DNA of 64,000 bases from an uncultured virus (IMG/VR IMGVR_UViG_3300022072_000005) (taxonomy: Duplodnaviria; Heunggongvirae; Uroviricota; Caudoviricetes). Under the pieces are notes generated by a model, which saw only the letters and a program-made list of their open reading frames with translations, searched no databases and had not been told where the DNA came from. The translations under genes were made by a program, and so were the position numbers. Positions 1-64,000 of this stretch are shown here, piece by piece (the first letter of the stretch is position 1; every line of letters begins with the position of its first letter). The DNA is taken from the IMG/VR virus record IMGVR_UViG_3300022072_000005. One strand, written 5' to 3'.

Positions 1-2535
1 AAAAACCTTTAAAGGTTGTTTAAAATCAACTAAAACCTTACCACCACTAACATTAGAAGATTTATTAACTTCAACTACATTATTACTTTTTTCCTTTTTT
101 TGTGAAGCATTTAATAGCTCTTTAGAATAAGCAGAATTAGAGTTTTTACCTGGTTTAACATCACTATATTGATTTGAATTATCTTCAATAGAACCAATTT
201 TTTTAGTATTATTTAATAATTCTTTAGAATAATCAAAATTTGAGTTATCACCTAATCTAGCTTCTTTATTTAAAAGCTTATCAATAGGACCATCTTTTTT
301 AGCACCAACCAATGTATCATTTGAACTAAATGGTATTGCACTCTCACCTGGTCTACTAATAAAATCTTGTTGTGTTGTTGTTCTCTTAAGACCTTCTTCA
401 GCTTCACCAAATTCTTTATATGCCCCATATAAACCACCTAATAAAGCACCTACACCAGCACCAATAGGACCAAACATCATTCCTAATCCAGCACCTTGTA
501 AAGCCATACTTCCAACTCCTAAAGCTTTACCAGCACCACTCTTTGGGTCATCCATTTTACTTCTACCGTAATCTAACCCCATTCCAGCAACACCTAAACC
601 GATTCCAGCACCAACCGCTCTTGTAGTCCCCATAGCGTATTTACCACCCATAAAACCTTTACCTTTCATTTTATCCATACGACTCATTGGCGTTAAAGGT
701 TTTTCCTGTGGACCAAAAGGTGGTTTCACTTTTCCAGCATCTTTACCACTACCAAACATATCACCCATAGGTCCCCCTAAATTAAACCCTGTTCTTAATA
801 GTCTACCATTAGCTATCCACATAGCTGCTTTACCAACTAAATACCCAGCACCTAAAGTTAGAGCACTTGTAATTGGGTTATTAGCTATAAATTTAACAAT
901 AGTACCAGCTAATTCACCAACCCATTTACCAAAATCAACTAACTTATCAGTGATTCCACTTTCAATAGCCCATTTATGGAAGTCCCCTATACTATTTTCT
1001 AAAGCATTTGCAAATGCTTCAAAGCCTGGTAATAATACAGACCTAAACATATTTTCTAAACCTTCCCATCTTTCAGCAAAGGTCATCGATTGTTCAGCAT
1101 TTTTCTTAAGGGTTTGTTGATATTCCATTTGAGATTTAACAATTTCAGGAGTTATCTTTTTAAGTGCATTAACACTTTCTTCAACCATTTCATCACCTAC
1201 TCGCATTTTAACCTTAAATTCCTTATCATCTTCATCCCAATTAGCTAAACCTGATAAAAATGTTTTATCGTCTTTATCAAAAATACTTGACATACCACCC
1301 TCTATTTTAGCGAATTTAGCGGCCATTTTAGCAGATTGAGCTAAACTTTCAAATTCTAATCCAGTGGCGTTTGCAACTTCCCTTAACCTATGCAACTCCA
1401 TTGGGTCGATAGAAACCTCACCTGTGACATCGTTAAATTTTGCAGTTTGTTTAGTAGCATTAATAATATCTTCGGTTAAACCAGCCATATCATTTCTACT
1501 TCTATACATTAATTCAAAGGGGTCCCCTAGTTGAGCCCAAGCACCACCTAAAACTTGTAATTTAGCCGCAGCTTCTACAGCACCTTCAGGTGTGATAAGA
1601 TTTTCAGCGAAATTAGCAATAGAACTCATTTCAAACTTAAATTTAGTAGCTAATGCCGCCATTTTTGTTAAACCCTTAACACCACCTTTAAAATTGTATT
1701 TGTGAAGTAATTTAATGTTCTTCTGAACATTTTTAATTACTTTACCACTACTAACACCCATTTTATGTGAAGTATGTAACATATCTTCAACTAAATCAGC
1801 ACTACCTTTAGCGGAAATATTAAAACTATCCATTTCCGCTGCAAATTCAGCAGCACCTTCAACACCTAAAACAGTACCTTTAGCCAATTCACCCATAGCA
1901 ATTAATTGCTCTTCAGATAATTGAACACCCCTACCTATATTATCACTATATCTACCTTGAATTTTAGCCAAATCAGCAGTACCAACACCAATAGCTGTTG
2001 TAGTAATAGAAGATTTATAAATGTTATTTCTAAAACCATTAGCTTGGTTAGAAAGAACTCCCATTGAAAGTTCGGTTTCTTTAACAGCTTTTTGTTGGTC
2101 TAATAAATAACCACTTTGTTTAACAAGTTTCTTACCTAAATTACCAACTTGTTTACCAACGTCTTTGAATGTAACCGCTAATAATTTAACTTCTTTAACA
2201 GCATCTTCATGAATATTTAACCTTTTTTGAGCTTTAATAATATCCTCATCAAGAAGTTCAATCTCAGTTTTTTTATGAGTAATTAAACGTTCTTTTTTAT
2301 CAATTTCGCCTTGACTAACCTTACTACCCTTGGCTTTCATCGCAAGTAAAATTGCCTCCTGTTTTTCTAATTTTTCATTTAAAGCAGTACGTTTCCCTGT
2401 AATAAAATTTATATTAGATTGTAATTCTTTAGTTTCGTTTAAAAGTTTATTGTAATCACTTAAACTTTTAGAAGCTTCACGAATTAATTTAACTTTCTCA
2501 ACATGTGCATTAATGTCATCGTCTTTCTTAGCCAT
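1..2535 (-). CDS. tail tape measure protein (partial, runs off left edge)
   Basis: Not in the ORF track. ATG at 2535 (MAKKDDDINAHVEKVKLIRE...) overlaps the stop of the upstream gene; the segments I translated at both ends are open in the same frame. Long helical/coiled-coil Ala/Gly/Lys-rich protein with a glycine-zipper hydrophobic segment (GAGLGMMFGPIGAGVGALLGGLYGAY), downstream of tube and chaperone genes. Confidence 0.8.
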   Translation of the reverse strand, partial: MAKKDDDINAHVEKVKLIREASKSLSDYNKLLNETKELQSNINFITGKRTALNEKLEKQEAILLAMKAKGSKVSQGEIDKKERLITHKKTEIELLDEDIIKAQKRLNIHEDAVKEVKLLAVTFKDVGKQVGNLGKKLVKQSGYLLDQQKAVKETELSMGVLSNQANGFRNNIYKSSITTTAIGVGTADLAKIQGRYSDNIGRGVQLSEEQLIAMGELAKGTVLGVEGAAEFAAEMDSFNISAKGSADLVEDMLHTSHKMGVSSGKVIKNVQKNIKLLHKYNFKGGVKGLTKMAALATKFKFEMSSIANFAENLITPEGAVEAAAKLQVLGGAWAQLGDPFELMYRSRNDMAGLTEDIINATKQTAKFNDVTGEVSIDPMELHRLREVANATGLEFESLAQSAKMAAKFAKIEGGMSSIFDKDDKTFLSGLANWDEDDKEFKVKMRVGDEMVEESVNALKKITPEIVKSQMEYQQTLKKNAEQSMTFAERWEGLENMFRSVLLPGFEAFANALENSIGDFHKWAIESGITDKLVDFGKWVGELAGTIVKFIANNPITSALTLGAGYLVGKAAMWIANGRLLRTGFNLGGPMGDMFGSGKDAGKVKPPFGPQEKPLTPMSRMDKMKGKGFMGGKYAMGTTRAVGAGIGLGVAGMGLDYGRSKMDDPKSGAGKALGVGSMALQGAGLGMMFGPIGAGVGALLGGLYGAYKEFGEAEEGLKRTTTQQDFISRPGESAIPFSSNDTLVGAKKDGPIDKLLNKEARLGDNSNFDYSKELLNNTKKIGSIEDNSNQYSDVKPGKNSNSAYSKELLNASQKKEKSNNVVEVNKSSNVSGGKVLVDFKQPLKVF

Positions 2536-3733
2536 TCTTTACTATTTTTATCGCACCTTTACCATATAGTTTACAACTAAGGTCTTTATTACAAAAATTT
2601 ATTTTTACATTATAAATTGATGGTTCTAACTCTTTTAATATTTCTAATTCCCAATGACCTTGTTTTTTAGTGCCAATTTTAATTATATTACCTTTTTGAA
2701 TTTTACCAGTGTATAATTTATTATTTTTAATTAATTTATGTGAAGCGTTAACAATAACACTATTCGTTAATAATTTAAATCTAACGTCATTTCCTTTAGT
2801 TAAGTAAGAGTCGCTGGTTGATTTCTGATTTAAAATTTTATTAATTTGATTAACACCTTTAGGGGATGCGTTTGTTAATGTATCCCAAAAACTTGGTGTT
2901 TTTTCAATAGCCTGTAAGAATTCAGGGCTAACTTCAATCTTATCAATTAACTCTTTTTTAGTGAGTTCTCTTTCTTCATCACTTTCTAAATCTTCATCAC
3001 CTTTATGAACTTCAATTGCTATTATATTATTTATTGGTAATAATTTATTATTTGAATACAGATTCAATACTAAATCATTATTTTTAAATTTAACTAAATC
3101 ATTAAAATCTAAATAAATGTTACGATTTCTAAAAATATTAGCTAATTTATCCATTCTACCACTATTAGCATTACCACTTTCACTTTCAGTTTCAATATCT
3201 TCTAACGTACAAGTCAACCGTTTAGGTTCAACCCCAACAACCTTCAATAAGATAGTATTCACTAAAACCACATTTTTACCTTTATTTTCTTCCGATGAAA
3301 TATAAATAACATCACCTTCCCCTGTAGTCTTTAATTCAGAGTTCATATCATCTATTCTTTGAACATTTTCTGGGTCATGTACATCAATTACTTCAATATC
3401 ACCACCACTTTTACCAGTTAAAAATTCTTTTACAGATAATTTCTCTTCTTTACCTTCAAATTTAGAGCTTTTTTTATCACTATCATATTCATGTAAAGTG
3501 AGTATACTATCTACCATAGCATCTTTAGTAAAAGTATACCAGATTTCACTTTGTTTATCCACCATAACAATCCTACCAGCTAAATTTTCAACTATCTCAA
3601 ATGCCCTTTCAGACCCATCCTTTAAAACAAGTCTAACCATATTGCCATCAGCCATTGATGAAAAACTATCCTTTAACTGAGCTTCAATCAATAATGAATT
3701 GAGAATACTAAAAGCTTTCGTTATATCAACCAT
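2528..3733 (-). CDS. hypothetical late protein (401 aa)
   Basis: Long ORF with TATTTAT motif upstream; N-terminus ends in L-I-E; no recognisable family. Confidence 0.6.
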   Translation of the reverse strand: MVDITKAFSILNSLLIEAQLKDSFSSMADGNMVRLVLKDGSERAFEIVENLAGRIVMVDKQSEIWYTFTKDAMVDSILTLHEYDSDKKSSKFEGKEEKLSVKEFLTGKSGGDIEVIDVHDPENVQRIDDMNSELKTTGEGDVIYISSEENKGKNVVLVNTILLKVVGVEPKRLTCTLEDIETESESGNANSGRMDKLANIFRNRNIYLDFNDLVKFKNNDLVLNLYSNNKLLPINNIIAIEVHKGDEDLESDEERELTKKELIDKIEVSPEFLQAIEKTPSFWDTLTNASPKGVNQINKILNQKSTSDSYLTKGNDVRFKLLTNSVIVNASHKLIKNNKLYTGKIQKGNIIKIGTKKQGHWELEILKELEPSIYNVKINFCNKDLSCKLYGKGAIKIVKNG

Positions 3734-3768
3734 AATAAATTCTTTTTATATAAATATCTAATAATAAT

Positions 3769-3795
3769 AAAACCCCTAAAATTTAGGGGTTTTTT
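3769..3795 (-). terminator. intrinsic terminator hairpin (bidirectional shape)
   Basis: AAAACCCCTAAA-A-TTTAGGGGTTTT inverted repeat directly after the stop at 3796. Confidence 0.75.
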
Positions 3796-4068
3796 CTATC
3801 TTGGTGTAAATGTCCTTGTTTGGCTATTTTTACCTGTTTTAACTACTTTAGCACCAGAAGATTGTTTTTCTTCTGAATCTAAGTGTTCGTTTTGTAATGT
3901 AATAATAAAGAACCTTCTTTCGTAAGTCGGCATTTTCATTACATCGTCATAAGAAAACCCTAAATGCTTTTTACAAATATAGATTTCCTCAAGTAAATGA
4001 CGTTTATACTCCAAGTTCAGGCCAAAAAAATGATAGGTTAAGGGGAAGAAACGTGTCGATTGACCCAC
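3796..4068 (-). CDS. gp51-like / tail-chaperone extension ORF, probably expressed by frameshift from the upstream gene
   Basis: HLGFSYDDVMKMPTYERRFF resembles the short ORFs that follow T4 gp26-type and G-type chaperones. Overlaps the upstream gene by 65 nt and has only GTG/TTG starts before the conserved part. Confidence 0.65.
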   Translation of the reverse strand: MGQSTRFFPLTYHFFGLNLEYKRHLLEEIYICKKHLGFSYDDVMKMPTYERRFFIITLQNEHLDSEEKQSSGAKVVKTGKNSQTRTFTPR

Positions 4069-5116
4069 CCCCAGGAGTCTGAACAGTGATATTCATATCA
4101 ATGCCAGATTCAATTTCATTAACTTTTTTTCTAAAAGTCCTAACGTCACCAATTCTCATTTTCTTATCAATGAAATCACTAACGATTTCTTTATCATAAT
4201 TACCATCAATTGCAATAATTTGCCTTTTCAAAGTATATGTTGATGCATCATTAAATTCGGGGCCAGATTCTTCAGTCATTTTTTCAATATGCTCTTCAAT
4301 CTCATCAACATCACCAACATTTAATAATCTATAAGTAACTGTACTTTGACTAATAGGTAATTTATATGTAAAGTGACCATCTTCATTAGGTTTTTCAGTT
4401 AAATACTTAATACCCAATTTAGACAAATCTATTTCAGCATCAAATTGTTTATACTCATTTTCAGGGTCTGATAATTTAATATTGTACATTGCACCATAAC
4501 CAGTAGCACGTAACCAAATCATGATTGCATTCCTGTCTCCAACATGTAAATCTTTATATTTAATTGAAGAATCTAACATTTTTCTATTAATTAGAATTTC
4601 TAAAAATTTTCCTGACTTTAAAAGGTTTGGGTTTGTGATGATATTCTCATCCATAGCGTTTAAATAAGCTACTTTTAATGAACTTTTACAGTTTTTGTAT
4701 AATAACCCTTCACTTGGCAATTTTATTAGGTCAAACGGTACGTTTTCTTGTGGTCTACTTAATTCGGCATATTTATCCTCATCAGGTAACTCAAAATTTT
4801 TGTGTGATTTAACTTCGGGTTGTGAATAAGTGATTTTAGCTTTACTTTCATCGATAAAATCCGATTCAATACCTTGAGACTCTGCTTTTTTCTTAGCAAC
4901 TAATTCGTCTCTTAATCTTAGCTGTTCAGATAACTTATCAAGACTATCTTTAGTCATTTGGGCTTGAGCATCTAACTCACCATTAGGTTTATTCTTTTCG
5001 ATAACACCTATTTCATTACTGGCTTGGGCAGCAATTTTAGTGCCCGTTTCGTTAGCCTCTTTCATAGCGTCAGACATTTTATCTGATGCTGGAAATACTT
5101 GTGGTTTATTTTCCAT
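4004..5116 (-). CDS. T4 gp26-like baseplate hub / tail assembly chaperone
   Basis: Motifs LIKLPSEG..Y, DENII, LHVGDRNAIMIWLRATGYG and C-terminal LSFFWP; located between tube and tape measure genes. Confidence 0.7.
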   Translation of the reverse strand: MENKPQVFPASDKMSDAMKEANETGTKIAAQASNEIGVIEKNKPNGELDAQAQMTKDSLDKLSEQLRLRDELVAKKKAESQGIESDFIDESKAKITYSQPEVKSHKNFELPDEDKYAELSRPQENVPFDLIKLPSEGLLYKNCKSSLKVAYLNAMDENIITNPNLLKSGKFLEILINRKMLDSSIKYKDLHVGDRNAIMIWLRATGYGAMYNIKLSDPENEYKQFDAEIDLSKLGIKYLTEKPNEDGHFTYKLPISQSTVTYRLLNVGDVDEIEEHIEKMTEESGPEFNDASTYTLKRQIIAIDGNYDKEIVSDFIDKKMRIGDVRTFRKKVNEIESGIDMNITVQTPGGGSIDTFLPLNLSFFWPELGV

Positions 5117-5177
5117 TTTAAAAAACTTGTTTAAATATATTATATACTATAAATACTTAAAGTAAAGTTTTTTTTTA

Positions 5178-5459
5178 CTAATCTAATTCCATATCGGTGA
5201 TTCTTTCACCATCTTCATCAGAAAACCATTGACTACTTTCAACATCAGTTGGTTCTGGTTGATTTAATAGACACCCACAATCTTCTTCAATTTCTTCAGT
5301 TTCCTCAATAGTTTCCATATCATCACCTAAAAACATCGCTTCATCAATATCTTCTTCATTGGCATACTTCCCATCCCAACTAAATGCACTTTCATTACAT
5401 CTTTGTTCAAAAAGCATATTAGCTTTTTTCATTGCAATTTTTTTATCTTGTCTTCTCAT
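5178..5459 (-). CDS. small acidic protein with MRRQDKK leader
   Basis: ORF track; N-terminus shared with two neighbouring genes. Confidence 0.7.
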   Translation of the reverse strand: MRRQDKKIAMKKANMLFEQRCNESAFSWDGKYANEEDIDEAMFLGDDMETIEETEEIEEDCGCLLNQPEPTDVESSQWFSDEDGERITDMELD

Positions 5460-5910
5460 TGTTTTTTACTTTATCATAAGCTTCAAACCCATAATGGTCA
5501 TCAACAAAAGTTTTGATATCATTATCATTATATTCTAACGCTTCCCCATTTTCAATAGCTTCTTCTGGTGAATAATCTGCTAAATAACCACCATGTTTTG
5601 ATGTGATACTATGTAAGTGTTTTGCTTTTTCTAAATCACTGTATAATATATAGGCATCACCATAAATACCATTACCATCTCGCTTAACAACCATCAAATC
5701 AACACTACTATTATCTTTAATGTATTTATTGAACCATTTTTCAATAAATGGGCCAAGAAGAAATGCCACATTTCTATCCCCTTTTAAAACGGACATCATG
5801 GCACCCCAATCAGTGTGAGCGTCACTAGCACTAATTGTTTCATTTAAATATCTTTGTTCAAAAAGAAGGTTTACCTTCTTCATGTGTATTTTTTTATCGT
5901 ACCTTCTCAT
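5443..5910 (-). CDS. hypothetical protein with MRRYDKK leader
   Basis: ORF track; shared leader ending LFEQRYLNE. Confidence 0.7.
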   Translation of the reverse strand: MRRYDKKIHMKKVNLLFEQRYLNETISASDAHTDWGAMMSVLKGDRNVAFLLGPFIEKWFNKYIKDNSSVDLMVVKRDGNGIYGDAYILYSDLEKAKHLHSITSKHGGYLADYSPEEAIENGEALEYNDNDIKTFVDDHYGFEAYDKVKNNEKTR

Positions 5911-6062
5911 TATTTTAACATTCTAGATAATTCAGGAAATATGTCTGGAACATATGTATACTCTATTTTTTTCTCCTGAATCGTTGGGTCTTCGGCATTA
6001 ACCCTTTCTTGAAAACGCTTATTAGCTTCCACCATAGCCGTTTTTTTATCTTGTCTTCTCAT
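5910..6062 (-). CDS. 50-aa protein with MRRQDKK leader (not in ORF track)
   Basis: Translates MRRQDKKTAMVEANKRFQERVNAEDPTIQEKKIEYTYVPDIFPELSRMLK*; TAATG overlap with the next gene. Confidence 0.7.
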   Translation of the reverse strand: MRRQDKKTAMVEANKRFQERVNAEDPTIQEKKIEYTYVPDIFPELSRMLK

Positions 6063-6067
6063 AACTT

Positions 6068-6412
6068 TTATAAATATTTAACCCATGCCCAGAATTTTCT
6101 AGTTTTAAGATAATCTGGGTTTCCTTCATTTGTTTTAGCCTCTCTTTCAAAAGAAAGGTTTTGATATGCTTTAGTACCAAATATAAATAATTTAATAAAC
6201 CACTCTAATGTATAAAAAACATAAAATGGTATTACCAACATTTCAATTTGTTGTTTTATATGAATACTTTCATGTCTAATTATATTTTTTGGGTTATTTT
6301 TATACTTCTCACGTAAGATTATAAATGGGAATAATGTAATTCCACCTATTGACATAAAAATGCTAAGGTTTTTTAAAAAGTTGTCGTTGTATTTAATTAT
6401 TGGTATCTTCAT
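6068..6412 (-). CDS. small membrane protein with HExxH motif (putative zinc metallopeptidase)
   Basis: GITLFPFI..., IIRHESIHIKQQ, hydrophobic segment, AYQNLSFEREA. Confidence 0.6.
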   Translation of the reverse strand: MKIPIIKYNDNFLKNLSIFMSIGGITLFPFIILREKYKNNPKNIIRHESIHIKQQIEMLVIPFYVFYTLEWFIKLFIFGTKAYQNLSFEREAKTNEGNPDYLKTRKFWAWVKYL

Positions 6413-6434
6413 AATTATAAATAGTTTATTAAAT

Positions 6435-6472
6435 AAAAAAAACCACTTTAGTAGCGAAACTTAAGTGGTTTT
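6435..6472 (-). terminator. terminator hairpin, last stem of a three-hairpin element
   Basis: Minus strand AAAACCACTT...AAGTGGTTTTTTTT. Confidence 0.65.
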
Positions 6473-6506
6473 AATAGCCGTTAGACTATAATCGGTCCTA
6501 AACCGT

Positions 6507-6656
6507 TTATTTTAATTTTTCTTGTTCTTCAATTTCTTGATTATCAATATCTTCATATATATCTTTTAAAGTTTCACCTCTAGTGACCCTTTTATAAATT
6601 ATAACCCCAAGTACTAGTGCTATACATGCTATTCCTAAAATATTTTGTATCTCCAT
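6507..6656 (-). CDS. 49-aa single-pass membrane protein (not in ORF track)
   Basis: MEIQNILGIACIALVLGVIIYKRVTRGETLKDIYEDIDNQEIEEQEKLK*: N-terminal TM helix with acidic tail. Confidence 0.6.
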   Translation of the reverse strand: MEIQNILGIACIALVLGVIIYKRVTRGETLKDIYEDIDNQEIEEQEKLK

Positions 6657-6683
6657 TTATCTTTATTTAATTTTTATAATTAT

Positions 6684-7172
6684 TTAGAATAATAAAATTG
6701 CTCTATCAAATCTTAATGTTGCGTTAACTTCAGCTATCCCATCATCTTCCATTGATAAATCACCAAATCCAACGTTGGTTAACATAGTCCCTTGTAATTG
6801 CCATTTCTCAACAACAACTCCAGTTGGGTCTAACATTTCTATTTCAACATCTTTTTTATATCCAGCAGCATAACCTTGTCTACCTGTTACAGATTCAGAT
6901 TGTAATCTAACCCATTCCATAATAGCTTGAGATGTAGATGGTCCAATAGCGTCTCTAAACACTACTTCAATAGTTTCCCATGTAAATCTACCAATAACCC
7001 ACGTTGATGTGTTTAAGAATGGTATTTCAACTTCGCCTTGCGTAATTGAAGGACGTGATGCGCTAGATAACCACCATTGTTGAATACCTAATTCAGCTGG
7101 AAATCTCATTAACCATCTATTCTTTTTCTTTGGCTCATAAGGTACTGGCATTTTCATTAGTAAATCACTCAT
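6684..7172 (-). CDS. tail tube protein (T4 gp19-like)
   Basis: YEPKKKNRW, GRFTWETIEVVFRD, YKKDVEIEMLDPTG..EKWQLQG, LRFD; directly follows the sheath gene. Confidence 0.9.
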   Translation of the reverse strand: MSDLLMKMPVPYEPKKKNRWLMRFPAELGIQQWWLSSASRPSITQGEVEIPFLNTSTWVIGRFTWETIEVVFRDAIGPSTSQAIMEWVRLQSESVTGRQGYAAGYKKDVEIEMLDPTGVVVEKWQLQGTMLTNVGFGDLSMEDDGIAEVNATLRFDRAILLF

Positions 7173-7213
7173 AATATTTTTGTTTTAATTTTTAAATTGT
7201 TTATTTAATAATA

Positions 7214-7249
7214 AATATGTAAGGAAAGATTTATTTTCCCTTACATATT
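7214..7249 (-). terminator. hairpin between sheath and tube genes, abutting a TATTTAT motif
   Basis: AATATGTAAGG...CCTTACATATT inverted repeat. Confidence 0.45.
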
Positions 7250-7258
7250 ATATTTTTT

Positions 7259-9664
7259 TTATACGTCTTCAAAAGAAGCACCAGTATTCATTACAACAAA
7301 TTCAACAGTTATGAACTCTAAAGCTCTAGTTGGTTTGATGAAAATTCTACCATTTAACTCACCTCTATCAATTGATTCTGGTGAAGTATCAACTTCCACA
7401 CGGAAATCTGTAAGACCTCTTTCACTTCTAATGTTTTCAAGAATTGGGTTAACCAATGACTTGAATTGATTTCTTACTACCTCATCATTTTGTTCAAATA
7501 ATAATCTTATTGATACAGCAGAAATTAATTTTCTAGCTTGTAATAATAATCTTCTAACGTTAAGTCTGTTTAATGCAGTTTCTTTAACTTGTAAGTTTTT
7601 ATTACCAAATATAATTAAACCTTCAGAAGCAAACGTTGCGATTGGGTTAATTCTACCCTCATACAATGTATCTCTTTCATCTAAAGTTAATTTTTTTCTT
7701 GCTTTGATACCACTTACAACACCTCTTTGAACACCCGCCACAGCAAACCATGGGAATGATACATTATCAGTTAATGCAATGTTTCTAACAACATCTCTAG
7801 TTGGTGGTAAGTAAACTAATACTTCATTATCACTATCTTTTACTTGTATCCAAGGCCAGTATGTTGCAGTATAGTTACTATCTATTCCTGTGTTATCTAA
7901 TCTATTAACTAAATCATCAACCTCAATCACCGCTTCATTTTCATAATCTGGTGTTGTTGCAATATATATTGAATCACATCTTTTTTCTTCTACCATTTCA
8001 ATAGTAGCGTCAACTAAATTTGTATTATTTAAAGTATCAATACCTGGTGTTGCTAATACATTAATGTTAATTGCTTCAGGGTTATTGAAAGTGTTAATTG
8101 CTTCAAAATAAGCATAGTAATCAGAAGTAGTTCCTTCGTCACCAGTACTTGTTATTTTTATATCAATCGCACCACTAGATTCAGCTAAATCACTTTTAGT
8201 TTGACCTTTAGCGTAAGTGTCGGTATTAGTTCTACCATCTCTATATATATCCCATCCATCAAAACCACCGTAAGGTGCCATCGTGAATTTTCTTGAATAA
8301 ATTTTATTATAAGTAGTGCCAGTTAAATCTAAATCATCGTCAGTTTTAAATGGATAAAGACCAGCGTCTAATATAGAACCATTGACTGTCAATCCACTCG
8401 CATCGATATCCATATGGAATCCATTAGTCATACCACTTGTTACCGTAATATCAGTACCTAAGTAGTTAAAGAAATTTTGGTCAATACCTACAGTATCAGA
8501 TAAACCTAAATAGATTTTTCTAATTTTAGAGTAAGGTAAGTATTCGGTATTATAGTTAATTGAAGGTGCTAATTCACCACCACTGTAAACCCTTGCAGGT
8601 AAACCTGTGAAACCAGCTGGAAATGAAGTTGATGTATCTTCATCAATATCCAATTCAAGTAATACGTAATTTGAATTAGATGCGTAAAAACCATCTAACG
8701 TACCGATTCTTCTACCAATAAAATTATCAGAAGTTGGGTCCATAGTACATCTAGAATATCTTTCTAATGTAATTGGATTTGCGTCAGTATCGTAAAATGC
8801 TCTAACTCTAACATCGAATTCTCTAGCGTCAGGTTTAATATTTTCGATAGAAATTTTAACTTCTGAATTTGCAGAAGTACCATCAGAAATTGTAATTAAT
8901 CTAAATAATTTTTTAATAACCTCACCATTAACCTCTGAGATAACCCATGGTGTAACAGCTGGTAAATATTCAGTTTTGTAATCAGAAAATGTAGTTCCAT
9001 TATCAACCAAAGTTGTACTTAATCCAGTTATTTCTACATTAGTGATTAATTCTTCTAACATATTAGAATAAATTTCTTCAACATAAATAGGGGCTTGACC
9101 AACATCAGCTTTAGTTCCTAATACTCTAGTAATGAAACTTTTCTTTGTAGAATCAAGTGAAACTGTATAAGAAAACCCAGAACCACTAAGAGTGAAATCT
9201 GCTTTAGCGTCAGTTGTTGAACCAGTTAAAGTTGGGTCAATTGATAAATCACTTGTACCCCAAATTAGGTTTTCAGAAGCGTCATAAGAAGCTCTACTTC
9301 TTAAAAGTGCTATTACTTGGTTATTATCGGCTGTTATAGCCCAAGATTGTCCAGCATCATATCCTGAAAAACCTAAAACTCTTGTTACATAAAGTTGATT
9401 TGATTTTGTAAAATATGATTTTGCTATATATGGCAATTCATATTTTGGGTAACCAGTGTCGGTAACTTTTGTTGCGTTTAACCCACCAAAGAATGATTTG
9501 AACTCGTTAAAGTCAGAAACAAATATTGGTTGGAAAGCTGGACCTTTTGTGGTCTCACCAACTAACCCCAATGTTGTTACACCAACTTGACGTGTTACGA
9601 ATGATAAATCTTTTTCTGAAGTATAAACTCCTGGGCTTACGAATACTCTATTGTTAGAACTCAT
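7259..9664 (-). CDS. contractile tail sheath protein (T4 gp18-like)
   Basis: N-terminal FVSPGVYTSEKDLS and GETTKGPAFQP; C-terminal PWFAVAGVQRG, RDTLYEGRINPI, LNRLNVRRLL, IFIKPTRALEFI. Confidence 0.95.
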   Translation of the reverse strand: MSSNNRVFVSPGVYTSEKDLSFVTRQVGVTTLGLVGETTKGPAFQPIFVSDFNEFKSFFGGLNATKVTDTGYPKYELPYIAKSYFTKSNQLYVTRVLGFSGYDAGQSWAITADNNQVIALLRSRASYDASENLIWGTSDLSIDPTLTGSTTDAKADFTLSGSGFSYTVSLDSTKKSFITRVLGTKADVGQAPIYVEEIYSNMLEELITNVEITGLSTTLVDNGTTFSDYKTEYLPAVTPWVISEVNGEVIKKLFRLITISDGTSANSEVKISIENIKPDAREFDVRVRAFYDTDANPITLERYSRCTMDPTSDNFIGRRIGTLDGFYASNSNYVLLELDIDEDTSTSFPAGFTGLPARVYSGGELAPSINYNTEYLPYSKIRKIYLGLSDTVGIDQNFFNYLGTDITVTSGMTNGFHMDIDASGLTVNGSILDAGLYPFKTDDDLDLTGTTYNKIYSRKFTMAPYGGFDGWDIYRDGRTNTDTYAKGQTKSDLAESSGAIDIKITSTGDEGTTSDYYAYFEAINTFNNPEAININVLATPGIDTLNNTNLVDATIEMVEEKRCDSIYIATTPDYENEAVIEVDDLVNRLDNTGIDSNYTATYWPWIQVKDSDNEVLVYLPPTRDVVRNIALTDNVSFPWFAVAGVQRGVVSGIKARKKLTLDERDTLYEGRINPIATFASEGLIIFGNKNLQVKETALNRLNVRRLLLQARKLISAVSIRLLFEQNDEVVRNQFKSLVNPILENIRSERGLTDFRVEVDTSPESIDRGELNGRIFIKPTRALEFITVEFVVMNTGASFEDV

Positions 9665-9736
9665 TTAAATTATTTTTATTTTTTTTGTTGTAATTACTTA
9701 TTTCTAAATAAATATGTAATTTTTTACCAAAAGTTT

Positions 9737-9793
9737 TTATGATGTATGTAATACATCATAATTAGTAGGTTTTTTGTCATACTTTTGTCATAC
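9737..9793. promoter_or_regulatory. operator-like array: 11-bp inverted repeat plus 11-bp direct repeat
   Basis: TTATGATGTAT-gta-ATACATCATAA (9737-9761) and TTTTGTCATAC x2 (9772-9793); shared TCATA core. Confidence 0.6.
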
Positions 9794-9810
9794 TTATATA
9801 GAAAAGCCTT

Positions 9811-9960
9811 ATGAAGCGGTCTAAAAACTTAAAAATAACTCCTACAACTCACAAAATATTAAAAGATTATTGTGAAGAACATGGATTAAAAATGTTCGGC
9901 TTTGTTGAGAAAATAATTAAAGATACTTGTAAAAAACCAACTGACTTATACGGTGAATAA
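9811..9960 (+). CDS. ribbon-helix-helix (CopG/Arc-like) DNA-binding protein, 49 aa (not in ORF track)
   Basis: MKRSKNLKITPTTHKILKDYCEEHGLKMFGFVEKIIKDTC...: beta strand, helix, G turn, helix pattern; divergent from the sheath gene. Confidence 0.7.
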   Translation: MKRSKNLKITPTTHKILKDYCEEHGLKMFGFVEKIIKDTCKKPTDLYGE

Positions 9961-9985
9961 CCTCACTTATATAAATATGAAATAA

Positions 9986-11944
9986 TTATGGGTTATTTGG
10001 TTTGAGTTTTAATAATTCAGAATTAACATTAACTGAATGTTGAATATCATCACTTTTTGATGTGATATCAGATAATACTTTCCCAGCTGAATCTGTAGTA
10101 GTGTGACCACTTATAACGTTTTCATCCCAAACTGCATCCGAGATACTTTTATTTCTTTCTTCTATTGTTAGGGCTCCATTATCAGTTAATTTATAAATAC
10201 CACCTAACCTAACTTTACCACTAGTACAAGAACTATCTATCACGATTTGCCCTTGGTCGAATTCAAATGTGTTATCTTGTGCCCCCGTAATATTTATCAA
10301 TTTAACACCACCACCATATTTTCTAAATGCTATTGGTATATCTGAATTGTTAACATCCAATGTCACAGTACCCTGACCTGGTACACCACTAACACAATTA
10401 ATGAGATGTATATTTTGACCACCAACAATGTTATTTAATTGAATCGCTGGTGTAACGCCCACATCACCCCTAACTATACAATCCCTAAATATTGTTGGGA
10501 AAACTGTAGAACCAACATTCGATATGTTTTGCAAGGCACAACCGTCAATAAATAAATAACCACCAAACTCACCAGATACTATGGTATTTTTAATGGTGGT
10601 CCTATTGGTAGTATTACCTGATACAAACAATACAAAGCTATTTAAATTATTTTCACCAATTAATGTTATATCAGAGACATCTATATCTGTAAGAGATAGC
10701 GTACCTTCAAATAATATTTCATGTAACCCACGAGTATTTAATATTGTTAATGCATCAACTATATTATTAACTGGGTGCTGAATCGTTCCAAGGGGGAATT
10801 TAGTACCACTTTCGCTACTATTGGTATTTAGGGTGATATGACCATTGAATGCTGCTAATTGTAATTGGTCAGGAAAAATTACATGTGTCACATCTACCAA
10901 AGTAGTACCTGTTGAATTGTCCGTTACTTCGGCTATCCCAGTAATTCTAATATTACCGCCAGTAATCGTATTCTCTAGCGTAATATGCCCACCAGTGGCA
11001 ATATTAATCTCAACATTTTCAAGACCACTTTTATTTCTTAAATGGATATCACCAGAATAATTTCTGATAGCTAAACTATTTCCACCACCATTAAAATCAA
11101 TTGCAGGTGAATTCCCATCAAGAACCAACCCATCATTACAATCTATGAATGACGTAAGACCACTAAGACTACCTAAAGTAATTATACCCTCTAATATACA
11201 ACGTTGAAACGTCCCCTCAACGGTCTCGACATCGATGATATGTGAATCATTAAAGTTGGCTGAATTATCGAATACACCAGTAATTGTTGCGTTGAATAAA
11301 TTAATTTCACTTATTAATGCACCCGTATTAAACGTTAGAAAAGTTTTTTCTGCTGATTGACCAATAATAATATAACCCTCTAAATTATCTCCAGTATCAA
11401 AAGTATAATCACCCCTTACGTAAATTGTATTAAACCCCCTTAACTCGGCAATCAATACGGCATCAGGTACGTTATTAACAGGTAATTGCGGTGTACCTCT
11501 AGGGAAAACAGTTCCATTCGTTCCGTTAATAAAATCTAGTGTTACCCCACCGTTATATGAAGAAAATTCAATCGCTTGATTGGAAATAAGACCAGCAGCA
11601 TTCGCTGAACGAATAGAAACTTGATTTAAATTAACCACATCACCAAGATTACTATTTGCCCCAATTAAATTAACAGCATATTGACCATCTTCAAATGTCA
11701 TGGTATAACCATTAATAATTTCAATAACTCTAGCATATACAATACCACCCAATAATACCTCAGTATTATGTACATGGGTATTAGGGTACGCTATTCCATC
11801 TTCATTATCTTCTAAAGCCTTTAATGTTAACCTAAAATCGTTGATATTTAATTCTCTAATTTCAATCGGTGTTGTTTGCTTTAGAGTTAAATCAGCTTTA
11901 GGAATATTAATTACTCTAGTTGACCAAGTTATTGTTATTGCCAT
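9986..11944 (-). CDS. virion structural protein with two internal repeats, beta-helix-like
   Basis: GTVFPRGTPQLPVNNVPDA vs GTKFPLGTIQHPVNNIVDA duplication; Gly/Thr/Asn-rich; in the late cluster. Confidence 0.55.
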   Translation of the reverse strand: MAITITWSTRVINIPKADLTLKQTTPIEIRELNINDFRLTLKALEDNEDGIAYPNTHVHNTEVLLGGIVYARVIEIINGYTMTFEDGQYAVNLIGANSNLGDVVNLNQVSIRSANAAGLISNQAIEFSSYNGGVTLDFINGTNGTVFPRGTPQLPVNNVPDAVLIAELRGFNTIYVRGDYTFDTGDNLEGYIIIGQSAEKTFLTFNTGALISEINLFNATITGVFDNSANFNDSHIIDVETVEGTFQRCILEGIITLGSLSGLTSFIDCNDGLVLDGNSPAIDFNGGGNSLAIRNYSGDIHLRNKSGLENVEINIATGGHITLENTITGGNIRITGIAEVTDNSTGTTLVDVTHVIFPDQLQLAAFNGHITLNTNSSESGTKFPLGTIQHPVNNIVDALTILNTRGLHEILFEGTLSLTDIDVSDITLIGENNLNSFVLFVSGNTTNRTTIKNTIVSGEFGGYLFIDGCALQNISNVGSTVFPTIFRDCIVRGDVGVTPAIQLNNIVGGQNIHLINCVSGVPGQGTVTLDVNNSDIPIAFRKYGGGVKLINITGAQDNTFEFDQGQIVIDSSCTSGKVRLGGIYKLTDNGALTIEERNKSISDAVWDENVISGHTTTDSAGKVLSDITSKSDDIQHSVNVNSELLKLKPNNP

Positions 11945-11954
11945 TTACTTTTTA

Positions 11955-12296
11955 TTATTGTTTGAATTTTAATAATTCTTGTTCTAAATTTTGTATTCTA
12001 TTCCTATAATCTTCTTTCATATCATTATTGTTAGTTAATGCACCAATCATTAACTTTTGGTTAATGATATTAGTTTCAGTTAAGGATGTTATAGATTCCT
12101 TTAACTTAATAATCTCGTTTGTTAAATCGACTTCTTTAACTTCTAATTTTTCAATCGCTAATATTGCAGTTTTTTGTAAATTTCTAAGTACGATATGCTT
12201 ATACCTTAATTCTTCAATATCCAATAATAAATCATCTTTGATATCATCTTCGATATGTTCTGATTTAATTAAATGTTCCATATTTTTATCTTCCAT
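11955..12296 (-). CDS. coiled-coil hypothetical protein
   Basis: ORF track; Leu/Glu/Lys heptad pattern. Confidence 0.6.
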   Translation of the reverse strand: MEDKNMEHLIKSEHIEDDIKDDLLLDIEELRYKHIVLRNLQKTAILAIEKLEVKEVDLTNEIIKLKESITSLTETNIINQKLMIGALTNNNDMKEDYRNRIQNLEQELLKFKQ

Positions 12297-12310
12297 AATT
12301 TTTTAATTTT

Positions 12311-14140
12311 TTACTCATCAGGAATCATTTGAACATTTAGGTTCAACCCTGATATATTATCTATTGTAGCACTTATTGGTGACGTTTTATATAAATCACC
12401 CGTTGTTGCTCTTCTTACCCTACCTCTAATGGGTTGAGACGAAGCTATTGACCTAGTATCTGTTATCACACCAGAAGCGTTAGTAACCCCATCTACAAAT
12501 ATAGTGGTAGATGTGATTGTCCCAACTGCTGGAGATGTTGGACTACCAGATGTTGTGTATGTATAAGCATTTACCGTTGTGACCGTAATCGTTTTAATTC
12601 CGTTATATTCATCTAAGGTAGCACCTATTATATTAACTTTATCACCAGTTGTTAAACCATGTGCTGTATGTGTTACTGTTGCTGTTGTAGCCGCATTGGT
12701 GATTGTCACACTTTCTCGATAATTCTCTGAACCACCAGAAAAAGCTCCGACAGCCACTCTAGCTGCATTAACTGCCAATCCAGTTGAAATATCTGTTACA
12801 GTTATTGTTGTTGTAACTTGCCCCGCAACCACATTTACAGTCGCCCCAGCAGTTCTAATTGATGGTATAGTATATCCAGCTCCAACATTAATAGTTAATG
12901 TACCAGAACCCACGTTTACGTATATCGCTTCATTTCCTGTTGAACTTGTAGAAGCTGGCGAAGCTGAAACTCCAACCACATAACCTTCTAATGTATTATC
13001 CCAATCCATTGTACCATCACCAACAGTATTCAATTCTACAGCGTGATTAGAACCATCACTAATAAATGAACAATCGGTAATTAGCCCTAAATCGGTTGAT
13101 AATACTGACGCAGATGCAGTACAATTATCGAAAGTTGACTGGTCTATTGTTGACCCACCTTGGGTAACTAACTCACATCTAATAAATGATACGTTATTAA
13201 TTACCGCATTAGATTGAAATATAAAAGTACTCATATCAGTAAAAGTGCAAGTGTCAACAGTAAATCCAGCGTTATCAATCATTTCAAACTCACCTTTAGA
13301 ACGAGTACCTAAAGCTGATATATTTATGGATTCCCATAATACATTTGATGATGCGTTATTAACTTCTATTCTATTAAATGAAGTTGAAACCATTTCGGTA
13401 TCTTCAATATTTATTACAACGTTGGAATCTCTCATATCTACCAAAGTACCTGACAACCCTAAACTCATCAACCCTTTCCATAAATATGAACCACCTACAT
13501 CTTGAAACAATCCCCAACGCCCAGTTGTTGGATTATCATTTACTACCGCCATTTCATCGAAAGTTGCATACCCATTTGCCAAATCTCCGTTGGTAAATCG
13601 TACTTCACCCCTACCATATCTGATTATATCTATTGTATATGAGTTACCCTTTGCTGGTGATTGTGTTGGGCAGTTAACACCCACACCAATGGTATTATAT
13701 GTTGTGTTTGGTGAACCCTGTGTTTGAGTCGCTAATCCCGTTTCTGTTGGGTCTACTACAAAGTTTAACCAACCACCATATGCATAAGTCCCTGAACCAC
13801 CCACGTACCATCCTCTGTAATTTGCACTCGTATTACCAACCAACATTCGTAAACCACCTTGTGCTTTTGTACCCAATGCGTTTGGTGCGAACCATTTAAA
13901 CCACACAAAATAACAAGTTTCACCAGCAGTCCAAGTTGGTTGTGTTCCCGTATAAACCAAAGCACCTAAACCTGATTTTCTCATAGCCTCGGATACACAC
14001 ACAGTACCGTAAATTGCTAAATCCGAATCAACTTCACCAGAACCATTTAATTGTAGCATTCCAGTTGGTTCGACTATACCCGTTACGGTTGTCATATCTT
14101 TATATGTCAACAAATCTGTTGCGTATACTGCTGCTGCCAT
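12311..14140 (-). CDS. virion structural protein with beta-helix region and FCCH-like beta-barrel
   Basis: CTF/CSF beta-helix-like repeats; TATVTHTAHGLTTGDKVNIIG..YNG motif typical of phage tail FCCH-like domains. Confidence 0.55.
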   Translation of the reverse strand: MAAAVYATDLLTYKDMTTVTGIVEPTGMLQLNGSGEVDSDLAIYGTVCVSEAMRKSGLGALVYTGTQPTWTAGETCYFVWFKWFAPNALGTKAQGGLRMLVGNTSANYRGWYVGGSGTYAYGGWLNFVVDPTETGLATQTQGSPNTTYNTIGVGVNCPTQSPAKGNSYTIDIIRYGRGEVRFTNGDLANGYATFDEMAVVNDNPTTGRWGLFQDVGGSYLWKGLMSLGLSGTLVDMRDSNVVINIEDTEMVSTSFNRIEVNNASSNVLWESINISALGTRSKGEFEMIDNAGFTVDTCTFTDMSTFIFQSNAVINNVSFIRCELVTQGGSTIDQSTFDNCTASASVLSTDLGLITDCSFISDGSNHAVELNTVGDGTMDWDNTLEGYVVGVSASPASTSSTGNEAIYVNVGSGTLTINVGAGYTIPSIRTAGATVNVVAGQVTTTITVTDISTGLAVNAARVAVGAFSGGSENYRESVTITNAATTATVTHTAHGLTTGDKVNIIGATLDEYNGIKTITVTTVNAYTYTTSGSPTSPAVGTITSTTIFVDGVTNASGVITDTRSIASSQPIRGRVRRATTGDLYKTSPISATIDNISGLNLNVQMIPDE

Positions 14141-14598
14141 TAGTTAACTTTATTATATTCGTTCATTATTATTTTTTCTATGATTTCCTTTTTATGACCT
14201 TCAGCTAAAAAGTATTCATTTGGTGTATTTGTAAAAGATGAAATTACTACCGATATACCACTTTCATTCAAACTCTTAATGTATTGACTTACAATTGGAG
14301 TTTTACAAGAACCTATATCTTTTGGTAATTCAATCCCAAAATATATTTTAGTGGTTACTTTTTCAAAAGTCACCCTACATTCGTTAGGTCGTAAACTTAT
14401 ATCCATATCATCTGAGTCTAAATATAGACAATTAAAATTTCTACAAGAATTAGGTCTACTATTATAAATACCACAACCTTTACTTAAGATACAATCACCA
14501 CACATAACACTCGCTGGTTTATTTATCTCTGGTATTGGTAATAACTCACAACATAACGTGCAATCCCCACATTCTTTACTTTTATTTGATTTTTCCAT
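14140..14598 (-). CDS. YkgJ/FliB-like cysteine-cluster protein (CxxCxxCC)
   Basis: CGDCTLCC ... C..C...GCGIYNSRPNSCRNFNC. Confidence 0.75.
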   Translation of the reverse strand: MEKSNKSKECGDCTLCCELLPIPEINKPASVMCGDCILSKGCGIYNSRPNSCRNFNCLYLDSDDMDISLRPNECRVTFEKVTTKIYFGIELPKDIGSCKTPIVSQYIKSLNESGISVVISSFTNTPNEYFLAEGHKKEIIEKIIMNEYNKVN

Positions 14599-14605
14599 AA
14601 AAAAA

Positions 14606-14644
14606 TATCCTTATCTTATTAATAAATATAATAAGATAAGGATA
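14606..14644 (-). terminator. hairpin whose loop contains the TATTTAT motif
   Basis: TATCCTTATCTTATT-aataaatat-AATAAGATAAGGATA inverted repeat. Confidence 0.5.
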
Positions 14645-14673
14645 ATTGTAAAGTATTTTAATTTAATCTCTAA

Positions 14674-16350
14674 TTACTCATCCGTAATCCTAGAAGCTAC
14701 CGTTGAACCACCCGCAGCACCCAAAGTACCCGCTGATTCAAACGTTTTAATTGGCGTTACCTTACCATCTCTAACTCTAACAAATAAATCTCTTGGAGCA
14801 TCGAATACCGTTGTGAAGGATTCAGAGGTCGCAGCAACATCTTTATCAATATATGATACATATGCATTAGCACCGTTAGTTACGTCATCAGGAAGTGTCC
14901 CAGTCAATGTAAATGTTGAACCTGCATATGAAGTATATGGTATTCTATTATAAACACCTAAATCACCTAATACTCTGATAGTACCAATAGCTGGAGTATC
15001 AATAGGGATTGAAGCTTGCATAACAATTGTACCAGCTCCAGAAGAAGCAGCAGTTGAAGCCATTTGGTCTATTTGAAGTACACCACCACTTCTTGGTCCT
15101 ACCAAGATTCTATCTTCAGCTATTTCAAGACTTGAAACAGTAAATGTAACGTTGTTAGGTGGAATTTGTGTACTACCTGATAAATCTTGAATTGTATCAG
15201 TCGCTACTAAATCTCCATCATCAACACCCACACCAAATGCACCAATAAGTGAACCTGTATATGAACCTAAGAAAGTCTTAGGAACCGTTTTAGCTGCGGT
15301 TGTACTTGAAATTGCCGTTGCTGTTGATGTTACACCTGAAATTGATTCAGTAGATGGAAGTATACCAGTTAAAAGTTGTACCCACATAATTGTACCACTA
15401 GTCGTACTATCAATTGCTAATAAGTTTGCAGTACCTGTAGCCCATCCAACCACTTCTGGTTCTTGCCATATTCCTGTTACTGTGTTTATAAGGATTTCGT
15501 GAGTTACACCTAAGAATAATTCACCTGGTTGTCCATAAAGAGTTTCAGTAGTTCCATTACCAGAAGAGTATTTAATATATTCCCAAAGTCCTTTAAGCCC
15601 ATCACCTGAAGTGTCAGCACCATAAGTCCATAATGAGTAATAAGGTTGGTCACCCGCACCGTTATTTAAATCAATAAGGTTGTAACCTTCGTTTAAGTTT
15701 GTTGTGTGTGTATAACCTGTTACACCTGAATAAGCAGTTGTATTTTGTGCATCTGGTGTTGTACCTAGGGCAGCCACCGACTCACCTTGTCCAAGTGTCA
15801 CGTTGAAGAAATCATAAGTATCTCCCCAATGTCTCGCTTGCACTCTAATTCTTTTACCATCAATATCACTACCACCAGTTCTTGATTTAATTAAACAACG
15901 GAATAAGATACCCGATGGGGCATCACCATTAAAACCACCAGTTGATTGGTCACCCCAGAAAGGAGCTGTATCAGTAGTGGTAAATTGGTATAAATCGTTA
16001 TTTTGGATTACCATTATTTGTGTATTGATGTTATTTACAGCACCTAACACTCTTAATCCTGAATATAATTCAGCACCAGAAGCTTGAGAAATAGAACCAT
16101 CAAATAAATGTTCGCCCATCGTATCATCGATGTTATAATTTCCAAGAAGTGTGATAATATTATCCGTACTTCTATCAGAAGGTGTATCACTTGTGATATC
16201 CACAAAATCATCGTTTATTGAAGAAGCATCATCCGCTAATGCGCCTAAAAATCTGTGTAACTCAAGTACTGTGTAATTTGTAGTCGCACCACCCGTCCAT
16301 CTAATGTCACCATTTGATGCAATCGATACGTCCGTGTCTAATATTGCCAT
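14674..16350 (-). CDS. virion structural protein (558 aa)
   Basis: Gly/Thr/Ser/Asp-rich beta protein with TATTTAT motif upstream. Confidence 0.55.
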   Translation of the reverse strand: MAILDTDVSIASNGDIRWTGGATTNYTVLELHRFLGALADDASSINDDFVDITSDTPSDRSTDNIITLLGNYNIDDTMGEHLFDGSISQASGAELYSGLRVLGAVNNINTQIMVIQNNDLYQFTTTDTAPFWGDQSTGGFNGDAPSGILFRCLIKSRTGGSDIDGKRIRVQARHWGDTYDFFNVTLGQGESVAALGTTPDAQNTTAYSGVTGYTHTTNLNEGYNLIDLNNGAGDQPYYSLWTYGADTSGDGLKGLWEYIKYSSGNGTTETLYGQPGELFLGVTHEILINTVTGIWQEPEVVGWATGTANLLAIDSTTSGTIMWVQLLTGILPSTESISGVTSTATAISSTTAAKTVPKTFLGSYTGSLIGAFGVGVDDGDLVATDTIQDLSGSTQIPPNNVTFTVSSLEIAEDRILVGPRSGGVLQIDQMASTAASSGAGTIVMQASIPIDTPAIGTIRVLGDLGVYNRIPYTSYAGSTFTLTGTLPDDVTNGANAYVSYIDKDVAATSESFTTVFDAPRDLFVRVRDGKVTPIKTFESAGTLGAAGGSTVASRITDE

Positions 16351-16407
16351 GTTTTAATTGTTTTTAATTTTTACTTTTTTATGTTTATTATAAATATGTA
16401 ATATTTA

Positions 16408-17778
16408 TTAAAAATACAAATAACTTAACCTATTTGACCATAATTTATCTAACGTCTCTTCTCCATTTGACCAAAATGCTGTATATGTGGACCCAGAAAT
16501 AGTGTCCATTTTTCTTATCTTACAAGCATTAATTTCACCATAACCAATGTAAGTTGTAGTGCCAGAGGTTTCACATGAAAATGTTATTGGTCCACCAATA
16601 AAATACCTATCATCTAAATTTACTTGAACGGTACCACCTGATAATCTATTAAATTCTAATACACCATCAGATGTATTAAAGGTAGCCCCAGTTAAATAAT
16701 CATCAGTATTAGCACTTGTATCACCTGATAACGCATATCTATTATCTAAATTATAAACAACAGTACCACCTGATAACATAGTCAAAGTTACATCACCAGT
16801 AGTTATATTAAAATCACCACTAGTTACATAATCATCGGTATTTGTACTTGTATCACCTGATAAAGTATATCTATTATCTAAATCAACTTGAACTGTCGAA
16901 CCTGAAATTCTAGTCAATTCAAGAATACCGTTTAAGGCATTAAATGATGCTGAAGTTACATAATCATCGGTATTTGTACTTGTATCACCTGATAAAGCAT
17001 ATCTATTATCTAAATCAACTTGAACTGTTGAACCTGATAATAAATTTAAACTCAATACCCCATCATTTGGGTTAAATGTGGCTCCAGTTAAATAATCGTT
17101 ATTATTAGTGTCTGTAAATCCTGTTATAAAACCTGTGTCATTATTTAATGATGATAAGTCATGTGTATGTCCTGTTAGGCTATATCTATCATCTAAATCT
17201 ACGTTAAATGTACCGCCAGATAATCTAGTGAATTCTAATAACCCATTTGAAGTGTTAAAAGAAACCCCTGTAACATAATCATCGGTGTTTGTACTTGTAT
17301 CACCTGATAAAGCATATCTACCATCTAAATCTTCGGTTATTGTATCACCTGATAACGTTGTTAATGCCAACACTCCTGTTGCAGTATTAAATGTCATTCC
17401 CGTAACTACGTCACTAGAATCATTTGAATTATCGGTGAAATTAGTGGTTAATATATTACCGTCTCTTTGTTGAAGAGTAATTGTTTTTGTGTTAGTACCA
17501 CTTACAGTTATACCAGTAATTGAGTCGTCATAAGCTATATCCCAATTAATTGAATTATCTGTGAATCCAGTTATTTCAGATATATTATGTGTGTGACCTG
17601 TTAAAGTGTATCTACCATCTAAAGGTACGTTAATTGTATTTCCAGAAACAGTTTCTAAAATTAAGTCACCAGACCCAGTATTAAATGTAGCACCTGTTAT
17701 GAACTCAACTGTTGTCCCAGTTGTACCACCACTAATTAATACAGTCTCAAATACAAATGTCTTATTAATATTACTCAT
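16408..17778 (-). CDS. fibre-like repeat protein (DDY..TFN..G..LDxRY repeats)
   Basis: About eight ~44-aa repeats of the same family as 38106..49655. Confidence 0.7.
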   Translation of the reverse strand: MSNINKTFVFETVLISGGTTGTTVEFITGATFNTGSGDLILETVSGNTINVPLDGRYTLTGHTHNISEITGFTDNSINWDIAYDDSITGITVSGTNTKTITLQQRDGNILTTNFTDNSNDSSDVVTGMTFNTATGVLALTTLSGDTITEDLDGRYALSGDTSTNTDDYVTGVSFNTSNGLLEFTRLSGGTFNVDLDDRYSLTGHTHDLSSLNNDTGFITGFTDTNNNDYLTGATFNPNDGVLSLNLLSGSTVQVDLDNRYALSGDTSTNTDDYVTSASFNALNGILELTRISGSTVQVDLDNRYTLSGDTSTNTDDYVTSGDFNITTGDVTLTMLSGGTVVYNLDNRYALSGDTSANTDDYLTGATFNTSDGVLEFNRLSGGTVQVNLDDRYFIGGPITFSCETSGTTTYIGYGEINACKIRKMDTISGSTYTAFWSNGEETLDKLWSNRLSYLYF

Positions 17779-18809
17779 TATTTAACTAATCCTTTAATTT
17801 CAAATTTAGCTTCTTTTGTATCATCTCTATCAACAGTTAACACCATTTCTTCATTAGCTGAGATGTTAAATGGAAATGTTTGTTGGATACCATTAATTGC
17901 TATATTTACATTTGTGACATTTATCACATAATTTATTGATGTTATAAGTGCGTCATATGCACAATTAATAATAAACTCATCAGTAAAATGATTCGCTTTT
18001 ATAATCACATTTAAAGATATCTCATCAATATCTTTAAATGACCTAATAACCACTTTAGGTTTAATTACTTTATCTATTATTTCAGTAAATATGATAGCTC
18101 TATTAATTGTTGGAACGAATTCATAATCATCTTCATCTAAAATATATCCCAATACTTTCATTTCGAAATTTTGAACGTAAAACCTTCTTCTATCAAAATC
18201 GTTTATTTGACTTTCATCACCAATTTTTTCTAAATGAATAGGCATTGGATGTCCATTCACATTGATATAGTATTGCCTTGATTGAAATGTTAATTGAGAC
18301 TTTCGATTAAACATATTCAAATCTTTCATTCTATTACAAAAGAATCTAACTTCATATGTAACGTCAACTGACGTAGGTTGTGGAATTTTATATAAATCAC
18401 CACCCTTACGACCCCCGTTAAAAGTAGGTACTTTCATATATGTATATAACTTATTACCTGGTATATTCCATATACCAGCTTGGTTAGTACCAACTTGGAT
18501 GTCAGGTTTTCTGACTATAGTAATGAAGGGTATTTTAACATTTTTAAATTTATCTGAAGTATCCCATAATTTAGAAAATTCAGCCCACCTTTGAATTGTT
18601 AGAAAAATGACTGGGACTTTCACTCCATTAACCTCTATTTCTAAAATATCATCAACAAATTCAATAAAAGTCTTGTCAATATCCTCATAATAGATACTTT
18701 TTGGTAAATAACTTCCTTTATAATCTATATCATCAAGATAATCTTGTCTCTTTTCAGGTCCAACATTCTGATTTATAAATTTTACATTTTTTTTATATCC
18801 TTGTGACAT
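17778..18809 (-). CDS. tail completion / sheath stabiliser-like protein, paralogue 2 with C-terminal extension
   Basis: First ~240 aa paralogous to 18816..19559; IPQPTSVDVTYEVRFFC..MKDLN resembles T4 gp15-type proteins; follows the head-closure gene. Confidence 0.55.
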   Translation of the reverse strand: MSQGYKKNVKFINQNVGPEKRQDYLDDIDYKGSYLPKSIYYEDIDKTFIEFVDDILEIEVNGVKVPVIFLTIQRWAEFSKLWDTSDKFKNVKIPFITIVRKPDIQVGTNQAGIWNIPGNKLYTYMKVPTFNGGRKGGDLYKIPQPTSVDVTYEVRFFCNRMKDLNMFNRKSQLTFQSRQYYINVNGHPMPIHLEKIGDESQINDFDRRRFYVQNFEMKVLGYILDEDDYEFVPTINRAIIFTEIIDKVIKPKVVIRSFKDIDEISLNVIIKANHFTDEFIINCAYDALITSINYVINVTNVNIAINGIQQTFPFNISANEEMVLTVDRDDTKEAKFEIKGLVK

Positions 18810-18815
18810 ACAATA

Positions 18816-19559
18816 TTATTCTTCTTTAAACTTAACATTACCTCTATTAATTGTTGGAATGTGTTCATAATCATTTTCATCTAAAATATATCCCAACACT
18901 TTCATTTCGAAATTTTGAACATAAAACCTTCTTCTATCAAAATCGTTTATTTGACTTTCATCACCAATACTTTCTAAATGAATAGGCATTGGATGTCCAT
19001 TCACATTAATATAAAATTGTCTGGAATTGAAAGTAGTTTGAACCACTTTATGTAATTTATTTAAATCTTTCATTCTATTACAAAAGAATCTAACTTCATA
19101 TGTAACATCAACTGATGTAGGTTGTGGTATTTTATAAGTGTCCATACCTTTACGACCATCGATGAACGTAGGTACTTTCATATATGTATATAATTGCTTA
19201 CCAGGTATATTCCATATACCAGCTTGGTTAGTACCAACTTGAATATCAGGTTTTCTAACTATAGTAATGAAGGGCATTTTAGTATTTTTAAATTTATCTG
19301 AAAAAGTCCATGTTTTAGAAAATTCAGCCCACCTTTGAATTGTTAGAAAAAGAACTGGGACTGATTCACCATCGATAGATATTATCATCTCTTTATCAAC
19401 AAATTCAATAAAAGTTCTATCAATATCCTCATAACCAACACTTTTTGGTAAATAACTCCCTTTATAATCTATATCATCAAGATAATCTTGTCTCTTTTCA
19501 GGTCCAACATTCTGATTTATAAATTTTACTTTCTTAATAAAACCTTTAGGTAATCCCAT
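18816..19559 (-). CDS. tail completion / sheath stabiliser-like protein, paralogue 1
   Basis: Same motifs and position as paralogue 2. Confidence 0.55.
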   Translation of the reverse strand: MGLPKGFIKKVKFINQNVGPEKRQDYLDDIDYKGSYLPKSVGYEDIDRTFIEFVDKEMIISIDGESVPVLFLTIQRWAEFSKTWTFSDKFKNTKMPFITIVRKPDIQVGTNQAGIWNIPGKQLYTYMKVPTFIDGRKGMDTYKIPQPTSVDVTYEVRFFCNRMKDLNKLHKVVQTTFNSRQFYINVNGHPMPIHLESIGDESQINDFDRRRFYVQNFEMKVLGYILDENDYEHIPTINRGNVKFKEE

Positions 19560-19589
19560 AATATAATTTTAATTTTTATAATTTAACTC

Positions 19590-20111
19590 TTAAATCCCGT
19601 TAAATTCATCTTCGTTAGCAATTGTGCAATTTATTATTCTATAAGCACCCTTGTAACCTATTATTGTATGTGCATTATCATAGTTTTTTTCGCCAGCATC
19701 AGTCACGTTATAGTAAACAACATCGGTTTCATTAATATAATAGCCAACATAATCACCAAGCGAAACATCAACTCTAAGTTCATTTAAATGTTGAGAATAA
19801 ACAATAAATTTTAAATTACCATCTTCTAAATAACGCATTGAACTTGAATTATAAGTTTTATTTTCAGCCTTTTCAATAATTGGCATAACATACAACTCAA
19901 TTGGTGGTAGGAAGTTTATTTCACTAGCACTAGCTTCATTATAAATATCATCGGATTGCGTAGTTTCTCTATCAATTCTATATAATATAACGGTAAAATT
20001 ACCATCACCTTCTATGGCTTCACGACCCATTTGTATTTCTAAATCATAATCCCTACTAGAAAAGAATTTATTTATTCTTTTAATTGGTATTCTCCTTTTA
20101 TTTGACTCCAT
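19590..20111 (-). CDS. neck / head-closure protein (T4 gp14-like)
   Basis: VILYRID...DDIYNEA...GNLKFIVY..HL.EL..D.SLGDY; position next to tail-completion genes. Confidence 0.55.
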   Translation of the reverse strand: MESNKRRIPIKRINKFFSSRDYDLEIQMGREAIEGDGNFTVILYRIDRETTQSDDIYNEASASEINFLPPIELYVMPIIEKAENKTYNSSSMRYLEDGNLKFIVYSQHLNELRVDVSLGDYVGYYINETDVVYYNVTDAGEKNYDNAHTIIGYKGAYRIINCTIANEDEFNGI

Positions 20112-20166
20112 ATTAATTAACTATATAATGATAAATATTTAATAATCACTAAATAGTTCTAAGCTA

Positions 20167-20197
20167 TTCACTTTTTCATGAAAATAAAGTATATTAA
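20167..20197 (+). promoter_or_regulatory. candidate host-RNAP promoter for helicase operon
   Basis: TTCACT-N17-TATATT about 40 nt upstream of the TTG start. Confidence 0.4.
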
Positions 20198-20237
20198 CAA
20201 TATAATATATTGTTAAAGTTCAAAAAAATATACCATT

Positions 20238-22091
20238 TTGATAAATTTAGAAGACATTAAAAGTAGAGGTGCAATAACCCTACTACAAACATATAATGGA
20301 ATTAATCCATACCTAAAAGCGTTGAAGAAAAAACTCATTAATAATGATAAAGTTGCGTTAACTGAGGGTCAGGTTGAATACATTAATAAGTTCTATGATG
20401 TAGAACCCCAAGTTATAAATCGTGTAGTCTCTATAAACCCCTTGTTAGGTGAATCACTTAAAGACAAACACAAACTTTCTTTTTTACCTGAAAAAATGCT
20501 TATACAGGCTATGCTTGCCGACCAAGAAAAGACATACCATGTATATGGAAAACTAAAAAAAAATCAAAAGAATGCGGAGATGTATTGGTTACCAAAAACA
20601 TTAGTTTTAGATGACCCATATTTTACTGAATGTGAAGTTGAAGTTAATTGGGAGAAATATGAGGAAATGGATGTAATGGGTAGACACCCTTACGAACACC
20701 AAAAAGAAGGTATTAAATTTTTAGTATGTAGGAAAGGTGCTATATTAGCTGATGACATGGGATTAGGTAAAACATATCAGTCAATTGTGGCCGCTTTAGA
20801 AGTTGATGCTAAAAAAGTTTTAGTTATTTGTCCAGCTAGTGTTAAAATATCTTGGCAAAGAGAAATTGAAAGTTTTGACCAAAAAGCAATCATAGTAAGT
20901 GGTAGTAAATGGCCAGAAGTTGGTAGGTTTACTGTTATTAACTTTGACATACTCAAAAATTTTCATACAATTGGTGAACCAACGAAGGATAAAAACGGTA
21001 ACTTTAACCCACATAATAGGAATATAGTTAATGAGAAATATGATTTGGTGATAATTGATGAGGCACATAAAATTAAAGACCATAAAACCCAAAGAGGTCA
21101 AATAGCTAACGAAATTGCGTTGACTTATGGAATTGAAAGAGTTTGGGAGCTTACAGGTACGCCAATCGCTAACAGACCAATGGATTTCTTTAATATATTA
21201 AAAATGATTAAATCACCTTTGGCTGACAATTGGAAATTCTTTGCTCAAAGGTATTGTGATGCTAAACGATTTCATAAAACACTTAAGAATGGTCAAAGAA
21301 GACAAATTTGGATTACCAATGGTGCGTCTAATCTTGATGAATTGGCAATTAGAACCAAAAACTCACTTCTTAGAAGATTGAAAACTGAGGTGTTAGATAT
21401 GCCAGATAAGACAGTCTCAACTATTTACCATAAATTAAGTAAACGTGGTGAAAGAGAATATGAAAGTATTTGGGATGAATACATGGAGAAACGAGCCGAA
21501 GAAGGTAAACGCAAAATTAGTGATTTATCTAAAGATATTGTTGAATTGGGACTTCTTAGGAAATTTATAGCAATGGAAACAATCCCAAATACAATCGAAT
21601 TAGCTAAAGATGCTATAGAACAAGGTCAAAAAGTGGTTATTTTCACCACATTTACAGACGAATTGAATGAAATAGCCGATAATTTCACTAATAGTGAGTG
21701 TGTTATACATAATGGCAAAATGACAGCAAACGCCAAACAAAAATCAGTTGATAGTTTTCAAAATAATAAAAAATGTAAAGTTTTTATTGGTAATATAACA
21801 TCTGCTGGTGTTGGTATTACATTAACTGAAGGTACTGTAGTTATCTTTAATTCATTTAGTTGGGTACCAGGTGATAATGAGCAAGCTGAGGATAGATGTT
21901 ATCGAATAGGGCAGAAATCTAATGTTTCGGTATATTACCAACTATTTACTGGTACAATTTCATTAGTAATGTGGTATACACTAATGAGAAAACAAGAAAT
22001 AATTAATAAAATCATCAATAAAAAAGATGAACATGGGGATAGATTGAAAATGTTATTGGATGATTTAGAAGAAAATGGATTAGAATTATGA
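20238..22091 (+). CDS. SNF2-family (HARP/SMARCAL1-like) helicase/ATPase
   Basis: LADDMGLGKT (motif I), IIDEAH (II), LTGTP (III), GVGITL, QAEDRCYRIGQ (VI). Confidence 0.93.
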   Translation: MINLEDIKSRGAITLLQTYNGINPYLKALKKKLINNDKVALTEGQVEYINKFYDVEPQVINRVVSINPLLGESLKDKHKLSFLPEKMLIQAMLADQEKTYHVYGKLKKNQKNAEMYWLPKTLVLDDPYFTECEVEVNWEKYEEMDVMGRHPYEHQKEGIKFLVCRKGAILADDMGLGKTYQSIVAALEVDAKKVLVICPASVKISWQREIESFDQKAIIVSGSKWPEVGRFTVINFDILKNFHTIGEPTKDKNGNFNPHNRNIVNEKYDLVIIDEAHKIKDHKTQRGQIANEIALTYGIERVWELTGTPIANRPMDFFNILKMIKSPLADNWKFFAQRYCDAKRFHKTLKNGQRRQIWITNGASNLDELAIRTKNSLLRRLKTEVLDMPDKTVSTIYHKLSKRGEREYESIWDEYMEKRAEEGKRKISDLSKDIVELGLLRKFIAMETIPNTIELAKDAIEQGQKVVIFTTFTDELNEIADNFTNSECVIHNGKMTANAKQKSVDSFQNNKKCKVFIGNITSAGVGITLTEGTVVIFNSFSWVPGDNEQAEDRCYRIGQKSNVSVYYQLFTGTISLVMWYTLMRKQEIINKIINKKDEHGDRLKMLLDDLEENGLEL

Positions 22092-22345
22092 TACAAATAT
22101 ATACAAGTGAAAATTGTGGTTATTGCAATGAATTACAAAAAAAATTAACGGAATTAGATATTAAATTCACCAAAATTGATATTGATGATAAAATTAATGA
22201 AATTAATGTGGAAAGTGTCTTTGAATTCATCGGTGAACCTGTAATTCCTATCATAATTTTAAAACCACATATATTAGCACCCAAAAGAAGTTTCAATACA
22301 ATTGATGAAGCTGTAAAATTAATATTATCTTTAATTGAAGATTAA
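22088..22345 (+). CDS. glutaredoxin / NrdH-like protein
   Basis: IYTSENCGYC CxxC motif, IP cis-Pro motif, 85 aa. Confidence 0.85.
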   Translation: MIQIYTSENCGYCNELQKKLTELDIKFTKIDIDDKINEINVESVFEFIGEPVIPIIILKPHILAPKRSFNTIDEAVKLILSLIED

Positions 22346-22368
22346 TATATTTATAATAAAAGAAACTA

Positions 22369-22731
22369 ATGGATTTTTATATAAATAGAACTGCAACTTT
22401 ACCTATCTTAAAGATGGAATTAATAAATGATGGGAGAAATGATTTTAATAAATTCTATGATATGATTCAAAATTCACAAATCACTTTTTGTATGGTTGAC
22501 ACAAATACAGGTGTTAAAAGGATTGGTGATAAAGAGGGTTTGTGCATACTTAAAGGACCTTCAAGTGATTGTAACGGTGAAGAATATTTTATTGGTTATC
22601 AATTCACATCTAAGGAAACTAAAAAAGCTGGTACATTTGTTGGTGAATTCAAAATAGTTTTTAATGATGGTTCAGGTACTCTTATAGTGCCAATTAAAAA
22701 TGAGTTAAATATCCATGTCCTTGAGAATTAA
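22369..22731 (+). CDS. BppU-N-like / Ig-like structural protein
   Basis: FYI..TATLP.LKMEL ... T..AG.F.GEF.I.F.DG..L..P pattern; TATTTAT motif upstream at 22348. Confidence 0.55.
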   Translation: MDFYINRTATLPILKMELINDGRNDFNKFYDMIQNSQITFCMVDTNTGVKRIGDKEGLCILKGPSSDCNGEEYFIGYQFTSKETKKAGTFVGEFKIVFNDGSGTLIVPIKNELNIHVLEN

Positions 22732-22843
22732 ATCCCTATAAATTTATTGATATCTGTAATACAATCTCCTTTATTTGCTATACAAATAAAGAAGATAAAG
22801 CCCTGGTAAAGAACGAATTATTTTAAAAAAAAGCAATAAAAAC

Positions 22844-22874
22844 TTTGATTTTTGGTTAAAATTGTGTTTTTTTG
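22844..22874 (+). promoter_or_regulatory. candidate Bacteroidota-type promoter for polymerase gene
   Basis: TTTG-N19-TTTTTTTG, one mismatch from TAnnTTTG. Confidence 0.35.
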
Positions 22875-22894
22875 CGTAAAAGTATATAAGTTTT

Positions 22895-25800
22895 ATGGTT
22901 AATGAAGAAGTAATATCTAGATTCCTAGAAGGTAGAAATCAAAAAAAATATATCGTAGGTGTTGAAATTCCTTATGGTAGTCCTGAAGTTTCACTTATAA
23001 TTAATGACCCAGTAAGGGGTAAATATATTTCAAAAGACCACGTAACATCCTTTTTATGGTTTAAAGAAGAAGTTACTAAAATTATGTATGGGGGTAAAAG
23101 AAATTTAATTAAAAAAGCCATCGAAAAATATGGTATCACCATAACAAAGTTAAAAACTTCCATAGGTGGGGAGGCTGAAACCTTCAGAATGGGTGATGGT
23201 TTCAAATACATGGCAAAAACCAAAGGTTCTAACACCAGATTATTAAAATTCTTTAAAGAAGGTGGTGTTGATGTGTATGGTGAATCAACTAAGAGTTACT
23301 TCATTGCTATAAACCCAATTGAACAATATCTAATTGCATCTGGTAAAAGATTATTCAAGGGAATGGATGATTATAATGATGTTCATAGACTTCAATTTGA
23401 TTTAGAAACAACGGGATTAAAACCAAAGGGAGGTTTATTATCCCCAGAAGAAATTAATGATATTAAATCAAGGATGTCCACTGGTGAAGATTTAACAAAA
23501 TTATACGAATTTGACGCTGGTAATAACCCAACTAGACATAAAGATGCTAGAATATTCCAAGTTGGTATTAGAGATAATAAAGGTTTCGAAGAGATTATAG
23601 AAGTACCACAAACTGGGAGTAGAAAGGAATTAAGGGACTTAGAAGCGTATTCAATACTTAAATTCTTTGACATAATAAATACTTTAAGACCCGATGTAAT
23701 TGCAGGTTATAATTCCGAGAATTTTGATTGGGACTTTATCTTTACTAGATGTGAAATTTTAAATATTGATATTGAATTAATTGCCAAAACTTTAGATAAG
23801 AGTGGTAAAAGTAATATTAGACGGGTTGATAAAAGTATAAAATTTGGTGGTGAAAGTGAATTTTATAAACAAACAATGATGTGGGGTTATAACATTATTG
23901 ATGTTTATCATGCAGTTCGTAGGGCAAAAGCTATTAACTCGAATATTAAAAGTGCTGGATTAAAATACATTACTAAATACTCAAAACTTAATAAAGATAA
24001 TCGTGTATATGTTGAAGGTAATAAAATATACTCCATATGGGCTGATAAAGACACTAATTACGCTTTTAATGATGCCGATGGTAGTTACTACCCAATAACA
24101 GAAGAAAGGTCCTTAGAAGATGGTTATGAAGAAGTTATGGGTGATGTGATTATTAGACGTTATTTACTTGATGATTTATGGGAAACTGAAAAAGTTGATG
24201 GGGTTTATAATCAAGCATCTTTTTTATTATCTAAAATCATCCCAACATCATATATGCGCTCCACAACGATGGGTACTGCTGGTATTTGGAAATTAATTAT
24301 GTTAGCGTGGTCATATGAAAATAGATTAGCAATTCCAGCTGTTAAACCTAGAAAGACATTCACAGGTGGGTTATCAAGATTGCTTGAAGTTGGGTATGCT
24401 GAAGACGTTGCAAAATTGGATTTTGCTGCCTTATACCCGAATATTGAGATTACGCACGATATATTCCCAGATACTGATATAAGTGGTGTGATGAGAGGTA
24501 TGTTAATTTATATCGCATCAACAAGGGATAAGTTTAAAGGTTTGATGAATGACCATAAAGCTAAATTAGGTAAATTAAAAGAACTTAAGAATAATAACAT
24601 TGATAAAATTTCTAAAGAAGATTTGGAATTATTGAACTCTGAAATTGAAAAAGAAAGTGGGTTAGCGAGTATGTACGATAAGAAACAATTACCAATTAAA
24701 ATTTTAGGTAATTCATTCTTTGGTTCATTAGGTGCGCCTAACATTTTCAATTGGGGTGATATCAACTGCGCTGAAGAAACTACTTGTAGAGGTAGACAAT
24801 ACTTGAGGTTAATGGTTAAATTCTTTATGGATAAAAAATTCAGACCACTTGTAGGGGATACAGATGGGTTTAACTTTGCAATTCCGAAAGATATTGATAC
24901 TAATTATTATACACCTTTAGGTACTCATAGATTTACTGAAAAAGATAAGGGTGTTACTTTAGTAGGTTTAGATGCTGTTGTAGGTGAATTTAATGAATTA
25001 TACATGATTGGTAGAATGGGGTTAGATATTGACGATATTTGTGAATCAACAATTAACTTCTCTAGAAAAAACTACGCTAACTTAATTGGTGGTAAAATTA
25101 AATTAGTTGGTAACACGATTAAGTCATCAAAAATGCCAGGTTATATTGAGGATTTTTTAGCTGAAGCAATCGATTATCTATTAAAGGGTGATGGGGATAG
25201 TTTTATAAAAATTTATAATAAAACCGTTGATGATATTTATAATTTTAGAATACCATTGGTTAAAATAGCTAGTAAGTCTAATGTTAAGGACACCGTGCCA
25301 TCGTATATAAAGGATATGAAAACTAGAACAAAATCTGGTAGTTTAAAAGCTAGAAAAGCGCATATGGAGTTATTAATAGCTAATGATGTTAATGCTAATT
25401 TGGGTGATACGGTTTATTATGTTAATATTGGTGCAACTAAATCAGTTGGTGATGCGCAAAAAATTTACCACCCCACAGATGAACAAAAGGCCCATAAAAA
25501 AGCCTATGGCACTTATGGTAGTGAAGTTAATTTCGAGATTAAACTTAATTGTAAATTAATACCAACTGACCAAATAGAAAATAACCCTAATTTAACAACT
25601 GATGAATATAACGTACCAAAATATTTGGCCGCATTTAATAAAAGAATTCACGCATTGTTAGTTTGTTTTAAACCTGAAATTAGGGAGGGTATTTTAATGG
25701 ATATGGTTAAAAATAAAAAAAATAAAGAAATGGAGTTGACTGAAAGGAAAGTTTTTAGTCAAAAAGATTGTGAAATGCATCGTGGTGTTGCTTTTAAAGA

Positions 25801-26470
25801 TGGTGACCAAAATACATTAGGTGAGTTGATGGATATGGAAGATAAGGAAATTGAATTTTGGCTTAGAGTTGATAAAACCCCTAATAATCTAGAGGAATTA
25901 AATATGGATTGGGAATCTATAAAAGTTGACTATGATGAGCGTATGAAAATTGAAAGAATTGAGGGTATTAAATTTGAAAAATCTAAAGTACTAGAATTAA
26001 TAAAAAGAATGGAGGTTGGTGACATTGCTAATATGAAAGTTACTAATGAATTACCTAAATCGATTTCTTTATATGGTTCATTTATAGTACATAATGATAA
26101 AAATGGAGAGCCAAATATTTTCATTAAATCTGAGAAATGGGAGGTTGATTTAGCTTCAGTTCAAGACATCTTTAAATATGAGACATGGGCTGAACAACGT
26201 CACCTTTATTATCAAACAGTTGATAATAAAGCGTTAAAAACATTTGAGTCTTGGTTAACACATGTGTGGGTTGAAGCTAAAAAAGAAGGTAATAATGATA
26301 AAGCATTAAAAATTAAAAAAGAATTAGATTTAGCTGGTGTCACATTAGTTTTAGATGATTATAAAGATTCGTTAAAAGAAGTTTTAGAAAGGGAAAGTGT
26401 AGAACATAAAGTGAGTTTAGATTCTGAAATAGAAGAACATGGTGGAATACGTAGAGATTCTAGAGGATAA
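22895..26470 (+). CDS. polB: family B DNA polymerase with 3'-5' exonuclease
   Basis: ExoI DLETTG, ExoII YNSENFD, ExoIII Y..DD, motif A DFAALYP, motif B KQLPIKILGNSFFG, motif C GDTDG, RKNYA. Confidence 0.95.
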   Translation: MVNEEVISRFLEGRNQKKYIVGVEIPYGSPEVSLIINDPVRGKYISKDHVTSFLWFKEEVTKIMYGGKRNLIKKAIEKYGITITKLKTSIGGEAETFRMGDGFKYMAKTKGSNTRLLKFFKEGGVDVYGESTKSYFIAINPIEQYLIASGKRLFKGMDDYNDVHRLQFDLETTGLKPKGGLLSPEEINDIKSRMSTGEDLTKLYEFDAGNNPTRHKDARIFQVGIRDNKGFEEIIEVPQTGSRKELRDLEAYSILKFFDIINTLRPDVIAGYNSENFDWDFIFTRCEILNIDIELIAKTLDKSGKSNIRRVDKSIKFGGESEFYKQTMMWGYNIIDVYHAVRRAKAINSNIKSAGLKYITKYSKLNKDNRVYVEGNKIYSIWADKDTNYAFNDADGSYYPITEERSLEDGYEEVMGDVIIRRYLLDDLWETEKVDGVYNQASFLLSKIIPTSYMRSTTMGTAGIWKLIMLAWSYENRLAIPAVKPRKTFTGGLSRLLEVGYAEDVAKLDFAALYPNIEITHDIFPDTDISGVMRGMLIYIASTRDKFKGLMNDHKAKLGKLKELKNNNIDKISKEDLELLNSEIEKESGLASMYDKKQLPIKILGNSFFGSLGAPNIFNWGDINCAEETTCRGRQYLRLMVKFFMDKKFRPLVGDTDGFNFAIPKDIDTNYYTPLGTHRFTEKDKGVTLVGLDAVVGEFNELYMIGRMGLDIDDICESTINFSRKNYANLIGGKIKLVGNTIKSSKMPGYIEDFLAEAIDYLLKGDGDSFIKIYNKTVDDIYNFRIPLVKIASKSNVKDTVPSYIKDMKTRTKSGSLKARKAHMELLIANDVNANLGDTVYYVNIGATKSVGDAQKIYHPTDEQKAHKKAYGTYGSEVNFEIKLNCKLIPTDQIENNPNLTTDEYNVPKYLAAFNKRIHALLVCFKPEIREGILMDMVKNKKNKEMELTERKVFSQKDCEMHRGVAFKDGDQNTLGELMDMEDKEIEFWLRVDKTPNNLEELNMDWESIKVDYDERMKIERIEGIKFEKSKVLELIKRMEVGDIANMKVTNELPKSISLYGSFIVHNDKNGEPNIFIKSEKWEVDLASVQDIFKYETWAEQRHLYYQTVDNKALKTFESWLTHVWVEAKKEGNNDKALKIKKELDLAGVTLVLDDYKDSLKEVLERESVEHKVSLDSEIEEHGGIRRDSRG

Positions 26471-26502
26471 AAAAAAGAGAGCTATTATTAAGCTCTCTTT
26501 TT
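26471..26502. terminator. bidirectional intrinsic terminator between convergent genes
   Basis: AAAAAGAGAGCT-attatta-AGCTCTCTTTTT. Confidence 0.85.
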
Positions 26503-26505
26503 GTT

Positions 26506-27681
26506 TTAATGGAAATAAAATCCAAGGGGACGATAACGAAGGTGTTTATTTAAATTTTCAGCTTCGTTAGCAGCTCTTTCTAATTGTTGTTGACTACCTA
26601 ACCTTAATAACCGCTCATCTAATTTATCCAATGCATCCCTTTTTTCTTCATTACCTTCAGAAACTAACGACTCGTAATCCATAGTTCTCTCAGCCTCTGG
26701 TGGCCCAAGAACACCACTAAATTTACCTCTAACCCTACCTAAAGCTTTTTTAGCTTCAGCCATAAATAATTGTCTCACCAATACTTTGGTTGGGAAATTA
26801 AAATCCTCAAATTTTAATTCAGCTAAAGGAACTTCATTTGGTAAAGTAATTATATCTGAATTTAACTTTCTACACTCATCAATATCTTCTGGGTCAGTTC
26901 CAGTGTCATAATAGTGATACCAAACTTTACAACCTTGTAAACCTACCGCAGTTGGTCCAGCACCAGCACCAGCACCAGCACCTACACCAGCACCACCGAA
27001 AGATAATCTTGAACCTGGTGTGCTCATTAAATGTAATAATCTAGTTCCATCTGGCCCAGCTGTTACTTTATATGCTAATTCACTTCTAAGTAACCTATTT
27101 TTAAGGTTAAAATCAGATGCAGTTAATAACACGTCGAATGCAGGGGCAACGTAGTAACCACCACCAGCACCAGCACCTGAAGCACCATTAGCACTAGCAC
27201 CAATACCCATTTGAGCAAAACCACCACCATATCCAGCGTCAAAACCACCATAATTTGCGAATAAAGCTGCGTCAGTGGTAGGTGGGGTAACCCACAATAC
27301 TTCATTAATCTCTCTACCAGCTGGTATAACATACACTTGTCTTCCAGCCTCAACTTCAACGTAATCTTTTTTAAGTTCCCATGGACCTCTAGCTTGTAAA
27401 CCTACTTGTTTAGAATATGCGTAAGTATATTGTGTTACGAAATCGAAATCACGAACACTCATTGCAAACGCCATATCAGTTGTATCAATATTTTTCCCCA
27501 ATAACGATTGCCATTGATGTTCTATTAACCAATTTTGAACGTGCATAGAGTAATCCTCAGTAGCTATTTGAAGAAATGTACATAACATCTCATCTAATAA
27601 TTCAATATCCCTAATAGGTGCCCCTAATGAATGTTTAAATTGTGTGAATATTTTTTCTTTATCTAAATCTGATACAGCCAT
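26506..27681 (-). CDS. neck / head-tail adaptor protein (T4 gp13-like)
   Basis: LGAPIRDIEL, AEAKKALGRVRGKFSG..P, L..EG.EEK; Gly/Ala-rich loops. Confidence 0.7.
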   Translation of the reverse strand: MAVSDLDKEKIFTQFKHSLGAPIRDIELLDEMLCTFLQIATEDYSMHVQNWLIEHQWQSLLGKNIDTTDMAFAMSVRDFDFVTQYTYAYSKQVGLQARGPWELKKDYVEVEAGRQVYVIPAGREINEVLWVTPPTTDAALFANYGGFDAGYGGGFAQMGIGASANGASGAGAGGGYYVAPAFDVLLTASDFNLKNRLLRSELAYKVTAGPDGTRLLHLMSTPGSRLSFGGAGVGAGAGAGAGPTAVGLQGCKVWYHYYDTGTDPEDIDECRKLNSDIITLPNEVPLAELKFEDFNFPTKVLVRQLFMAEAKKALGRVRGKFSGVLGPPEAERTMDYESLVSEGNEEKRDALDKLDERLLRLGSQQQLERAANEAENLNKHLRYRPLGFYFH

Positions 27682-27708
27682 AGTCTTTTATTATAAATAT
27701 TATAAAAA

Positions 27709-28218
27709 TTATAAAAAATTGCTAAAGATACACGTAACGTAGTATTTATCGTTGGTATCTTTAATTAAGCGAACACCGATGTGAGTATAACGGTTATCAA
27801 TTATTATTTGTCTATGAGATTCACTTTTAATAAAAGCTTTATAAAAACCATCCGCTGTGGAATAATATTTACCCACAATTTCACCGTAATTATCACCCCC
27901 ACGCCTTAAAATCTCAAACCTCCTGATGAATGTATTATGGTGGTTAAGCTCACCCAAAACTATCATATAATTAATATGTTTCTCACTTAAATCTCGACAT
28001 AATTTATCGTTTATTAATTCATTTAATTTTAAGTTAACTCGATATTGATTAAATAATAGCAATAAATCATTCTCAACTTCAGTTAAATCAGCAATATTAC
28101 TTACGTAGTGTATCATATCACTTCTTTTAGGGTGTAAAGAAACTGTATCAACTGTACTACAACTTAAAATCGTAGATAATAAGAATAATGAAATAAAATT
28201 TCTTAACACGCTATACAT
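27709..28218 (-). CDS. CAP/SCP-domain lipoprotein
   Basis: Likely start MYSV at 28218; lipobox ILSC; FNQYR...H..YM...H...GEIV...SESHRQII....THIG. Confidence 0.75.
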   Translation of the reverse strand: MYSVLRNFISLFLLSTILSCSTVDTVSLHPKRSDMIHYVSNIADLTEVENDLLLLFNQYRVNLKLNELINDKLCRDLSEKHINYMIVLGELNHHNTFIRRFEILRRGGDNYGEIVGKYYSTADGFYKAFIKSESHRQIIIDNRYTHIGVRLIKDTNDKYYVTCIFSNFL

Positions 28219-29935
28219 ATTTTTTAACATTGATTTTGTAAGTATCTTTAATTTGACACCAAGATAAATTCTTATTGTACATATTAAATTTAGAAATCGA
28301 ACCAATAAAGGTTCCAGCAAAATTTCGTTCTATGATTAAACCTAAGTCATCAACATCTTGACCGTCAAAGGTCATACTTTCTAATAAACCTTGTGTTCCA
28401 CCACCAATACTAATATTGTATGGGACACCAACTTGTTTTTCTTGAAAATCATCTAACCTTTTAAATATCATTTCGTCTATTTCACTAGAACTCCATCGTA
28501 ACATAGAATTTATATAAAATTTTAATTTACCTTTTCTTGGTGCACCATGAATCAAATCACATTTACTATAATTATCTGAATTAACCCATTTAACAACAAT
28601 ATGTTCCCATTTATCAGAAGTAACAGTACCACTAGCTGAATACTCTTCCACCATTTCAACAGATTTACAATCACCTGAAATAGTTAATAATCTATAACCA
28701 ATACTTCCATCATCTTTAATCCTAAAACCAATTGCGTTGTCAATTAAATCACTATCTTTATCTAATTCAATTATAGGTGCTGTTAAGCCAGAAAAAGAAC
28801 CAACCCTTTCTTGACCATAACCATCATCGGATTGTACATTGTCGCATACTAAACCATTTGACCTACCAAATATTAAAAAGGGATTAGTGAAATTAGTGGT
28901 TTCTTCCCTAACTATGGTTGAATAACGAGGTAAATTTTTATCATAACCTTTATTAGCTCGAACTTGCCCATAACCATCCTTTGATTGTTTATTGTCACAC
29001 ACTAAACCATTTGACCTACCAAATATTAAAAATTGGTTTTTAATTCGTTTAATATCAATTGGTGGGGGACTTAACGGAACGCTTAAAGTAGTTCCGCTTC
29101 CATCAACAATAATATTATTGATATTAATATCTATTTCTTTAATATCCATACAGAAATCGGTAGACCCACTAGTACAACCAGTGGTATTACCAGTGAATAT
29201 ATTCCAAAATTTATTTTCGGCCCTAGTTCCAATATAATAGAAGAATCCTTTATTATTTGGGTAAGTATCGTTAAGAGTTGTTCCAGTAATATTACCACAT
29301 GTATCACCAGTTACAGTTTGATTTAACCAAGTTTCAATCGTCCACCCACTCTCATACCTATTTGGTAGTAATTCATAATCGTAACCATCAAGTTTATAAT
29401 AACCTTGGTAGAACCCACCACAAAAATTAGCATAATTACCAGTACTGGCCGTAGTGCTTATTAATTCAATTGGGTAAATATAATTACCAGTGTAACCAGT
29501 GACTTTATTTAATTTTAATTGTGTATCCCCTGAAACATGTACCAATGTAGTACCTGTTAATGCACTTAATAATGCGTCATGGCCATAAGTATCTAATTCT
29601 GGTGAATAAGTTATTGCACCATTATCTAACCCAGTTAAACCATATGTAGTTGCAGTAAAACTACTTGTCGTTGAACCACCCCACCCACCTGATAAGGTGC
29701 TTATAATTTGATTATTTGGGTTAGAAAAATTAAAATCAAATGAAACAGTTAAATAATCACTTGGTGTTTCTTCAGTAATATCCCAATCAAAACCCCAATC
29801 TTGGTAGGAGAAATCAACATTTACATCACTGATTACGGTAGTCATACCATTTACATTTAAGTAAAAATCGAAATAGTCACTACCACTTATTCTAAAATCA
29901 ACACCACTAAAATTATAAATTTTTATATTTGCCAT
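28211..29935 (-). CDS. structural protein with C-terminal LamG/concanavalin-like fold
   Basis: WTIETW, WEHIVVKW, KLKFYIN, FIGSISKFNMYNKNLS; internal duplication FLIFGRSNGLVCDN.QS.DGYGQ. Confidence 0.6.
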   Translation of the reverse strand: MANIKIYNFSGVDFRISGSDYFDFYLNVNGMTTVISDVNVDFSYQDWGFDWDITEETPSDYLTVSFDFNFSNPNNQIISTLSGGWGGSTTSSFTATTYGLTGLDNGAITYSPELDTYGHDALLSALTGTTLVHVSGDTQLKLNKVTGYTGNYIYPIELISTTASTGNYANFCGGFYQGYYKLDGYDYELLPNRYESGWTIETWLNQTVTGDTCGNITGTTLNDTYPNNKGFFYYIGTRAENKFWNIFTGNTTGCTSGSTDFCMDIKEIDININNIIVDGSGTTLSVPLSPPPIDIKRIKNQFLIFGRSNGLVCDNKQSKDGYGQVRANKGYDKNLPRYSTIVREETTNFTNPFLIFGRSNGLVCDNVQSDDGYGQERVGSFSGLTAPIIELDKDSDLIDNAIGFRIKDDGSIGYRLLTISGDCKSVEMVEEYSASGTVTSDKWEHIVVKWVNSDNYSKCDLIHGAPRKGKLKFYINSMLRWSSSEIDEMIFKRLDDFQEKQVGVPYNISIGGGTQGLLESMTFDGQDVDDLGLIIERNFAGTFIGSISKFNMYNKNLSWCQIKDTYKINVKKYV

Positions 29936-29964
29936 TTGCTCTTTATTATATATAAATATTAACT

Positions 29965-30441
29965 TTAATCAAACGTACCAGACTTTCTAAGTATTTTATT
30001 TTTATAATCAATAACTAAATCATTAACTATTAAAAAATCGCTACCAATAACACCTATAATATTTAAAGTATTAGATAAGTTAGTTATGTCAGTACATTTA
30101 AAATTAATTGGTATGATTTTATTATTATACATCATTTGAGTTTTAGTAACATCGAATAAATACTTACTACCGCCAAGTCCAGTAACTGTTTTATTTGAAT
30201 ATGGAAATACAATGAAATTATAATCGTCAATTGATTCATAATTTAAAATTGAAATCGACGCTCCTGTATCCAATAAGAACCTACCTTCCACACCATTTAA
30301 AATTGCGGTTATAATTGGTAAGCTTGTGTTTACTTCAAAAGAAATTGAATCATTAATTTTGTTTTTTTCATTTAAAATATGGTTGTATGAAATTATAATT
30401 ACAATAAATGTAAATAATAACATTATGTTTTTTTTTATCAT
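29965..30441 (-). CDS. retropepsin-like aspartic protease with N-terminal membrane anchor
   Basis: FLLDTGAS, GLGG flap, GVIGSDFL...IDY. Confidence 0.85.
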   Translation of the reverse strand: MIKKNIMLLFTFIVIIISYNHILNEKNKINDSISFEVNTSLPIITAILNGVEGRFLLDTGASISILNYESIDDYNFIVFPYSNKTVTGLGGSKYLFDVTKTQMMYNNKIIPINFKCTDITNLSNTLNIIGVIGSDFLIVNDLVIDYKNKILRKSGTFD

Positions 30442-30527
30442 AAGCTTTATTTATTATAAATATAAAAAATATGGTCAATAAATAACACTAAATAAATGAG
30501 GTGTAATTAAATTTGAATATTTATTAT

Positions 30528-32279
30528 TTATAGGGATATTATTTCATAAGTTAAATAAATATCTACTGTACCATCTCCAGTTGCAATTGAACTTGTTCCT
30601 GATGCGATGACAGCACTATTCTCTGCTAATAAACTCCCACCAGAATCTAAATTGCGTACCAACCTTTCAATTTGGTCTGAGGTTGCTGATAAAAAACCAC
30701 CTGGGGTAGCCGTACCAAAACTACCGTCAGCTATATCTAAGGTATTATCATCAAAGGGAATGGTTCCAAAGTTAAGTCTAGCAACAGCCGATATTATATT
30801 AATTACAGTACCTACACCAGCTGCTGGTAACAATTGCACTGGACCTTGACCTATATTTTCGATTTGTGATGCTGATAAAGTTACTTTAATTTTTTGTATA
30901 CCTAAAAAAGATGCAGTTATAAATCCAATGTCATTATTTAAGTTAGATAAATTATGTGTATGAGTTGTAAGACTATATCTACCATCTAAATCAACACTTA
31001 CTGTTGAACCCGATTGTAAGGTACTTTCAAATAATCCATTTGAGGTGTTAAATGTATGAGTTGTTAAATAATCATCTGATAAACCTATGTGTGTATGGTC
31101 ATCAAGACTATATCTATCATCTAAATTAATAGTGACAGTTGAACCTGACTTAAGATTTAAATCTAAATCCCCAGTTAATTCATTAAATGTACCACCAGTT
31201 AAATAATCATCAGATAAACCAATGTGAGTGTGGTTATTAAGACTATACCTACCGTCTAAATTAACACTTACTGTTGAACCCGATTGTAAGGTACTTTCAA
31301 ATAAACCAGTACTTGTATTAAATGTATGAGTTGTTAAATAATCATCTGTATTTGTTGTTCCACCAGTTATCGTTTGTGCTTGAAACCATTCTTTAGTAAT
31401 TAAAACTCTTCCAGTGGCTTCTGCATTAATTAAAGCTGTTGTTAAACTTGGTGCCACTATCGTTCTATCGGTATTCAATAAAAGAACTTTATCTTGTTGA
31501 CCTTCAGTTATTTGATTAGTTGCTGTGTTCCCTAATGAGAATACTATATCCCCAGTATTATCACCAACCATTATATTTAGGTTCTTACCTGTAATAAGAC
31601 CATGCGCTCTTAACCATGGAGCGTAATAAGAATCGTTTTGTATACCTAAATAAACACCTTCATCAAATGCATCTCCGTTAATAGTTGCTCTAAATCCAGC
31701 TATGGCTGCATTTCCAACCGTATCTGTGTTATTTGCAAGATATCCTGTTGCCTTATTATTAGAACCCTCTACATAAAACCCTTCATTATCTGAAACAGGT
31801 TTAACTCGATTTCCAAAATAAGAATTTAAAGGGTTTATTACTGACTCTACTGTTTCAGTAAACCCAGTTAAATATCTACCATCTAAATTAACGCTATATG
31901 TACCACCTAATAATCTGTTGAAATCAACTTGACCTGTACTTGTGTTAAACGTAGCACTAGTTGTGTAATCATTTGTTGTTCCACCAGTTGTACCACCAGA
32001 AAGTGCATCAACTTCAACAATTTTACCAGTTATATTATCCCTACCTAATAATTGATATGTACCACCAGAAACGATATTCGGTAAAGCGTTAGGTAATATA
32101 AGCCCTCTAGCCCTAATATATTGTAGAGCATCGATATTAATAGTATCACCACTAACATTTTCAGGTATTAAATTATCTGTAACACCAAATGTTGTCGTAC
32201 CAGATAATTGTGTATTGGTTAACTGAAATTGTTTTATTTGTCTATTATTTGAATAATCTATTTTTGTGGTAAATGCCAT
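30528..32279 (-). CDS. short fibre-like paralogue of the giant repeat protein
   Basis: N-terminus TKIDYSNNRQ.KQ...TNTQLSG shared with 38106..49655; same repeats and same ~160-aa cassette. Confidence 0.75.
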   Translation of the reverse strand: MAFTTKIDYSNNRQIKQFQLTNTQLSGTTTFGVTDNLIPENVSGDTINIDALQYIRARGLILPNALPNIVSGGTYQLLGRDNITGKIVEVDALSGGTTGGTTNDYTTSATFNTSTGQVDFNRLLGGTYSVNLDGRYLTGFTETVESVINPLNSYFGNRVKPVSDNEGFYVEGSNNKATGYLANNTDTVGNAAIAGFRATINGDAFDEGVYLGIQNDSYYAPWLRAHGLITGKNLNIMVGDNTGDIVFSLGNTATNQITEGQQDKVLLLNTDRTIVAPSLTTALINAEATGRVLITKEWFQAQTITGGTTNTDDYLTTHTFNTSTGLFESTLQSGSTVSVNLDGRYSLNNHTHIGLSDDYLTGGTFNELTGDLDLNLKSGSTVTINLDDRYSLDDHTHIGLSDDYLTTHTFNTSNGLFESTLQSGSTVSVDLDGRYSLTTHTHNLSNLNNDIGFITASFLGIQKIKVTLSASQIENIGQGPVQLLPAAGVGTVINIISAVARLNFGTIPFDDNTLDIADGSFGTATPGGFLSATSDQIERLVRNLDSGGSLLAENSAVIASGTSSIATGDGTVDIYLTYEIISL

Positions 32280-32324
32280 ATCTTATATAACCTCGTAAGT
32301 TATTATTTTTTAATTAAGTAACTT

Positions 32325-32714
32325 TTATATAGCGTCATAAGCTAATTTCTCAGGGGCCAATACAGCAGAAATAGCTTCAATTGACGTAAGTATATTATTC
32401 TCTATAAAACCTACCCAAGCATCATCACTAGCGGCTTGAACTTCAGCAATGTTACCTGTGTCAGCATAAGTGGCTATTAATATTTTTGCAAGAGGTCTTG
32501 TATATCTTTCAGGTTTATTAAGTATCTCCCTACATGTGCTACTAACACGAGATACATAAGTTGTTGATAAGTTATCAACCGCTGTTTTAGTATTTTTGAA
32601 AAAATCTTCACAAGTATTTACTGATACTTGTCCGATATATTCTTCAAAAGTGTAACTTGTTGGGGCTTCTACCCCAGTTAAAATGTCTAATTGTTCTTTA
32701 ATTGAAATTGCCAT
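32325..32714 (-). CDS. hypothetical protein (129 aa)
   Basis: ORF track; co-oriented with the fibre cluster. Confidence 0.6.
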   Translation of the reverse strand: MAISIKEQLDILTGVEAPTSYTFEEYIGQVSVNTCEDFFKNTKTAVDNLSTTYVSRVSSTCREILNKPERYTRPLAKILIATYADTGNIAEVQAASDDAWVGFIENNILTSIEAISAVLAPEKLAYDAI

Positions 32715-32729
32715 AATTTTGTTTGTTTT

Positions 32730-32762
32730 TATTTTACTATTATTTTACTATTATTTTACTAT
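32730..32762. repeat. 11-bp tandem repeat x3
   Basis: TATTTTACTAT x3 in the intergenic spacer. Confidence 0.8.
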
Positions 32763-33328
32763 TAATCGGGCGGGAAACCGCAGAAAATTAACGAGCTTAT
32801 AACACCAAGGGATGATACAATAAAGGCATCGTTGCTAATTCGGTACCATTTACCTGCCCCGTTAAAAATGGTAGTCCCACCTGAGTCTATATATACTATT
32901 TCTCCGTTGTTAGCGAATGTATTACCTCCTGATATGTATCTTGTGGTGGTAACAACTTCCCCACAAGCCAATAAAGATGTGGTTCTGCCAATTGAAGACA
33001 TAGAAACTGCTGTAACAGTTGAACATCCCATGACAGTGGCTACAAGACCTGCGTTAGAGAAGTCAAATTGAACAGTGTCAAATGCAGTTGAATCTGTCTG
33101 CGGACTCATTGGTGACCAAGAATTAGCGACGGGATTTACTAAAGTAGACTTACCCTCTGTAACCCACACAACGTCACCCACAATAGGTAAAGCACTTGAC
33201 CCGTTGTGCCACCTTAGCGAAGTAGAAGAACTACCACAAGCATCAAGTTGGCTTATTACAGGGGTTCCCATGTAAAAGGCCGTTAACTCTTTTTCACTCG
33301 CTAAAATTGCGCTCATAAAATCACTCAT
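32762..33328 (-). CDS. hypothetical Cys-containing beta protein with two similar halves (possible fibre accessory)
   Basis: AC...G.VV and AC...GEIVY repeats; locally higher GC. Confidence 0.55.
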   Translation of the reverse strand: MSDFMSAILASEKELTAFYMGTPVISQLDACGSSSTSLRWHNGSSALPIVGDVVWVTEGKSTLVNPVANSWSPMSPQTDSTAFDTVQFDFSNAGLVATVMGCSTVTAVSMSSIGRTTSLLACGEVVTTTRYISGGNTFANNGEIVYIDSGGTTIFNGAGKWYRISNDAFIVSSLGVISSLIFCGFPPD

Positions 33329-33339
33329 AATTATAAATT

Positions 33340-33717
33340 TTAAATAAGTTTGGGTACTGTTTGTTTTGATAAATACTCAGAGTCAGTCTCTATGATACTA
33401 ATATCTAAATAAAAATCATCCCATATGTGAACAGTATACACTACTCTATTATTTGCTCTAAAAAAATCTACTATTGTAGGTATCTTAAATCCGTCTTCTG
33501 GTATGTTTAAACACGCCTCTAGGTTCTTAACTAACGTATCAGGCTTTACAGCCTCTTTAGTCCAAGGCATTGCCATTATATCCATGTCGCTTGATAAACT
33601 ACCGTGTAACCCTAATTCCCAGCCACAATCCCAAGCGGCTTTTAAAAAATCACTCCACATAGTAGCATAAAATACCGCCTTACCGTTAGTTGTTATTTCA
33701 CTTCTTAATTTTGTCAT
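33340..33717 (-). CDS. minimal nucleotidyltransferase-like protein
   Basis: LGLHGSLSSDMDI (GS..DxD) plus C-terminal YLDIS. Confidence 0.45.
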   Translation of the reverse strand: MTKLRSEITTNGKAVFYATMWSDFLKAAWDCGWELGLHGSLSSDMDIMAMPWTKEAVKPDTLVKNLEACLNIPEDGFKIPTIVDFFRANNRVVYTVHIWDDFYLDISIIETDSEYLSKQTVPKLI

Positions 33718-33719
33718 AT

Positions 33720-34364
33720 CTATTGTTCTTCAACAAACTTTTTAAGGTTTGCAATATTTAAGTTATACACATCTTTTCTCCTATAGCACGCTCTGTGCAT
33801 TGATTGAAATAGATGAACCATATATGATTCTACTTTACTCCAATCAATTTCTTTGTCCGCTATTTCTGTTAAGTCACCATTAAAATAATTTATATCCCTT
33901 ACAGGTATAACCCACTTGTCTAGGTTAAAATCTACTATTTTTTGATGTAATTTCACATTGTTATTAATAATCTCTCTATTATCTACTAAATAGTTAGTTA
34001 GTTCTGAGTTGATAGGGGTTCTTATTATACTGTTTATAGTGTTAGAGTGCCTACCCGCTAGTATGTACTCTGTTTCGGGTAGTGATTTAAGTATAATATT
34101 ATCTAAATCACTATAAAGTCCTCCATATTTATTTAAAAGTAGCATTCTAAACTCATCAGATAAAAAAGCCACATACGTATTACCGTTGTATGGTATTATT
34201 TCGTTTGCATCCTTCACTATCACATATTCTGGCAAATTAATAATCTCTTCATAACACCACATGACACAAGTATACCCTAACTTGTGAAAAGAATAAATAG
34301 ATAATAGGTTGAAATCATTTAGTTTGTTCAACCTTGCAAAATAAAAATTAACTTCCTTGTCCAT
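33720..34364 (-). CDS. DxD glycosyltransferase (GT32 / alpha-1,4-GT-like)
   Basis: LSIYSF...G, KDANEII, SDEFRMLLLNKYGGLYSDLD, VHLF. Confidence 0.8.
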   Translation of the reverse strand: MDKEVNFYFARLNKLNDFNLLSIYSFHKLGYTCVMWCYEEIINLPEYVIVKDANEIIPYNGNTYVAFLSDEFRMLLLNKYGGLYSDLDNIILKSLPETEYILAGRHSNTINSIIRTPINSELTNYLVDNREIINNNVKLHQKIVDFNLDKWVIPVRDINYFNGDLTEIADKEIDWSKVESYMVHLFQSMHRACYRRKDVYNLNIANLKKFVEEQ

Positions 34365-37300
34365 AAACTAATACTAATGATGTGTCAAATCTTTTATATG
34401 TTATTGTGCTATAAGACCCAGAAGTTGAGTTTATAGCTGTTGTGGAGCCAATAGTTCTTGGGGTTAATCCAGTACTAGCGATAGTTGGTGTGTTATTACC
34501 GCCATTGATAATTAAAATTGTACCAGAGGCTCCGTCAGGTATACTAGAAATGGTAATAGTAACGCTAGAGTTAAGGTTGATAAAAGCACACCCACCTAGC
34601 CTCCAATCAAGCGTGATGTTAGCTGTTATTGTTTGCTGACTACCATATTGAGAGTTACCTTTTTGTCCCTCAAATGAATTTCTTTTTAAATTGTGGCCAG
34701 TGGTATTCATTATTATTTCTGGTCTATTATGTTCTCCATACCCAATAGCCCCCGTTCCATTTGTAACTGTATGAGCTGTCCATGGCTCTAATAATAGTGG
34801 TTTCTCTAAGTCAATATTATATGTGTTAACTTGACCAAAACCACCAAAAGACCCGTTATTGTTATATTGTATGTCACCATTAACTCCACCAGGGTTACCA
34901 CTACCAATAACTAATGATTCTATCTTATCCCATACCGCATTTCTTGTTGGGACTTGGGGTGAACCATTCCAAGTCCCACCATAGGCTAAATCAGGGACAC
35001 TAATTCCACTAGAATTTACTGTAATTGCTAAGCTTCCTGGAGTTGCTGAACTTGAAGAGAATAACCCATCAGAAGCAGATGTTTGTGCTACATTATTAAC
35101 ATATATACTAAAATTTTTTGGTACTGATAATGATGTTACACCACCACCATTAGAACTTGTAATTTGTGATGTCTCTAACCAAGTTCTTGCTCTAGCACCT
35201 CCACCTGTAAAGTGGTTAGGTACATCTATATCAAAACCTGCTCTTGGTGCCCCTGCTGATGGATTACTATTTGTATTTTTAATTTTTAAAAATGCCCTTT
35301 GGTCAGAGCCTGCTTTAAACTCTGCTACTGGTTGTTCCCCACTAGCATATGAAGTTGAAGGTCCCTGTAATGATAACTTATAGTTAGGTATAGAAGTTCC
35401 GATACCTATATCCCCACTTGAGGTGATTTTTAAATGTGAGTCAGTAACATTTTCAAATGCAGTTGCACTTGTTACACCAGCTGTAAATGCTATTGGTTTA
35501 GATGAAATCATTAATGCTGTACCATTAGCATCAAGATTTGTATTGGCTTGTAACCCCCATTTAGCTGCATAATTAGCTCCTTCTCTTACTGTTATGTACT
35601 TAGTTGCATAAGTACTATTACCTAATGTCATTACTTCACCACTAGCTTGAGATGTAAATATATTACCAAAAACTTCTAGTTCAGAACTAGGGTCAGTAAC
35701 TCCTATACCTACATTACCGTTTCCTAGTATAGTCATTTTTACATTAGTTCCAGTTGTATCGACAGAATTTGTAACAAATGCTATATCTCCTTGAGATGCT
35801 AATGAAAGAGTAGTTGATTCAAATAAATTTATAGCTCCAACAATAGTGCCGTCATCCACAAAATCTATTTTAGCAGAACCATCTGTATTGCCTGAATCTA
35901 TTCTCAGTAGTCCAGTATTCCCAGCAGTTCCAAATCCTTTTATATGTAGTTTAGTACTAGGAGCAGTTGTACCTATTCCTACATTTCCGCCGCCCATTGC
36001 AATTACTACATCATCAGCTACGTAATTATTTAAACGTAATTGTTGACCGTTTGAATCAATCATCATATAGCCATCGTTAATTGCTTTTATTGATGAAAAT
36101 CCCGAAGCTCTTGATATAGATAATTTTGCGTTTGGACTAGTTGTTCCTATACCCACATTACCACCTGGTTCAATTGTTACAGCCTGTGTGTCCAAATACC
36201 CAGAAGTTCCACCAATTCTTACTTCACCATCATCCTTAAAAAATAAAGGTACTTTAAGCGATACTTTATCATATAAATAGAAGTTGGATGTACCATCTCC
36301 CGCAAAATCTATACCCGTAGTCCACTTATCTGTACTATTATGTGAAAAGATAATACTAGATTGCCTGTTTGAAGTATTGTTAAGTATTAATCCATTATAC
36401 TGTGAACCACCTTCAATTTTAACAACTTCTTCAGTTCCAGAAGCAGCAGTTCCTTTAACATGTAGTTTATGTATAGGAATAGGGGTTCCTATACCTACAT
36501 TTGTACCATTATCATATATAAGTGAATTACCTTGTGCAGTTGTACTTGTCCATTTAGAAACATAGTTCGTAGTTCCTGTTCCTGTAGAGAAAGCTGTAGA
36601 ATTAAAAGCATTGCTACCTAACTCTCTTGTACCAACAACTCCACTGCCATTAATCATTAGAGATGTGTTTTCAGAGGCTTGAGTAGCTACAGTTGACATT
36701 GTAACTGTGTTATTGAGGGCTATACCTCCTGTTGTAGATGCTGATGACCCTAAATTAATAGTAAATGACCCATTAGAAGGTGTTCCAGTACCAATATTTA
36801 TAGTTTTAGTGGATGTTGTATTTGCTTCTGTAAATAAATTATACGTTGAACTCACAGTGCCGTCGACCCCATGTCCCATTGTAAAAGAGGTTGGGGTTTT
36901 TAGAGTTCCCGTACTACTATCAAAAGTCCAATTTGCATTATATTCAAAATCAGTTCCACCAGCATTCATAAATGGAATTTGGCTAACTGTACCATATCCT
37001 AAACCTATTTCAGCTAAAGTCCAAGTAACAGGAGTACTACCATCCACTGATTTACCAGTATTACCGATTGTTAAAATTCTAGGTGTTGTCCAAGTATCCG
37101 CATTAGGGTGGTATGCATCATGAAAAATATTATTACCACCATATGTGAATGTATTAGCATTCATTATAATAGTATGTCTAGTAGCCCAATTTGCTACATT
37201 ACTTCCAGTGTTAGAGTAAATATAAAGCCCTTCTTCTGCACCCACTTGTACAGCTTCTAATGAATTTGAAGCATTAGCTGACATTTGAGCATACCACTCT

Positions 37301-38046
37301 CCAGCACCAATACCAGTTGACCCGTTATTCCCAAGTATAACACCTTCAAGACCCCAAGAAAGGAGCATAGCTTTATTATCTTCTCTTCTATATTCATCAT
37401 TTCTTATAGAAGTAGTTACTGTTAATGTTCCAGTAAGTGTATCTGTTATATTTAATAAGTATTTACCGTCTGTGGTGGCAGAAAACGCTTGTATTTTATT
37501 ATAAATAGCGTTTTTTGTAGGGACTTCTAAGTTACCAATCCAAGAAGCACCATAAATTTCATCTTGGGTTTCCATTCCCGCAGAAGTGAAAGTTGCAACA
37601 GGGATATTAGAAACAACCATATCCACTTCATTATTACTTACCGAACCAATCTTTAAAATACTTGTATTCCAGTAAAAAGCACCATCTAAAGTAGCGTTAT
37701 TACTTTGAAATCTTATTCCACCACCTCTAGTGTTATCTCCTGAACCTCCTTTAATTAAAAGACTGTTTATATTTGCCCCAATTGCACCAAACTGAACACT
37801 AAAAGCTTCATTATGTTCAATTTGGTTAGCAGTGGTAGAACCATAAGCTAACCTTTGATTCGATGCGGAACCACTAATATATGTTGTTGAGTCTAAAGTA
37901 CCATCACCTTTAACAAATTGATTGTCGAGACCATCAACTGTTATAAATGCTGGTGATGTTGTATTTCCACTAACATTTAAGTAACTCTGTACCGTGGAAC
38001 CAGATTTAGATATAAATCCGTTACGTATATTAAATTCGTTTGCCAT
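34348..38046 (-). CDS. tail fibre / receptor-binding protein (1232 aa)
   Basis: Five (G/T)NVGIG / DIGIG..P..KL repeats, GDIQYNNNGSFGG, MANEF.IRNG N-terminus. Confidence 0.8.
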   Translation of the reverse strand: MANEFNIRNGFISKSGSTVQSYLNVSGNTTSPAFITVDGLDNQFVKGDGTLDSTTYISGSASNQRLAYGSTTANQIEHNEAFSVQFGAIGANINSLLIKGGSGDNTRGGGIRFQSNNATLDGAFYWNTSILKIGSVSNNEVDMVVSNIPVATFTSAGMETQDEIYGASWIGNLEVPTKNAIYNKIQAFSATTDGKYLLNITDTLTGTLTVTTSIRNDEYRREDNKAMLLSWGLEGVILGNNGSTGIGAGEWYAQMSANASNSLEAVQVGAEEGLYIYSNTGSNVANWATRHTIIMNANTFTYGGNNIFHDAYHPNADTWTTPRILTIGNTGKSVDGSTPVTWTLAEIGLGYGTVSQIPFMNAGGTDFEYNANWTFDSSTGTLKTPTSFTMGHGVDGTVSSTYNLFTEANTTSTKTINIGTGTPSNGSFTINLGSSASTTGGIALNNTVTMSTVATQASENTSLMINGSGVVGTRELGSNAFNSTAFSTGTGTTNYVSKWTSTTAQGNSLIYDNGTNVGIGTPIPIHKLHVKGTAASGTEEVVKIEGGSQYNGLILNNTSNRQSSIIFSHNSTDKWTTGIDFAGDGTSNFYLYDKVSLKVPLFFKDDGEVRIGGTSGYLDTQAVTIEPGGNVGIGTTSPNAKLSISRASGFSSIKAINDGYMMIDSNGQQLRLNNYVADDVVIAMGGGNVGIGTTAPSTKLHIKGFGTAGNTGLLRIDSGNTDGSAKIDFVDDGTIVGAINLFESTTLSLASQGDIAFVTNSVDTTGTNVKMTILGNGNVGIGVTDPSSELEVFGNIFTSQASGEVMTLGNSTYATKYITVREGANYAAKWGLQANTNLDANGTALMISSKPIAFTAGVTSATAFENVTDSHLKITSSGDIGIGTSIPNYKLSLQGPSTSYASGEQPVAEFKAGSDQRAFLKIKNTNSNPSAGAPRAGFDIDVPNHFTGGGARARTWLETSQITSSNGGGVTSLSVPKNFSIYVNNVAQTSASDGLFSSSSATPGSLAITVNSSGISVPDLAYGGTWNGSPQVPTRNAVWDKIESLVIGSGNPGGVNGDIQYNNNGSFGGFGQVNTYNIDLEKPLLLEPWTAHTVTNGTGAIGYGEHNRPEIIMNTTGHNLKRNSFEGQKGNSQYGSQQTITANITLDWRLGGCAFINLNSSVTITISSIPDGASGTILIINGGNNTPTIASTGLTPRTIGSTTAINSTSGSYSTITYKRFDTSLVLVYGQGS

Positions 38047-38105
38047 ATTTTTAATCCTTTTTCCAACTATCCAAAGGTATTATATATAAATATAAACTTT
38101 ATTAT

Positions 38106-41100
38106 TTAAATTCCTCTTATCAATGCTTTTATTATCCAATTATCAGTAGTTACGGTGGCATTTAATCTTAAATCATTACCTGAGATATCAACTGTAAAGC
38201 TTACACCTGAAGTATCACCTAAATCTGAGGTTGATGTGTCAGTATAAGTCACAGATGTTCCATCATGGACTGCCATAACAATACCAGCTCTAAGATTACT
38301 ACCATTTTTAACCACATAATCAAAAAATACTGCATCATAACTTAACTTAGAAATTATACCTATAACTTTAGGTGAGCCAGTATCAACATTTACATTTTCC
38401 TGGTAATCTAACAATGCGTTAGATACATTGAAAGTGGTACCTGTTACTGGTCCAGTTAGCGTCCCACCTGATAATGGTAAATAGACACCATCAATACCCG
38501 AATTTGCTGTGTAGTTATCTGTTAAGTATTCCCTAGTAATTAATACCCTACCAGTAGTTTCATTACTAATTAAGGTTGTTGTTAAACTCGGAACTACAAT
38601 TGTTCTATCCGTGTTTAATAAAAGTACTTTATCTTGGGCTGCTTCTGTGATATTATCACTAGCTGTATTTCCTAATGAAAATACTATATCACCAGTATTA
38701 TCACCAGTTGTAATATTTATAGCATTACCGTTAATATGACCACGTTCTCTTAACCAAGGTGCGTAATAATTACTATTCTGTACTCCTACATAAATACCTT
38801 TTCCAAATGCGTCATTATTAATAACTGCTCTGAATCCTGATAAAGCGGCATTTCCAACCGTATCTGTGTTATTTACAAGGTATCCTGTTGCTTTGTTGAG
38901 AGCACTTTCTACATAAAACCCTTCATTATCTGAAACAGGTTTAACTCGATTTCCAAAATAAGAATCTAAAGGGTTTATTACTGACTCTACGATTTCAGTA
39001 AACCCAGTTAAATATCTATCATCTAAATTAATTGAAACTGTTGAACCTGATTGAAGATTTAAATCTAAATCTCCAGTTAACTCATTAAATGTACCAGAAA
39101 CTAAATAATCGTCAGTTGGTATGTAATCAGTTATTTCAGATATTGTATGTGTATGACCAGTTAATGAATACCTATCATCTAAATTAATAGAAACTGTACT
39201 TCCACTTAATAAATTTAAATCTAAATCACCAGTTAATTCATTAAACGTACCAGAAGTTAAATAATCATCTGTTGGTACATAATCAGTTATTTCGGATATT
39301 GTATGAGTGTGACCTGTGTTAGTTATTTCATTAAAATCATGTGTATGTCCCGTAAGACTATACCTACCATCTAAATCATAAACAACAGTTCCACCTGATA
39401 GTCTTGTTAAAGTCACTTCCCCATTTGCTGGGTTAAAATCACCAGAAATAACATAATTATCTGTATTACTTGCCCCACTAGCTACAAAAGCTCCAGTACC
39501 TAACTCCCTTGTACCAACAACCCCACTCCCATCAATCATCAATGTGATTAATTCATCATTTTGAGTTGACAACGAAGATAGTGTTGCACCACTAGCTCTT
39601 ATATTACCAGTTAAATAGAGTCCATTAGTATCAATACCACCAACAGCAACATTTGTCCTAACAAATTCCCAATCGTGAGCGGTAACGGTACCCATTCTGA
39701 ATTTATTATTTAAAATGTAATTTGCACCAAAAATTGAACCGTCATTATTTTTAAATCCTATACCACCACCTCTAGTTAAATCACCAGCACCTCCATTTAT
39801 AAATAAAGTAGTTATATTTGCGCCAAAACCACTGACACTCGTAGTTATTAAACTATTTTGGGCAGTTATATTTCCAAGTACAAACATATCTCCATTACCT
39901 GAAAAATACCCATCATCTCTAACTATAAAATTACTATTACCAGCACTATTTTGTATCTCTAGGGGGTACACACTAGCCCCAACGCCTCTTTTAAGTTTTA
40001 ATGAACCTCTAGTTGCATCAGTTGTTATCGTTGAAGGTGTAGACGCTTCATATACGCTTTGAAGTGTACTATCAGTCAAATATCTATCATCTAAATTAAT
40101 GGTAACTGTACTTCCACTTAATAAATTTAAATCTAAATCACCAGTTAATTCATTAAACGTACCGCTAGTTAAATAATCATCTGATAAACCAATGTGTGTA
40201 TGAGTTGTAAGACTATATCTTCCATCAAGGTTAACTGAAACAGTTGAACCTGATTGTAAGGTACTTTCAAATAAACCAGTACTTGTATTAAACGTATGAG
40301 TTGTTAAGTAATCATCCGATAAACCTATATGAGTATGCCCCGTAAGACTATATCTATCATCTAAATTAATTGTAACAGTTGAACCTGACTTAAGATTTAA
40401 ATCTAAATCACCAGTATTTACATCAAAATCACCAGAAACTAAGTAATCATCAGATAAACCAATGTGAGTGTGGTCATCAAGACTATATCTTCCATCTAAA
40501 TCATAAACAATAGTTCCACCACTTAATCTAGTTAAAGTTACTTCTCCATTTGATGTGTTAAATGACCCACTTGATACATAATCATCAGTTGGTATATAAT
40601 CAGTTATTTCAGATATTGTATGAGTATGTCCAGTTAATGAATACCTTCCATCAAGGTTAACTGAAACTGTACTACCACTTTGAAGTGTGCTTTCAAATAA
40701 ACCAGTACTTGTATTAAATGTATGAGTTATTAAGTAATCATCTGATAAACCAATGTGTGTGTGGTCATTAAGACTGTATCTATCATCTAAATTAATAGAA
40801 ACTGTACTTCCACTTAATAAATTTAAGTCTAAATCCCCAGTTAATTCATTAAATGTACCAGAAGTTAAATAATCATCAGTTGGTATATAATCAGTTATTT
40901 CAGATATTGTATGAGTATGTCCAGTTAATGAATACCTTCCATCTAAATCATAAACAATAGTTCCACCACTTAACCTAGTAAGGGTTACTTCCCCATTTGC
41001 TGGATTAAATGACCCATCAGTTACGTAATCATTCCTAGATATTTCTTCTAAGTTAATTAAAGTTGTAACATCATTATTTTTTATTTGAGTGATTTCATCA

Positions 41101-44100
41101 ATGTCATTACTTGTTACCCCAGATATTAAACCTAAAGGGTAATTTTTCAATCTATAATAATCACTATAAATTACAATATCAGCGTTAGTCGCTTCAATTA
41201 TCGCTCCAATATTATCTGCCGTTGATAACCCAAATGAAAAAACATCTGGGGCTGATAGATACGTGGTAACAACAAATCTTTTACCATTTGGTGAAATTTG
41301 ACATTTCAAGAAATTACCACTAACAAAATCAAAATCAACTTCAGCACTATAATTACCCAATGTTACAGGGGTTAAATCACCAGCAACAGTTAAATTATAT
41401 TGCCTTAAATTTTCACCCGATTGAAACACAAAAAAAGTTTTTAAATCATTAGAGAATGTAAATCCATGAGTCGTGTTAAAATTCCAACTATCCGATAATA
41501 TTACACCTGAAAAATTATAAGGTGTTGCTAATGTATATCTCCTTACATTTGACCCAGTGCTAGTATATAAATTTAACCCATCATCCGTCATGAATAATTC
41601 ATTACGAAATAAATTTTGTGTGAACGCAGTTGTACTAACTAACGTTAACGAACTTAAATCATGGGGTGTACTCATACTATAAATCTCAACAGTACCATCA
41701 GTTACATCACCATTAGTATATGTTATGTGTAACCCATCAGGTGATACATGAAGACCCCCACCTTGACCTAAAGTTGCTGTACTAGCAGTTAAAGTTGCGG
41801 TTGTAACATCCCAAGGCGTTGATAATATATATTGTGTACAATTACTATTATGTAACCCTAAATATAATATAGTCCCATCACTTGACATTGACAAGGCCAT
41901 AGGGCTACCAGTAAAATCACCCTCACTACCAAAATCTAACATATAATTAGGGATGACTTTAAACCATAAATCTGAATTATCGTCAGTTTTAACATGTGAT
42001 AAAGCATTGATGTATTGAATTACTTGGTCTTTTGTTGACCCAGAACCAATCAAGTCAGTTGGGTAAATGTCAATGGTTTTACTTATCATATTATGAGTAT
42101 GACCCGTAAGACTGTATCTATCATCTAAATTAATGGAAACTGTACTTCCACTTAATAAATTTAAATCTAAATCCCCAGTTAATTCATTAAATGTACCACC
42201 TGTTAAATAATCATCTGTTGGTATATAATCAGTTATTTCAGATATTGTATGTGTATGACCAGTATTAGTTATTTCATTAAAATCATGTGTATGACCTGTT
42301 AATGAATATCTCCCATCTAAATTAACTGAAACTGTACTACCACTTTGAAGTGTGCTTTCAAATAATCCAGTGCTTGTATTAAATGTATGGCCAGTTAAGT
42401 AATCATCTGATAAACCGATATGAGTATGACCTGTTGTACTAAATATTTCAGTTAAATTTGTATCACCACTATATATTGTGTCACCACTTATTGAAGTAGC
42501 ACTGATTGATATAAATGATGGGGTGTTTGTTATGGTCCAACCTGAAAGCGTGCTATCCCATTGGATAATATCTAAATTACTTTCACTACCACCACTCCAA
42601 GTAGTTTCTTGTAAATCATAAAAGTGTGGGTATCTATGTGGTCTAACAAATACACTACCGTTAGCATCATTATGAATTACAATTGCGAGTTCAATTTTTA
42701 AGTTAGGCGATATAGGTTCGATGTTAGTTAAACCACCAACAATTGTTGGGGAAACCCATAATAAATCACCATCATTCCAAGTTTCACCATAAGGCGCACC
42801 AGTTGCGTTTATACCACGAACTAAACCGAAATCAGTTACATATCCATCATCTCCATTAATAATATCTTCAGTTGCAATTCCCAAGGTATATTTAACTGGA
42901 ATTGTGCCATCAGCAATCATATATTCACCAAGAATTTTACCACTAGAACCTAAAGTTCCAGCTGCATAAACAACTCTACCATTCTCAATAGTGGCCCCAC
43001 TTTGATTTTTAACGTAATAAAAAAGTTCTTCACCAATTTGTTGTTGTACATTAGAGCCATGCATACCCAAACTTAAAGTACCATTATCTTCATCCCAATA
43101 TATTCTACCTTCAACAATAGTATTACCAGTATATCCAGTGTTAAATTGTATAAAATCAACAGGGTTTATTGTTGTTGCTGAAACATTAACCGCCACAACT
43201 TCATTAAAAATACCAGTACCTGTTACAGTAATGTCACCATTAACAGTTAAACCACTAACAGTGGTTAATGTAACACTTAAATCAGGTAAATCTTCATTTC
43301 GTTCAATATCAAACGTATTAGTTAAACCATTATAAGTAAATCCAGTTACAAAAGTATCCGTATAGGCCGAAGTATTTAAATACCTACCATCTAAATCATA
43401 AACAACAGTTCCACCTGAGACCCTAGTAAGAGTTACCTCCCCATTTGCTGTATTAAAATTACCTGAAGTAATATAATCATCTGATAAACCTATATGTGTA
43501 TGCCCAGTTAATGAATATCTATCATCTAAATTAACACTATACGTACTTCCACTTAACCTAGTAAATTCTAATTCACCAGTATTTGTATTAAATGTAGTTC
43601 CAGTAGTATAATCATCCGTTGGTATGTAATCAGTTATTTCAGATATTGTATGAGTATGCCCAGTAAGGCTGTATCTATCATCTAAATTAATTGTAACTGT
43701 TGAACCTGATTGAAGGTTTAAATCTAAATCCCCAGTATTTACATCAAAATCACCAGAAACTAAATAATCATCAGATAAACCAATGTGAGTATGTCCAGTT
43801 AGGCTATATCTTCCATCAAGGTTAACTGAAACAGTTGAACCTGATTGTAAGGTACTTTCAAATAAACCAGTTGAAGTATTAAATGTATGAGTTATTAAAT
43901 AATCATCTGATAAACCAATATGAGTATGACCTGTTAATGAATATCTACCATCTAAATCATAAACAACAGTTCCACCTGATAATCTAGTTAAAGTCACTTC
44001 TCCAGTTCCAGTATTAAAATCACCATTTGATACATAATCATCTGTTGGTATATAATCAGTTATTTCGGATATTGTATGAGTATGACCTGTGTTAGTTATT

Positions 44101-47100
44101 TCATTAAAATCATGAGTATGCCCCGTAAGACTGTACCTTCCATCAAGGTTTTCAACAATAGTTCCACCTGAGACCCTAGTAAGGGTTAAATCACCATTTG
44201 TTGTGTTGAAATCACTATTTGATACATAATCATCTGATAAACCAATATGTGTATGCCCCGTTAGAGCGTATCTGTCGTCAAGGTTTATGGTAACTGTACT
44301 ACCTGATTGAAGGTTTAAATCTAAATCACCAGTTAATTCATTAAATGTACCACCAGTTAAATAATCATCAGATAAACCAATATGTGTATGTCCAGTAAGA
44401 CTATATCTATCATCTAAATTAATAGAAACTGTACTTCCACTTAATAAATTTAAATCTAAATTACCAGTTAATTCATTAAAATCACCAGAAACTAAATAAT
44501 CATCTGTATTTGGCGTTTCAGTAAACCCAGTTAAATATCTATCATCTAAATTAATAGTAACTGTACTACCTGATTGAAGATTTAAATCTAAATTACCAGT
44601 ATTTACATCAAAATCACCAGAAACTAAATAATCATCTGATAAACCAATATGAGTATGTCCAGTTAGGCTATATCTATCATCTAAATTAATGGTAACTGTA
44701 CTACCTGACTGAAGATTTAAATCTAAATCACCAGTATTTACATCAAAATCACCAGAAACTAAATAATCATCAGATAAACCAATATGAGTATGACCTGTTA
44801 ATGAATATCTATCATCTAAATTAATAGAAACAGTTGAACCTGACTGAAGATTTAAATCTAAATCACCAGTTAATTCATTAAATGTACCACTTGTTAAATA
44901 ATCATCTGTATTTGGCGTTTCAGTAAACCCAGTTAAATATCTACCATCTAAATCAACGGTAATATTATTATCATCACCAACATCATGTAATGTTAAAACA
45001 CCGTCACCCGTATTAAATGTCGCACCTGTAATTGAGTTATCATAAGCTATATCCCAATTAGTTGAATTATCAGTAAAATCAGTTATATCAGATATCTCAT
45101 GCGTATGTCCCGTAAGACTGTACCTATCATCTAAATTAATTGTAACTGTACTACCAGATAATAAATTTAAATCCAATTCACCAGTACTTGTATTAAAAGT
45201 ACCGCCAGTTAAATAATCATCAGATAAACCTACATGTGTATGTCCAGTTAATGAATATCTTCCATCAAGGTTGACCGAAACAGTGCTTCCACTTTGAAGT
45301 GTACTTTCAAATAAACCAGTTGAAGTATTAAATGTATGACCTGTTAAGTAATCATCTGATAAACCAATATGAGTATGCCCCGTAAGACTATATCTATCAT
45401 CTAAATTAACACTATACGTATTACCGCTTAACCTAGTAAATTCTAATTCACCAGTATTTGTATTAAATGTAGTTCCAGTAGTATAATCATCCGTTGGTAT
45501 GTAATCAGTTATTTCAGATATTGTATGAGTATGCCCAGTAAGGCTGTATCTATCATCTAAATTAATTGTAACCGTTGAACCTGATTGAAGGTTTAAATCT
45601 AAATCCCCAGTACTTACATTAAATGTACCACCTGTTAAATAATCATCTGTATTTGGTGTTTCAGTAAACCCAGTTAAATATCTATCATCTAAATTAATAG
45701 TAACCGTTGAGCCTGATTGAAGATTTAAATCTAAATCACCAGTTAATTCATTAAATGTACCACCTGTTAAATAATCATCTGATAAACCAATATGAGTATG
45801 TCCTGTTAGGCTATATCTATCATCAAGGTTTATTGTAACTGTACTTCCAGATAATAAATTTAAATCTAAATCACCAGTTAATTCATCAAAATCACCAGAA
45901 ACTAAATAATCATCTGTATTTGGTGTTTCAGTAAATCCAGTTAAATATCTACCATCTAAATCTTCGGTTATTGTATCACCTGATAATGTTCTTAACGTTA
46001 ATTCACCATTTAAAGTGTTAAATGTCATTCCTGTAACTACGTCACCTGAACCACCTACACCACCTGTACTATCAGTGAAATTAGCTGTTAAGGTACTACC
46101 ATCTTTTTGTTGAAGAGTTATAGTTTTAGTTGCACTACCCGTAACAGTCATCCCAGTAATTGAATCATTGTATGCTGTATCCCAATTACTTGTATCACCA
46201 GAAGTGAAACCTAAATCAGTATTATATGTTCCACCACTTAACCTAGTAAATTCAATAATACCACTTGAAGGGTTAAATGTAGTTCCAGTAGTATAATCAT
46301 CACCAGTTGTAGCTGATAATGGCAAATACCTACCATCAAGGTTAACTGAAACTGTACCACCTGATTGTAATGTACTTTCAAATAAACCATTTGAAGTGTT
46401 AAATGTATGGTCAGTTAAATAATCATCTGATAAACCAATATGAGTATGCCCCGTTAGAGCGTATCTGTCGTCAAGGTTTATTGTAACTGTACTTCCAGAT
46501 AATAAATTTAAATCTAAATCACCAGTTAATTCATTAAATGTACCACCTGTTAAATAATCATCTGTATTTAATATGGTTGAAGCTGAGATAGTTAAATATC
46601 TACCATCTAAATCAACGTTATATGTATCACCACTTAATCTAGTAAATTCAATAATACCATCAGAGGTGTTAAATGTAGCCCCAGTGGTGTAATCATCTGA
46701 TAAGCCGATATGAGTGTGTCCAGTAAGACTATATCTACCATCAAGGTTTTCAACAATAGTTCCACCTGATAATCTAGTTAATGTTAAATCACCAGTACTT
46801 ACATTAAATGTAGTTCCAGTGATGTAATCATCAGTATTAATAGTATCCCCTGAACTTGCCGTGTAGTTATCTGTTAAGTATTCCCTAGTAATTAATACCC
46901 TACCAGTAGTTTCATTACTAATTAAGGTTGTTGTTAAACTTGGTACCACTATTGTTCTATCGGTATTCAATAAAAGAACTTTATCTTGTTGACCTTCAGT
47001 TATTTGATTAGTTGCTGTGTTCCCTAATGAGAATACTATATCCCCAGTATTATCACCAACCATTATATTTAGGTTCTTACCTGTAATAAGACCATGCGCT

Positions 47101-49655
47101 CTTAACCATGGTGCAAAATAAGAATCATTTGGAATACCTATATAGACACCCTCATTGAATGCATCTCCATTAACAGTTGCTCTATAACCTGATATTGCAG
47201 CATTACCTACCGTATCTGTATTATTTACAAGATATCCTGTTGCCTTATTATTAGAACTCTCTACATAAAATCCTTCATTATCTGAAACAGGTTTAACTCG
47301 ATTTCCAAAATAAGAATTTAAAGGGTTTATTACTGACTCTACTGTTTCAGTAAACCCAGTTAAATACCTACCATCTAAATTAACACTTACTGTACCACCT
47401 GATTGTAATGTACTTTCAAATAAACCAGTACTTGTATTAAATGTATGACCTGTTATGTAATCATCTGTATTTGGTGTTTCAGTAAAACCAGTTAAATATC
47501 TATCATCAAGGTTTATGGTAACAGTTGAACCTGATTGAAGGTTTAAATCTAAATCACCAGTACTTGTATTAAATGTACCACCTGTTAAGTAATCATCAGA
47601 TAAACCAATATGAGTATGTCCTGTTAATGAATATCTATCATCTAAATTAACACTATATGTATCACCACTTAACCTAGTAAATTCTAATTCACCAGTATTT
47701 GCATTAAATGTAGTTCCAGTAGTATAATCATCATCAGTTGTAGCTGATAATGGTAAATATCTTCCATCTAAATTAACTGAAACCGTTGAACCTGATTGTA
47801 AGGTACTTTCAAATAAACCATTTGAAGTGTTAAATGTATGGTCAGTTAAATAATCATCTGTATTTGGTGATTCAGTAAACCCAGTTAAATACCTTCCATC
47901 AAGGTTTTCAACAATAGTTCCACCTGAGACCCTAGTAAGGGTTAAATCACCATTTGTTGTGTTGAATGTTACCCCACTTAAATAATCATCTGTATTTGGT
48001 GTTTCAGTAAACCCAGTCAAATATCTATCATCAAGGTTTATGGTAACTGTACTACCTGACTGAAGATTTAAATCTAAATCACCAGTTAATTCATTAAATG
48101 TACCACCTGTTAAATAATCATCTGTATTTGGTGTTTCAGTAAATCCAGTCAAATATCTATCATCTAAATTAATAGAAACTGTACTTCCTGATTGAAGGTT
48201 TAAATCTAAATCACCAGTACTTACATTAAATGTACCACCTGTTAAATAATCATCTGTATTTGGTGTTTCAGTAAATCCAGTTAAATATCTATCATCAAGG
48301 TTTATTGTAACTGTACTTCCTGATTGAAGGTTTAAATCTAAATCACCAGTACTTACATTAAATGTACCACCTGTTAAATAATCATCTGATAAACCAATAT
48401 GAGTATGTCCAGTAAGACTATATCTATCATCAAGGTTTATTGTAACTGTACTTCCTGATTGAAGGTTTAAATCTAAATCACCAGTACTTGTATTAAATGT
48501 ACCACCTGTTAAGTAATCATCAGATAAACCAATATGAGTATGTCCAGTAAGACTATATCTATCATCTAAATTTTCAGTTATTGTCGAACCTGATAATGTT
48601 CTTAATTCTAAATCACCATTTAAAGTGTTGAATGTCATTCCTGTAACTACATCACCTGAACCACCACCTGCATTATCAGTGAAATTAGCCGTTAAGGTAC
48701 TACCATCTTTTTGTTGAAGAGTAATAGTTTTAGAAACCGTACCAGTTACAGTTATCCCAGTAATAGAGTCATCATAAGCTATATCCCAATTACTTGTATC
48801 ACCAGAAGTGAAACCTAAATCAGTATTATATGTTCCACCACTTAACCTGGTAAATTCAATAATACCACTTGATGAGTTAAATGTAGTTCCAGTAGTATAA
48901 TCATCACCAGTTGTAGCTGATAATGGCAAATACCTACCATCTAAATTAGTGGTTATTGAATCACCTGAAACCGTTGTAATAATTAATTCACCAGTTGTTG
49001 CACTAAAAGTGGCACCAGTTATGAAATTATCTGTTGTAATCGCACTAAATTCAACTTCATATATATCACCAAGCTCATCCCTTGTTAAAACGGTTGTTAC
49101 GCCAGTTAAAGAATCTGGTTTATCAGCTAAAATTAATCGTTTTGTTCTTGTAATCCCTAAAACGTCAACCCAGATAGTTCTATCAGTAAAATCTGCCGAT
49201 TCACCACTTAATATTAATATATTATTACTGATAGTTTCACCAGTCCATTCTTGAACACCAACCTCTTCAATTGAAGTTACTGTAAAATCATATGAAGAAC
49301 CCGTATATGCGCTATATATTGTATTACCATCAATAAGGTAAGGTCCAATTCCTTGAAATCCAAACCCATTTTGTGTATCACCTGAAGTTGAATCTGTTAT
49401 TGCAACTAAAGTAATTGCACCTGAACCCATCCTAGAATCACCAAAAGTGATATTAGTTGTGTCAGAATTACCAGAAAAAGTAGAGACAATATTAATTAAA
49501 GTACTAGTTGTTGTAATAGAGGAATTTAAAACCCCACCAGTGAGCCCACTATAATGCACACCAAAGTCTGTTGACCCAGAGAGTTGTGTGTTAGTTGATT
49601 CATATTGTTTTACTTGTCGGTTATTTGAATAATCTATTTTAGTTACAAAAGACAT
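38106..49655 (-). CDS. giant repetitive fibre/adhesin-like virion protein (3849 aa)
   Basis: Dozens of ~44-aa DDY..TFN..G.L.L...SG.T...NLDxRY repeats with GHTH linkers (phage-tail-repeat-like), inserted beta-propeller-like and other domains; TATTTAT motif upstream. Confidence 0.8.
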   Translation of the reverse strand: MSFVTKIDYSNNRQVKQYESTNTQLSGSTDFGVHYSGLTGGVLNSSITTTSTLINIVSTFSGNSDTTNITFGDSRMGSGAITLVAITDSTSGDTQNGFGFQGIGPYLIDGNTIYSAYTGSSYDFTVTSIEEVGVQEWTGETISNNILILSGESADFTDRTIWVDVLGITRTKRLILADKPDSLTGVTTVLTRDELGDIYEVEFSAITTDNFITGATFSATTGELIITTVSGDSITTNLDGRYLPLSATTGDDYTTGTTFNSSSGIIEFTRLSGGTYNTDLGFTSGDTSNWDIAYDDSITGITVTGTVSKTITLQQKDGSTLTANFTDNAGGGSGDVVTGMTFNTLNGDLELRTLSGSTITENLDDRYSLTGHTHIGLSDDYLTGGTFNTSTGDLDLNLQSGSTVTINLDDRYSLTGHTHIGLSDDYLTGGTFNVSTGDLDLNLQSGSTVTINLDDRYLTGFTETPNTDDYLTGGTFNVSTGDLDLNLQSGSTVSINLDDRYLTGFTETPNTDDYLTGGTFNELTGDLDLNLQSGSTVTINLDDRYLTGFTETPNTDDYLSGVTFNTTNGDLTLTRVSGGTIVENLDGRYLTGFTESPNTDDYLTDHTFNTSNGLFESTLQSGSTVSVNLDGRYLPLSATTDDDYTTGTTFNANTGELEFTRLSGDTYSVNLDDRYSLTGHTHIGLSDDYLTGGTFNTSTGDLDLNLQSGSTVTINLDDRYLTGFTETPNTDDYITGHTFNTSTGLFESTLQSGGTVSVNLDGRYLTGFTETVESVINPLNSYFGNRVKPVSDNEGFYVESSNNKATGYLVNNTDTVGNAAISGYRATVNGDAFNEGVYIGIPNDSYFAPWLRAHGLITGKNLNIMVGDNTGDIVFSLGNTATNQITEGQQDKVLLLNTDRTIVVPSLTTTLISNETTGRVLITREYLTDNYTASSGDTINTDDYITGTTFNVSTGDLTLTRLSGGTIVENLDGRYSLTGHTHIGLSDDYTTGATFNTSDGIIEFTRLSGDTYNVDLDGRYLTISASTILNTDDYLTGGTFNELTGDLDLNLLSGSTVTINLDDRYALTGHTHIGLSDDYLTDHTFNTSNGLFESTLQSGGTVSVNLDGRYLPLSATTGDDYTTGTTFNPSSGIIEFTRLSGGTYNTDLGFTSGDTSNWDTAYNDSITGMTVTGSATKTITLQQKDGSTLTANFTDSTGGVGGSGDVVTGMTFNTLNGELTLRTLSGDTITEDLDGRYLTGFTETPNTDDYLVSGDFDELTGDLDLNLLSGSTVTINLDDRYSLTGHTHIGLSDDYLTGGTFNELTGDLDLNLQSGSTVTINLDDRYLTGFTETPNTDDYLTGGTFNVSTGDLDLNLQSGSTVTINLDDRYSLTGHTHTISEITDYIPTDDYTTGTTFNTNTGELEFTRLSGNTYSVNLDDRYSLTGHTHIGLSDDYLTGHTFNTSTGLFESTLQSGSTVSVNLDGRYSLTGHTHVGLSDDYLTGGTFNTSTGELDLNLLSGSTVTINLDDRYSLTGHTHEISDITDFTDNSTNWDIAYDNSITGATFNTGDGVLTLHDVGDDNNITVDLDGRYLTGFTETPNTDDYLTSGTFNELTGDLDLNLQSGSTVSINLDDRYSLTGHTHIGLSDDYLVSGDFDVNTGDLDLNLQSGSTVTINLDDRYSLTGHTHIGLSDDYLVSGDFDVNTGNLDLNLQSGSTVTINLDDRYLTGFTETPNTDDYLVSGDFNELTGNLDLNLLSGSTVSINLDDRYSLTGHTHIGLSDDYLTGGTFNELTGDLDLNLQSGSTVTINLDDRYALTGHTHIGLSDDYVSNSDFNTTNGDLTLTRVSGGTIVENLDGRYSLTGHTHDFNEITNTGHTHTISEITDYIPTDDYVSNGDFNTGTGEVTLTRLSGGTVVYDLDGRYSLTGHTHIGLSDDYLITHTFNTSTGLFESTLQSGSTVSVNLDGRYSLTGHTHIGLSDDYLVSGDFDVNTGDLDLNLQSGSTVTINLDDRYSLTGHTHTISEITDYIPTDDYTTGTTFNTNTGELEFTRLSGSTYSVNLDDRYSLTGHTHIGLSDDYITSGNFNTANGEVTLTRVSGGTVVYDLDGRYLNTSAYTDTFVTGFTYNGLTNTFDIERNEDLPDLSVTLTTVSGLTVNGDITVTGTGIFNEVVAVNVSATTINPVDFIQFNTGYTGNTIVEGRIYWDEDNGTLSLGMHGSNVQQQIGEELFYYVKNQSGATIENGRVVYAAGTLGSSGKILGEYMIADGTIPVKYTLGIATEDIINGDDGYVTDFGLVRGINATGAPYGETWNDGDLLWVSPTIVGGLTNIEPISPNLKIELAIVIHNDANGSVFVRPHRYPHFYDLQETTWSGGSESNLDIIQWDSTLSGWTITNTPSFISISATSISGDTIYSGDTNLTEIFSTTGHTHIGLSDDYLTGHTFNTSTGLFESTLQSGSTVSVNLDGRYSLTGHTHDFNEITNTGHTHTISEITDYIPTDDYLTGGTFNELTGDLDLNLLSGSTVSINLDDRYSLTGHTHNMISKTIDIYPTDLIGSGSTKDQVIQYINALSHVKTDDNSDLWFKVIPNYMLDFGSEGDFTGSPMALSMSSDGTILYLGLHNSNCTQYILSTPWDVTTATLTASTATLGQGGGLHVSPDGLHITYTNGDVTDGTVEIYSMSTPHDLSSLTLVSTTAFTQNLFRNELFMTDDGLNLYTSTGSNVRRYTLATPYNFSGVILSDSWNFNTTHGFTFSNDLKTFFVFQSGENLRQYNLTVAGDLTPVTLGNYSAEVDFDFVSGNFLKCQISPNGKRFVVTTYLSAPDVFSFGLSTADNIGAIIEATNADIVIYSDYYRLKNYPLGLISGVTSNDIDEITQIKNNDVTTLINLEEISRNDYVTDGSFNPANGEVTLTRLSGGTIVYDLDGRYSLTGHTHTISEITDYIPTDDYLTSGTFNELTGDLDLNLLSGSTVSINLDDRYSLNDHTHIGLSDDYLITHTFNTSTGLFESTLQSGSTVSVNLDGRYSLTGHTHTISEITDYIPTDDYVSSGSFNTSNGEVTLTRLSGGTIVYDLDGRYSLDDHTHIGLSDDYLVSGDFDVNTGDLDLNLKSGSTVTINLDDRYSLTGHTHIGLSDDYLTTHTFNTSTGLFESTLQSGSTVSVNLDGRYSLTTHTHIGLSDDYLTSGTFNELTGDLDLNLLSGSTVTINLDDRYLTDSTLQSVYEASTPSTITTDATRGSLKLKRGVGASVYPLEIQNSAGNSNFIVRDDGYFSGNGDMFVLGNITAQNSLITTSVSGFGANITTLFINGGAGDLTRGGGIGFKNNDGSIFGANYILNNKFRMGTVTAHDWEFVRTNVAVGGIDTNGLYLTGNIRASGATLSSLSTQNDELITLMIDGSGVVGTRELGTGAFVASGASNTDNYVISGDFNPANGEVTLTRLSGGTVVYDLDGRYSLTGHTHDFNEITNTGHTHTISEITDYVPTDDYLTSGTFNELTGDLDLNLLSGSTVSINLDDRYSLTGHTHTISEITDYIPTDDYLVSGTFNELTGDLDLNLQSGSTVSINLDDRYLTGFTEIVESVINPLDSYFGNRVKPVSDNEGFYVESALNKATGYLVNNTDTVGNAALSGFRAVINNDAFGKGIYVGVQNSNYYAPWLRERGHINGNAINITTGDNTGDIVFSLGNTASDNITEAAQDKVLLLNTDRTIVVPSLTTTLISNETTGRVLITREYLTDNYTANSGIDGVYLPLSGGTLTGPVTGTTFNVSNALLDYQENVNVDTGSPKVIGIISKLSYDAVFFDYVVKNGSNLRAGIVMAVHDGTSVTYTDTSTSDLGDTSGVSFTVDISGNDLRLNATVTTDNWIIKALIRGI

Positions 49656-49659
49656 TAAT

Positions 49660-49713
49660 ATACGTTTTTATATAAATATTAACTTTTTCGCTTATATTTA
49701 TATAAAAACGTAT
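49660..49713. promoter_or_regulatory. back-to-back divergent promoters forming a perfect 20-bp inverted repeat
   Basis: ATACGTTTTTATATAAATAT (49660-49679) and ATATTTATATAAAAACGTAT (49694-49713). Confidence 0.7.
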
Positions 49714-49715
49714 TT

Positions 49716-50228
49716 ATGCAAACTTTAAAGAAAAGGGATATTAAAGGATACAAACCAAAAGGTAAGATAAAAAAAGTCAAAGATGACTTGGAAGGTGACT
49801 TGGAGGAAACTGAAATAGTTGATGAGTTAGTAAATGGTTTGGGTGGTAGTATATCTGGTGATGAAAAGAATGTAAATAATAGTGAGATTAAAACAGCACC
49901 ACAAAATACAACTGACCAACACGCAGACACAGCTATTCAACCGAATAGACCGCTATATAATGTTAATAGTATTGGTGGTCGCTCTATGGGTAGTAGAATT
50001 CAAGCAAGTTATAAAATAGCAAAGGATAAAGCAATCACATTATTAGAAGATTTAGATACTGATTTTAATGATAATTCAATTATTGACACTAAAGAGTTGC
50101 CAGATGGGGTAACAAGAAAAATGTTAGATTTAGTAAAAAGTGTTGAACTAAATGGTTTATCAAACGATATTAATAAAATAGAAATGATATTAAATTTCAT
50201 TAATAGTAAATTAAAACCAAATGCCTAA
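49716..50228 (+). CDS. hypothetical late protein
   Basis: ORF track; TATTTAT motif upstream. Confidence 0.65.
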   Translation: MQTLKKRDIKGYKPKGKIKKVKDDLEGDLEETEIVDELVNGLGGSISGDEKNVNNSEIKTAPQNTTDQHADTAIQPNRPLYNVNSIGGRSMGSRIQASYKIAKDKAITLLEDLDTDFNDNSIIDTKELPDGVTRKMLDLVKSVELNGLSNDINKIEMILNFINSKLKPNA

Positions 50229-50769
50229 TAGTAAATTAAAGGATAATATTTTCAAAGTACCTGATAAAGTATTTAATGCGATTAACCAATCTATTAAACT
50301 TATCAGTGTGAATAATGAACACACAAAGGGGTTTAAAAGGGCTAATGATATTGTATCAGATAGGAAAGTCACATATTCTCAAATGAAAAGATTGAAGAAT
50401 TATTTTGATTCATATAAAGGTGATGGTAATGATGATGAATATAAATTGATTGGTGGTAAAACAACTCAACTTTGGGTTGATAAAACACTTGGTCAAAATA
50501 GGGATAGTATAAAACAGTCAAAAAAGATTAAAATGGATGGGGGTTTAGAAAATCAATTTATTAAAACCCACGAAAAGGATAATGACAATGCAAATCCTAC
50601 AAATCCAAATGGTGGTATGATTGATATCACTAAGGGTAGTACTTTAAGGAATGTTATGACAGGTGACGCTATCTATAAGTCGAGTAACAATAAAAATGAA
50701 GTTTATAACAAAGAAATTGATTCTATCAAATATTTAATAGAATACATGACTAAAAACAAAAACAATTAA
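50221..50769 (+). CDS. hypothetical protein, possibly head-associated
   Basis: G.KRA..I...V.....KR...YF...GG.....W pattern resembles a domain seen in phage head-morphogenesis proteins (inference). Confidence 0.5.
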   Translation: MPNSKLKDNIFKVPDKVFNAINQSIKLISVNNEHTKGFKRANDIVSDRKVTYSQMKRLKNYFDSYKGDGNDDEYKLIGGKTTQLWVDKTLGQNRDSIKQSKKIKMDGGLENQFIKTHEKDNDNANPTNPNGGMIDITKGSTLRNVMTGDAIYKSSNNKNEVYNKEIDSIKYLIEYMTKNKNN

Positions 50770-50771
50770 TT

Positions 50772-51098
50772 ATGGCATCAAACGCTTTAGAAGAAGCTGC
50801 AATTGCGGCAAGACAACAATTATTAACGAACAACACGTTTAATAATAACGACATTAATAATAACTACTCAGCTACACACACAAACGCTAAGAGTGACGAC
50901 ACTACACCAATTAATGGTAAAGGTACTGGAGTTCCTTTTGATAGTGCTAACGGTGGTGGTTACCATGACATATATGGTCATCCTAACTTTGCTGGTTCAG
51001 GTAGAATAGGCAATACTGTCATTAATCAATATAATGATGGTAATAGTTACACGCATCCAGATACTAGTGATAATGAGGGTCAAGTTGTTATAGAATAA
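50772..51098 (+). CDS. Asn/Gly-rich hypothetical structural protein
   Basis: ORF track. Confidence 0.6.
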   Translation: MASNALEEAAIAARQQLLTNNTFNNNDINNNYSATHTNAKSDDTTPINGKGTGVPFDSANGGGYHDIYGHPNFAGSGRIGNTVINQYNDGNSYTHPDTSDNEGQVVIE

Positions 51099-51108
51099 AA
51101 AAATTTAA

Positions 51109-51783
51109 ATGAAGCTTTACAATTTATATAAAGAGGTTATATTAGAAGCAGTCGATATTAAAACCGTTCAAGATGTAATAAATGGTAATCTTGCGGTTAA
51201 TATCACCTACAAAGATGGTAGTATAGATAGTAATAGTGGACCTAGATATTGTCAAATTTTGGCAATGGGTAAAACGTCTCAGAATAATACAGCAGTTAGA
51301 GTTTATCAAATATCTGGGCCAAATTTAAAAAAGGATAAAAATGGTAAAACAATTCGTTGGAAGACATTTTTAATTGATAAAATGGAAATAACTAAAACTA
51401 ATTTTAAATTTTATGCACCACCTGATGAATTATATAATGCTTTAGGTGATAAAACACTTAACATACCAAATAATGGTGGTGTAGCTAATATGGCTATATT
51501 TAGTGATAAGAATTTAGATAAATATAGAGATAGACACGCCAAATGGCAAAGTGATTTAGACACTAAAAAAACAAATGAGCCTCTAGTTAAAAATAGAAGT
51601 GATGATAATGAGGAAACCCCTCAAGATAATAACATAGATAATAACATAGGTAATAACATAGGTGGTAACGAAAATAAACCACAAATCAATTACCCAACTG
51701 CTAATGATTACAAAGATAGTAATTTATATAGCAATAAAGTAGCGGATGAAGAAGGTGTTGAAGACGAAGAATTAAATATTTAA
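51109..51783 (+). CDS. WYL-like domain protein with capsid-targeting-like leader
   Basis: VNITY....R......G......VRVYQ......WKTFLIDKM; N-terminus MKLYNLYKEVILE; acidic tail with DNNI repeats. Confidence 0.55.
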   Translation: MKLYNLYKEVILEAVDIKTVQDVINGNLAVNITYKDGSIDSNSGPRYCQILAMGKTSQNNTAVRVYQISGPNLKKDKNGKTIRWKTFLIDKMEITKTNFKFYAPPDELYNALGDKTLNIPNNGGVANMAIFSDKNLDKYRDRHAKWQSDLDTKKTNEPLVKNRSDDNEETPQDNNIDNNIGNNIGGNENKPQINYPTANDYKDSNLYSNKVADEEGVEDEELNI

Positions 51784-51788
51784 GAAAT

Positions 51789-52385
51789 ATGAGTGATATA
51801 AGTAAAGAAAGATTACAAGCGATGCTTGGTGGAGCTAAGCAAGTAATGGATAAAGTTAATGGTACAGACTTCAAAGTAGACCATAGTAGAGTAAATGAAA
51901 CCATATCTGGTAACGTTGAACTATTGGCTTCATTGCCAGATGGTGCAGCACCACAAGGTAACCCAACTAGACCTATGGGTAATAACTACGCAAATTTACA
52001 TACTAGTAAAATGCCTGATGCAATAAAAAATGCTATGATTAATAACCCAATACCTAAATTAGAAATGGGTAGCGGTAACGGACCAACATTTACATTAGAA
52101 GATGTTAAAAGTTTAGTTCAACCACAATTAGCACCACAAAACGTATCACAACAAGCACCACAACAAGTTTCACAATCAATAAATGAAACTTCAATTGTTA
52201 ATTCACAAGGTCAAAGATTAATAACTATGACTGAAGCGGAATTAGATAATAAGATACAAGGGGCGTTATTGGAATTTATGGCAACTACTTTCACCAAAAA
52301 TTTAACTGAGAATACTATTAAGAAAACAATTAGTACCTTAATAAAAGAAGGTAAGATTAAAGTAAAACAAAAAACGACTAAATAA
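51789..52385 (+). CDS. hypothetical late protein
   Basis: ORF track; Gln/Pro-rich linker. Confidence 0.6.
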   Translation: MSDISKERLQAMLGGAKQVMDKVNGTDFKVDHSRVNETISGNVELLASLPDGAAPQGNPTRPMGNNYANLHTSKMPDAIKNAMINNPIPKLEMGSGNGPTFTLEDVKSLVQPQLAPQNVSQQAPQQVSQSINETSIVNSQGQRLITMTEAELDNKIQGALLEFMATTFTKNLTENTIKKTISTLIKEGKIKVKQKTTK

Positions 52386-52388
52386 TAT

Positions 52389-52418
52389 AAAAAAACCCAC
52401 ATTAATGTGGGTTTTTTT
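52389..52418 (+). terminator. intrinsic terminator
   Basis: AAAAAAACCCAC-attaat-GTGGGTTTTTTT. Confidence 0.85.
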
Positions 52419-52419
52419 A

Positions 52420-52450
52420 TTTACTTATGTTAAATTTTTAATTATACTTA
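52420..52450 (+). promoter_or_regulatory. candidate host-RNAP promoter
   Basis: TTTACT-N17-TATACT directly after the terminator. Confidence 0.5.
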
Positions 52451-52468
52451 TGTAAATATAATTAAAAA

Positions 52469-53707
52469 ATGAGTAAAAAATTAAAGGTATTAGTTGTACC
52501 AAGCGATAGAACTGGAGTTTCTTATTTCCGTTCAACAAAACCAAACTTACATTTAGAAAAATTATACCCAGATGAATTTCATGTGGATATTGAATATGAA
52601 CCTAAGTTAGATGATGATGAATGGATAAAACAATATGATGTAATTCATTACCACAGAACATTAGGTCCTTATGAAGGTACGGAAGATTTAATTAAACGAA
52701 TTAAATCACTAGGCGTTGTAACAATAATGGATTTAGATGATTATTGGTTACCAGATAGAACTCACCCAGCATATCACATTGTTAAAAATAATAACATAGA
52801 TGTTAATATTTTAAATAATATTAAAAATGCTGAAAATGTAACTACAACAACAAAACTTTTTGCTAATGAAATAAAAAAGTATAATAAAAATGTTGAGATA
52901 ATACCAAATGCTATTGACCCAAATGAAAAACAATACATACCAAACCCAGAAAAATCTGATAGAATTAGAATTGGTTGGCTAGGTGGTAGTAGTCACCTAA
53001 ACGATTTAAAGTTACTGAATCAACTTTCTTCCAAACTTAAAAGTGATGGGTTATTAGATAAGGTACAATTTGTTGTTTGTGGTTTTGATATTAGGGGTAA
53101 AGTTAATACAATTAATGAGAAAACTGGTGAACAAAAACAAAGAGATATTTTACCACATGAAACTGTGTGGGTAGAGTATGAAAAAATATTCACTAATAAC
53201 TATTCAATAATATCACCAGAATATAGGGAACATCTTAATAGATTTGTTACTCAAGAATATGATGGAATTGAGAATGAACCTTACAGAAGAGTATGGACTA
53301 AACCAATTAGTAATTATGCAACTAATTATAATTTATTTGACATATCTTTAGCACCATTAGCTGAGAACACATTCAATAAAGTTAAAAGTCAGTTAAAGGT
53401 GATTGAAAGTGGTTTTCATAAGAAAGCTTTAATTGCTCAAAATTATGGACCTTACACAATTGACATTGAAAACGCATATTTAAAAGGTGGTGATGTTGAT
53501 TTAACTAAGAATGGCTTCTTGGTTGACTCACATAGAAATCACAAATCATGGTATCAGTATCTTAAAAAGTTAATTTTAAACCCTGAAATGATTAAAACGT
53601 TTGGCGATAACTTATATAACACAGTAATTAATACCTATTCAATGGATAAAGTTACTGAAAATCGTGCTAAATACTACAAAAAACTTGTTTTTGAAGCTAA
53701 AAAGTAG
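52469..53707 (+). CDS. GT-B (GT4-like) glycosyltransferase
   Basis: GVSYFR, MDLDDYW, IPNAID, RIGWLGGSSH..DL, DISLAPL...FN..KS.LK.IE. Confidence 0.85.
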   Translation: MSKKLKVLVVPSDRTGVSYFRSTKPNLHLEKLYPDEFHVDIEYEPKLDDDEWIKQYDVIHYHRTLGPYEGTEDLIKRIKSLGVVTIMDLDDYWLPDRTHPAYHIVKNNNIDVNILNNIKNAENVTTTTKLFANEIKKYNKNVEIIPNAIDPNEKQYIPNPEKSDRIRIGWLGGSSHLNDLKLLNQLSSKLKSDGLLDKVQFVVCGFDIRGKVNTINEKTGEQKQRDILPHETVWVEYEKIFTNNYSIISPEYREHLNRFVTQEYDGIENEPYRRVWTKPISNYATNYNLFDISLAPLAENTFNKVKSQLKVIESGFHKKALIAQNYGPYTIDIENAYLKGGDVDLTKNGFLVDSHRNHKSWYQYLKKLILNPEMIKTFGDNLYNTVINTYSMDKVTENRAKYYKKLVFEAKK

Positions 53708-53715
53708 TATAATTG
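53684..53715 (+). promoter_or_regulatory. candidate host-RNAP promoter
   Basis: TTGTTT-N17-TATAAT, also readable as CTTG-N20-TATAATTG. Confidence 0.5.
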
Positions 53716-53719
53716 CTTT

Positions 53720-53995
53720 ATGAATAAAATTCTTAATAAATTTATAAGCTTTTTTAAAAAAATCGAAGAACCCGAAGGACTCGAAGTGGTTACTAATGAA
53801 GACCGTTTAATTAGTTATTTAGAAGCAAATAAGGAACGATTTAGAATAATGTTCAATTATGAGCCAAAAAGAGATTACAATTGTTATGTGGATGTTAAAT
53901 ATGTCCCTTTAGGTGATGATGATTATGATGATGGTAAACTATCAGTAGTTTCGACTTTAAGGGAAGTTAAAACGTATCAAAAAAATGAAAAATGA
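53720..53995 (+). CDS. hypothetical protein (91 aa)
   Basis: ORF track. Confidence 0.55.
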   Translation: MNKILNKFISFFKKIEEPEGLEVVTNEDRLISYLEANKERFRIMFNYEPKRDYNCYVDVKYVPLGDDDYDDGKLSVVSTLREVKTYQKNEK

Positions 53996-54184
53996 TTTAA
54001 AAATCCATATAAAGAAGGTAAGGTGTTATCACCAGAGATTAAATTTTATATGGATGAAATTAAGAAAGCTGAAGCAAAGCACGAAATTCAAATCAGAGAA
54101 TCACTACCTGATGGTATCACTTTAGAAGATACGTTTAAAGAAATTATGGACGGTATTGAAAAAGTTAAAAAAAATAATAAATAA
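53996..54184 (+). CDS. short coding frame with uncertain start (frameshift, readthrough or internal start)
   Basis: FKNPYKEGKVLSPEIKFYMDEIKKAEAKHEIQIRESLPDGITLEDTFKEIMDGIEKVKKNNK*, with codons typical of neighbouring genes, fills the gap. Confidence 0.5.
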   Translation, partial: FKNPYKEGKVLSPEIKFYMDEIKKAEAKHEIQIRESLPDGITLEDTFKEIMDGIEKVKKNNK

Positions 54185-54190
54185 CAAATA

Positions 54191-54760
54191 ATGAGTCTAA
54201 GTAAAGAAAAAATCGTTTCAAATACTACGAAGTATATTGAGACCGCAGAAAAACATGGTTTTTTAACCGAAAAATTAACTGATTTATTGGGTCAAGATAT
54301 AATCAAAGCCCCAGCATCTACAATGCTTAAATTGCATAACGCATTTGAAGGTGGTTTAGTTGACCATACATTAAGGGTGATGAAACACGCTTATAAAATC
54401 AACGAAAATAATCTAATAGGTTCACTTAAAATCGATGTGGATTCTTTATTTAAAGTAGTTTTATTACATTCAATTGGAAAGGTAAAACTATACATACCTG
54501 AAACATCTCAATGGCATAGAGATAACCAAGGTAAAATGTATAACTACAATGAAGATATTGTTTCAATGAGAGTTGGTGAACGTTCAGCGTATTATGCATT
54601 ATCTTGTGATATTGAATTATCTGAAGAAGAATACTCAGCTATCGTTAATTTCGATAAAGTTGATGACGCTCAATCAGAATGGCATAACTCAACAATTGGT
54701 GATGTATTAAGATTGGCTATTAGATTAGCAATTATGGAAGAAAAACATAAGGCTAAGTAA
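54191..54760 (+). CDS. HD-domain (YhaM-like) phosphohydrolase, HD degenerate to HS
   Basis: APAS...HNAFEGGLVDHTL, LLHSIGK, GERS. Confidence 0.7.
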   Translation: MSLSKEKIVSNTTKYIETAEKHGFLTEKLTDLLGQDIIKAPASTMLKLHNAFEGGLVDHTLRVMKHAYKINENNLIGSLKIDVDSLFKVVLLHSIGKVKLYIPETSQWHRDNQGKMYNYNEDIVSMRVGERSAYYALSCDIELSEEEYSAIVNFDKVDDAQSEWHNSTIGDVLRLAIRLAIMEEKHKAK

Positions 54761-54761
54761 T

Positions 54762-55193
54762 ATGGAAGTGAAAATTAAAAAATTGCATGCGGATGCAGTT
54801 ATACCAAGCTATAGTACTTATGGCGATGCTGCGATGGATTTAACTGCGGTATCATTAACTATTGATAAATATGATAATTTAGTATATTATACGGGGTTAT
54901 CTATGGAAATACCTTACGGGTATGTTGGGTTAATTTTCCCAAGAAGTAGTGTTAGTAAATTAGAATTATCTTTAGCTAATTCTGTAGGTGTTATTGATTC
55001 TGGTTATAGAGGTGAAATAATGTGTAAATTCAAAAGATTAGCAAATGACTTATCTCAAATTAGTGGTTACGTTAGTGGAGATAGAGTTGCACAAATAATG
55101 ATAATACCAAAACCTGAAATTTCTTTTGTTGAAGTTGATGAGTTATCTGACTCAGTAAGAGGTGAAGGTGGTTTTGGTTCAACAGGAAAATAG
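54762..55193 (+). CDS. dut: trimeric dUTPase
   Basis: AAMDL, PRSS, GVIDSGYRGEI, GDRVAQ, RGEGGFGSTG. Confidence 0.95.
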   Translation: MEVKIKKLHADAVIPSYSTYGDAAMDLTAVSLTIDKYDNLVYYTGLSMEIPYGYVGLIFPRSSVSKLELSLANSVGVIDSGYRGEIMCKFKRLANDLSQISGYVSGDRVAQIMIIPKPEISFVEVDELSDSVRGEGGFGSTGK

Positions 55194-55198
55194 ATAGA

Positions 55199-55375
55199 AT
55201 GATAAGCATAGTATATTGTACAAGAGAACATAATCAAAAACATATTGACCATCTTAAAAAGATGGCTGGTCACCCTAAAGTTCAAGTAATTGAATATATT
55301 AATAATGGCGTATCATTAACCAAAGCTTATAATGAATTATTAGAGCAAGCTGAGTACGATATTGTCGTTTTCTGA
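55199..55375 (+). pseudogene. truncated paralogue of the downstream glycosyltransferase N-terminus
   Basis: MISIVYC...KKMAGHPKV...SLTKAYN..L.QA.YDIVVF* aligns with MISIVC...KKMAGHPKV...SLTEIYN..L..A.YDIVVFLHHD and stops just before the catalytic HxD. Confidence 0.75.
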
Positions 55376-55500
55376 TTATATTTTATTATTTTTTTTAAGT
55401 AATCTCACTTTATTATATATTGAATGTAATGATTTATTTAACTTAATCGCACATTTTGGTCCACCGATAGTTTTATAATTATTTATTAAAAAATCACTTT
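55376..55500 (-). pseudogene. remnant C-terminus of a Myb/HTH-repeat protein (homing-endonuclease-associated type)
   Basis: Minus strand SDFLINNYKTIGGPKCAIKLNKSLHSIYNKVRLLKKNNKI* with no ATG, GTG or TTG start in frame. Confidence 0.5.
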
Positions 55501-55503
55501 TAA

Positions 55504-55534
55504 CTTGATTTTTATTATTTATTTAGTATATTTG
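55504..55534 (+). promoter_or_regulatory. Bacteroidota sigma-A-type promoter
   Basis: CTTG-N19-TATATTTG; the -7 element matches TAnnTTTG exactly, 15 nt before ATG 55550. Confidence 0.6.
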
Positions 55535-55549
55535 TTTAAAATAAAGATT

Positions 55550-57199
55550 ATGATAAGTATTGTTTGCTCTTCACAAAACGATTTAAATGAATTTAGTAAA
55601 CATATAAAGAAAATGGCTGGTCACCCTAAAGTTGAATTTCTTGGTTATAAGAATGAAGGTAAATTCTCGTTAACTGAAATATATAATAGGGGTTTGAATG
55701 AAGCTAAATATGATATCGTGGTTTTTTTACACCACGACATCGAAATTCAAACTAAGCAATTCGCTAAAAAATTACAGAAAAATTATGACACCACTAATTA
55801 TGGTGTTTTAGGTGTTGCTGGAACTAAATTGTTACCAGAGACAGGTAAATGGTGGTCAGACCCCAAACAAATGTTTGGTAGAGTATGGCACACACATCAA
55901 GATAAAAAATTCTTATCTAAATATAGTGATGACCAAGGTAATAACATTGAAGAGGTAGTTTCGGTTGATGGTGTTTTCTTTTCAGTTATGAAATCTAGAT
56001 TGAAAGAAAATTTTGATGAATCTGTTGAGGGATTTCATTTTTATGATATTGATTTCTGTTTTAAGAATTATTTAAAAGGTGTTAAAGTTGGCGTTCACAC
56101 TAATATTGTTATTAACCACATGTCTATTGGTGAAACTAATGACCAATGGGAAATAAATAGAGTTTTATTTTCTGAAAAATATAAAGATGACTTACCAGTT
56201 AAGATTGACAAAGAATTTGGTGTTAATCATAAATTTAATGTTTTAATTGCTTGCATAAATTTTAATAGTTATACTGGCTCTGAATTATATAACTTTGAAT
56301 TAGCTAAAGGTTTGATTGAAAAAGGTTGTGATGTAACCATATGTTCTAACATCGGGGGTGAGCTTTCATTAAAAGCAAAAAGGTTAGGTATTAAATTAGC
56401 TGATATTAACGAACCACCAGGTTATAAAAAGGGTGATGGTCAATGGCAAATACAACAACCTGATGGTAAATTAGAGCAATCAGTTGAAGGTAGAATGTAC
56501 CAAATTGGTGCGGTTAACTTTGATATTATGCATTTAAGTCATACACCAGTTGCTAAACTAATGACTCAATTATATCCTCAAATCCCAGCAATATCATCTA
56601 TACATTCTGAAGTTATTTCATTGGAACACCCGATATTACATGATAATATTAAAAAATATATCGCTATTCGACCTGAAATTAAGGATTACTTAATTTCGGA
56701 GCATAACATACCTGAAGAAAAAATTAAGGTTGTTTACAACCCAATTGATTCAAGTAGATTTAACACTAATTACACTAAAGTTGTAAATGGTAAGAAAGTC
56801 ACTTTATTTGTTGGTACTATTGATTATTTAAGAAAAAATATGTTAGTTGATTTAGTTGGTAAAACTAAGGAAGAAAATGGTGAGTTATGGATTGTTGGTA
56901 GAGAGAATGGTGTTACTGCATCTGAAATAATTAATGATGAAAAACATGTAATTTATTATGGCCCACAAGCTAACATTGAGAGTTATATGAAAAAAGCTGA
57001 TGTGACTGCTGGTATACTTTTAGGTAGAACAACTATCGAAGGTTGGATGTGTGGTAAAGGTGGTTGGATATATAATGTGGATGATAAAGGGTTTGTTTTA
57101 GGTAAAGAATTTCATAAAGTACCTGAAGATATAAATAAATTTAATTCTGAGTCAATTATAACTCAAATTATTGATGAATATAAAGAAATATTAAAATGA
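55550..57199 (+). CDS. bifunctional glycosyltransferase (N-terminal GT2-like, C-terminal GT4-like)
   Basis: Start moved to ATG 55550; VFLHHDI, VDGVF, FHFYDIDF; then TGSELY, YNPID, GRTTIEG. Confidence 0.85.
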   Translation: MISIVCSSQNDLNEFSKHIKKMAGHPKVEFLGYKNEGKFSLTEIYNRGLNEAKYDIVVFLHHDIEIQTKQFAKKLQKNYDTTNYGVLGVAGTKLLPETGKWWSDPKQMFGRVWHTHQDKKFLSKYSDDQGNNIEEVVSVDGVFFSVMKSRLKENFDESVEGFHFYDIDFCFKNYLKGVKVGVHTNIVINHMSIGETNDQWEINRVLFSEKYKDDLPVKIDKEFGVNHKFNVLIACINFNSYTGSELYNFELAKGLIEKGCDVTICSNIGGELSLKAKRLGIKLADINEPPGYKKGDGQWQIQQPDGKLEQSVEGRMYQIGAVNFDIMHLSHTPVAKLMTQLYPQIPAISSIHSEVISLEHPILHDNIKKYIAIRPEIKDYLISEHNIPEEKIKVVYNPIDSSRFNTNYTKVVNGKKVTLFVGTIDYLRKNMLVDLVGKTKEENGELWIVGRENGVTASEIINDEKHVIYYGPQANIESYMKKADVTAGILLGRTTIEGWMCGKGGWIYNVDDKGFVLGKEFHKVPEDINKFNSESIITQIIDEYKEILK

Positions 57200-57912
57200 T
57201 AATAGTAACAACACTATACAATGGTGAAGAGTATATTGAAAAATGTATTACATCATTAAAAGAACAAACACATAAAGATTTTACATGTTATATCACAGAT
57301 GATTTATCAACAGACGGTTCTGTTGATAAAACTAAAGAATTAATTGAAGGTGATGATAGATTTATACTTATAGAAAACAAAACAAAACATTATCAATCGG
57401 GTAACTATGACCAAGTAATTAGGAATAACTCCATTATTGACGATAATGAAGTTATTGTAGAGGTTGATGGTGATGACTGGTTACCAGATAGTGAAACGTT
57501 AGAGCGAGTTGCTAAGGTTTATTCTGATGATGATATATGGATAGCTAATGGGCGTTTTATTTATTCACATGGTGCTATGGGGTTTGCCCAAGAACAAATA
57601 ATAAATAACATTAGAAAGGCTACATTTACAGCATCTCATATTAGGACGTGGAGAGCATTTTTATGGCGAAATATTAAGTTGGGTGATTTAAAAGATGAAA
57701 ATGGTGACTATTGGGACGCTGCTTGTGATTTGGCGTTTATGTATCCAATGTTAGAAATGTCAGGGGATGAACATTATAAATTTATGACTGAAATTAATTA
57801 TGTTTATAACGAACAAAACCCATTAAATGAACATAAAGTTATTATGGGTGATGTTAATAAAAATGTTGGTAAAATTCGTAGTATGCCCCCATATAAAAGG
57901 TTATATAAATGA
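57196..57912 (+). CDS. GT2 glycosyltransferase
   Basis: YNGEEYIEKCI.SL..Q, DDLSTDGS, VDGDDWL. Confidence 0.9.
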   Translation: MIIVTTLYNGEEYIEKCITSLKEQTHKDFTCYITDDLSTDGSVDKTKELIEGDDRFILIENKTKHYQSGNYDQVIRNNSIIDDNEVIVEVDGDDWLPDSETLERVAKVYSDDDIWIANGRFIYSHGAMGFAQEQIINNIRKATFTASHIRTWRAFLWRNIKLGDLKDENGDYWDAACDLAFMYPMLEMSGDEHYKFMTEINYVYNEQNPLNEHKVIMGDVNKNVGKIRSMPPYKRLYK

Positions 57913-58712
57913 TTTATTGTAATTTAAAAGGTGGATTGGCAAATATGTTTTTTGAAATTGCCGCAGTTAAATCTATGGCAATAGATAAGGGGGTTGATTG
58001 TAGTTTCCCTAATATTACAGCGCAATTAAATTTAGTTAATAACGATAACAAATATAACCCAATTATAAAACATGGTTGGGAATATATGGAAATATTTAAT
58101 ATTCTGAATACTACGCCACCAAGAGAAGTACTCCCAACCTTTACTTACCCTCTTCATTACCAACCAATTGATTTACCAAAAGATAATTTCATTGTAAATG
58201 GGTTTTTTCAAAGTGAAAAATATTTCATACATAATAGGGCTGAAATTCTAGAATTTCTTAAAATTCCAGATAGTATTCTTAAAATAATCAACGAGAAGTA
58301 TTCTACAATTTTAAGAACTAGGACTACATCATTACACGTCAGACGTGGTGATTATGTAAGGCACCCTAACCATTATCATCAACAAACAATTGAATATTTT
58401 AATGAAGCTATTGATAGGTTAAAAGATATTACGGACACCGTAGTTATTTTTAGTGATGACATACCATGGTGTAAAAATAATTTAAAATATGAAAATGTTG
58501 TTTATATTTCAGATGAAAAGGATTATATTGAAATATACCTAATGTCTCTTTGTGAAAATAACATTACTGTTAACTCATCATTTTCTTGGTGGGGTGCTTG
58601 GTTAAATCAAAATGAAAATAAAGTGGTTATTGGTCCTAAAAAATGGTTTGGGCCAGCATTAGCCAAATATAACGCTAACGATATAGTACCTGAAACATGG
58701 ATAAAAATTTAA
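57909..58712 (+). CDS. GT11 alpha-1,2-fucosyltransferase-like
   Basis: GGLANMFF, GFFQSEKYF, LHVRRGDY, FSDDIPWC, NSSFSWWGAWL, P.KWF. Confidence 0.9.
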   Translation: MIYCNLKGGLANMFFEIAAVKSMAIDKGVDCSFPNITAQLNLVNNDNKYNPIIKHGWEYMEIFNILNTTPPREVLPTFTYPLHYQPIDLPKDNFIVNGFFQSEKYFIHNRAEILEFLKIPDSILKIINEKYSTILRTRTTSLHVRRGDYVRHPNHYHQQTIEYFNEAIDRLKDITDTVVIFSDDIPWCKNNLKYENVVYISDEKDYIEIYLMSLCENNITVNSSFSWWGAWLNQNENKVVIGPKKWFGPALAKYNANDIVPETWIKI

Positions 58713-58713
58713 T

Positions 58714-59133
58714 ATGGAAAAAATATATTCTAAAATAGAACCTGATAAACTATTACATATAATCAATAGATTAGATGAAATTGAAGGTAGAACTGAAGTA
58801 GTCGATGAAAATAATTTCATTCAATGTGCAACATTAAAAATGGAGAAAGGGAAAACCTTCCCACCTCATAGGCACATAACCAAAGATAGACATTATCCAG
58901 AACAGATAGCTCAAGAATCTTGGGTGGTAATTAGGGGAAGTGTGAAGTGCATATTTTATGATTTAGATAATACAATAATTGCGGAGCCGATTTTAAAGGC
59001 TGGTGACGCTAGTTTTACACTATACGGTGGTCACACTTACTTAATTCTAGAAGATGATACAATTGTATACGAATATAAAACTGGACCGTATGAGGGACAG
59101 AAATTAGATAAAACATTTATAGATGAGAAATGA
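58714..59133 (+). CDS. cupin-fold protein (WbuC-like / sugar isomerase-like)
   Basis: PHRH, QESWVVIRG, GGH, EYKTGPY. Confidence 0.7.
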   Translation: MEKIYSKIEPDKLLHIINRLDEIEGRTEVVDENNFIQCATLKMEKGKTFPPHRHITKDRHYPEQIAQESWVVIRGSVKCIFYDLDNTIIAEPILKAGDASFTLYGGHTYLILEDDTIVYEYKTGPYEGQKLDKTFIDEK

Positions 59134-60067
59134 TAATGTAACAATCCTTGGAACAGGTTCATACTTACCAAGCAATGTGGTAACAAATGAAGATTTGTGT
59201 AAACACATCACAACAACACCAGAATGGGTTGAAGATAAATTAGGTATAATTGAACGTAGAATAACAGTAGATGAATCTACAGCCGATTTAGCGTATCAAG
59301 CCGCAATTAGGACTTTAGCCAATTCATTAACCGATAAAGAAGAATTAGATTTAATCATAGTGGTCACATCAAGTCCTGACCAGATATCACCATCAACTGC
59401 ATGTACGTTACATAAGATGTTAGACATTAAGCGAGACGTACCTTCATTTGACATTAATGCTGTATGCGCTGGATTTGTATATGCAATGTCATTCGCATCA
59501 ACATTAATTAGTAGTGGAACTTATAAAAAAATTCTAATTGTTGCAAGCGAAACATATTCCAAACATACAAATGTTCATGATAGAAATTGTGTATTTTTTG
59601 GTGATGGAGCTGGTGGCTTAGTTTTAGGCACATCAAAAAACGGTTGGAACGTTAGTAATATAGCGTCAAATGGAAATGGTTCAGGTATGACAGGATTTAG
59701 AATGCCGTTATCGGACCCGTTTACTATGAAGGGTAAGGAAGTATGGGAACAAGCAATACGTGTGTTACCAGAATCTATTAAACTAGTAATGGAAGAAGCT
59801 GAACTTGAGGTAGATGATATTAAATTATTAGTGCCACATCAACCAAGTATTAATATACTAAAAGTGGTTGCAAAGGAAGTCGGAATGTCGATGGATAACG
59901 TAAAGTTGGTGCAAGATAAATATGGAAATATAGCTGGCGCATCAATACCAATTGCGTTAAATGATGCATTCGAGAATAACGAAATTGAAAAGGGTGATAA
60001 AATTGTATTATCGGCTGTAGGTTCTGGATGGGCTTGGGGTTCGATGGTAATAAATTACGAAGATTAA
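59123..60067 (+). CDS. fabH: 3-oxoacyl-ACP synthase III (FabH family)
   Basis: GTGSYLP, GIIERR, DINAVCAGF (Cys), FGDGAG, VPHQ (His), YGN..GASIP (Asn). Confidence 0.92.
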   Translation: MRNDNVTILGTGSYLPSNVVTNEDLCKHITTTPEWVEDKLGIIERRITVDESTADLAYQAAIRTLANSLTDKEELDLIIVVTSSPDQISPSTACTLHKMLDIKRDVPSFDINAVCAGFVYAMSFASTLISSGTYKKILIVASETYSKHTNVHDRNCVFFGDGAGGLVLGTSKNGWNVSNIASNGNGSGMTGFRMPLSDPFTMKGKEVWEQAIRVLPESIKLVMEEAELEVDDIKLLVPHQPSINILKVVAKEVGMSMDNVKLVQDKYGNIAGASIPIALNDAFENNEIEKGDKIVLSAVGSGWAWGSMVINYED

Positions 60068-60068
60068 T

Positions 60069-60725
60069 ATGAAAACAATTGCAGTATTTGGTGGAACTGG
60101 TGGGTTAGGTAAAAAACTAGTCCCTTTATTGGCTGAAAAATATCATGTTATACCGTTAGGTAGTTCTGTCGTTGATATTACCAATTTAGAATCAGTTAAG
60201 CAATGGTTTTCTGATGCGGAAAAACATTACAATGTTGATATTGTTTTGAATATGAGTGGTGTTAAATATGATACATTTTTAAGTAAAATCACTTCTGATG
60301 ACGTAGAAGACATTGATAAGATGTTAGATGTTAACATTAAAGGGAATATAAATATGTTAGCCGCATGTTTACCTCATATGATTGAAAGAGGGTATGGAAG
60401 AGTGATTGCGATATCATCTGTTTTTTCTGAAATGAACGTACCTAAGAATTCAATATACTGTGCGTCAAAAGCATTCGTAGATAGATTGATAGGTACCGCC
60501 AATAAAGAAAACGTAAGATTCGGCATTACATGCAATACAATCCAATTAGGTTATTGGGATGGTGGTATGGCATATAGAGTAGATGAGAAGTACGTTCAAA
60601 TGGCTAAAGATAAAGTAGGGTTAAAGAGATTTGGTACCGCTGAAGAATTATATAATACGGTAAATTTCATTGTAGACAATGAATATGTATCTGGAACAAA
60701 TTTAAAAATAGATGGGGGATTATAA
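60069..60725 (+). CDS. short-chain dehydrogenase/reductase (FabG-like)
   Basis: GGTGGLG, ISS, YCASK, G..LKIDGGL. Confidence 0.85.
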   Translation: MKTIAVFGGTGGLGKKLVPLLAEKYHVIPLGSSVVDITNLESVKQWFSDAEKHYNVDIVLNMSGVKYDTFLSKITSDDVEDIDKMLDVNIKGNINMLAACLPHMIERGYGRVIAISSVFSEMNVPKNSIYCASKAFVDRLIGTANKENVRFGITCNTIQLGYWDGGMAYRVDEKYVQMAKDKVGLKRFGTAEELYNTVNFIVDNEYVSGTNLKIDGGL

Positions 60726-61245
60726 GAATTTTAAAAAAGTGGGTGAAGACGTTAGAGTAGATTCGTCAGCTCAAATAGTTAGACCAGAATTAATAGAATT
60801 AGGAAGTCACATTTCAATTGACATGTGTGTGTATTTCTCTACTTCAGCTATACTTGGAGATTATATTCATATAGCCCCACAAGTTAGTATAATTGGTGGT
60901 GGTGATTCAGTATTAATAATGGAAGATTTCAGTGCAATTGCTACTGGTACACGAGTTATATGTGCAAGCGATGACTTCAAAAAAGGTTTCCTGAATCCAT
61001 TTATACCGAGAGAATATAGAAATGTGATTAATGAACCAGTGATATTTAGGAAGTATTCATCTACTGGAGTTAATTCAGTTGTAATGCCAGGTGTTACATT
61101 AGCTGAAGGTTCTGTACTTGGGGCTAATTCATTATTAACAAAAGATACTGAACCATGGGGAATTTATGTTGGTTCGCCAGCGAAAAGAATTGCAACAAGA
61201 GATAAAGAGTTAATTTTAAAAGGAGCTAAAGAGCTTGGGTATTAA
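60712..61245 (+). CDS. left-handed beta-helix (hexapeptide) acyltransferase
   Basis: LGDYIHIAP, GVNSVVMPGVTLAEGSVLGANS, WGIYVGSPAKRI. Confidence 0.88.
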   Translation: MGDYKNFKKVGEDVRVDSSAQIVRPELIELGSHISIDMCVYFSTSAILGDYIHIAPQVSIIGGGDSVLIMEDFSAIATGTRVICASDDFKKGFLNPFIPREYRNVINEPVIFRKYSSTGVNSVVMPGVTLAEGSVLGANSLLTKDTEPWGIYVGSPAKRIATRDKELILKGAKELGY

Positions 61246-61247
61246 TT

Positions 61248-62066
61248 ATGAGTAAATATATAACTAATGAAATTTTCCCACATGGGTTAGGGACTAGAAT
61301 GTTTTTATTGACAAACGCTATTGGTTATTCTATTATCACTAATACTGAATTTGTAATAACACCTTTTTCTCATCAAGCAGTACCAAACGAATTTAGTGAT
61401 AAAAATTCAATGACCAAAAGAGTTGATTACTTATCTGATTGTAAGAGATGGGATTTGATACTAAATTTAGAGAAAAAAAAAATAACCGACATTGAAGATT
61501 TATCTGAGGTGTTATATTTGTCACACCCATCGTCAAATAATGATGTACCACCAATTGAGGGACAGTTTGAATTATATAACAAAATTAGAGGGTTTCGTGA
61601 TGAAATAAAAAAAGATTATTTGGTCATACCAACTAAAGTTACTAGTGACGTTATTAACGTAAGCGTTCATATTAGAAGAGGTGATATAATCAATGATAGA
61701 CATAGATTTATAGGTAATAAGTATTATTTAGATAGTCTTAACATTTTAGAGACGACTTTAAAAGAAAGAGGTATTAAGTATGATATAACTATATACGTAC
61801 AAAAAGAAGGTTTTGTCGCCACAGGTTTTGAAGATTTTAATATTAAATACGATACCGATATCTCTGATAATGAAACGTGGGTTGCTATGGTAAACTCTGA
61901 CATTCTATTAGGGAGTAACAGTGCTTTCAGTACTAGTGTTGGTATGTTGATGGATGGAATTTTCATTCACCCAACTAGTAATAATTTTACCGATATGACC
62001 GATTGGTTATACGGTAACGAGTTAGACAAGAACTCAATTAATAAAAAATTAGGATATGAATCATAA
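61248..62066 (+). CDS. fucosyltransferase-superfamily glycosyltransferase (GT11/GT23-like)
   Basis: GLG.R, VHIRRGD, YY, M..SDIL...S.FS. Confidence 0.7.
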   Translation: MSKYITNEIFPHGLGTRMFLLTNAIGYSIITNTEFVITPFSHQAVPNEFSDKNSMTKRVDYLSDCKRWDLILNLEKKKITDIEDLSEVLYLSHPSSNNDVPPIEGQFELYNKIRGFRDEIKKDYLVIPTKVTSDVINVSVHIRRGDIINDRHRFIGNKYYLDSLNILETTLKERGIKYDITIYVQKEGFVATGFEDFNIKYDTDISDNETWVAMVNSDILLGSNSAFSTSVGMLMDGIFIHPTSNNFTDMTDWLYGNELDKNSINKKLGYES

Positions 62067-62880
62067 ATTAGAATTTGTAAAAATATCTTCAAAACATGAA
62101 GTAGGTGGTGTTGGATTTGCTGGTAATATGTTTATCATATTGAGCACATTATCACTTGTGGGACAGGATGAAAAACTTTATATTGATATGAGTAAAACAG
62201 ATTGTATCTGTACGGAAAAAGGACCGTTGTTACATAACACAAATAATTGTTGGGAATATTACTTTGACCAAGTTAATATTGAAGGTGAAACCACTAACAA
62301 CATGAATAGTTTAGTTATAGGTGGGCTAACATACGAAAATAGAGATATGTATATGTACCCAGAAAATTTCATAGCACTTAAAGAAAAATTTAATTATAAT
62401 TTCCAATTAAAATCTTATATTAAAACATTAATAGATGATTTCTATGACAATAATATTAAAGGTAAAGTAACATTAGGTGTTCAAGTTAGATTAACTGATA
62501 TGAAACACCATCATAATGTATCACCATTGAGTAGTTACGTTATAAAAATAAATGAAATTTTATTAAAACACCCAGAAATAGAACAAATATTTTTAGCCAC
62601 AGATGATAGTTTAGTTATTCCAGAATTAAGAGCTGCGTTAGACGTTCCAATTATTTGTTACGATAATATGTTTAGAGCTGATAAAGCTAATAGACATCAT
62701 GACCCACACGCTAGGTTGCATGATACTAGAAAAAACCATAGATATAAATTAGGTATTGAATGTTTACAAGAAATCCTTACATTAACAAAATGTGATTACT
62801 TATTGAAAGCAGATTTATCGTCAATTTCTATTGTCGCTAGTATTCTAAGTGAAAATATTAAAACCGTATATAAAGTATGA
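62056..62880 (+). CDS. NodZ / GT23-like fucosyltransferase
   Basis: GFAGN, WEYYFDQ, LGVQVRLTD, IFLATDD, L.KCDYL....S. Confidence 0.7.
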   Translation: MNHKLEFVKISSKHEVGGVGFAGNMFIILSTLSLVGQDEKLYIDMSKTDCICTEKGPLLHNTNNCWEYYFDQVNIEGETTNNMNSLVIGGLTYENRDMYMYPENFIALKEKFNYNFQLKSYIKTLIDDFYDNNIKGKVTLGVQVRLTDMKHHHNVSPLSSYVIKINEILLKHPEIEQIFLATDDSLVIPELRAALDVPIICYDNMFRADKANRHHDPHARLHDTRKNHRYKLGIECLQEILTLTKCDYLLKADLSSISIVASILSENIKTVYKV

Positions 62881-63563
62881 TTTATATAATTGGAGATAGT
62901 CATGTATCAGTATTTTCTGGAACCGATAAAGGGTTGAATGGGTTAAGACACATTCAACCAGAATTTGGCACTTGTTATACTTTAAGTGGTGGTTCGTTAA
63001 GACCACACAATGTATTCGAACAGAGAATACCGTATTTTTGTCCAATTAAAATTGGTTCAAATACGGCTTATAATTCATTCGATAAATTACCAGTAATTGA
63101 ACAGGTAATTGAAGAATATGAGATATCAGAAAAAGATTATATATTCTTATGTTTTGGTGAAATAGATATTAGAAACCATATTGGGTTTAATGCTGAAGCT
63201 GAAGATATATTAATAACTGAAGGGATATATAGGTGTGTTGATAGATATATGAAAACCGTAGATTATCTAAATGATAAATACTCTAATGTTGGAGTATATG
63301 GTTCACCACCATCATCACGTAAAGGTGATAGCCCAGTTAAAGAATATAAAGATGAAATTTTTAGAAATGTTATGACAAAGGAATTTAATAAACACCTTAA
63401 ATATAACTGTAATAAGAATGATATTATATTTAAAGATATTTCAGAAAAATTAATGTTAGAAAATGGTAGGACTGACCCTAAATTTATTATGGATGATATC
63501 CATTTATCACAAGAGGTAATGCCGTTTTTAAAAGAAGAATTTAAAGATTTAATAGATGAATGA
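62877..63563 (+). CDS. SGNH/GDSL-fold esterase or acyltransferase-like protein
   Basis: IIGDSH, FGEIDIR.H, DDIHL. Confidence 0.65.
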   Translation: MIYIIGDSHVSVFSGTDKGLNGLRHIQPEFGTCYTLSGGSLRPHNVFEQRIPYFCPIKIGSNTAYNSFDKLPVIEQVIEEYEISEKDYIFLCFGEIDIRNHIGFNAEAEDILITEGIYRCVDRYMKTVDYLNDKYSNVGVYGSPPSSRKGDSPVKEYKDEIFRNVMTKEFNKHLKYNCNKNDIIFKDISEKLMLENGRTDPKFIMDDIHLSQEVMPFLKEEFKDLIDE

Positions 63564-64000
63564 TAGGGTGGAAATAAATATGATAGGTGGTGGGTTTCAA
63601 CATAGTCCGTCTACATCTGGTTACGAACCATTATATGTAAAATGGGTCAAGGGTAGCCATACAGCACCAATATCTATGCACATCGACTTTCTAATTAAAA
63701 CACCACCAAATCCAAATACAATAAATTATGGTTGGTTATCTGAATCTAAAGACATCAACACTGGGTTATATGAGTGGTGTGCTAATAACTTAGATTTCTT
63801 AAAGAAACATTATAAGTTAGTATTCACACATGACGTTAGTTTAACCGAACTATCTAACATCTTTGCGTTACAAGTTAGTGGTAAATCATTTATCGCTGAA
63901 AGTGATGGGTTGGTGTACCCTAAGACTAAATTGGTTTCCATGATTGCGTCTAATAAAAAGATGTGCCCAGCTCATATTTATAGGCATGAAATGATTGCTA
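63556..64000 (+). CDS. GT10-like fucosyltransferase (partial, runs off right edge)
   Basis: Not in the ORF track. MNDRVEINMIGGGFQH...GWLSES...VFTHD...KTKLVSMIASNKKMCPAH.YR resembles the N-terminal half of phage GT10-type proteins. Confidence 0.55.
   Translation, partial: MNDRVEINMIGGGFQHSPSTSGYEPLYVKWVKGSHTAPISMHIDFLIKTPPNPNTINYGWLSESKDINTGLYEWCANNLDFLKKHYKLVFTHDVSLTELSNIFALQVSGKSFIAESDGLVYPKTKLVSMIASNKKMCPAHIYRHEMIA

Follow-up and report, generated by a model that had tools for sequence, protein, structure and literature searches.

Gene Content and Limits of the Island

The window, a 64,000-nucleotide stretch of an uncultured virus contig, comes from a phage, as Pfam matches to a gp23 capsid protein, portal, terminase, sheath and PolB are present on the contig. 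The latter represents a T4-like jumbo phage, a large freshwater bacteriophage, and is approximately 33% complete (118.6 kb at 33%). The phage appears to be lytic; no integrase was found among the Pfam matches of this incomplete contig. The eleven tightly packed, mostly overlapping genes described in the initial annotation were all recovered in place on the plus strand, with neighbors overlapping or lying 1–2 nt apart, and the block extends beyond position 64,000 on the same strand:

55199–55375, + strand: likely stub (58 aa) of a displaced GT2/GT4 allele, matching the N-terminus of the downstream full gene
55550–57199, + strand: GT2-like and GT4 fusion glycosyltransferase (PF13712, PF13439)
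57196–57912, + strand: GT2 glycosyltransferase, variable part (PF00535, E 9e-19)
57909–58712, + strand: GT11 fucosyltransferase-family enzyme (PF01531, E 1.5e-25; phrog_2644)
58714–59133, + strand: WbuC-family cupin (TIGR04366, above cut-off)
59123–60067, + strand: KAS III (FabH-like), predicted 3-oxoacyl donor synthase (TIGR00747, 302 bits; triad; trees)
60069–60725, + strand: FabG-like SDR, predicted 3-ketoacyl reductase (Pfam, NCBIfam; motif GGTGGLG...YCASK)
60712–61245, + strand: AntD-like left-handed beta-helix (LbH) sugar N-acyltransferase (PDB profile matches 3VB*, E 3e-28)
61248–62066, + strand: GT11-like enzyme (ESM Atlas 0.98; TM ~0.7 to GT11 models; HIRRGD)
62056–62880, + strand: NodZ/GT23-like enzyme, weak (PF05830, E 7e-4, under curated cut-off; QVRLTD)
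62877–63563, + strand: SGNH-fold enzyme, acetyl esterase or transferase (PF13472, E 1.5e-4; GDSH...DDIH)
63556–64368, + strand: GT10-family enzyme, 5' part in the window (PF00852, E 1e-7 on the full ORF)
64358–65071, + strand: DUF1796 protein, beyond the window (PF08795)
65061–65654, + strand: half-length (197 aa) DegT PLP enzyme, predicted sugar 4-aminotransferase (PF01041)
65728–66726, + strand: GDP-mannose 4,6-dehydratase (Gmd), right anchor (PF16363, E 1e-114)

Pfam agreed with the earlier assignments of the GT2/GT4 fusion, GT2, GT11, KAS III, SDR, hexapeptide and SGNH genes, the SGNH match being, like that of NodZ, under the Pfam curated cut-off, and the cupin and FabH identities hold above NCBIfam cut-offs. 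The two further fucosyltransferase-like enzymes were also recognized, the one at 61248–62066 in the ESM Atlas (it has no Pfam match) and the other weakly, and the GT10-like gene scores when its full ORF is read.

The GT2/GT4 fusion is a conserved left anchor, whose same-place copies in relatives are 41–52% identical. The upstream stub is 53% identical to the N-terminus of this gene and 60% to the L102 and L115 alleles, and to judge from these similarities it is likely the scar of a cassette exchange at the left edge of the island. The block is best explained as the variable central section of a phage glycan island. Near-identical copies were found in three IMG/VR contigs and in short contigs from the runs of other studies. 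A fraction of 0.05 of the words, plus a few short contigs, was recovered from one RNA run, which does not count as evidence of transcription. A motif seen before structural genes, ATATTTAT, was absent upstream of the island (0/27 for gmd and 0/10 for GT2/GT4), so co-regulation with virion genes is not favored. None of the island proteins has a clear membrane segment (maximal 19-residue hydropathy 1.63).

The KAS III, SDR, and Acyltransferase Genes

The KAS III protein has the intact Cys-His-Asn triad claimed previously (C115/H239/N269). When it was compared with housekeeping versions, as the initial annotation had proposed, a quick LG+G4 tree of 69 rows (VioS not among them) placed it in an all-viral branch apart from plsX-linked FabH (SH-aLRT 99). 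It has HQPS where housekeeping FabH has HQAN, its best cellular match is 44% identical versus 42–100% for most viral copies, and the gene is under purifying selection (dN/dS 0.09 versus L102). The SDR scores as FabG-like, always under the NCBIfam equivalog cut-offs. FabD, FabF and FabZ were each found in 0 of the 5 records searched. The separate branch, the location beside sugar acyltransferase and DegT genes and the lack of these three genes agree with the earlier view that this FabH does not serve lipid synthesis, and support the conclusion that the FabH/SDR pair is not a housekeeping one.

Nearest bacterial FabH-SDR pairs sit in polysaccharide loci, and one group of the nearest paralogues adjoins an enoyl-reductase-like SDR outside sugar loci. 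Substitutions in the acyl pocket give conflicting hints as to the primer (F87 to S; L142 to Y and L189 to F). The FabH matches among GenBank phages (25 records, ≤41%) appear to stem from host DNA within those records and were set aside.

Of the viral FabH loci, 36 are distinct and sufficiently flanked for analysis, and in 35 of these an acyltransferase adjoins FabH. LbH proteins are present in 31 loci, 28 of them AntD-like, and in 4 further loci a GNAT, which matches only generic GNATs, directly follows FabH-SDR (counted from single-linkage labels). Profile searches detected DegT in 33 of the loci; 25 have an SDR close to FabH and 11 lack it. AntD-like genes occur in 5/5 Gmd loci with FabH, one being the window's own copy, versus 12/52 without it. 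A PhyH-type enzyme, whose best PDB match is phytanoyl-CoA hydroxylase, was found by profile in 4/5 FabH loci versus 0/42 others.

The acyltransferase itself is, on sequence comparison, closest to the sugar N-acyltransferase AntD and not to VioB. Its best PDB matches are the 3VB* entries (residues 7–168 aligned), the next family scoring 1e-8 and a PDB chain named VioB 7e-5; the VioB/PglD-type model TIGR03570 gave 41 bits (cut-off 161). The match to AntD is full-length and covers a beta-helix with a DDF insertion loop, in which D87/D88 are nearly invariant. FabH-linked and FabH-free AntD-like proteins separate (2 changes versus 11.1 when shuffled), and D88 is kept in 37/40 of the former but 1/12 of the latter.

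As the initial annotation had stated, no ACP gene is visible in the window; a Pfam six-frame search also found none in the whole contig (~33% complete), and the packed block leaves no room for one. ACP was likewise absent from 48 of 49 related records, most of them fragments but including a complete 340-kb phage, G044. The sole exception is G040/L151, where an ACP gene adjoins a FabH that falls outside the main viral branch. A three-sequence ACP profile, which is a weak test, found only its own training sequences among 72 + 79 viral and 80 bacterial loci. In the alignment, K214 and R249 of E. coli FabH, which we take to be ACP-docking residues, correspond to E209 and N244. This argument is weak, since 15/50 main-branch viral FabH proteins retain R/K at the 249 position and an acidic residue at the 214 position is common in bacterial paralogues too.

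The Predicted Nucleotide Sugar and the Proposed Exchangeable Cap

The initial annotation had seen no aminotransferase and had suggested a search of the remaining genome for ACP, DegT and GDP-sugar genes. The former statement holds for the window but not for the block, as the DegT gene lies 1 kb past the edge; the search thus yielded DegT and Gmd but no ACP. The presumed catalytic PLP residues of this DegT (Asp D85, Ser S104 and Schiff-base Lys K109) are invariant in 32 aligned homologues, and its best PDB profile match is perosamine synthase (E 5e-14), with the Lys aligned. The profile, 198 positions long, stops close to residue 263 of the synthase, which has 373 aa; judging from this alignment, the protein appears to lack the C-terminal domain of the two-domain DegT fold (~370–390 aa). 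It also has Val after D85-A-A, where members of the family usually have Gln/Glu. With these two features, it may not be an aminotransferase.

Gmd scores 381 bits against TIGR01472 (cut-off 415, NCBIfam). The DegT gene adjoins Gmd; RmlB is located elsewhere on the contig. The island sugar is more probably carried on GDP than on dTDP. Considering that both RmlB and RmlC are on the contig, a dTDP-sugar could also be the acceptor, as for AntD. The cupin, with invariant residues H52, H54, E68 and H107 and a beta-rich predicted model (pLDDT 87), forms a core set with the short DegT and Gmd and occurs in 47/52 FabH-free Gmd loci. A PDB profile search gave repeat-protein noise only; in the ESM Atlas it falls in unnamed viral clusters with Cupin_2/lyxose-isomerase neighbors.

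Among 47 distinct viral loci with cupin, short DegT and Gmd, each contains at most one type of cap enzyme: a ~180-aa methyltransferase (18), LbH (14; 9 alone and 5 with FabH), GNAT (4), formyltransferase (2) or none recognized (9). Acyl and methyl types occur together in 0/47 (Fisher p 1e-6, kinship ignored). The likely product of the phage is an N-(3-hydroxyacyl) 4-amino-6-deoxyhexose, whose cap would be one of several exchangeable alleles.

Proposed Pathway, Alternatives, and Known Systems

Our preferred reading, to which we assign a probability of about 0.62, is that the FabH-SDR-AntD-like trio provides a short 3-hydroxyacyl group and attaches it to the amine of a GDP-4-amino-4,6-dideoxyhexose, for a phage-built glycan on a putative acceptor. 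It is based on gene content, intact motifs, purifying selection, linkage, tree position and the mutual exclusion of cap enzymes. Gmd would convert GDP-mannose to a 4-keto-6-deoxy sugar, which the short DegT would 4-aminate to perosamine or, with the cupin acting first, to an epimer. KAS III may then join acyl-CoA and malonyl-CoA without ACP, a step that we consider slightly favored, in the manner of NphT7, an acetoacetyl-CoA synthase and KAS III homologue that joins acetyl-CoA to malonyl-CoA with no ACP (PMC5509993); NphT7 sits in a mevalonate pathway and is likened by the proposed reaction alone. The SDR would reduce the product to a 3-hydroxyacyl, most simply 3-hydroxybutyryl, the step at which most relatives would add the PhyH-type hydroxylase. 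Finally, the AntD-like enzyme would N-acylate the nucleotide sugar, and soluble phage glycosyltransferases would assemble the glycan on a cytoplasmic acceptor. The acyl route probably uses CoA thioesters.

The same chemistry could instead run on host malonyl-ACP, with no need for a viral ACP. Both characterized precedents include an ACP (PMC3927599; PMC6519341), KAS III is above the fabH cut-off, a basic residue persists at position 249 in the 15 viral copies, and the G040/L151 phage has its ACP next to FabH of another branch. But the ACPs of the vio and Flavobacterium precedents are dedicated ones, which the main viral branch lacked in the records searched, the acyltransferase belongs to the AntD type, which binds CoA, and a phytanoyl-CoA-hydroxylase-like gene tracks FabH; we regard host ACP as rather doubtful. 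Automatic annotation would label FabH a fatty-acid auxiliary metabolic gene. That FabH and SDR boost host fatty-acid synthesis, or are recent passengers from a host locus, is very improbable: both pass or resemble FabH/FabG models and one bacterial paralogue group is paired with an enoyl-reductase-like SDR, but the tree position, the modest cellular match, the missing FabD, FabF and FabZ (5/5 records), the nearly constant acyltransferase neighbor and purifying selection point to glycan tailoring.

As to the acceptor, virion proteins are the most likely candidate, yet favored only weakly and at somewhat under even odds; host-surface or other host acceptors are a tentative second, other targets are unlikely, and DNA even more so. 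Placement of the sugar on host surface polysaccharide or proteins via host export (receptor masking, superinfection exclusion) is commonly proposed for the "cell wall synthesis and modification" clusters of cyanomyoviruses (PMC12801897), and would fit the polysaccharide loci of the nearest bacterial pairs and the lack of the structural-gene motif. This scenario seems rather unlikely, as Wzx and an initiating phosphoglycosyltransferase were found in 0/5 records searched, no membrane protein was found in the island, the phage appears lytic, and the closest proven systems decorate the particle, namely giant-virus fibrils (PMC10117803) and mycobacteriophage capsids (cited in PMC12619734). Hypermodification of phage DNA against restriction would agree with the frequent role of phage glycosyltransferases (PMC12619734) and with the dUTPase and HD protein genes directly upstream of the island. 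It is improbable, as the thymidylate synthase of the contig scores as canonical, no hydroxymethylase or TET-like gene is among Pfam matches in the scanned part, and at least eight glycosyltransferase genes with whole-block swapping would better suit a surface glycan.

The island had been likened to the vio gene set. In Pseudomonas syringae pv. tabaci 6605, this comprises vioA, M, T, S, B, R and acp (PMC3927599), and the two resemble each other in KAS III, ketoreductase, LbH acyltransferase and DegT and, if the prediction for the phage holds, in an N-(3-hydroxybutyryl) 4-amino-4,6-dideoxyhexose on a protein glycan. The vio island has a dedicated ACP, a dTDP-glucose-derived sugar and flagellin as acceptor (PMC3927599), whereas the phage has no ACP found, an adjacent Gmd, a half-length DegT and an AntD-type acyltransferase. 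Thus, the identification with the vio set was not borne out: the phage island appears to work like the vio island, yet is no member of it. Nor was the "multi-fucosylated" glycan upheld. Four genes belong to fucosyltransferase families, but GDP-fucose synthase was not found in the contig (~33% complete), so the sugar that these enzymes transfer may be host fucose, the acyl-amino sugar or a different one.

To our knowledge, the D-anthrose pathway of Bacillus cereus has no FabH/SDR donor pair, and AntD is the sole enzyme that it has in common with the island. AntD (PDB 3vbn), the closest solved relative and sharing the DDF loop, binds CoA and dTDP (PMC6031040); it is an N-acyltransferase binding CoA and NDP-sugar, and its pathway involves a 3-hydroxy-branched acyl-CoA (PMC6031040, PMC8141488). 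In Flavobacterium psychrophilum, wfpC-G combine KAS enzymes, a reductase and an acyltransferase for a predicted hydroxyacyl on an amino sugar, and swapping of R-group genes alters O-polysaccharide antigenicity; this bacterial system differs in its encoded ACP, PglD-type transferase, UDP-sugar and Wzx/Wzy-exported LPS (PMC6519341). Moraphages, also jumbo phages from freshwater, are similar in gene content, having four core glycosyltransferases, dUTPase, PhoH, ClpA, PolB and variable islands; their hosts are predicted to be Bacteroidota, and the available text does not mention fabH (PMC12619734). Our phage genome is estimated to be larger.

A more tentative, and doubtful, extension is that a CoA-only route to acyl-amino sugars, evolved in viruses and with its own KAS III branch and half-size PLP aminotransferase, is common to large aquatic phages and some giant viruses; its exchangeable amine-capping slot (methyl, acetyl, formyl, hydroxyacyl) would give virion "serotypes" as O-antigen R-group genes do in bacteria. 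Should the virion be the target, cassette exchange would allow phages to vary the glycans on their particles. The short DegT and an ACP-free KAS III would moreover represent novel enzymes, for making amino sugars and 3-hydroxyacyl-CoA. We found no description of a phage KAS III glycan module in the literature searched, mostly outside subscription journals; a concrete product is here proposed for aquatic jumbo-phage islands that are listed without explanation in the available text of PMC12619734 and PMC12801897.

Clade-variable clusters of virus-encoded nucleotide-sugar enzymes and glycosyltransferases are also known in Megavirinae (PMC10117803), S-SCSM2R/P-SSM2 (PMC12801897) and Immutovirus. 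The main texts of PMC10117803 and PMC12801897 do not mention a 3-oxoacyl synthase, and no FabH match was found in the cultured S-SCSM2R/P-SSM2/Immutovirus group. The short DegT is present in S-SCSM2R (54%) and Immutovirus (29%), and these cultured phages bring the target question within experimental reach.

Composition and boundaries of the island

A contig of 118,629 bases (~33% complete according to CheckV) begins with the 64 kb of the window. The eleven tightly packed ORFs of the initial annotation proved real, with the family assignments as listed. No aminotransferase had been seen among them; in the rest of the contig, DUF1796, a 197-aa DegT and Gmd genes were found just beyond the window in the same block. 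Two more glycosyltransferase-like genes, one GT2 (Pfam) and one GT4-like (judged by eye), are located beyond PhoH, and RmlB and RmlC are on the same contig away from the island. GDP-fucose synthase was not found in the contig and is present in some relatives; four enzymes of the island belong to fucosyltransferase families. For those of the GT10/GT11 families, the expected sugar would have the L configuration, as in an epimer of D-perosamine.

The two ends of the island, marked by the GT2/GT4 fusion (left) and Gmd-PhoH (right), are constant among the relatives compared, and the middle varies. A remnant lies near the left boundary:

55199-55375, +: 58-aa stub of another GT2/GT4 allele, truncated to its 5' part and followed by an AT-rich spacer

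This stub is likely a scar of island replacement or exchange. Comparison of all six core genes with those of the related locus L102 revealed dN/dS values of 0.09-0.35 each, with synonymous sites close to saturation. The islands of L102 and other relatives have extra tailoring genes, including those for carbamoyltransferase, sulfotransferases, FkbM methyltransferases, B12 radical-SAM, PIG-L deacetylase, SIS and DAHP/KdsA-family enzymes.

The nearest structures are AntD for the island's acyltransferase (LbH) and perosamine synthase for the short DegT, which retains the PLP Asp, Ser and Lys and lacks the C-terminal domain. This architecture is conserved in a family of ~200-aa proteins, with members also in S-SCSM2R and Immutovirus, both cultured, and in two huge phages that are uncultured:

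contig 65061-65654: short DegT of the island
L251:9004-9591: further member of the family
L252:9986-10630: further member of the family

Phylogeny of the viral FabH

A profile scan recovered 72 viral FabH loci. Cellular relatives were the best 80 of 399, from 32 of the 64 parts of the genome set; the top one among the matches listed from these parts is 44% identical. Phylogenetic analysis of 141 rows placed 51 of 57 distinct viral FabH sequences in one branch (SH-aLRT 96), which contains one long-branch bacterial row. A second tree of 69 rows, with E. coli FabH and 17 FabH-like proteins of five Bacteroidota genomes added, gave an all-viral branch (support 98) holding 31 of 35 viral rows, the window's FabH among them. 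Here the viral proteins and bacterial paralogues of the HQPS motif type are united (99), with the plsX-linked enzymes and the ACP-linked FabH of locus L183 outside. Both trees are quick searches with no bootstrap. The separation from plsX-linked enzymes agrees with the earlier proposal that the phage does not use this FabH for lipid synthesis.

In 31 of 79 HQPS paralogues, an SDR gene follows FabH, in loci with DegT, FdtA, Wzx, GNAT/LbH and PIG-L genes (16 loci sampled). In one Flavobacteriales group (L188, L216 and ~35 similar loci), however, the partner of a second FabH of HQPS type is an enoyl-reductase-like SDR of ~273 aa, and the pair does not lie in a sugar locus.

The gp23 capsid scored above the cut-off in at least 15 of the 49 records searched, and a few viral FabH records are giant-virus bins. 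Four such bins (L159, L162, L163 and L168) carry FabH, some adjoining SDR or LbH genes. FabH proteins of L159 and L162 place within the main viral branch, which suggests either that phages and giant viruses have exchanged the gene or that there is a binning error.

Gene linkage, the cap slot and the acyl donor

The 50 distinct main-branch FabH sequences formed 41 groups at 90% identity, 36 of which had sufficient flanks. Within 7 kb of FabH at these 36 loci, we found LbH in 31 (28 AntD-like), GNAT in 4, any DegT in 33, SDR in 25, cupin in 20 and Gmd in 19. As a control chosen without regard to FabH, we took the 80 best matches from a set of 603 viral Gmd loci, 79 of which were analysed and 57 (at least 15 kb) counted. 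FabH was absent in 52 of these 57; in those 52, the cupin is present at 47 loci, the short DegT at 42 and an AntD-like gene at 12. Thus, cupin, short DegT and Gmd form a common core to which FabH is an optional add-on.

The enzymes predicted to cap the sugar amine were then classified around cupin/DegT in 47 distinct core loci:

Cap enzymes in 47 core loci
Methyltransferase: 18
LbH alone: 9
FabH + LbH (including the window's own copy): 5
GNAT: 4
Formyltransferase: 2
None recognised: 9

Acyl-type and methyl-type caps occur together in none of the 47, a result whose p value is inflated by kinship; even so, phages that share their flanks have different caps (e.g., L048, L060 and L115). The simplest reading of these gene contents is that the mutually exclusive cap enzymes would compete for one amine. 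AntD-like proteins adjoining FabH mostly form a branch separate from FabH-free ones. In the control set, a PhyH-type dioxygenase was detected only alongside FabH; of the 26 core loci anchored on FabH, 22 have it. The window's island is the SDR-only version without it. At five loci (L138, L139, L143, L146 and L147), FabH-SDR is followed by a 192-aa GNAT in place of LbH, and the DegT is full-length instead of short.

The initial annotation had seen no ACP in the window, and none was found in the whole ~33% complete contig, nor was a phosphopantetheinyl transferase. ACP was also not found in the complete 340-kb phage G044, and among 49 related records it occurs in one, adjoining a FabH that does not belong to the main viral branch. 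By analogy with NphT7, a precedent for KAS III working with CoA thioesters (PMC5509993), we favour a route in which the acyl group would be supplied through CoA thioesters; that host ACP serves the island's KAS III is a live rival. The one phage ACP (L151:8837-9133, in record G040) has an extra His/Cys-rich insertion and lies beside WcbI and FabH genes; this locus appears to be a separate, ACP-bearing acquisition.

As in the proposed likeness to the vio-type set, the island would work like the vio island (PMC3927599) and the Flavobacterium R-group genes (PMC6519341), but it differs from both in ACP and acyltransferase type. Glycan gene clusters in viruses are already known (PMC10117803, PMC12801897, PMC12619734). 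In their main texts the word "oxoacyl" is absent from all three, and "FabH" from PMC10117803 and PMC12619734. A published description of this module was not found in literature outside most subscription journals. This analysis adds a viral FabH branch free of ACP, the connection with AntD, a DegT of half length and a cap slot whose enzyme types exclude one another.

The phage, its host and the glycan acceptor

The contig has T4-like capsid, portal, terminase and sheath genes as well as PolB. Among cultured phages, the closest capsid matches belong to a Microcystis phage (42%) and to Flavobacterium Immutovirus (39%), and sequencing runs containing the island are chiefly freshwater, sediment and aquatic metagenomes. 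Bacteroidota would be our guess at the host, from the nearest cellular FabH and an apparent resemblance to moraphages (PMC12619734).

Clear membrane segments were not found in the island proteins, nor a flippase or an initiating transferase in the five records searched, which weakly argues for a soluble acceptor. Two large proteins and a glycosyltransferase are encoded upstream:

34348-49655, -: Ser/Thr-rich (23-25%) proteins of 3,849 and 1,232 aa, ~6 and ~17 kb upstream of the island on the opposite strand
33720-34364: DXD-motif glycosyltransferase, directly after the two Ser/Thr-rich protein genes

The 3,849-aa protein has cupin-like and phage-tail-repeat matches. Contig-wide, the motif ATATTTAT is located ~7-70 nt (mostly 20-50) upstream of structural genes (24 upstream regions, ~8-fold enriched), with examples before the terminase and prohead protease and at these positions:

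upstream of 7172, 9664, 38046 and 49655, -: ATATTTAT

It is likely a late promoter, and its sequence nearly matches the T4 late-promoter motif in reverse complement. This motif does not stand in front of the island, which counts against a soluble acceptor of virion type. DNA is the least favoured target, since the thymidylate synthase on the contig scores canonical.

Amid tail/neck genes at window positions 17778-19559 (-), a tandem pair of closely similar unannotated genes encodes 343 and 247 aa. At contig positions 79295-84141 (+), an SF2 helicase gene is followed by those for four repeat-rich proteins.
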